Assembly (NCBI GenBank): GCA_025603075.1 | Contig: MU626449.1 | Coordinates: 1 to 37,142, forward strand | DNA length: 37,142 bases | Direction of reading: 5' to 3' | Origin: Neoconidiobolus thromboides FSU 785 | Taxonomy: Eukaryota; Fungi; Entomophthoromycota | Shown: positions 1 through 37,142 of the stretch, piece after piece | Layout: each line of letters starts with the position of its first letter | Position numbering within the stretch: the stretch's first letter is position 1 | Made by a program: the position numbers and the translations under genes | The notes under the pieces: model-generated | The model's input: only the letters and a program-made list of their open reading frames with translations | Database searches by the model: none | What the model was told of the DNA's origin: nothing

Positions 1-613
1 TTCTTCATCTGCAACAAATAAAATATGTACTGTTCTTAGTGGCCCAGCTTTCATTTCGCTCTTAAGCTTCCTTATAGCTTCTATATACATAATGCCAAGG
101 GATTTAACATCTTGAGAACCCCTAGCATAGATGGAATCATAGCCTTCTTTATCTTTGGTTATAGTGGCATTAAAAGGCTCATACGTCCAATGATCCTTCA
201 TAATTAAAAAACAAATCTAAAATGTTAACTAAATTTACTTTTATAACTGGTACTACATCATAGTGAGAGTTCAATACGACCGAAGGTAAGTTTTTATCTG
301 TTCCAGGCCAAGTCAAAACTACAGATGGGGTGCCACTTGGTTGACACTAATATAAAATGTACTTTAGTTAGTTTACTTGGTATAAATAGAAGAGTACCTT
401 AAACTGGGTAAACTTAAGATTGAGCTGGTTGGCTATATTTTCTAAATACTTTACAGTACCATTATAATTTGGATTTGGATGAGAAGTATCAAATTTTAAG
501 AAGTCTATAAAATTCTTAATAGCTAATTGATGGTGCTCAGGCTTATTTTCGAATATTTTTTGAGATGTTATTGTCTGTCCTAGTGATAATAAAACTAAAT
601 TGAGTACTTTCAT
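1..613 (-). CDS. ACY1: Aminoacylase-1-like M20A metallopeptidase, 5' part (runs off the window start), with a hydrophobic signal-peptide-like N-terminus
   Basis: Exons 613-398, 346-239 and 195-<1, joined by GT-AG introns 347-397 and 196-238. Spliced product contains [56 protein letters not shown] and RTVHILFVADEE, which match ACY1 motifs. Confidence 0.9.
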
Positions 614-1259
614 TTTCTAAAATTTGAAAAAATGATTTTTTGATTTTTATAAAAGCATCGATTGTGCATTTATACTTGAAATTCCAAATTGAGCATGTGA
701 CCACATCATAATGAATAAGAATAAACACTTTTCGATTATTAAATTGTAAAAGACAAAAAAGTAAAATATTTCGCGAATGCTAGGATTAACTTATTGATTT
801 GAAATATATTTTTTTACACAAAATATACTTGATTTGGTTCTCATTATATTGACGCTACTTTTTACTCTAGTGTAAGTAGCTAAAAAAGGACAAATGATTG
901 TTTGATTTGATTTATAAGAGAGACTAAATAATAAATAAATTAAAATTAAAATTTTTGTGATGTAAGTAGCTAAATATGTTCATAAGATTATCTGAATTAT
1001 TAGTACAAAAGAATTAAATATTTTTGAATGTAGTAAAGCCGAAAATTCCGGCCATTAAATTATCATTATACATTAGTTCAACAATAAAAGAAATCCGAGA
1101 TCAAAACTAGCTCAAAAACATAAATTTGGGCTTTTGAAATAGTCCAAAAATATGGGAAAATTTGGTTTAAGCATTACAGTCATATTTTTAGCTTTGACAA
1201 CTTGAGATTTGTTCATACATTAAGTTTTTTCTAGAAAATGTTTGCCAAAAACAGCATTT

Positions 1260-1358
1260 GAGAGTGTTTTTTTTGGCTTCATCACTTTTTTCATTCTTTA
1301 GGCGCTATTTGTGCGGAAAATTTGTTAGTAGAATTCTTAAACACGAAAAAATATCCCC
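1260..1358 (+). mobile_element. MITE copy (orientation convention: + = GGGGATGTTTTTTTGGCTTCATT...ATACATCCCC)
   Basis: Matches family consensus; TSD ATTT/ATTT. Confidence 0.9.
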
Positions 1359-1931
1359 ATTTGTTGAATTGACTTATCGAGTTTAAATGATTCAATAGAA
1401 TAAGATCAGATTGTTGGTGATACCAGGAAGTGGACGGATCAAATGGACCCCCCCTCTTCAATTTTAACTTGAAATGATAAACAGTTGAAAAAAAACCCCC
1501 GCATTTAGAAGATGGTTGAAAAATCGTATTTGCTGTAATAGGATTTTGTGATTTTGCTTATAAATTACGAGCAGATGATCGCTATAACAAAATATTCTTC
1601 ATAAAATAATAAAATATTCTAAGCAATACCCCATTTTTATGATAATTTGTACTTTTCAACCATTTGATTATTCTGTAAAAATTATAAAAGTATTGATTGA
1701 ATTATATATTATGAGCAAATGCGCCTTAAATTTAAACATTTATGGTAAAAAACTTTTTTGTAACCTTGAATGATACCAAACAAAGCTACAAGTTATATGA
1801 GAATGCTATGTATGATAAAATCAAAGGTATAAAAAATATTAAGTTTTAAATTCGTGTCAATATATTTAGCTAATAAAGTTTAAAAAGAATAAGCTTACTG
1901 ATAACATTTATAATAAATAGAAAATTGCTGC

Positions 1932-2800
1932 TTATTCATTATTGCCAATTTTCACATACCCATTTGAGTTATCTTCAGTAGAAATAAAAAGACTTTCAAA
2001 CCCTTGAGTTGTTTCACATTGGATACTCTTATGATCATTTTTTCCACAATGGATACATTTAACCTCAGGTGGTTCATATATACAAATGGCTAAAGGAAGA
2101 TCTTTGCCAACTAAAAATTTATTTGGTATAAGGAATACTACTGCACCATCAGTGTAATAAATTTTCTCATTATCTAATTCTTGAGTACATAATATAACTT
2201 TTCCATAGATGCTAAATCTAGCTTTCAACTTTTACTCTAATTCTTTTCGAATAAACTGATCTCCAAAGTTTAATATAGTTAAACGCATAATAATTTCTGA
2301 AATATCCCATGCTTTATAAGTTTCAACTTTATATCCATTGACTTCCCATTCCTGATTTAAAGCAGATTCTCTATCTTCTTCACTTTTAAATCCAATTTCA
2401 AGCTTACTTTTTCTTTTGATCTTAATCATTAGATGATATTTAAGCTTTTCGATTACTAATTTAGCATAGTTATTCATACTATGCTCTTGAAAACCAATAG
2501 TTGATAAATCCATCATTATTGCGCGTTGAAGCGTTGAAGCATTGCTCTATAAATACCATATATCTCATCTAAAGTACTTAAATTAACAGCATTTGAAGGA
2601 AATGGGGATGTCAATGGAGTTGCAAATGTAGATTTAAATTCAAATACTGGTTTAAGTGGTGTTGAAGAGCTAGGACTATGCCCAAATATAGATTGGGGTC
2701 CAGGCCCAAATATATAGGAAGGCCGCTTACCTTTGTTAATAAAACTCGTACCAATTTTTACTTTATCCAAAATATAATATTTCTTTATTAAAATATACAA
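1932..2800 (-). pseudogene. Non-LTR retrotransposon ORF1 (gag)-like pseudogene with CCHC knuckle, copy A
   Basis: Three track ORFs (2516-2800, 2232-2516, 1932-2228) join across one frameshift and one in-frame TAA. Contains LEIGFKSEEDRESALNQEWEVNGY, MRLTILNFG, FSIYGKV and CIHCGKNDHKSIQC (CX2CX4HX4C). Confidence 0.8.
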
Positions 2801-2941
2801 AAGAACTTGATCTTAAAGTTAGCTCTTTGGGGTTATTGTACCAATTAACCAATCAAGTATCATAATTTAATATGGAGCATAAGAACAAAATAAAGGAGTG
2901 AGATCACAGTAAAAATAAAGACAGCTAAAAATTCATATTAT

Positions 2942-3041
2942 GGGGGTGTGTTTTTGTATTTGTGAATTTTACTAACAATTTTTCCACTCAAATAGCGCTT
3001 AGAAGACAGAAGAAAGTAATGAAGCCAAAAAAAGCAGCCCC
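2942..3041 (-). mobile_element. MITE copy
   Basis: Consensus match; flanks TTAT/ATAT. Shares the diagnostic CACAAATAC variant with the copy at 18511. Confidence 0.9.
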
Positions 3042-3241
3042 ATATATAATATTTAGAGTCAAAAAAGTTTGTGAAAACAATAAATGAAAACTCTTTTAAT
3101 AAAATACTTATTTCAAAGAAAGCCGTTTGCTTCAACGATAGAGAATGGTTAGTTTTTCAAAGGATAAAGCACTGACGTAACAGTATTTGGTTATTGGTAG
3201 TAAAACTAAACACCAATCATTAGACAGGTAAAAAATCATAT

Positions 3242-3338
3242 GGGGATGTTTTTTTTGGCTTCATTGTTTTTCCCATCTTTAGGCATTATTTAAGCGAAAA
3301 ATTGTTAGCAAAATTCTTAAACACAAAAATACATCCCC
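3242..3338 (+). mobile_element. MITE copy
   Basis: Perfect GGGGATGT/ACATCCCC ends; TSD ATAT. Confidence 0.92.
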
Positions 3339-3761
3339 ATATATTAACTAAAAGCGACCATTAATATAAAACTTAAGAGTTACACGTTATATTGTTTTGA
3401 TATTTCTGTAGTGTACATTGCTCTAGCATGTATTATTTATGCCAACATAGGATATTTATGTAATTGAACTCTAGATATAATTTGTTATTTTGCTACTTTG
3501 TTATCAAGGCTATATTTTTCTCTGATTCAACTAAGACTATTTTAATCGGTTGATTCTTAATAGTTTCACTTTATTTTTAAAAGGAATGCTAACTTGGATG
3601 CTGCTTTATACAAGGAAGACAAAATACAACAGCTCTTTATTTCTTTTTGAGTTACATACCTAAGGGAGTACTTGTTAAAAATTCATGAAATTTACTCTAA
3701 AAAGGTAACAACATTGGAAGTGATATAACATCCAGATCAAATAACCTTTTGCTAATGTTTT

Positions 3762-4161
3762 TGTGAAATCTGGTACTCAGGGTTTGGAGTCAAGAACAGC
3801 TATTGCTGGGTTGACTACACTATAAGTCGAAAGGTCTTAGTTTATGTAACTAAGATAGACTTGAATTATGAGGAATAGCACGTAATAGGTTACAAGCTAT
3901 ATAAGACAAATAGAATAGACAATACTAATGTAAAATCTATGTAAAATAATATTAAGAAAACTTAGTGGCTTTATTAAATGTTGGAGATATCAGGGATTAA
4001 TTCAGTTAAAAAGCCTCGAACTATTATACTCTGTAAACTCTTTTATACTCTGAAAAGTATAAGTATCAAAATGAGAAGATAATATTCTTTTGGGTGGAAC
4101 TAGAAATTCTCATAACAAATCAAAATAATTAACCATGGGACTGACGAAGCGATATTTCACA
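3762..4161. mobile_element. Solo-LTR-like repeat, copy 1 (400 bp)
   Basis: TG...CA termini with an 8-bp inverted repeat TGTGAAAT...ATTTCACA, flanked by GTTTT on both sides. Aligns end to end with 33380-33845. Confidence 0.75.
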
Positions 4162-4531
4162 GTTTTCTCATCAATTTTAAAAGTGTATAATCTAATGCGA
4201 AGGAGTAAAAATTCACAAGGTAAAATGGATTTCTAACTGGTAAAGAACACCTAAATAAGCAACAGGCCTGATACAACTTTTTATTAAAGTCATAAAATAT
4301 GGTAGTTTTATTGTATATCTAAGTTTCAATACTTAAAATACATGGTTATTATCAAAATACACAAGGTCATAAATCATAAGCTAAATTAGTTAAATCAAAG
4401 CTAGGCCATATGTGAAAAAGGCATCTAAGCAGCTAAACACATTAAATGATATTCAAAATAAAATAACAAATAAAAAGCAAAATATAACGTAATATCATAA
4501 AGCATGGACTTTAAATGATAATTATATATAT

Positions 4532-4627
4532 GGGGATGTGTTTTTTTGTTTAAGAATTTTATTACAATCTTTTCACTCAAATAGTGCTTAAAAAATGTAA
4601 AGGTAATGAAATCAAAAAAACATCCTC
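4532..4627 (-). mobile_element. MITE copy
   Basis: Consensus match; TSD ATAT. Confidence 0.9.
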
Positions 4628-4946
4628 ATATAATACTTCGGCTTATGTAAAATATGTAGTATTCATTTTTGGTTATGCTTAATAAAAATCTTGTCGCCGC
4701 TAAATAAGATATTAACACTTAGTTTAGTTTAGTTTAGTATAAAGCTTAAAATAAAATATACATTAAACTAAAGGTACCGATCTATATATTTTCAAAATCT
4801 GGTATTTATTAAAAATCAGATAAAGAACAACTTTGGTTTTGTTTATTACATATGATTTTAATATGTATTTATTGCTAAATTTTTTTTTTCAATACTAACA
4901 TAAATAGTAAAAATTAAGTAAAATTACAAAACTCAAATCACTAAAT

Positions 4947-5042
4947 GGGGATGTTTTTTTTGGTTTCATTATTTTTCCATTTCTTAAGCGCTATCTGAGT
5001 GGAAAATTTGTTAGTAAAATTCTTAAACACAAATACATCCTC
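4947..5042 (+). mobile_element. MITE copy
   Basis: Consensus match; flanks AAAT/ATTT (no perfect TSD). Confidence 0.9.
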
Positions 5043-5689
5043 ATTTGTTTAAAATTAAATTAACCAATCAAGTATATAAATGTGATATAAAATATTAAAA
5101 GAAAGATTAACCATAAATAAAAGAAATGGTATTCGAAAAGTTAAATTATATTACTTAAAAAGAATACCAATAAAACACTATATTTAGTATTGCATGTCCA
5201 GTCTAAAATAATGAACAAAGTATAATTTTTCAAAGGATAGAATATCAACTCATTTTTGCTTAATCAATAATATCAAAATTAAACCATAGTATTTTGCATA
5301 ATTATTGTATTTTCTTTATAAGCGATTTTTGCAAAAATATTCCATTTTTTAAAGAATCTGTTTAAAAAAAAACTAATTCTATAAATTATACAGCAGTTTC
5401 TGTTATATTGCTGTAGTACAAACAATAAACAAGGTTTCAATTTATATGTTTATACTAAACAAATGTTATTTTTTAATGAATCGAGGTGTACCGAATGGAT
5501 TTATAAATAGTTACTAAAAAGAGTATATCGAATATAAATAGAATAAAAAAATGAAAAATATTAACATTTAGTATCAAATTTAATACAATCTTAAAATAAA
5601 AAGATTAAAGAGAACTTTCAATAAAATAAACGTGATACAGAGTATTGTTCATTATTTTTTCATCCATTTTAAATACTATTCAAATTATG

Positions 5690-6320
5690 TCTAAATAAAT
5701 AAGTTTTCAAAGCCTTGAATTATTTCATATTGATCACCTCTATCAGCAGTACTTTCACAATGAATACATTTCCTTTGAACTGGTTCATACGCACAGGTAG
5801 CTAATCGAAGATTTTTGCTACTCAAAAGCTTAATTAGTATTACTAATTTATCAGATAATACATCATCCTTTGAAATAAGAAAAACTACTACATCATTACA
5901 ATGAAACTTATGAGTATAATTTAATGAGTGAATACAAGAAATTGTTCTTTCCTAAACATTAAATCTGTTTGTTAACTTCTCTTCTAATACTTTGCTATCA
6001 ATTTCATCTCCGAAAACCGATATAGCTAGGCACAAAGCAGTATCTTTGCGATATCATAATATGTATGTTTTTACTTCATGTTATTAAACTGACATTTCTG
6101 TTTAATACAAATTTTCGATTTTGCTCGCATTCGAGCCCAGTTTTGGATTTTCTTCTTACAATTTCACCTATTAAACAATGCCTTAAAACGAGTAGCTAAG
6201 TAGTCAGTACATTCATCGAAATCATGCGTTTCAATCCTCCTACTAGATACTTTATGATGATTAAAATAAGCCTTGCTAAAATACGTAATTACTCCGTATC
6301 GAAAGGATAATTTGTCAATG
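5690..6320 (-). pseudogene. ORF1-like pseudogene, copy B
   Basis: Manual translation gives SFRYGVITYFSK...FGDEIDSKVLEEKLTNRFNV*...NDVVVFLISKDDVLSDKLVI...LATCAYEPVQRKCIHCESTAD...IIQGFENLFI. Several stops and frameshifts; boundaries approximate. Confidence 0.75.
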
Positions 6321-6402
6321 TTATAACTCTAACCTATAGTAACTAAAATTTTAGAATGCGAAGTACATTTAAGTTTTAATTACTATTATCTTTGCTACTA
6401 AT

Positions 6403-6502
6403 GGGGATATTTTTTTTGGCTTTATCGCTTTTTCTATTCTTTAAGCGCTATTTGAGCGGAAAATTTGGTAGCAAAAATTCTTAAATGCAAAAATACATCC
6501 CC
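6403..6502 (+). mobile_element. MITE copy
   Basis: Consensus match; flanks TAAT/ATAT. Confidence 0.9.
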
Positions 6503-6824
6503 ATATACTAGTTGTGCTTACTAAATTTCTGTAGAGCAAAATCAAATTATAACGATATTGCTTGCCAAATTAGCCCTGGCTAAGTAAAAATTATTCTTCA
6601 ATGATCAAAAGGGATCAAAGATTATAATTCAATCGAGCATGATTTTTTGAGATTTCTGGTACTCAAAGAGTTAATAAAAAGTAGAGAAACGCAATAGAAT
6701 AATAGTGCGATCTAAGTAGGAATACAAGACACTAATAAAATAAATATATTTAATAATGAAAAGCAAGAATTTTTTTGAATTATTATAAGTATAGATTTGA
6801 AATACAAAATAAATCATAATATTT

Positions 6825-6921
6825 GGGGATGTATCTGTATTTAAGAATTTTACTAACAATTTTTCCACTCAAATAGCACTTAAAAGATGGAAAAAGTAAT
6901 GAAGCCAAAAAAAACATCCCC
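6825..6921 (-). mobile_element. MITE copy
   Basis: Perfect terminal repeats; flanks ATTT/ATCA. Confidence 0.9.
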
Positions 6922-7009
6922 ATCATTTGTTATATTCTAATGTATTTATTTATAATGCTTTAAAATCAATAAGCCTGTTATAAATATCTTATAAAATACT
7001 ATTTATTAT

Positions 7010-7775
7010 TTATTCTTCTTTCTCAACTCTCGAATTATTATTTGAACTGTTTACTGGGGGTTCGAATAATATTTGGTGATCATCAACTGTCTTGCCTCGA
7101 CTACTCATGTCCCTTCGACTTTTGGAATGAATACATTCAATCTCAACTAGTTTATGATTGTAAAGACTAGCTGCAAGATCTTTGTGTATTAAAGATCTAC
7201 TTGATACTACTAGCTTACTATATAGTACATCACCATTTAATGTGATAAATATATTTACATCATTCCTATGAAAACCACTGCAGCTATCTATAGTGAATAT
7301 GAGAGACACTCTTCCCATAAAGATTAAATCTAGCTTTTATATTTCCTTTAATTCATCACCAACGACATCATCTTCAGAAACTAACAGTGATGAATTCAAA
7401 ACAGGATCTAGATAGTACCATAATACATCTGCTTGTGCTTCATATCCCTTAAACTCTCATTTTATTTTCAAAGTATGGGAGTGTTTTTTTAACTTCATTA
7501 TTTTTTCCATTTTTTAAGCCCTATTTAAGCGGAAAATTTGTTAGTAAAATTCTTAAACATAAAAATACATCCCCGTATATTATTTACTTTATCCATCTTT
7601 AAGCTCAATTTCGAATGTTTGTTCTTTACGTATACCCATCAGACAATAGACTAGTTTTTTGATAATGAGTTCACTACATTCTCTCATATTACGTACTTCA
7701 AAGTTTTTATCAGGTGCTATACAACTTCTAAAATTAAGCTTAGACAAACTCAGTCTTATCTCATATAGATAAAAT
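7010..7775 (-). pseudogene. ORF1-like pseudogene, copy C, interrupted by a MITE at 7477-7574
   Basis: Track ORF 7010-7318 (LYSKLVV..KDL...ECIHS) plus upstream segments MRECSELIIKKLVYCLMGIRKEQTFEIELK and EFKGY...VVGDELKE. Removing the MITE plus one GTAT copy makes the flanking frames collinear. Confidence 0.75.
7477..7574 (+). mobile_element. MITE copy inserted in ORF1-like copy C
   Basis: TSD GTAT at 7473-7476 and 7575-7578. Confidence 0.92.
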
Positions 7776-8363
7776 GATATAAAATGTTCCTCGATCCTAC
7801 CATATTTAATAAATCTTAGAATTTAAAAATTATTTAAATATACTATTTACATCTTTTACTACTAATCATTTTAGCTTTAAACTTATTTTCTATTAACATA
7901 TCTTCTATAATTTCAGCTATAGACAAACATTTTTTTAATTTACTTTAGTACACTATTTATATTAAATCAATTTAGTAAATATTTGATTTCAGCTTAAATT
8001 GTTTTTTGATCACATATTAGATAAATAATGCTATCACGTTTTTTACTGTTTCAGTCTTTTAGCCATTTTTATGTTAGCTAAATAATGAAATTTTATTAGT
8101 CAATTTTATTAAACTGTGAATTTTGCTGTATATTCCAACTTATAGAAATACCAACATGATAATCTTTAGAAAAAAATACTATAGCATACGATAAACTCTA
8201 ACTATAAGATGAATTGTAAATTTAAATGGGATTTAATATAATAAAAGCTCAATATCACAAGATTGAAACGTTAAGTTATAACAAGTTAATATAATTTAGC
8301 GTATTTATTTATAATAATTTAAAATCAACAAGCTTTCTAAGGAAGATATAAAGTATTATCCTT

Positions 8364-9162
8364 CATTTGTCCTTCCTTTTAAACTTTCTCATAGCTGTCT
8401 AAATTGATATCTGTAAGCTCAAATAGCTTCTTTAAGCTATCAACTGTTTCACAGTGATTACTGTTGTGCGTATTACTTTTACAATGAATACATTTAACTT
8501 CAGCTGGTTCATAGCTACTTGTAGCTATTGGAAGATCCTTTCTAACTAAAAATTTATTTGGTATTATCAATTTACCAGCTAATACATTATTGTTTGGAAT
8601 AATGAAAACCACTACGTCGTATAAATAAAATTCATTATCAGTATCTAATAAATGAGTACACGAGATTTTTCCATAAATACTAAAACTAACTTTTAATTTC
8701 TCTTCCAATTCCTTACCAACAATATCACCTCCGAAATTAGAAACTATTAAACGCATAACAATTTCAGAATGATACCATAATCAGTACGTTTTAATTTTGT
8801 ACCCACGAAATTCCCACTTTTGTTTTAATGCATATTCTCTATCTTGCTCATTTTTAAATCCAATTTCTATTTTTTTTTCCTTTAAATTCTCCCATTGGAC
8901 GATAGTCTATTGTCTCAGTTATCTTTGTAACAAAATCAGAACAACTGATTGCCCCAGTTTCATGATGCCCTACTCCAGTTTGAAATGATGATGCTCCATG
9001 ATCATGAGAGTTAGCTCTAGAAAAATCCATCATAATTGCATATCGAAGGGATGTTCTATGAATGCTGTAATTTTCACCTATATTGTTTAAAAGCTTATTG
9101 GTTGCGGAAAAGTTTGATGAAGGTCCAAAATTGTTACATGATCTATTCATTTTAACTTTCAA
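8364..9162 (-). pseudogene. ORF1-like pseudogene, copy D (best preserved)
   Basis: ORF 8854-9162 (ENYSIHRTSLRYAIMMDFS), a frameshift in an A-run to IEIGFKNEQDREYALKQKWEFRGYKIKTY*, then ORF 8379-8756 with CIHCKSNTHNSNHC. Confidence 0.8.
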
Positions 9163-9535
9163 TCTTGTTTTTATTTATAGCACTATATTTTTAATTATTA
9201 AAGACAAACTTGAAAAAAGCTTAGATCTTAATGAGGAAATGACTTTATATAATTAAAATTATGCGATCGGAAAAATTGCAGCTAACTGGTAAAGGCTTTA
9301 ACACTATCAGTATTATAGTTTGTGAAAGTATAGAGCGGGCTCTCTCTTAGGTCATTTGAGGATCAAAAATCAACTTATCTTTATTTTCAGATTAATCATA
9401 TATACTATGTTTATCTTAGCTGTTTAAACTTTGACTAGACTTTTTAATAAATAACTTAATTTACAATCACAATACTTAAATGCTATGAAGTCCGACTATA
9501 TCAAAATTTATTTCATTATAAGTTGGAAGTTAAAT

Positions 9536-10451
9536 TTAATCTCTTAAAGCAGAAAGTCTAGCCCTCATATCATCCCAATCTTCGTCTTGAACTTGTTCTT
9601 GAATAGGTTCTTGGGTATCAGTCTGTAAAAAGATTAATATCATTTTAAAACATAATAAAACAAAGACATACTACCAACTCATTGTTGACTGGTTGTACTT
9701 CACCTAGGGCGCCTTGAAGTTTGATTTAGTTTCAAAATATTAATAGGTTAAAGTTAAAATAAATTTTTTACCTTCCGTTATTTCAAATAAGATTTTATTA
9801 ACTTCTTCTTCAGCTTCAGAATCAATTTCTTCCTCATCCAGCCCATCGATGGTATCTTCAATCATCTCTCCAATAATACCAGTCTAAAAATAGGTTAATC
9901 TTTTGTTTCTTATTTTTAAATCTTAAATTACTTTCATCAACTCTTTAGATAACTCCATCATCGCTTTATTGATCTCTGGTAACTTTACCAAATTATTAAC
10001 TAATTTCATGACCTCAGCACTCTTTTGTAAAGTACCTGACATCTTAGCCATAGCTAGCGTTAAAGTCTTAGCTCATTTTTTTCTCACTACAAAATTTTAA
10101 AAAATCATCCTTACCAGTTTGTTGTTGTAGTTGCATCATAATAGAATTCAATTGAGCTTTTGAAGTATGTAATCTTTGTTTATGCTTTCTAGTACGTACA
10201 AGCTCTTTAGCTAATATTTTACATGATATCATATCTTTTCTTTTAGCTACTTGTTTTATTGCCATTTTAGCTTTTTTTTCTTCACTTTCAATGCCACGTA
10301 TTTGACGATCAATCGTTCTTTCTTGCGTCCTTATTGTGGAGCGCCACTTTCTAAACTAGTTATTTTGTTAGCTGTGTTTGGATAAAATGGAGTCTAATGA
10401 GTTTACTAATTCATCTGGTGTGGGTTGTTTAAAAAATAAATTTTTTATCAT
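9536..10451 (-). CDS. VPS24: ESCRT-III subunit Vps24/CHMP3
   Basis: Six exons, approximately 10451-10407, 10355-10115, 10053-9932, 9883-9772, 9712-9672 and 9622-9536. Product: [29 protein letters not shown]...[10 protein letters not shown]...[12 protein letters not shown]...[18 protein letters not shown]...[19 protein letters not shown]...[14 protein letters not shown]...[10 protein letters not shown]. Start codon slightly uncertain. Confidence 0.92.
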
Positions 10452-10675
10452 TAAAAAAATAAAGTTTCTATTTATTCTTTTTTTTGTCAATTTACAGTTC
10501 TAAAAATTTCACCTTTATCTAAAATTAGATTTAACAATTTGCCATAAACATAAAATAGATAAAAATAAATGTATAAAAATTTATTATATCGAATAACATT
10601 GATTTTGTAAAGAAAATAAAAATTAATTTTTGATTAAGATAAGAATAGTGAGTGTTAAAATTATAACTCTAAATA

Positions 10676-11395
10676 TTAGTCTTTAACGTCATCACAACCA
10701 CATTTCCAAACATCTAAAACCGTTGAGCAATTAAAACTAGGTTTTTTAAGTCGAGCGTTAACGATATTATGAGCTTCACAAGCCCACTGTGAGGCAGATT
10801 CTCTTGAATCAACCTAAGATCTAATTAATACAAATTATAAATAAGAAAAAAGACATTACCTTTGGTGGAAGGGTAGCTAAAACACCTTGGAAATGTCTAG
10901 CACTAAAATAAACAAAAAGTTTGATAAAATAATTTAACTATTTAATAAAATTGATAAAAAAACTTACCAATCCCCACAAGGATATAACCTAGAAAATAGA
11001 TAGATAAATGTCTTTAATGCATCTTGTTCATCTTTGGTTGGCGTTACTGGAAATCTAGCTGCCATTGTATGAATCAGACGCCATGATGATTTACCTAGCT
11101 CAGCTCTAAATATTTCATTTAGTGTCAAATTTAATTTACTAAGATATTACGAATATTCTTACTTGATAGTAGCATTCCCTAATTCGGACATAATAGTATC
11201 TCCTAACTCAGGTTTATTATTACCAAAGAACCAATTTTTACTGTTATCTTCATATTCATTAAGGTATAAAGAAGATACCCTTCGATCCACCTCTTTATTG
11301 ATATTGATTTTATTGCTGACTACCAAATGAACAACTATACTTAAACTTATAATTGATAATAAAACTATGATCAGTAATCGGGAGCAACGTATCAT
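10676..11395 (-). CDS. ERV2: FAD-linked sulfhydryl oxidase of the Erv2 type (membrane-anchored, ER)
   Basis: Exons 11395-11163, 11105-10968, 10902-10860 and 10813-10676. N-terminal TM segment, AELGKSSWRLIHTMAARFP, YPCGDCARHF (CxxC split by an intron), QWACEAHNIVNARLKKP and the C-terminal CGC motif typical of Erv2. Confidence 0.92.
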
Positions 11396-11984
11396 CTTAT
11401 TTTTTTTTAAAATAAATAGTATAAAAGTTGTATGATTTAGACTATATTCTGTATGGTTAAAAGTGGCTTTATATACTCGTACTACTTTGGTTGTAACCAA
11501 TTAGATGTTAGGTAGTTAATTAGTTTTATTTTTAGTTATGCTGGCTTCATAAATATTTATAAATTGAAGTTGATCATTTTTGATGCTGGTTAAAAATAGA
11601 GCTAATAGTTTAATTCTAATACGTTTAATCTTTCAATTATTGGCTATTTAAGGTTAACTTATTCTAAGAATAATTAAAAATAGATTTTATAAAATGTTAT
11701 AGTTATAAAATGGTACTAGTTGAAAGATGATTGATATTATCCAATGTTGCACTAACAAAATAATAAATGGTATCTCTACAATACATAAAATAACTAATGA
11801 CTATCTATCGTTCAAAAGCTTATTCGATTTAATATTCAGTAATAATAAATAATTAATTCTGGGTTATTGAGTTTCCATTCAAAAAACTGTTTAAAATTTA
11901 TGCAATTTGATAAATAAGCATAAAACTAAAAACCAAGCAATTTTCACTTTTAGTTTCTTTATAAAAAACAACAAAGAATAAAAA

Positions 11985-12931
11985 ATGACTACCGCCGCCA
12001 GACCAACCTTTGATCCAGCCAAGGGAAAAGATAGCTCCAACCCAACCGCACAAACTCATTCTCGTGATAATCCATCCCATACTAAGCTTAAATACAGGTA
12101 GTAAAAACCTAAAGACCTTATAATTTAATAACTAATAGATTCAATAGAAAAGAAGGTCAAGAAGAGTATATTAACTTAGATGAAGAAGATTTAAAGAATC
12201 AATTATTAAGTGCAGAAAGAGAGCATTTGATAAAAACCGGTAAAATTGAAGAGGATAAAGAATATACTCATGAACAAAGAGCACTTATTGAACACTTTGA
12301 AAAAAACGAAGTTGCTGAGAAAGAATTAAATGAAAATAGAGAGGATGGGGAAGTGGATGATGAAGAAGATGATGAAGAGGAAGAAGAGCTAGAAGCTGAA
12401 GTTGCTAAAAGAGCGTAAATTTTGATTCATGATTTACAAAATGATAATACTAAATTAATTGTAGTGCTCAAGTAGCTTCTGATGAAGATGAAGAAGAAGA
12501 AGATGAGGAGGAAGATGAAGAAGAAGATACAGAAGCCTTAATGAGAGAACTTGAAAAAATTAAAAAAGAAAGAGCTGAAGCTAGAGAGAGAAAAGTAAGT
12601 AGATTTAAATTAAAATAAATGTTATCGTTAACCATTTTCATAAAGGAAAGAGAAAAAGCAGAAGCAGAAAAATTAAAAGAAGAAGAAATATTAAAAGGAA
12701 ATCCACTTTTAAATATTTCGGAAAATCAAGAGTTTACTGTAAAGAGAAGGTGATTAGTAAATTGATTTAGTTGTTTTTATATTAAAATTTTACTTTTATT
12801 TTAGATGGGATGATGATGTTATTTTTAAAAACCAGGCTAGAGGAGAAGATGATAAACCTAAAAAGCGATTTATTAATGATATGTTAAGATCGGATTTTCA
12901 TCGTAAATTCATGGATAAATATATTCGTTAA
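11985..12931 (+). CDS. CWC15: Pre-mRNA splicing factor Cwc15
   Basis: Starts [14 protein letters not shown]...HTKLKYR, has an acidic middle with [16 protein letters not shown], and ends [13 protein letters not shown]...[21 protein letters not shown]. Several short GT-AG introns. Confidence 0.95.
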
Positions 12932-13341
12932 TTGAGGATTTTAATTTTAAATACGACGGATTATTGTATTTTATATGTTTATAAAAGCATTTGGAACATT
13001 GATTGCTTTTCTTTTGATTATTTGAAGAAATAAATACTTTTTTAGTAGTTTTGAAGGATACAACTTGATAGGCTTTTTATTGTGATATGTTTATTAATTT
13101 TGAATAGGAATTATTTTATCATTTGTCTTAAATAACTTGTATTATAATAAAAATAAGATTTCTCAAATTTGCTATATTTTATTTTATCTTATTTTTAAAT
13201 AATACAAGCAGGATCTCATTTATCAATGTCAATATAAAATAAAAATAAGTTCTATAAATTCCAAATTTGTAAAAAAACATCATCAATTTTTGTTCTGAAA
13301 GAGCAGCCCATTTTACTCTTAAACAACTAAACCTAACTCCA

Positions 13342-16104
13342 ATGGACACGACAATAGCGACTAGATATTCCTTTAGCCCAATAAAAATATCGTTGACATT
13401 TAATATAAAATACACTGAAGAAGATAAAGAAGGTCAAAACTTAAATTTTCAATTAAATAAAGAGGAACATATCTTAGATCATTTAAAATATTTCATGTAT
13501 GATAATGAGATTGATTTAGGTTTACTGGATGATTTCTTAAATACTATTTATGATGAAATTGATACCAAGATGAAGCTGAGGGTTGAAGAATATGTTGAGA
13601 ATGGTAATTTAGTTGTTTTTGTTTTTTATTTAAATAGTGATTAAATACATTTAAAAGTAATGGAAGATATCGATATTGAAATGTTAAGTAGAAAGTTTGA
13701 TAGCTTATTTAACAAAAAAGAAATAGTGGAGGCTAAAGTAAGCTCAATTTATTTACATCTACTACTCAAATTTATATATTAATATTCATAAGATAAATTT
13801 TGAATTAGCATTTAAAAAATTATATTATTCAAACTATTCAGAACCTATCTTTGAGTTTTTAGTTAAATTGATAACAGAATATTCAAGGGGCTTAGAATTA
13901 AGAAATAGGGATTGGAGCGAGCAAATAGAAATTATCAAGTTTAAGTAAGTTTTTTAAATCTTACATAGTAAATAATAAAAAGTTAGGATATCTTCAATAT
14001 TAAAAGTCATATTAACTTTTTATTTAGATATGAAGAGGATAACTCGGACATATTTAGGGAAATTAGTGAAGCTAGACATTCTCAAAAAATTTTACAACAT
14101 GAAAAAGTAATTTTTATTAGTAATTACTATGATTAAGTTTATCTAAGTTATTATTATCAAGGATATTGAAATGATCAAGGCCACTTGGAGTTCCGAAATT
14201 AAAGAAATGCAAGAAAATCAAAAGTTAGAATTTCAAGAATTTATTATACAAATTTATTATCATTATATAGTTTATCATTATAAACTTAGTCAACTAGAAG
14301 AAGAGTGTGGAAGTTATAGTTTATTATCAAATTATACAGAAAGTGAAGAAAATTTCATTTTAAGTTTAATGAACAAAATGGAAGATAGTGAGCCTTCGAT
14401 GGATAATATAAGCGAACTCCCTATTGTTGTATTTAAACAAAAGTTTGAAGAAAATCGTTCAACTTCTAAAGAACTTCGAAAATTGATAGACTCTTTAATA
14501 CAGGATAAAGTGGATATTCCAATAAAATCAAAGATTAAACCGGTAATAAACAGTAGCTACTTTTTTATTATAAAGTTGATAAAACCTTTAGGAGTTAATC
14601 CGAGATATTATGGATGTTATGGGAACAAGTGAAATATTAGCCCGCTCCGCTTTGGAAATGTGTGATAGTGATAAAGTAAATAAATTATTTTTCTGTTTGT
14701 AATTCAGTAATTAGATTATGTTTATTAGAACAGTGCTGTTTTATTACTCATGGACTCATATAGTAAAGTAGAGCAATATGCTAAAGATAAGCAATTAGCA
14801 GGACAAAAATCAACGCCTAATTCGAATGATAATAATAACAATAATACTTCAAGGAATAGATCAAATAACAATAATAATAATGGAAGATTTAATACATTTC
14901 AACAAAATCATAAAGCAAACTTATTAAATTTAGCTAATAATGCTAAAAATTGGTTTAAAAAATCAATTGAGAATTTAGTCAATGACGATGATAACGATTC
15001 AATAATTGATAGCAATTTAAGAGCTGGAAATAATTTTAGAATATTAGAAGAAACTTCAATTATTCCACTTGGTTCCAATATACGTACTAACTTTAAATTT
15101 ATATTAACTAATTTTGATGTTTTAAATATTACATTTCAATCAGAAAAGGAACTATTTCAAGCTAGACTAAGACAATTGTATGAAATCTATGATAAAAAAT
15201 TAAACGCTAAAGTCGTATTTGTTCCAATTGATAAAGTTAAACAATATCATTTGGGAAATGTGGCTAATACAGGTAATTAATAATAATGTATTTATATTAT
15301 TTAATATGATAAAATAGAACTATTTGAAAAATGTAAAAAATCTACCGAACTTCATTTTCCAACAATAAATGAACAATTAAGAGTATTAACAGAAACTTAT
15401 TTGGATAATTTAAATGAGGATGAAAATGAAAACATTCAGGAAGGTAAAATTTATTGACAAGTTATAAACTAGTACAAAAAAATTGATAATTTTAAATAGG
15501 CGAATTCTTTGTAACAAGACATTCGAATTTATTCAATATACAATTAGTAGTTCATATAATGTTAAATTTAGAGAATGATTTGTTGTTAGAAGATATTAAT
15601 CAAAAGTCTGCCTTAATAATAGGCTTTAGAAATTTGATTAGTTCAAGTTCAAAATTAAAGATCCATAGTTTACAAATACCAATTATATCACCAATAGTAA
15701 TAACTAATAGTAGTAATAATAATAATTTATCTGTTAGTAATAATAACAATTTATCAATATCACCCTCTTCCTCACTTGCTCAAAAATTAGCCGCATCTAC
15801 AAATGGAAATAAATTTAACAAAGAACTAAGCCGATCTAGCTCTCCATCCTCTACAGGTACCAAAAGAATTGAAGAATTTTTTAAATGTCTAAAAAATATG
15901 TTTATTGAATTTTCAAGGACAGCTACCCCCTTTATTGATCCATTTGGTAATAGTTTAGATGAACAAACTTTGCCCACAATTACTTTTGTATTACCAAATG
16001 AAAATACAGGGAAACTGAGTGGTAGTTTGTTAAGCTTTAATGCCAGCTTTAATGCAGTAAAGAATTCTTTTGGGATTGTTTTTAAAGCTAATGATGCGGA
16101 ATAA
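13342..16104 (+). CDS. FERRY3: FERRY complex subunit 3 (C12orf4 / DUF2362) homolog, multi-exon, with UBA-like insert
   Basis: Track ORFs 13342, 14171, 14750 and 15559 splice into one gene. Motifs ATWSSEIKEMQENQKLEFQEFIIQIY, EETSIIPLGSNIRTNFKF, STELHFPTINEQL, GEFFVTRHSNL, IIGFRNLI, RIEEFFKCLK and TITFVLP are collinear with the C12orf4 sequence as recalled. Confidence 0.85.
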
Positions 16105-16629
16105 AATGAAAGTAATATTTTTATTTTGGCTTGTGGCTTATTGTACTTAGTAATAACAAACATATAAAATAAATTAGTTTCCTATCTTATAATAAGCTTG
16201 AAAACCAATTGAAAAATGTATAATTTTAACTTATCTTTAATATATGGTACCTGTGTTTTATCTTTATTATTTTAATATTTTATTACTCTATTATTATTCT
16301 CTTATCTAAAACTACAGAATCATATTTTCTATATTAATTATATAAAGAACAAATAAAGGCTAAAATATTGAAAATATTACTATTTGATTGTGTGTGATTA
16401 AAAGAAACATTTGAGGCTCATATTAAATATTAAATAATATAGTATAATACAATATAAAAAGCGACTTAGAGTAAATCTGAGTGTGTTTTTTTGAAAATTT
16501 TAATTTTAATTTTAATTATGCTACTGAGGTAAATAGTTTTTAAATTTAAAATTTAAACGGGTAATAGTGACAATAGTAATTATAAAATAAAAGAATTTTT
16601 TTCACAATTTAAAAGTTGGGCTACTCGAA

Positions 16630-17400
16630 GTGAAAACTATGTTATTTATAGATCAATTTGTAGATATGGCATAAGAATGGATCTTTCTAAGATTAGCTTT
16701 AGTTAACATGATATGTCGGGTAAAGAACCAGAAATGCATGGTATGAAGGACTGCACTAACTATATAGTCAGTAAGCCGAGTTATCGACTAATAAGTGAGC
16801 TTAAAGATTAAAAGTCTGAATTTAGATCTAGAACTGAAAAAGACTAAAAGTAAGTATATGAGGATTTTTTTTGATTTCATCACTTTTTCCATTTTTAAGC
16901 GCTATTTGAACAGATTGTTAGTAAAATTCTTAAAAAAATACATCCCCATATATTAAATCAAAATTGTAAAATTGAGGGTTACAGTATAAAAAACAACTAG
17001 ACTTTACCATTATTAGGATATTAATCCACATGCTAAATTAACATGTCAGGGTGGTAGACTTCTTGGTGAAGAATTGGAAGAGCCATTAGAACCAAAAGTT
17101 AATTTTTATTGAAATGTCATTTCAACTCACTTACTCGGTCTCAATAATATTTTCTACTCTAATAATATAATTATATTCCCTATTCCAAACAATAATATAT
17201 TATCTGACAAACTATCAATATCAGATACTTTTTCAATTAAAAAAGATTTTCCTTTATGCACTTGCTATGTTGAGCTAACCAATCTTGAATGCTTTCATTG
17301 TAGAAGTATTTCCCACATTACCAATCAATGTTTAATAGTTGATAACTATGAAAAATTGTTTGATTTAGCAGAAAATAAATTGACAGAAATTATAAAATAA
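16630..17400 (+). pseudogene. ORF1-like pseudogene, copy E, interrupted by a MITE at 16860-16947
   Basis: ENYVIYRSICRYGIRMDLSK...; after the MITE, LNQNCKIEGY; the frame from 17050 gives LLGEELEE..FY*..THLL..IPNNNILSDKLSI..KDFPL...CFHCRSISHITNQC (17290-17331). Confidence 0.8.
16860..16947 (+). mobile_element. MITE copy inserted in ORF1-like copy E
   Basis: Small internal deletions; TSD ATAT. Confidence 0.88.
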
Positions 17401-17810
17401 TTGAGTAAAGTAGAAAACGAAGTATAATAATATGTGATATCTTTGGTGGGTTTATTGATTTGAGCATATTATAAATAAATATATTAGGCTATAATAATTA
17501 TTTATTATTTGTTTTTACTTTAAATTTATATCATATATGTTATTTTTATAAGACATTTTAAATTTTATACAGTATAGTTTGCTTCAATAAGCTTATAAAA
17601 ATTATTAAATATATACATCCAGATTTTATTTTCATTTGTATGATACTATAACTATATAAAAAGTGAATAGAAGACTGAAATGTTATAAAAATATTATTAT
17701 ACCATTACTCATATGTAATCAAAAAGCAAATCAAGTTGGGGCTAAAAATTCCCAAGGTTAACTCTTAGTATAAATAGAATATTATGGTAAATTAAAAGGC
17801 TTTTTTATAT

Positions 17811-17909
17811 GGGAGTGTTTTTTTTTACTTCATTATTTTTTCCATTTTTAACTACTACTTAAGGCGGAAAATTTGTTAGTAAAATTCTTAAACACAAAAA
17901 TACATCCCC
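17811..17909 (+). mobile_element. MITE copy
   Basis: GGGAGTGT-type end; TSD ATAT. Confidence 0.9.
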
Positions 17910-18039
17910 ATATATTATACCTAAAGTTATAAGAGCGCTAAAATAACAACATGCATAGAAAGCTAAGATGTATATTAAAAATAATGGTTAGTAAAGTTTA
18001 ACTGATTTTCCTCACATTCTAAGACTATTTTTTAGATAA

Positions 18040-18830
18040 AAGTCATGAAATCTATAGATCCCCTTTTCGCCATGGAATAATGATGGATTTGTCTGATATT
18101 AACTTTCAAAAAATTGAAACATTTGATAAATTTATTGATGCCATTAATATGGGAGATTGTACCAATTGTATGTCTAAAAGGTTAGGCTATCATTCAATGG
18201 GCGAATATGGTAGCCAAACGTTTGAAATCGAGCCTAAGAACGAAGAGGGCAGACAAGATGCGTTAAATGAAAGACGGTGCATCAATGGGTATGTTTTTAT
18301 CTCATACCTGCTGTGATATTATTAAGGTCCTGTTATGGCTTTAACGCTATCGATCTTTAAAAGCAAGGTTGTTGATAAAGAGTTAGAGAGAAAGCTAAAA
18401 TTAAGATTTGGTACTTATCGGAAAGTTGTTGCATATACTCATTTACTCGAAGATAAATCCAGCTTTTATGCTAGTAGTGTAATGATAGTTCTTGTCCAAA
18501 ATAATGATACGCGGATGTTTTCCTTGGCTTCATTATTTTTTCCGTCTTTTAAGCGCTATTTGAGTGGAAAAATCGTTAGTAAAATCCACAAATACAAAAA
18601 TACATCCCAATACCTTATCTGGAAAATTATCTATACCAAATAAGTTTCTAATTAGTAAAAATCTTCTACTGGTTATTTCCACATATAAAGTAGTTGCCCT
18701 CGAGTATTTTCATTAGAGAAGTACTGAATATAAAGATGGCCAATGTGGTATAGTTGATATCTATGAAAAGTTATTTTAGCCTATGGAAGCTAATTTGAAT
18801 AATTATAAGAAAGTTGAAGAAGAGGGATAA
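18040..18830 (+). pseudogene. ORF1-like pseudogene, copy F, interrupted by a MITE at 18511-18609
   Basis: MMDLS..., TFEIEPKNEEGRQDALNE...NGY, KELERKLK..FGTYRKV..THLL. After MITE removal it reads VQNNDTLSGKLSIPNKFL...EKLF...NYKKVEEEG*. Confidence 0.8.
18511..18609 (+). mobile_element. MITE copy inserted in ORF1-like copy F
   Basis: TSD ATAC at 18507-18510 and 18610-18613. Confidence 0.92.
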
Positions 18831-18912
18831 TGAAAAACATCAACTTAATGACATATTTATCAAGTTTATTAAACTTGTAGCATCATAAATAAACATGCTA
18901 GAAATAACATAC

Positions 18913-19009
18913 GGGGCTGTTTTTTTTGATTTCATTATTTTTCCATCTTTCAAGTACTATTTGAGTGAAAAGATTGCAGTAAAATTCTCAAACAAAAAAA
19001 CACATCCCC
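18913..19009 (+). mobile_element. MITE copy
   Basis: Consensus match; flanks ATAC/ATAT. Confidence 0.9.
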
Positions 19010-20017
19010 ATATATTTATAGATTATTCTAAATTTTAAACTATAATCTTAATTATTCCTTTTATATATTTTATATTTTATATTTTATATATTGTAATTTA
19101 ATTCAACAAAGTTAATAAGTCGATTGGGTATGTATATTCAGATTTTATTGATTTCTACTTGTATAACGTTTTAACTCAGGCTATTTCATACTCACAAACT
19201 AAATAAAGTTTCCCTATATCCTAAGAGCAATTATATTCCTAAAAGATTTATTAAAAACATGATTAATAGTTTAAAGATAGGGGAGTGTTAGCCACTTACT
19301 ACATGAATCACATCTATTGTAATTGAAAAGAATCTATATTTGGCCAAACAAAAACATCAACAAAATATTTAAATGACAAAATTCTATTTTTGATCCTTTT
19401 TTTACAAATAATAAAAACAGTATTGTTCTCACAGACTTGTAAAATTATATACAACCAGTCTCTTTAGCTAACGTCTGTCGTTGCATTTGTTAAAAGCCCT
19501 CCATCTAACGTATCATTATGCTCTCTATACTTCAACTTTATTAACAAACTACTCCCTGATCAGCCTGGGTATATCTAGACCCTCTTCAGATCTACTGAAA
19601 TCTAGAAACTTCACATAACCTTACACAATATCAAATTCAAAACTATTTCATCTCCCCTTCCTACTAATTCCATTTTCCTTGAATGGAAATGACTTACACC
19701 CAAAAAAAACGTTTACATTATAACAATTGCTCTTAATTCATCTTCTGACAAGGACTAAGTCTGTGGACTTTCTTTTTTTCTGATCTTACCAAGCTCTCTT
19801 CATATCCCAGTTTCCGCTAATTTTTCATGTATGTTGTCATTTTTAACAAATAAATCTAAGACTTATTAATATTAATAAGTACGTTTTAAAAACGATATTG
19901 CCAAAATTAATATTTAAAAAAAGGCTGTTCTTATATCTCTTTCTAAGTTTTGAATCGATAAGTTGAAGATTTTAACTTGAAGCAGAATTTCAAATATTGA
20001 ATATAATTTTACTATTT

Positions 20018-20116
20018 GGGGATGTATTTTTGTGTTTAAGAATTTTAGCAACAAATTTTCCGCTTAAATGGCGCTTAAAAAATGGAAAAAATAATGAAGT
20101 CAAAAAAAACACTCTC
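20018..20116 (-). mobile_element. MITE copy
   Basis: Consensus match; TSD ATTT. Confidence 0.9.
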
Positions 20117-20567
20117 ATTTTTTGATCTTAGTTTAAGTTTGAAGAAATTTAATATTAAATTAAGTGAGATTGTATATTGTTTTTAGCAAAAAAAATTAAT
20201 AATTTGAGTTACAAGATATCTTTATACAGAACTTTTTTATATCTCATTCATAATTTATTAGATTTTATTTGATAACTTGTCATCGTAATACTATGATAAT
20301 CTCTTCTATTTTGTGTATTTAAATACGGGTTATATTTATTTATCTATTTAGAGGTGAAGTTCGGGCTAAAGCTTAATGATTTTGAAGTGTATGTGTAATA
20401 GCTTATAGAGGTATTTGTACCAATTATTAATTTTCATCGTTCTTATTCTTTAGTTAAGTTAATTAATTTATATAATTTTATATAACTTTGTATAGTTTTA
20501 GATTTAAATTTATTAATATTTGTAATTAAAACAACCATTTTATTTAGAACTTGATCAAATAACATAT

Positions 20568-20663
20568 GATAATGTATTTTTGTATAAGAATTTTACTAAC
20601 AATTTTTCCACTCAAATAGTGCTTAAAAAATGGAAAAGTTATGAAATCAAAAGAAACATCCCC
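20568..20663 (-). mobile_element. MITE copy
   Basis: Consensus match; TSD ATAT. Confidence 0.88.
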
Positions 20664-20870
20664 ATATTATCAAACTATTGTTTAAAAATGCAAATTTAAA
20701 AGTCAATAACAATAAAACTTCTATAATTTATTTTTAATAGCTTGTTCCTTAAACTCTAAGAACTATACTGATATAACAAAGAATAGGTATTTAATTAATT
20801 TATTGAAATATGTTTTAAAATAACATAAAATTTATTAAATAAGACTACTCCATTAATTAGTTATAATAAT

Positions 20871-20963
20871 ATGTAAGTCTGTTTTTTAAGAGCTTTACTA
20901 GTAATTTTTCGACCCAAATAATACTTTAAAATCCAAAAAGTGATAAAATAAAAAAATATCTCA
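20871..20963 (-). mobile_element. Highly degenerate MITE copy
   Basis: TTTACTAGTAATTTTTCGACCCAAATAATACTTTAAAATCCAAAAAGTGATAAAATAAAAAAATATCTC follows the consensus layout. Ends approximate. Confidence 0.55.
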
Positions 20964-21130
20964 AAAAATGTCATTTTTTGTTTCATATTGTTATTTAATA
21001 TGATAACTTTTAATAAATTATTTTAATAATAATTTTATGTTATGTCAAATTTAAAAACGTATATAAATACATTGATTTTACAATGAAATATTTATAATAA
21101 TTATATTTAATATTGTTGATCAATATAAAA

Positions 21131-21796
21131 ATGAAATATTCTTTTATTTTATTCGGTTTATCTTTAATCTCATTAAACATCAATGCTCTTCCAATTGATG
21201 AGGAAGCTTCTTCAGTTGTCAATAATATTCAACTTTCTCTAAAAGATCTCAATCTTGATTCAGAAACACTTCATTCAATTGAAGATCGTTTAAATAAACA
21301 AAAGCAATCCAAACCATCCAAAACTGAAATTAAGCAGGAAGTAAAGATTCAATCTAAATTAAATGAGACTAAAGTAAATGAAGAATTAAAAGAAATGATC
21401 TGTAGAGTGAATAAATTACGATCAGACAATGGTAAAGAACTGCTTTTGGTAGATAATCGTTTAATGATAGCAGCCCAAAAACATAGTGAAGCTCAAGAAA
21501 GTAATAAAAAAATGTCACATAAAGGATTTACTAAAGAAACTGAAGAATTTGGCGATCGATTTAAATTAGAAGGCTATGCTTTTACTGGAGCTGCAGAGAA
21601 TGTAGCTGTAGGTCAAAAATCTGTTAAAGCAGTTATGAAATCATGGGAAGATTCACCAGGTCATCGTAATAATATACTTGGTAATTATGAATGCTTTGGT
21701 TATGGTAAAAAAAAGGATTATTGGACTCAAGCTTTTGCTTCTGGAGCAGACTGTATTGGTTATGAAAAAATCGATTGTAATGGAGTTTCATTTTGA
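21131..21796 (+). CDS. Secreted CAP/SCP (PR-1-like, YkwD-type) domain protein, intronless
   Basis: Signal peptide MKYSFILFGLSLISLNINA, then VNKLRSDNGKELL..DNRLMIAAQKHSEAQ...MSH...DRF...AAENVAVGQ..VKAVMKSWEDSPGHRNNILG. The ATG at 21131 is preferred over the track start at 21113. Confidence 0.9.
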   Translation: MKYSFILFGLSLISLNINALPIDEEASSVVNNIQLSLKDLNLDSETLHSIEDRLNKQKQSKPSKTEIKQEVKIQSKLNETKVNEELKEMICRVNKLRSDNGKELLLVDNRLMIAAQKHSEAQESNKKMSHKGFTKETEEFGDRFKLEGYAFTGAAENVAVGQKSVKAVMKSWEDSPGHRNNILGNYECFGYGKKKDYWTQAFASGADCIGYEKIDCNGVSF

Positions 21797-22026
21797 TTTC
21801 AATAAATATTATCAGTATTAAAGTATTAGAAAATTACTTAAATATATATTGAACTTTATCATTTTTCTATAAAATAATGTTTTAAATGGAGGTTAAAATT
21901 AATATAATATTTCTTAAGTTATTTCTTAAGTTTATATTTTACATAAGTTCTATAATGTTGAAATATATTTATTATTATTATAAATAACTATTTGATATTG
22001 AATTTTAATAATTTTTACACTCAAAT

Positions 22027-22432
22027 AATTAAATTAATACTTTATGATTGCGTGTTTTAATTTGCCTATGTTTATTCAATGTAGTATACTTTCATAAATA
22101 ATAATGCTAATGTGTAATTAAGGCAAATATAAAAATTTTATAAGCCATGATAGTATTTTTGTATTTATTTTTTAAATTGCATAAATACAAAACAATATGA
22201 GGGTGTTTTTTTAGCTTCATCACTTTTTCAATTAAATTAATACTTTATGATTGCGTGTTTTAATTTGCCTATGTTTATTCAATGTAGTATACTTTCATAA
22301 ATAATAATGCTAATGTGTAATTAAGGCAAATATAAAAATTTTATAAGCCATGATAGTATTTTTGTATTTATTTTTTAAATTGCATAAATACAAAACAATA
22401 TGAGGGTGTTTTTTTAGCTTCATCACTTTTTC
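22027..22432. repeat. Perfect tandem duplication, 2 x 203 bp
   Basis: 22027-22229 is repeated at 22230-22432. Each unit ends 31 bp inside a MITE end. Confidence 0.93.
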
Positions 22433-22498
22433 CATCTTTCAAGCACTATTTGAGTGAAAAATTGTTAGTAAAATCCTTAAACATAAAAATATATCTCT
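22402..22498 (+). mobile_element. MITE copy (its first 31 bp are duplicated at 22199-22229)
   Basis: Consensus match; TSD ATAT. Confidence 0.9.
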
Positions 22499-23097
22499 AT
22501 ATCTTAAGTTTCAATATAAGTTTATTAAATTTGTTACTAATTTGTTAAAAACATATAACATTAAGTTAATTTTATTGTAATGAATTTATCAGCTAATATT
22601 CAAATTCACAGCGAAAATAGAAATCAATGAAAATTAAATAATTTATTGAGATGGCTTCTTTAACATTTTGTTATCCTTTTATGCTGCATAAAAATTAAAA
22701 ATAAGATTTTAGTTATTTTAAAAAACCTTGAACTCTCTTTAGACAAGTGGTTTACTAAATAAGGACAAACTTACTGAAGGGGTTGGAGTCTATCTAGAAA
22801 GGACTTTAAGGCTATAAATTTTATTTACATGTCTTTTGATTTCCCAATAAATATTATCATATCATTCTATGAGTCATCCGACATAAAAGCGTTGTTGAAT
22901 TTGCAAATTATTTGGGCAATTTTTTTGCCTACAATTTTATTATCAAATTATATTAGGCTATAAATAGCTACTAGTTCAAACACTAATATTTTATAGTTGT
23001 GTATGTCAATTTGATCAAAATTTTAAATTAAATCAAATTTTAAATTAAATGAGCCTTACTCGATGGGATTAATCATTATCAGATAAATTAATCCCTC

Positions 23098-23427
23098 CCA
23101 ATCAGATTTATGGCTGTTTCCATTTTGGCTAAAATAAGCCAATAAAATATCTCTGATAGTCAACTCAACGAAAATAAAGCTAGTAATTGGTTCGCTTCAA
23201 CCATTAAAAAATAGGACTTAGTTCCTAAATGATTGGCTCAATTTGGTTTTAAGACAAATCAAATTGAACGATTGAATTATTTAAAATTTAGTTACATCAG
23301 AAACTCAAATATCTATAAATTATGTCCCATAACTTCAAGCATCCACCAATCAAAGGCCGTAGAATCATCATTCTTTCAAATGATTCCATTTTCGCTTAAG
23401 AATCTCCAATATACCAATAACACCAAT
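23098..23427. promoter_or_regulatory. Cluster of 8 CCAAT boxes upstream of ATP1
   Basis: CCAAT at 23098, 23139, 23346, 23406, 23414 and 23423; ATTGG at 23186 and 23232. Confidence 0.6.
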
Positions 23428-23479
23428 TTATATCCTTTCTCATTTAGAAAGTACACCATCTATCTTTTATAATAGTAAA

Positions 23480-25306
23480 ATGCTTCGTACCGCTGTTCGT
23501 TTTGCAGTTAGACGTCAAGCCACCGTTGCTGTAAGTATTCAAATCAACAAATGATACTACAAGTAGAGCAATTGAATAAAAACTAATATTATTCTTCAAT
23601 AGCCTCGTCAGAGCTCCGTTGTCGCCAACACTGCCGCTAAATTGTTCTCTACCAATGCCTTCAGATTGGCTGCTGCTAAGCCATGTAAGCAGAAACAATT
23701 AACATAACAATTAATGTCATTAATATTATTTTAGCCACCTCTGAAGTTTCTTCAATCCTCGAAGATCGTATTTTAAATACTACTTCCAACTTTGATATCC
23801 AAGAAACTGGTCGTGTATTATCCGTTGGTGATGGTATTGCCCGTGTTTATGGTCTTAAAAATGTACAAGCCGAAGAGATGGTTGAGTTCTCTTCTGGTGT
23901 TCAAGTAAGAAATAATTTTAATTTAAAAAAAAATAATTTTTTAAATTTCATTATAGGGTATGGCTCTTAACTTGGAACCTGACAATGTAGGTATTGTCGT
24001 TTTCGGTAACGATCGTCTTATCAAAGAAGGTGATACCGTTAAACGTACTGGTAACATTGTCGATGTTCCAGTAGGTGATGGTCTTCTTGGACGTGTAGTT
24101 GATGGTCTTGGTAACCCAATTGATGGTAAGGGTCCAATTCAAGCCGCTAAGCGTCAACGTGCCCAAATGAAAGCCCCAGGTATTATTCCTCGTCAATCTG
24201 TCCACGAACCTATGCAAACTGGTATCAAATCTGTTGATTCTATGTTGCCAATTGGTCGTGGTCAACGTGAGTTGATTATTGGTGATCGTCAAACTGGTAA
24301 GACTGCTGTCGCTCTTGACACTATTCTTAACCAAAAGAAGTGGAATGATGGAACTGATGAATCCAAAAAACTTTACTGTGTTTACGTTGCTATTGGTCAA
24401 AAACGTTCCACTGTTGCTCAATTCGTTCAAACTCTTGAAGAAAATGATGCTCTTAAATACTCCATTGTTGTAGCTGCTACTGCTTCCGATGCTGCTCCAC
24501 TTCAATTCTTAGCTCCATATTCTGGTGCTGCTATGGGAGAATATTTCCGTGATAATGGTAAACATGCCTTAATCATCTATGATGATTTATCCAAACAAGC
24601 CGTAGCTTATCGTCAAATGTCTCTTCTTCTTCGTCGTCCACCAGGTCGTGAAGCTTATCCTGGTGATGTTTTCTATCTCCATTCCCGTCTTTTAGAACGT
24701 GCTGCTAAGCTTAACAAAGATTTCGGATCTGGTTCCCTTACTGCCTTACCAGTTATTGAAACTCAAGGTGGTGATGTCTCAGCTTATATTCCAACCAATG
24801 TTATTTCCATTACCGATGGTCAAATTTTCTTAGAAGCTGAACTTTTCTTCAAGGGTATTCGTCCAGCTATTAACGTAGGTATTTCCGTATCTCGTGTAGG
24901 TTCTGCTGCCCAAACCAAAGCTATGAAACAAGTTGCCGGTTCTCTTAAACTTTTCTTAGCTCAATACCGTGAAGTTGCTGCTTTCGCTCAATTCGGTTCC
25001 GATCTTGATGCTTCCACCCAATTCTTGTTAAATCGTGGTTCCCGTCTTACTGAACTTCTTAAACAACCACAATATAAGCCACTTCCAGTTGAAAAACAAG
25101 TTGCTATTATCTACGCTGGTGTTAACGGTTTCCTTGATAAAATCGAAGTTAGTAAAGTTGTTGATTTTGAAAATGCTTTCTTACCACACATCACTGAAAA
25201 TCACTCTGATATCCTTGAGGCTATCCGTGTTGAAGGTAAACTTTCTGAAGAAGTTGAAAAGAAACTCCGTAACGTCATTACTGAGTTTATCAAGACTTTC
25301 CAATAA
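23480..25306 (+). CDS. ATP1: Mitochondrial F1 ATP synthase subunit alpha, with presequence
   Basis: Arg-rich presequence [13 protein letters not shown].. across three short introns, then [19 protein letters not shown], the Walker A motif GDRQTGKT and [26 protein letters not shown]. Strong codon bias. Confidence 0.98.
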
Positions 25307-25941
25307 GCCTGTTCCCTCATTTTTAATAACATAAAATTTAAACTATTTTACTTCGACTTTATAAACAATTTTACTTTGAATGTGTTAACATTGTATTTAA
25401 TTTTAGATTTTAAAATTAGACTGTAATTATATATATGATATGATAAAATGATTATTAGGAATGGGGTAAAGTATAAAATCCGTCATTAGTTGCTTTATAA
25501 ACAACAGGGCAGTAATCTTTAAGTATGAGTTATAATTTTAAAAGGTCACTTGAGAAATATTAAGATAATAAGGTCCAAAAAGGTTTGAAAAATATAGTTA
25601 ATCATATATTAAAACAACCGGAAATTAATATAAAGCTTATAAATTGTAGAAATGAATATTGAATACTGTTTAGATTAAATAAAGTTCAAATTTTTAAAAA
25701 ATATTGAATTTATTCTTGTTTTCATTTAAATTATAGACTAATATAAAAATGTGTATAATTATGAAATGTTAGAATTAATGGCTTCATGTTTTTCCGAAAA
25801 TAAAATACAAAATCTATTTATTTAAGTAATTTTAATAAAATATTAATAATCATAGCTTTTGAAGATAGAAAAGTAACGTCAAACTTAATAAATATATAAT
25901 CTATTTCCTTTCTAAATTACCTTGATGGAATTAATAAGGAC

Positions 25942-26034
25942 GTGGATATATTTTTTTGTAAGAATTTTACTAACAATCTTTCCACTCAAATAGTGCTTAA
26001 GAATCGAAAAAGTGATGAAACCAAAAAATACCCT
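25942..26034 (-). mobile_element. MITE copy, left arm of an inverted pair
   Basis: Consensus match; no clear TSD. Confidence 0.88.
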
Positions 26035-26086
26035 AATATAATAGTTTAGTGTAATTTGAAGCCTTATTAAGATTATTTGTATTAAT

Positions 26087-26180
26087 GGGGCTATTTTGTC
26101 TTCATTACTTTTTCGATTCTTAAGCACTATTTGAGTGGAAAGATTGTTAGTAAAATTCTTAAACAAAAAAATACATCCCC
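26087..26180 (+). mobile_element. MITE copy, right arm of an inverted pair
   Basis: Consensus match; no clear TSD. Confidence 0.88.
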
Positions 26181-26740
26181 CGTAATTTGTTTTTATAATA
26201 GAAACGCTTAAATTATTGAAAGTAAAAAAAAACAAAATTGAAACAACTGAAGACTATAAATAATACAATAAAGGTCAATATTAAAGTAGCTTGATTTCTA
26301 AAACTATAATAGCATAATTTATCCATTTGATTCAAGTTCATTACAATTATAAAATTCAACCAATTTTACACATACATTAAAGTCAAAAATATATAAAACT
26401 AACTGCAATCTATTCTTCAATCTTTCTTATTATAGAAATATGAGTAAAAGAACAAAAGTAATGTGCCACCAGACCTTACCTCTTTATCGTTATGTTATCT
26501 GCTTCATTTGTCTTGTTTTGTTTAAAGCCCTTTGTTTTATTATTTACTATTAAATATATCAACGCTTAGAAATCAACTCTTTTAAAGTTTAAAAGATATT
26601 TGATTTGTTACTGCTTATAAAATTTAGAATTTGAAGTTATCATTACAACTTTTATTGTTCAACAATAAAAAATGCCCAATAGATGGACTTAACCTATTAA
26701 TTGTATCAGTTTATAAAAGCTTACTTCATATAATTTATAC

Positions 26741-26836
26741 AAAGATATCTCTTTTTAAGAAATTTGCTAACACTTTTTTCACATAATAGCATTTAAAAAA
26801 ATCGAAAAAATGACAAAATTAAAAGAAACACTCCCT
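26741..26836 (-). mobile_element. Degenerate MITE copy
   Basis: Consensus layout retained; ATAC/ATAC flanks with a 1-nt end ambiguity. Confidence 0.7.
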
Positions 26837-27110
26837 ATACATTATTGTAAATTCAATTTTTTGGACAAAATTTAATTCTATTCTTAGGACAGCTAGAACA
26901 GCTTACAGCCAGATGTCTTCTGTTACTTTTAATCTGTAGCTAAATTTTTCTAATGTGTTTAAGCACTACAAATTTTATAAGCCCTAAATTTATGTTAGTT
27001 ATTAGCTACAAGTTGAAAACAATGGGGTATATCTACCTATAAACTGCTCTGATTTGATTTTTCAACCTATTCTAGTTTTCTAAACTGTCAATTTCTAAAA
27101 AAATAAAACG

Positions 27111-27200
27111 AAGGGTATCTTTTTTAGTTTCATTTGCTGTTCCATTTTTCAAGCTTTAGTGACTGAAAAAATAACTAGCAATTTATAAAGTAAAAGAATT
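27111..27200 (+). mobile_element. Highly degenerate MITE copy
   Basis: AAGGGTATCTTTTTTAGTTTCATTTGCTGTTCCATTTTTCAAGC... resembles the + consensus; the right end has decayed. Confidence 0.5.
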
Positions 27201-27269
27201 TGTGTTCAAATATTTTAATATTATAATTAAATTTAAGGGTGAAAATGAGTAAATAGTTCAACAAGAAAG

Positions 27270-27323
27270 AGGGATATCTTTATTTAAAAATGAAGAAAGT
27301 GATGAAACTAAAAAAACATCCTC
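27270..27323 (-). mobile_element. Internally deleted mini-MITE (~54 bp)
   Basis: AGGGATATCTTTATTT joined directly to AAAAATGAAGAAAGTGATGAAACTAAAAAAACATCCTC. Confidence 0.6.
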
Positions 27324-27611
27324 AAATGTTATATATAATTCAAAACAAAATATTACAATCGTTATTCATGATAAAAAGCAAACAATTAAATCAAATAGAA
27401 TAAATTTAAATTATTTTATTAAATGTAACTTTTTAAAAATACGTTCTTGGATCTCAATCGAATTCCAATCCGAAACACCAAATCAATCAAAAAATAAAAA
27501 TCATTGAATAATAAACCAAAGACAAGCGCAATAAATTTTAAATATGTTTTACTTGGATGAAATAAAGGGAGCTGGGGTTTTCAGCTAGATTGAAATAAAA
27601 TTGTTATTTAT

Positions 27612-29183
27612 TTAAGCATTGCCTAGAAATATGTTAGTTGTTATTAAAATAAAACAAAATCGAGTTACAATAAGTTTTTGAGTCAATGTCCTCAGGAAGT
27701 TCAGTAATATTAACTTCAAAGCGTTCTTGGATATTATTTAAAGTTTCTGAGTCTTCACCACTGGCAACAAAAGTAATGGCTAAACCTTTAGTACCGAAAC
27801 GACCAGCACGTCCAACCTAAAAAAAAATAAGTAAAATTGTTATTATTAGTCAATCTAACTTACACGATGGAGGTATGAATCAGCGCTATCTGGCATGTCG
27901 TAATTGATGACAACATTTACACGTTCAATATCAATACCACGTGCAAACACATCGGTACAGACCATAACACGGAATTTGAAGTCCTTGAACAACTGGTAAC
28001 GCTGAATACGAGTTGGCTGATCCAAGTTACCATGGATACAGATAGTAGGGAAACTGCAGTTTTTGAGAACTCTTTCAAGGGCTTTAGCTCTAGAAATTGA
28101 TTTTACGAAGATACAGATTTGATTAAAATTCAATGTATCAAGAAGATCATTAAGAGTTCTACTTTTGCTATCTTCCTTAAGTTTTACAAAGTGTTGTAAA
28201 AGACCATGTAAGGTAAGTTTAGTTTCATCATCAATGTAAATTTCCAAAGGCTAAAATTGATGTTAGATTATATTATAATAAATTTGATATAACATACATT
28301 TTGCATGAACTTTCTAACTACGGGTCTAATTTCTTTGCTAAGGGTAGCTGAGAACATAAGTACTTGCTTGTGTTGAGGAGTCTCACGGAAAATGTCTTGG
28401 ACATCGCAACGCATTTCTGAATTTATCTTAGATAATGAAGTTGGATAAATTAATATACTTACCATGATTTTCCAACATCTTGTCACATTCATCAAGTACA
28501 AAATGTTTGATGGTGCCTGCTTTAAGCGTACCTTCTTTAATGAGAGCGAGAACACGTCCTGGTGTACCAACAAGAACATGTGGGCAGGTATCTTTGTCTT
28601 TAATCAATTCACGATCTTTGGCAATATTAATACCACCATAAACTACCTTGGTACGTACCTTTGGTAGATATTTTGAGAAACGAGTATACTCATTCATAAT
28701 TTGGAATGCCAATTCTCTAGTATGACAGAGAACCAACACACCAACTTGACCTGGAACAGGGTCAACTTGCTGTAAAGTGGCCAAAACAAAAACTGCAGTC
28801 TTTCCCATACCCGATTTTGCTTGACAGATAACATCAGACCCAAGGATCGATTGAGGAATACATTCATGCTGAACTATAATAAAAGGGCTCAGTTCCAACG
28901 AAAAATTAAATAATTAAATAATTGCCAACCAACCTTCTGATGGATGTTCAAAACCACAGTCAGCAATAGCACGCATAAGTTCTGGTCTTATAAGGAAATC
29001 TTTGAAACCGGTGGAATGGATAGTTACATAAGAACCCTTATCTTTACCCTCTTTACCCTTGGCTTCCTCTTCAAGTGGTTTGTTGTCTTCAATCTCCTTC
29101 TCGTTATCAGTGAGAGAAATTTCTTGGTCTAAGGCATCGTCTTCCTCGAAATCAATTAATTCATCATGATGATTGTCAGCCAT
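27612..29183 (-). CDS. SUB2: DECD-box RNA helicase Sub2/UAP56
   Basis: [25 protein letters not shown]|[53 protein letters not shown] and YLHR|[17 protein letters not shown]. Probable tiny last exon at 27622-27612. Confidence 0.96.
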
Positions 29184-29779
29184 TTTAGTATCCTAATTTC
29201 TGCATGAGCGAAAATGCAAGCAAGAAAGGAAACAAGATCATGTTAGCAAAGGTTATTGAAAAATATTTATCCAAATTAATATAAAATAATTGTAATTTAG
29301 GTGAACTTGAATTTATACACGCTTCTGTTTAAGAAGCATGATATATATCACTCCAGCCATAAATAAATGGATCCACAACTGCAATGAATAGATAGTCCAT
29401 TAAATTTAAGCGTACCTTATTTAATTTAATAATATAGAAATAAAAGTATTAGGGTGATAATTAAGAGCAAGGTGAACTTATATTAATCCGTAATTATGGG
29501 ACACTAAGGATTATATGATATTAACCAATGAGAACCTATAAATAGGTAATTATTACGCAACTATTTAATTTTATTGGCTGGAATTTAAGAATAAAAATAA
29601 TCATCAAAAATCATTTATAAAAAGCATTGGTTAAACATGAATATTAAACCAGTGCCACCTAATCATATTGAAAATTCAATTAAAAAATAGTTTAATAAAA
29701 AAATGACTAGACAAATTCAATCATATTTAAGTAAAATTTAATAGGTTTAATACTTATATTTAATTTAGTTTATACTTAC

Positions 29780-31000
29780 ATTTTATAGATTCTGTACCTA
29801 CTCATTTTGAAACAGTTTCAGCATAAACATAAGCGGAAGTGCTATTGTTTTTGAATACAGCCATATATAAGATAGTATTTGATTAACAAAACTGCTGAGA
29901 CTGTCTCAACAAAAGAATTTCATCATTATACAAACTTAAATATGAGAATGTTTTTTTTGCTTCGGCATTTAGTCAGTATTTTCTCAAGTTTTGCTTATAA
30001 GAATGAAAATAAAGCCATCTTTATGTCTAATATACTATTTTTCTGAGTATGAATAATTCGAATACCTTTATTGAAATAACTATTTATTAGATAAAAAAAT
30101 AAACCGATATGTTATATTACATCATGTTATGATATCCAAAGATCCCGTTTTTTTATAAATAATTTGATAATAATAAAATCTACTTTTATTTTATTAATAT
30201 TTTACAATAAAAAATAATTTTGGATTCCTTTGAATTACGATACTTCATTGTAAATACAGGTTGAGTGTTTAAAATGACTAAATTAGCCTATGGTCATAAA
30301 TTGACTATATAATCTGCAATTTATGTAGTATACATTTTAAGGAATCTTTTATATTTATTATTTGGGCAAAGTTAATATTTAGAAATTGATATAAAAAGGT
30401 AATATAGGTGAAGTTAGAAATTAATTTACTAAATTTTGTTGTTTGTTTTTGATCACTTTAATTAAGATTTTTCTTTATGTTTTTAACTAACAATATAGTA
30501 TTATTATTTCTTCTTTGACTAAATGCTACAATTTTAATTATTCCTGAATAAACATACTTTATACTTTTTCATTAGTACATTAGTTCTATCTTTTAAAAAA
30601 TAGCAATACTATAAAAAGCAAGGTTTATAAAAAGGTGTAATAAAGGGTAATGTTACGAAATTAATAACTATACATAATCTATATAACTCGAAAATTAAAT
30701 AGCAACAAATATTACCAAATGTCCAGAAAAACAAACAGTTCAGGTACCACCATAAAGGGATGTCGTTGGTATATTTCAAAAGAACACTCTTAGCTATGGT
30801 CCTAATGAGATTGTGAATGGTCAATTGAATAATATAATTTTGAGTTTAAAAATAAACTATATAAGCAAATCATTGCACAACAATTATATTTACAAATCAT
30901 CTGACATATTTATTTCCTTTTTTTACACCCATTTTAATCTTTTAATCTTCCAGTTTTGCCTTGTCTTTTTTCAATCACATCCTTTCACAGCTTTTTCAGT
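29780..31000 (-). pseudogene. Possible degraded multi-pass membrane-protein gene
   Basis: Hydrophobic fragment IHNLIRTIAKSVLLKYTNDIPLWWYLNCLFFWTFGNICCYLIFELYR (30609-30824), an upstream GCD* (possible TGG>TGA) and hydrophobic fragments near 29800-29940. Many stops; boundaries approximate. Confidence 0.3.
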
Positions 31001-31222
31001 CATCTAAATTGAAATATTGTGAAAAGGGGGTATTAACTTTTAAGCAACAAAGAAGACTAAATGAAATAAGGTTAGACTCTTAATAGTCACATTACATTAT
31101 TGCTTTTTGCTTATATCAAAGAGTCATTCTATTTGAGCATAAAGAAACAAATGTGGTTCAAAACAATCAAGTAATAGGAAAAATGATGTGATTGAAGGAC
31201 TTTAGATTTCCAAATTATATAC

Positions 31223-31321
31223 GGGGCTGTTTTTTTTGGTTTCATTACTTTCTCCATTTTTTAAGTGCTATTTGAGCGGAAAGATTGTTAGTAAAGTTCT
31301 TAAACAAAAAATATATCCCTA
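31223..31321 (+). mobile_element. MITE copy
   Basis: Consensus match; ATAC/ATAC flanks with a 1-nt end ambiguity. Confidence 0.9.
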
Positions 31322-31875
31322 ATACCTTTTTTCTATACTTGATATTAGTGCTTTTAAACTTAAACCTCATATACTATTTAATATTTAAAAATGTATGCTG
31401 GAGCCATGATGATATGTATTTATGGGAAATAAAATAAATTTTATGACTTATCTGAAAGGCTGGGGAAAAGATGAACTATTAATTTGAATGCTAATATTTA
31501 TATTTTATATTTTTATAATATGTTACATTTATTATTTTAATCTTTTTTTATATTAATTCAATTTTCTAAATACTGGCCAACCACAGATTAAACTTTTGTA
31601 CAAGGTTATTTAATTTATTAAATATTATGTTTAATTAGGGAATTTATATCACAGCTTGTAAGTTGTTAAATGTGGCTATATAATTCCAGATAACAAGAAT
31701 CAGCTTAACTATACTATAAACTGACTTTGACACCCCTTCCAATATATCACATTGTAAGCCATGTGCTGACTATATTTGCATCATACTTTTCTGCTTTGGT
31801 ATTATTGAAACATTTACTTTTGACTATATAATTATATCACTTTTTTCGTTAAGGATAGGTGAAAATTCATATTAT

Positions 31876-31973
31876 GAGAATATATTTTTGTGTTTAAGAA
31901 TTTTACTAATAAATGTTCCGCTTAAATAGCGCTTAAAAAATGGAAGAAATAATGAAGTCAAAAAAACACTCCC
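31876..31973 (-). mobile_element. MITE copy
   Basis: Consensus match; TSD TTAT. Confidence 0.9.
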
Positions 31974-32006
31974 TTATAATAAACTTTATGGCTTTATAGT
32001 TAACAT

Positions 32007-32101
32007 AGAGATGTGTTTTATTATTTGAGAGTTTTACAACACTTTTTATGCTAAAATAGCGCTTAAAAAAATGGAAAAGTAATAAAACCAAAAACATCCC
32101 C
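32007..32101 (-). mobile_element. MITE copy
   Basis: Consensus match; flanks ACAT/ATAT. Lies 33 bp from the previous copy. Confidence 0.85.
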
Positions 32102-32693
32102 ATATATAATTTTCCACTTTGGAAATATTTAAAAGAACCATTTTTAAGAAAAAATTAACCCTTGCAACTTTTTTCTATTTCAAAGTCCAACGTGACTTAT
32201 ATAAACTCTATTTATATTTGACTATGGTTTAACAAGCATAAGAATTTATGTTAAATACTTTAGAATAATCCACAAGATATATTTCTATATTAAATATTTT
32301 AATTATTTCCCTTACTATCATATCCAATTTCTATGTTTTTTCAAACTATTGCTCATAGTTATATAAAACAATAACTATTGTAAGCTACTTTCCGCAAGTT
32401 ACAAAATTATTGAGCCTTCTCATGACTATCATGTGTATTTTGATGAAAAGGTAAGTGTATTAACTTGATTTTACAATTTATTTTATAAGCGTTTATTTAA
32501 TTCAAATATAGTATATAGTTCTATTTAGATGGAGTTAATTCTAACATAAAAATACTTAAGGTTACAAAAATGTCCTTAGTTATTTTGCACCTCTTTTTAT
32601 AAATATATATTAAAAACCAGTTTTAATAAATAGGTATATAAGCTGACAAATGGATAAATTCTTAAATTAACTCAGAGACTAAAAAGAAAAAAA

Positions 32694-33056
32694 ATGGCAT
32701 CTAACATCAATCTAACCACATCTGTATCTTCAAAAGAAAATTCAACAATCAACGGCTTAACAATAAAAAAATCAAAAAATTCTATAGTCAGTTCATTATC
32801 ATACACTTCAACTAATACCAATTTCTCTGAGTTTAGTGAGTTTCCAATGCCCTTATATTCATTATCATCAGTAAAAAACGAAAAAAAAAGCCTCAGCAAA
32901 GAATCTTTTAGTACTTATTTTAAGAATTCTAATTCTACTTCTAATTCATTATCACCACCTCCCCCTGTTTATGATCTCCCAATGCCTCTGTTTTCTATTA
33001 TTACTATATTCAAAGCTATTTACAAACTAACTAAAAGCAAGTCTACTGAATATTAA
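32694..33056 (+). CDS. Hypothetical Ser-rich 120-aa protein
   Basis: Uninterrupted ATG-initiated ORF in otherwise stop-rich DNA, with the repeated motif PMPLYS/PMPLFS. No family recognised. Confidence 0.35.
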   Translation: MASNINLTTSVSSKENSTINGLTIKKSKNSIVSSLSYTSTNTNFSEFSEFPMPLYSLSSVKNEKKSLSKESFSTYFKNSNSTSNSLSPPPPVYDLPMPLFSIITIFKAIYKLTKSKSTEY

Positions 33057-33379
33057 TTGCATAATAAAATGACTGTGTTATTTAATAAAAAATAGTATGC
33101 TGGTCTTACTATGTATTTATGCTTCAAAAAAAAAGAATAGGTGAGATAATTTAGAAATGGAGTTGAGATAGTTAAGAGTTAAAATAAATAAAAGTCAAAA
33201 ATTCAATATGATTGTAGATATTATATATTTTTAAAATAAAAATCGACTTCACTTTAATTATACATTGTAATTATGTAAATTTTATAATAAAGATTAGTAA
33301 TATTTTTTATTTAAAAAAAAGGAAGAGATAAACAGTAACAACAAGCTATAGTAGTGATAATAAATAATTTGTTATATAT

Positions 33380-33845
33380 TGTGAAATGTGGTACCCAGTG
33401 ATTAGAGTCAAAAACAGCTATTGTCTGGCTGACTACACTATAAGTCGAAAGGTCTTAGTTTATGTGACTAAGATAGACTTGAATTATGAGGAATGGCACA
33501 TAATAGGCTACGAACCATGTAAGACAATTAGAATAGATAATACTACTGTAAAATCTACCTAAAATACTATTAAGTAAACTTAGTGGCTTTATTAAATGTA
33601 CGAGATATCAGGGAATAATTCAGTTAAAAAGCCTCGAGTTACTATGTTCCAAAATCTCTTTTATACTCCAACAAGTATGGGTATCAAAATGGAGATATAA
33701 TGTCCTTGATAGTCATATGACATAGATTCTCATAGCAAGACAAAATAAGAACATGGGATTGATTGTCTTTGAACTCAAGAACACAGCAGCTTAAGTGATT
33801 ATTGTGCTATAATCAATCGTGGAGCTGACAAAGCGATATTTCGCA
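33380..33845. mobile_element. Solo-LTR-like repeat, copy 2 (466 bp), same orientation as copy 1
   Basis: TGTGAAAT...ATTTCGCA termini flanked by ATAT/ATAT. A 36-bp block at 33430-33465 is identical to 3812-3847. Carries an extra ~60-70 bp near its 3' end. Confidence 0.75.
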
Positions 33846-34339
33846 ATATGGATATTATAAGTATTTTAAACTTAATACTTTGTAAACTTCAGTACAACGC
33901 ATAAACTAAATTATATATCCGTGTATTTTTTAAATAAATTCAAGTCAATAAAATATTTTAATTATGAATTCACATTTTTTTAAGATAGCTCTTTTTTAAA
34001 TATTTTAAAAATATAAAATAACCTTTTTATTTACCTTTTAAATAATATTTTTAGAAACTAGTTTATTGCTATCCACCATACTATTTATTATATCATTAAG
34101 TTTAAATTAAATTTTAGTTTTACAAAGATATTTTGTTAAATTATCTAATTTAGAATGCTTCACTCACTTTTTATTATTTTTATGAAATTTAATTGGGTTT
34201 ACTTTATCCCTTAAAAACTCATAATTTATTTGCTATCTTTATAAACAGTCCTTTGCATTAAGAGCGCTATAAACCAAAGTTCTCATTACAAAAACACTTG
34301 CTCAACTGTTAGTTTATAATAATATAAGTTTTAGTATAT

Positions 34340-34436
34340 GGGGATGTGTTTTTTTGTTTGAGAATTTTACTACAATCTTTCCACTTAAATAGCGCTTAAA
34401 AAATGGGAAAATAATGAAACCAAAAAAAACAGCTTC
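34340..34436 (-). mobile_element. MITE copy
   Basis: Consensus match; TSD ATAT. Confidence 0.9.
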
Positions 34437-34583
34437 ATATTGAGCTATTGAAATGTTTTTTTAGGCCCATTATATTTCTTCACTATACTTATTACGTTAT
34501 ACTACTGAGCCTGTTGAATTTTTTATACTGTTGTTTCTTCAAAAGTTATGAAGTTTAATTATCTAAGCAAAACCACTATTATC

Positions 34584-34684
34584 ATGTATATATTATTATT
34601 ATGTATATATTATTATTATGTATATATTATTATTATGTATATATTATTATTATGTATATATTATTATTATGTATATATTATTAT
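34584..34684. repeat. Minisatellite (ATGTATATATTATTATT) x ~6
   Basis: Five perfect 17-bp units plus one partial unit. Confidence 0.9.
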
Positions 34685-35485
34685 ATGTTATAAAGTTGAA
34701 TATTCTAATTTTGACAAATGATGTATCCAGTACCAACATCTTTTATTATTAGCTTTTTTGTAATTAGATAGCTTTTAGGAGTTTTAAATAAGGGGAACAA
34801 TTAAGCAGAGCAGGCACTTAGCTTTTTGCTGAGAAAAGTCCATAATTTTAGATAATATTTAATTCCAATCAAAAAACAACTAGATTAACAAAGTAGCTAT
34901 TATAAATAGTTATTAGGTTAAGATTTTTATTTTGTCGAATTTGTTAACAATTTATTCCACAAAGACTAATATCTTACTAATAAAAACATTACCTGCTTGA
35001 TCGTTGCCCCCTGTCAGTTTATTTATATTTGATTTATCCTTAGGACTTCTAGTAGGCTTATTACTTTTGAAATATTCAATACATGAAAATATATTAATTA
35101 ATAAAACCACTTGGAATCATTTCAAGGTTTTAAAATTCTTCATTCAGCATACATAAAACATCCTCTTTTTTAATAAAATAACAAACAATAGCAAATAATA
35201 ACAAACAACAATAAAAAGTATTCATATGGGGATATCTGAATTGGTTTTCAGAGTTTAGTTAATAATTTAGCTAATAACTTAACTATTTTATCAAGGTTTA
35301 ATAATAATTTTAAGCTAAATAAAATAAGAAATAGAAACAAGACCAAGTTTAATAAATCAAATTATCATAATATAATAAATGAGCTATATTAGTATTAAAG
35401 TTTAGTGCTTCATATTTAAGAATGATAAAATAATAAGGAAAATTTATTTTGATTATTTGAAATATCAAACTGTGATTCAGTATAT

Positions 35486-35580
35486 AAAGGTGTTTTTTAA
35501 CTTCATTATTTTTTCCATTTTTTAAGCGCTATGAGTGGAAAGATCATTACTAACATTCTTGAACACAAAAACATATCTCT
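35486..35580 (+). mobile_element. MITE copy
   Basis: Consensus match with decayed ends; TSD ATAT. Confidence 0.85.
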
Positions 35581-35957
35581 ATATAACATTTGTTTAATTG
35601 TTAATTGTTTTATCAAAATTTAATAAAAGAATAATGATATTAAATATTTATCAGATAGTATGTATATTAAACAAAAGTTAAAAAAATGATATATAATAAG
35701 CATTTTGATGATTTGAAAAATAAAGCAGCAGCTAAGCCAATATTTTTTAATATATATCAAGCAGTTTTAAAAGTTTAGTAAGAAAAATAGATCTGTATAA
35801 TATAAGCACCTAGTATATAATTAAAAAAAATTAAAACAAGTATAATAATAAAAAATAAAATATAGATATAAAAATCCTTCAATAAAAAAAAGTTATATGA
35901 ATTATATAAATTTTATATTAATATTTAAAAGACATCCTTATATATAAGAAACTATTT

Positions 35958-36055
35958 CGGAGTGTTTTTTTCGACTTCATTATTTTTCCACTTTTTAAGC
36001 GTTATTTAAGCGGAAAATTTGTTAGTAAAATTCCTAAGCACAAAAATACATCCCC
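35958..36055 (+). mobile_element. MITE copy
   Basis: Consensus match; TSD ATTT. Confidence 0.9.
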
Positions 36056-37142
36056 ATTTAATTAATTTAGTACTTGGAGAGCTTTTAAAAAATTTACAAA
36101 AATTAATATATAGGCAGATACAACAAACCACTTTAAATCTTAAAAGTTTTTGTATGATATATCTAAAGAAATTCATAAAATAAACAATATTTCAAATATC
36201 CAGCTTAATTTTTTTATTAAGCACCATAGAAAAACTATGATTAGTAAATATTTTTAAGAATCTTTTAAATGAGAAAATAGTTTTAAAGTATTAGATAAAA
36301 TGGAAAATATTACTCAATTAATTTGAAATTAAGATTTTTATCTGTGAACATAGTAAAATTAATAACTCAACTGTCAATAACACAAAAATAAAGATATAAA
36401 AATAATAAAAAAGTACATTGTTATCTAGTATCTGATAAATCAAAAAAGTGATATAATTGTAATTAAAATCATAAAATCTATAGAAATAAAAAAACTAAAA
36501 GATTAATTCCACCTTGTCTTACAGGATAACTGAAATTTTAAAAGTTTCAATATCTACTAAGCAAACAAATAGTTTATTAGATAATAGAAATCAATTATTA
36601 AATGTCAATATTACTTAAACTATTAATAGTTAACCTAGTAAATAGCCAAGAGCAAGTAATTGTAATAATAAATAAAAACCATCGTTATGTTGATTATATT
36701 ATATAGAGATGTTTAGTTATAGCTTTGGGATTAACTACTCCTTCTTATACAGCTATTTATTAGCTTAGTAATATATCAATAATGTAATTATAATATTAAA
36801 ATTATTTATTTATTTGATAGCAAATATGTAACGTTAGTTATAAAGTAATCAATAATAAGTATTACTCAATAAAGTTTTATATAAATATTTATTTATATAT
36901 ATACTATAATTTTGATTAATATCAGTATATAGATCATATTAGTGAAAGCCTTACTAATCTGATAATTTTTATTAAACTTAGTAGAAATTCCGCTAACTTA
37001 GAATAGAAATTATTTTATAATTTAAAATTGCGGGTACTTTTACTTTTAATAAAGAATCTATTTTTATAGAATTTTGAGAAAGTTTTTGAAATGGAAGATA
37101 TTTAAAAACTGGATAAAAAAATGGAACCAGTTCGGATATCCC

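Follow-up and report, generated by a model that had tools for sequence, protein, structure and literature searches.

Disabled tandem RRM and zinc-knuckle genes with a LINE ORF1-like layout in Neoconidiobolus thromboides FSU 785

Six disabled paralogues in the window

The analyzed window is a stretch of 37,142 nucleotides from Neoconidiobolus thromboides FSU 785 (contig MU626449.1, here C192). It contains six paralogues, diverged and disabled, of a gene for a protein of about 250 aa. Three-frame translation, a HMMER six-frame search and a tblastn search for which the open paralogue of contig C265 served as the query recovered exactly these six loci, the same that a preliminary description of this DNA had reported as diverged homologs. 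The E-values range from 1e-6 to 1e-81, indicating that the matches are not due to chance. The motif order said to be shared by the copies is real (alignments A1 and A3), and the statement that all six are disabled held as well, with defects (stops, frameshifts, MITEs) located in each.

The pseudogene w1 (positions 1932-2800, minus strand; matched over 1974-2543) is the best preserved copy, with tandem RRMs and a CCHC knuckle, and over 211 aa it is 44% identical in amino acids to the open paralogue on C265 (E 4e-55). A TAA at 2232 interrupts it, and its reading frame changes in the N-terminal region, upstream of about 2543. The pseudogene w2 (5690-6330, minus strand; matched over 5697-6074 and extending to about 6330) carries stops at 6054 and 5952, further stops in its tail, and frameshifts. 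An in-frame MITE (7474-7577) and a stop at 7337 were found in w3 (7010-7775, minus strand; matched over 7061-7765). A single stop (8781) and a single frameshift (near 8872-8885) disable w4 (8364-9162, minus strand; matched over 8409-9081), which is open over its C-terminal 125 aa (8379-8756). On the plus strand, w5 (16630-17400; matched over 16632-17373) contains four in-frame stops (16704, 16809, 17014 and 17110) and an internal MITE (16855-16950). The last copy, w6 (18029-18830, plus strand; matched over 18029-18776), contains three stops (18314, 18323 and 18714) and an internal MITE (18507-18612). The window copies do nothing now.

The tandem period is 1.32-1.43 kb, with spacers of about 0.4-0.6 kb, and the homology between copies is confined to the ORF and about 100 bp of 3' sequence. 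A conserved 3' non-coding motif, GCTTATTGATTT...ATTATAAATAAATA...TTAGA, follows w3 at 6930-6978 (minus strand), where a MITE abuts it. The same motif is located downstream of w4 (8290-8340, minus strand), w5 (17447-17500, plus strand) and w6 (18860-18912, plus strand), in the last case with a MITE (18898-19012) directly after it. This motif reads like a poly(A) signal, and the homology of the copies stops about 25 nt past it. Poly(A) at the copy ends had been proposed as a feature to look for, but no A-rich or poly(A) tail was seen beyond the shared 3' end. The interrupting MITE is roughly 100 bp long, and the copies sit in MITE-rich islands.

Protein architecture

The family is laid out as a short N-terminal segment followed by two non-canonical RRMs, a single zinc knuckle (CX2CX4HX4C) and a short, helical tail. 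The knuckle motif was found in w1, w4, w5, C265c and C342. The tail behind the knuckle measures about 22-27 residues in the window copies and 14 in the C265 copy, and the length of 25-35 residues given in the preliminary description is to be corrected accordingly. An AlphaFold2 model with the open C265 paralogue as the target, built on a 14-sequence alignment (pLDDT 78, pTM 0.64), shows two beta-alpha-beta-beta-alpha-beta units and no coiled coil. The modeled RRM folds end about 10 residues before the CX2CX4HX4C motif. The top PDB matches in Foldseek, a comparison that had been recommended beforehand, are tandem RRMs (HuC, HuR, HuD, Sxl and Hrp1; E about 1e-6, probability 1.0). The region previously called RRM-like has the RRM fold, but comprises two such folds, not one. 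At the profile level, Pfam RRM_1 leaves the window family unmatched, the best score being 13 bits in P0010 (gathering cut-off 20.7), and a weak match to the RRM of RBM4B was obtained (E 0.012). Pfam Transposase_22 (PF02994) gave no match even with E values up to 1 or 10 allowed, and none of the Pfam ORF1 and ZCCHC3 models (RBD_ZCCHC3_1st, RBD_ZCCHC3_2nd) matches the family.

In type I ORF1p, one or more RRMs directly precede a gag-like CCHC knuckle (PMC4120745). The predicted layout of the window family, with RRMs directly before the knuckle, is that of a type I LINE ORF1p. Type II ORF1p of mammalian L1 was rejected on the presence of two RRMs and a knuckle, the lack of a coiled coil and the unmatched Transposase_22. 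The earlier likening to L1/Tx1 ORF1p is therefore retained for the LINE ORF1 layout and revised for the type. The RRM-then-knuckle order is shared with the ORF1p of I, Jockey, R1, Tad1, plant L1 and L2 in the classification of Khazina and Weichenrieder (PMC4120745). The two RRMs of the window family are non-canonical and escape Pfam RRM_1. A single knuckle is present instead of the three in many type I ORF1p, and no sequence-level match to described ORF1 families was obtained. Judging solely by its fold, a functional protein would bind single-stranded RNA through its tandem RRMs and knuckle, in the manner of a chaperone or packaging protein.

LINE machinery in the assembly

No LINE ORF2 was found in the whole 24.6-Mb assembly (799 contigs), although unassembled repeats could hide a LINE. 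RVT_1 matched in two places, a Ty3/gypsy gag-pol on C168 and telomerase on C40, and Exo_endo_phos_2 gave zero matches across the assembly. The inspected Exo_endo_phos matches with internal stops (C63, C24 and C397) look like host nucleases; further matches are located on C14 and C112, and no Exo_endo_phos match shares a contig with family copies. Neither RT nor EN lies downstream of any family copy, in the window or elsewhere in the assembly. The observation that no EN/RT frame follows the window copies thus proved correct and extends to the whole genome for RVT_1, Exo_endo_phos and Exo_endo_phos_2. The tandem spacing of 1.3-1.4 kb leaves no room for an ORF2 between copies, and since no ORF2 follows, the family does not form the first ORF of an element.

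Relatives in the genome and in other fungi

The family is tiny, with 17 matches among 1.84 billion representative proteins. About twenty ORF1-like units are present in the N. thromboides genome. Whether intact copies exist genome-wide was a question raised by the preliminary description; the genome carries roughly 14 copies of the window subfamily, none of them clearly intact, and in the open C265 copy no start codon precedes the conserved N-terminus. This is unusual for a host family and counts against the explanation favored below. A three-exon paralogue at C342:7606-9434 is apparently intact, and a knuckle-less subfamily is located on C203 and C154. Annotated homologues are found in Conidiobolus coronatus (KXN70332.1 and KXN69172.1).

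The Conidiobolus-type family was aligned by hhalign with a multi-copy Mucorales family (97% probability, E 9.5e-11, 154 columns), and both have the motif [KR]I[HN]R before strand 1. In the Mucorales family, the proteins measure 440-505 aa, two knuckles lie side by side at about aa 235-285, and the encoding contigs are 5.5-6.2 kb in size. Two distant Mucorales relatives barely pass RRM_1 (21-22 bits against the cut-off of 20.7). Grem-LINE1 belongs to the L1 clade of LINEs and is found in Mucorales and Umbelopsidales (10.1101/706580, PMC7377519). It is 5,966 bp long, with an ORF1 of 515 aa and knuckles at aa 247-285, and also occurs in Absidia (10.1101/706580, supplementary tables 5 and 6). From protein size, knuckle positions and contig sizes, we infer that the Mucorales family is the ORF1 of Grem-LINE1. 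The profile-profile link to the Mucorales family would indirectly suggest descent from a LINE ORF1, and the window family probably shares ancestry specifically with the L1-clade "Grem"-type ORF1 of early-diverging fungi.

Both Grem-LINE1 and the window family come from early-diverging fungi. However, Grem-LINE1 is an autonomous element of about 6 kb with an ORF2 containing APE, RT and zf-RVT, is pericentromeric, and has copies at least 90% alike (10.1101/706580, PMC7377519), whereas the window units are ORF1-only, 1.3 kb in size and 65-77% alike, and they have a short tail behind a single knuckle.

Past selection and decay

Nucleotide identity between copies ranges from 65 to 77%, with no pair above 77% and dS about 1. 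The tree of the copies has a star-like shape, and copies of one locus do not group together. Such a tree is also expected from a transposition burst and counts against the explanation favored below.

The dN/dS among copies, an estimate that had been called for at the outset, is 0.24-0.37 in pairs of the better-preserved copies (w1, w4, w5 and C265c) versus neutral simulations that averaged 0.85-0.89 and never fell below 0.44, with dS saturated in this 26%-GC genome and the tblastn-based codon alignments favoring conserved stretches. The p-distances between w1 and w4 at the three codon positions are 0.28, 0.25 and 0.47. Each copy contains 1-5 in-frame stops, compared with 5-14 expected on a neutral branch of 0.3. 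Low dN/dS and few stops indicate that the copies stayed open through most of their history after duplication. The signal is clear only in the better-preserved copies and weaker for w2 and w3. For several of the better-preserved copies, the substitution pattern shows past purifying selection on the branches leading to single copies.

Origin of the family

We think it probable that these loci represent a stand-alone, ORF1-related RNA-binding gene family that is lineage-restricted, was copied as DNA and collapsed recently, rather than an active or ORF1-only retroelement. In Neoconidiobolus the family occurs solely in the form of stand-alone units about 1.3 kb in length, which have a poly(A)-signal-like 3' motif of their own. 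These units probably spread as DNA, through tandem or segmental duplications that fell into a single old burst. For most of the time since then, purifying selection would have kept the frames of many copies open, as seen for the better-preserved ones. The copies would have been knocked out separately, in fairly recent times, by point stops, frameshifts and MITE insertions of roughly 100 bp. A stand-alone, domesticated-type family in birth-and-death is favored because of the tandem spacing of 1.3-1.4 kb and the missing poly(A) tail, because the genome has no young copies and no RT source, and because of the past purifying selection, the multi-exon paralogue on C342 and the C. coronatus homologues. 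Between the two origins suggested in the preliminary description, this one is therefore preferred, and the other, an ORF1-only retroelement, misses every hallmark that could be tested.

An ordinary host RNA-binding family, converging on an RRM-RRM-knuckle order like that of RBM4/Lark with no retroelement ancestry and then expanding in tandem and decaying, seems unlikely. The closest structural matches are tandem RRMs of cellular proteins, and the weak RBM4B match, the lack of a matching Pfam ORF1 family, the multi-exon C342 paralogue and the knuckle-less subfamily on C203 and C154 are in line with such a family, as is the canonical multi-RRM protein P0015, which also reached the family profile (E 4e-5). 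However, the profile match to the Mucorales family is colinear and full-length and takes in both the [KR]I[HN]R motif before the RRMs and the knuckle, and the length, knuckle positions and 5.5-6.2-kb contigs of the Mucorales family fit the ORF1 of Grem-LINE1. The patchy, multi-copy distribution also argues against such an ordinary host family. The nearest language-model clusters, of two members, are multi-copy arthropod CCHC proteins and ZCCHC3-type RBD-RBD-CCHC proteins (0.90-0.91), not RRM_1 host proteins, and serve as a lead only. RBM4/Lark, a host RRM-RRM-CCHC regulator of splicing and translation, has the domain order of the window family and is among the structural neighbors in the ESM Atlas. 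The RRMs of RBM4 are canonical RRM_1 domains, and its gene is conserved and single-copy, whereas the window family is orphan-like, multi-copy and mostly dead.

Less likely again is a non-autonomous ORF1-only retroelement resembling HAL1 or HeT-A, moved in trans by a LINE that has since vanished and leaving the copies as fossils. HAL1 ("half-L1") and HeT-A are ORF1/gag-only non-autonomous LINE derivatives and contain ORF1 only, as do the window copies, and HeT-A is arranged in head-to-tail arrays. Both need an RT in the same genome and have poly(A) ends, whereas the window family has no RT source and no A-tail and bears traces of selection on individual copies. The type I ORF1 architecture (PMC4120745), the HAL1 precedent for an ORF1-only element (PMC4161310), the death of every copy, the location in MITE-rich islands and the star-like tree, which suggests one burst, are consistent with such an element. 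The common 3' end, about 25 nt past an AATAAA-type motif, lies where an mRNA would end; yet the A-rich tail is missing. No RT/EN remnant was found, though ORF2 is longer and better conserved and ORF1 relics of equal age are recognizable, and no autonomous partner LINE was found in the assembly (799 contigs). The copies form head-to-tail arrays at 1.3-1.4 kb, not dispersed insertions, and no pair is more than 77% identical. Stops are too few and terminal-branch dN/dS is well below neutral, whereas dead-on-arrival copies would give about 1. We give almost no credence to an origin from full-length LINEs by deletion of their ORF2 parts, for which only the ORF1-like architecture speaks, against the absence of any ORF2 trace in six of six window copies and in all copies elsewhere, the spacers of about 0.4-0.6 kb and the 3' end just past the ORF common to all copies.

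Stand-alone genes and possible host roles

Stand-alone LINE ORF1-derived genes are known in mammals (L1TD1, HAL1), and no description of fungal ones was found in the literature. L1TD1 is a mammalian gene from L1 ORF1 that has been repeatedly lost in some lineages, and a role in anti-L1 defense has been proposed (PMC4161310). It resembles the window family in being a stand-alone gene made of ORF1 sequence. L1TD1 is single-copy, of type II and clearly homologous in sequence, whereas the window family is multi-copy, fungal and of type I layout, with an ancestry that we infer. ZCCHC3 contains two RNA-binding domains and CCHC knuckles and restricts L1 (PMC10351740, PMC9580041). Its domain order is identical to that of the window family, but it is a vertebrate protein with three knuckles.

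By analogy with L1TD1 and ZCCHC3, the family might consist of ORF1-derived decoys or restriction factors kept by the host against LINEs. LINE extinction in Neoconidiobolus would then have relaxed selection, and roughly 14 copies would have died quickly, with MITE invasion helping. We regard this as a long shot, and an anti-transposon function is pure speculation; if true, the locus would be a natural record of a defense family collapsing after the loss of its target.

For the favored stand-alone family, a fungus without a detectable LINE would retain about twenty ORF1-like units, several of them held by selection long after copying, before the subfamily died. If the ancestry and timing are true, this would be a compact system for studying the host role of an ORF1-type RNA chaperone and its fate after loss of the parent element, with a 24.6-Mb genome and a culturable relative, C. 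coronatus, with intact homologues. The deposited NCBI/JGI gene model P0003 splices past the stop of w1, and P0005 splices past the defects of w6; these two loci should therefore be marked as pseudogenes.

Six disabled ORF1-like copies in the window

Six homologous loci, as claimed in the preliminary description, were recovered by three-frame translation, six-frame HMMER search and a tblastn search that used a naturally open paralogue as query, and all three approaches agree. Four of them lie on the minus strand (w1, about 1932-2800; w2, 5690-6330; w3, 7010-7775; w4, 8364-9162) and two on the plus strand (w5, 16630-17400; w6, 18029-18830). The previously listed motif order is common to all six in alignments of the family (A1 and A3), and all six are indeed disabled by in-frame stops and frameshifts. 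In w3, w5 and w6, the reading frame additionally contains a MITE of ~100 bp. The deposited gene models over w1 (P0003) and w6 (P0005) contain artificial introns that skip in-frame stops and a MITE. Translation and alignment show that homologous residues continue in frame straight past the w1 stop, which is therefore a nonsense mutation and not part of an intron. Both loci should carry a pseudogene annotation.

Family members in the genome

A profile search of the 24.6-Mb assembly (799 contigs, 26% GC) identified 28 pieces at about 18-20 loci. The window-type subfamily comprises six copies on the contig under study (C192), four on contig C265 and two on C102, with others on C20 and C23, and none of the copies is clearly intact. 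The family protein KAI9291625.1 comes from the contig corresponding to C265. The open copy on C265 has no start codon before its conserved N-terminus, and no start exon was evident in an upstream search. A second subfamily has two RRM-like domains and no knuckle. It includes KAI9292270.1 (P0012) and is found as a tandem pair on C203 (16275-18067; L029) and on C154 (42854-43546; L030) and C93 (~48.8-49.4 kb; L032). In the tandem pair, the stop codon directly follows the residue that would be the first Cys of a knuckle (…EVVYC-stop). An apparently intact paralogue with three exons, two short introns and a long Asn-rich N-terminal part is encoded at C342:7606-9434 (L014, L020). In its last exon the conserved domain begins ahead of any in-frame ATG, and splicing is therefore required. 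The two inferred introns (55 and 58 nt) both end in AAG, compared with the usual YAG.

Protein architecture and relatives in other fungi

Pfam scans covering pieces of the window, the open paralogues and homologues from outside the genome returned only weak zf-CCHC matches, and no Transposase_22, DUF4283 or RBD_ZCCHC3. Naturally open paralogues were used in place of a frameshift-corrected consensus. An AlphaFold2 run with nine close paralogues alone was unusable (pLDDT 40), and distant homologues were needed for a usable model. With an alignment of 14 natural open sequences, including neither consensus nor mended frame, the open 222-codon paralogue on C265 was modelled with a pLDDT of 78 and a pTM of 0.64. 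The model consists of two beta-alpha-beta-beta-alpha-beta units, followed by a CX2CX4HX4C knuckle and a short helix. Its top Foldseek matches in the PDB are classical tandem RRMs (HuC, HuR, HuD, Sxl and Hrp1; E about 1e-6, probability 1.0). The initial reading of the proteins as RRM-like plus CCHC was thus correct in kind, except that the RRMs number two. An RRM plus CCHC layout is defining for type I LINE ORF1 proteins, which occur in the I, Jockey, R1, Tad1, plant L1 and L2 clades (PMC4120745). The window family has this layout and differs from the type II ORF1 of mammalian L1. Judging from the model, the protein would bind or chaperone single-stranded RNA.

Only 17 of 1.84 billion representative proteins matched in an exhaustive HMMER search. 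They are models from this genome itself, two proteins of Conidiobolus coronatus (KXN70332.1 and KXN69172.1) and a few from JGI and Logan. The JGI and Logan relatives measure 430-475 aa and carry either one knuckle or two, and their tails are long and disordered. A word-based search queried with the family alignment retrieved only three proteins, and metagenome scans for the DNA surrounding the relatives P0010 and P0020 gave no match. One protein from the family search, P0016, is a member of a multi-copy Mucorales family present in Absidia, Chlamydoabsidia, Halteromyces, Cunninghamella and Rhizopus. Profile-profile comparison relates the window-type family to this Mucorales family over 154 colinear columns (97% probability, E 9.5e-11), and a [KR]I[HN]R motif before the first strand is common to both. 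Its relatives there include Chlamydoabsidia padenii BC941DRAFT_259914, Absidia repens BCR42DRAFT_338924 and Rhizopus arrhizus G6F60_011347. Members of the Mucorales family measure 440-505 aa and have a pair of adjacent knuckles at about aa 235-285, and contigs of 5.5-6.2 kb encode several of them. Grem-LINE1 of Mucor, an L1-clade element of 5,966 bp, encodes a 515-aa ORF1 whose knuckles fall at aa 247-285. Absidia padenii and A. repens carry this element as well (10.1101/706580, supplementary tables 5 and 6). Because protein length, knuckle positions, contig sizes and occurrence in Absidia match, we infer that the Mucorales family is a Grem-type ORF1.

The family profile was also reached by P0015, a canonical multi-RRM protein, and part of its signal is therefore generic RRM similarity. 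This speaks for, and the colinear match to the Mucorales family against, a host family unrelated to retroelements and convergent with RBM4/Lark, a reading that we consider unlikely. Papers on ZCCHC3 contain no statement of an ORF1 origin, and a link to that protein is therefore a language-model lead only.

Evolution of the copies

A tree of eleven copies is star-like, with long terminal branches (0.27-0.73), unsupported internal branches and no grouping by locus. Its shape and branch lengths point to an origin of the copies in one old burst. Pairs among w1, w4, w5 and the open C265 paralogue gave dN/dS values of 0.24-0.37, obtained with saturated dS and codon maps from tblastn. Neutral decay simulated under an AT-biased model (200 runs) gave a mean dN/dS of 0.85-0.89 and never a value below 0.44. 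The w1-w4 distances at the three codon positions are 0.28, 0.25 and 0.47. Each copy has 1-5 in-frame stops, corresponding to a neutral span of about 0.02-0.1, compared with 5-14 expected in 222 codons on a neutral branch of 0.3. The low dN/dS, the codon-position pattern and the shortage of stops together are good evidence, although not proof, that the terminal branches are not neutral and that the copies were not dead on arrival but were long kept open. The signal of selection is weaker in w2 and w3.

The reading that we consider probable is that of a stand-alone ORF1-related RNA-binding gene family. Such a gene would have multiplied as DNA copies, several of which selection would then have maintained over a long time, before recent pseudogenisation across the whole window subfamily.

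Copy boundaries and absence of LINE machinery

Similarity between the copies (65-77% at the DNA level) spans the ORF and about 100 bp downstream, and homology stops about 25 nt past a conserved motif that contains ATAAATAAA. This shared 3' end is not followed by an A-rich tail. The absence of ORF2 noted for the window was extended to the whole assembly by scans with reverse transcriptase and endonuclease profiles. Only two places gave an RVT_1 match. At the end of contig C168 (L027:2342-6802) lies a Ty3/gypsy gag-pol of 1,486 aa that also has a dUTPase domain, the sole retroelement with an RVT_1-type RT domain in the assembly. The second match is the telomerase on C40. Exo_endo_phos_2 had zero matches in the assembly. 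Exo_endo_phos matched five contigs, none shared with a family copy; those inspected, on C63, C24 and C397 (internal stops), resemble host nucleases, and the other two are C14 and C112.

A HAL1- or HeT-A-like retroelement with ORF1 only, one of the two options offered in the preliminary description, would account for repeated copies with a common end point and no ORF2, but it fails on the tail, the partner RT, dispersal, young copies and neutral terminal branches, and we regard it as improbable. The other option, a domesticated gag-like gene family, is favoured, in the form of a stand-alone family, in the best-supported account. Full-length LINEs stripped of their ORF2 are close to excluded, since neighbouring copies are spaced by 1.32-1.43 kb and therefore never had an ORF2 between them.

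A HeT-A-like telomeric array was also considered, and a search of the contig ends found no telomere repeats. On C192, C265 and C102, oppositely oriented groups of copies flank 7-12 kb of unrelated ORFs. The groups are divergent on C192 and C102 and convergent on C265, which may be coincidence. These inverted arrays were rejected as borders of one large mobile unit, as the ORFs at their centres resemble ordinary host genes. Paralogous segments with 74-81% identity connect the three family-bearing contigs C192, C342 and C265 (window 36314-37127 with G000:C342:13421-14233, G000 being the assembly; window 32767-33033 with C265:19936-20202). A small ORF bearing an LPMPLYSLS motif lies within them. 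These segments hint at an old segmental duplication between these regions.

MITEs and other repeats

The ~100-bp MITE is present in 24 copies in the 37-kb window, 75-90% alike, and in 5-15 copies per other contig stretch examined. Examples lie at 1265-1360, 2926-3060, 7474-7577, 16855-16950, 18507-18612, and 25955-26052 with 26094-26195. The similarity of the three that interrupt ORF1-like copies points to a spread of the MITE later than the family's own duplication, which would fit a recent collapse. In both w3 and w6, a MITE lies directly against the conserved 3' motif, at the homologous position. A perfect 163-bp direct repeat (22027-22189 and 22230-22392; 100% identical, 40 bp apart) is located just downstream of a secreted CAP-domain gene (21113-21796). 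Another repeat, about 385 bp long and non-coding (3761-4144 and 33379-33762), shows 82% identity between its copies and lacks an ORF in every frame; it may be a piece of a different element.
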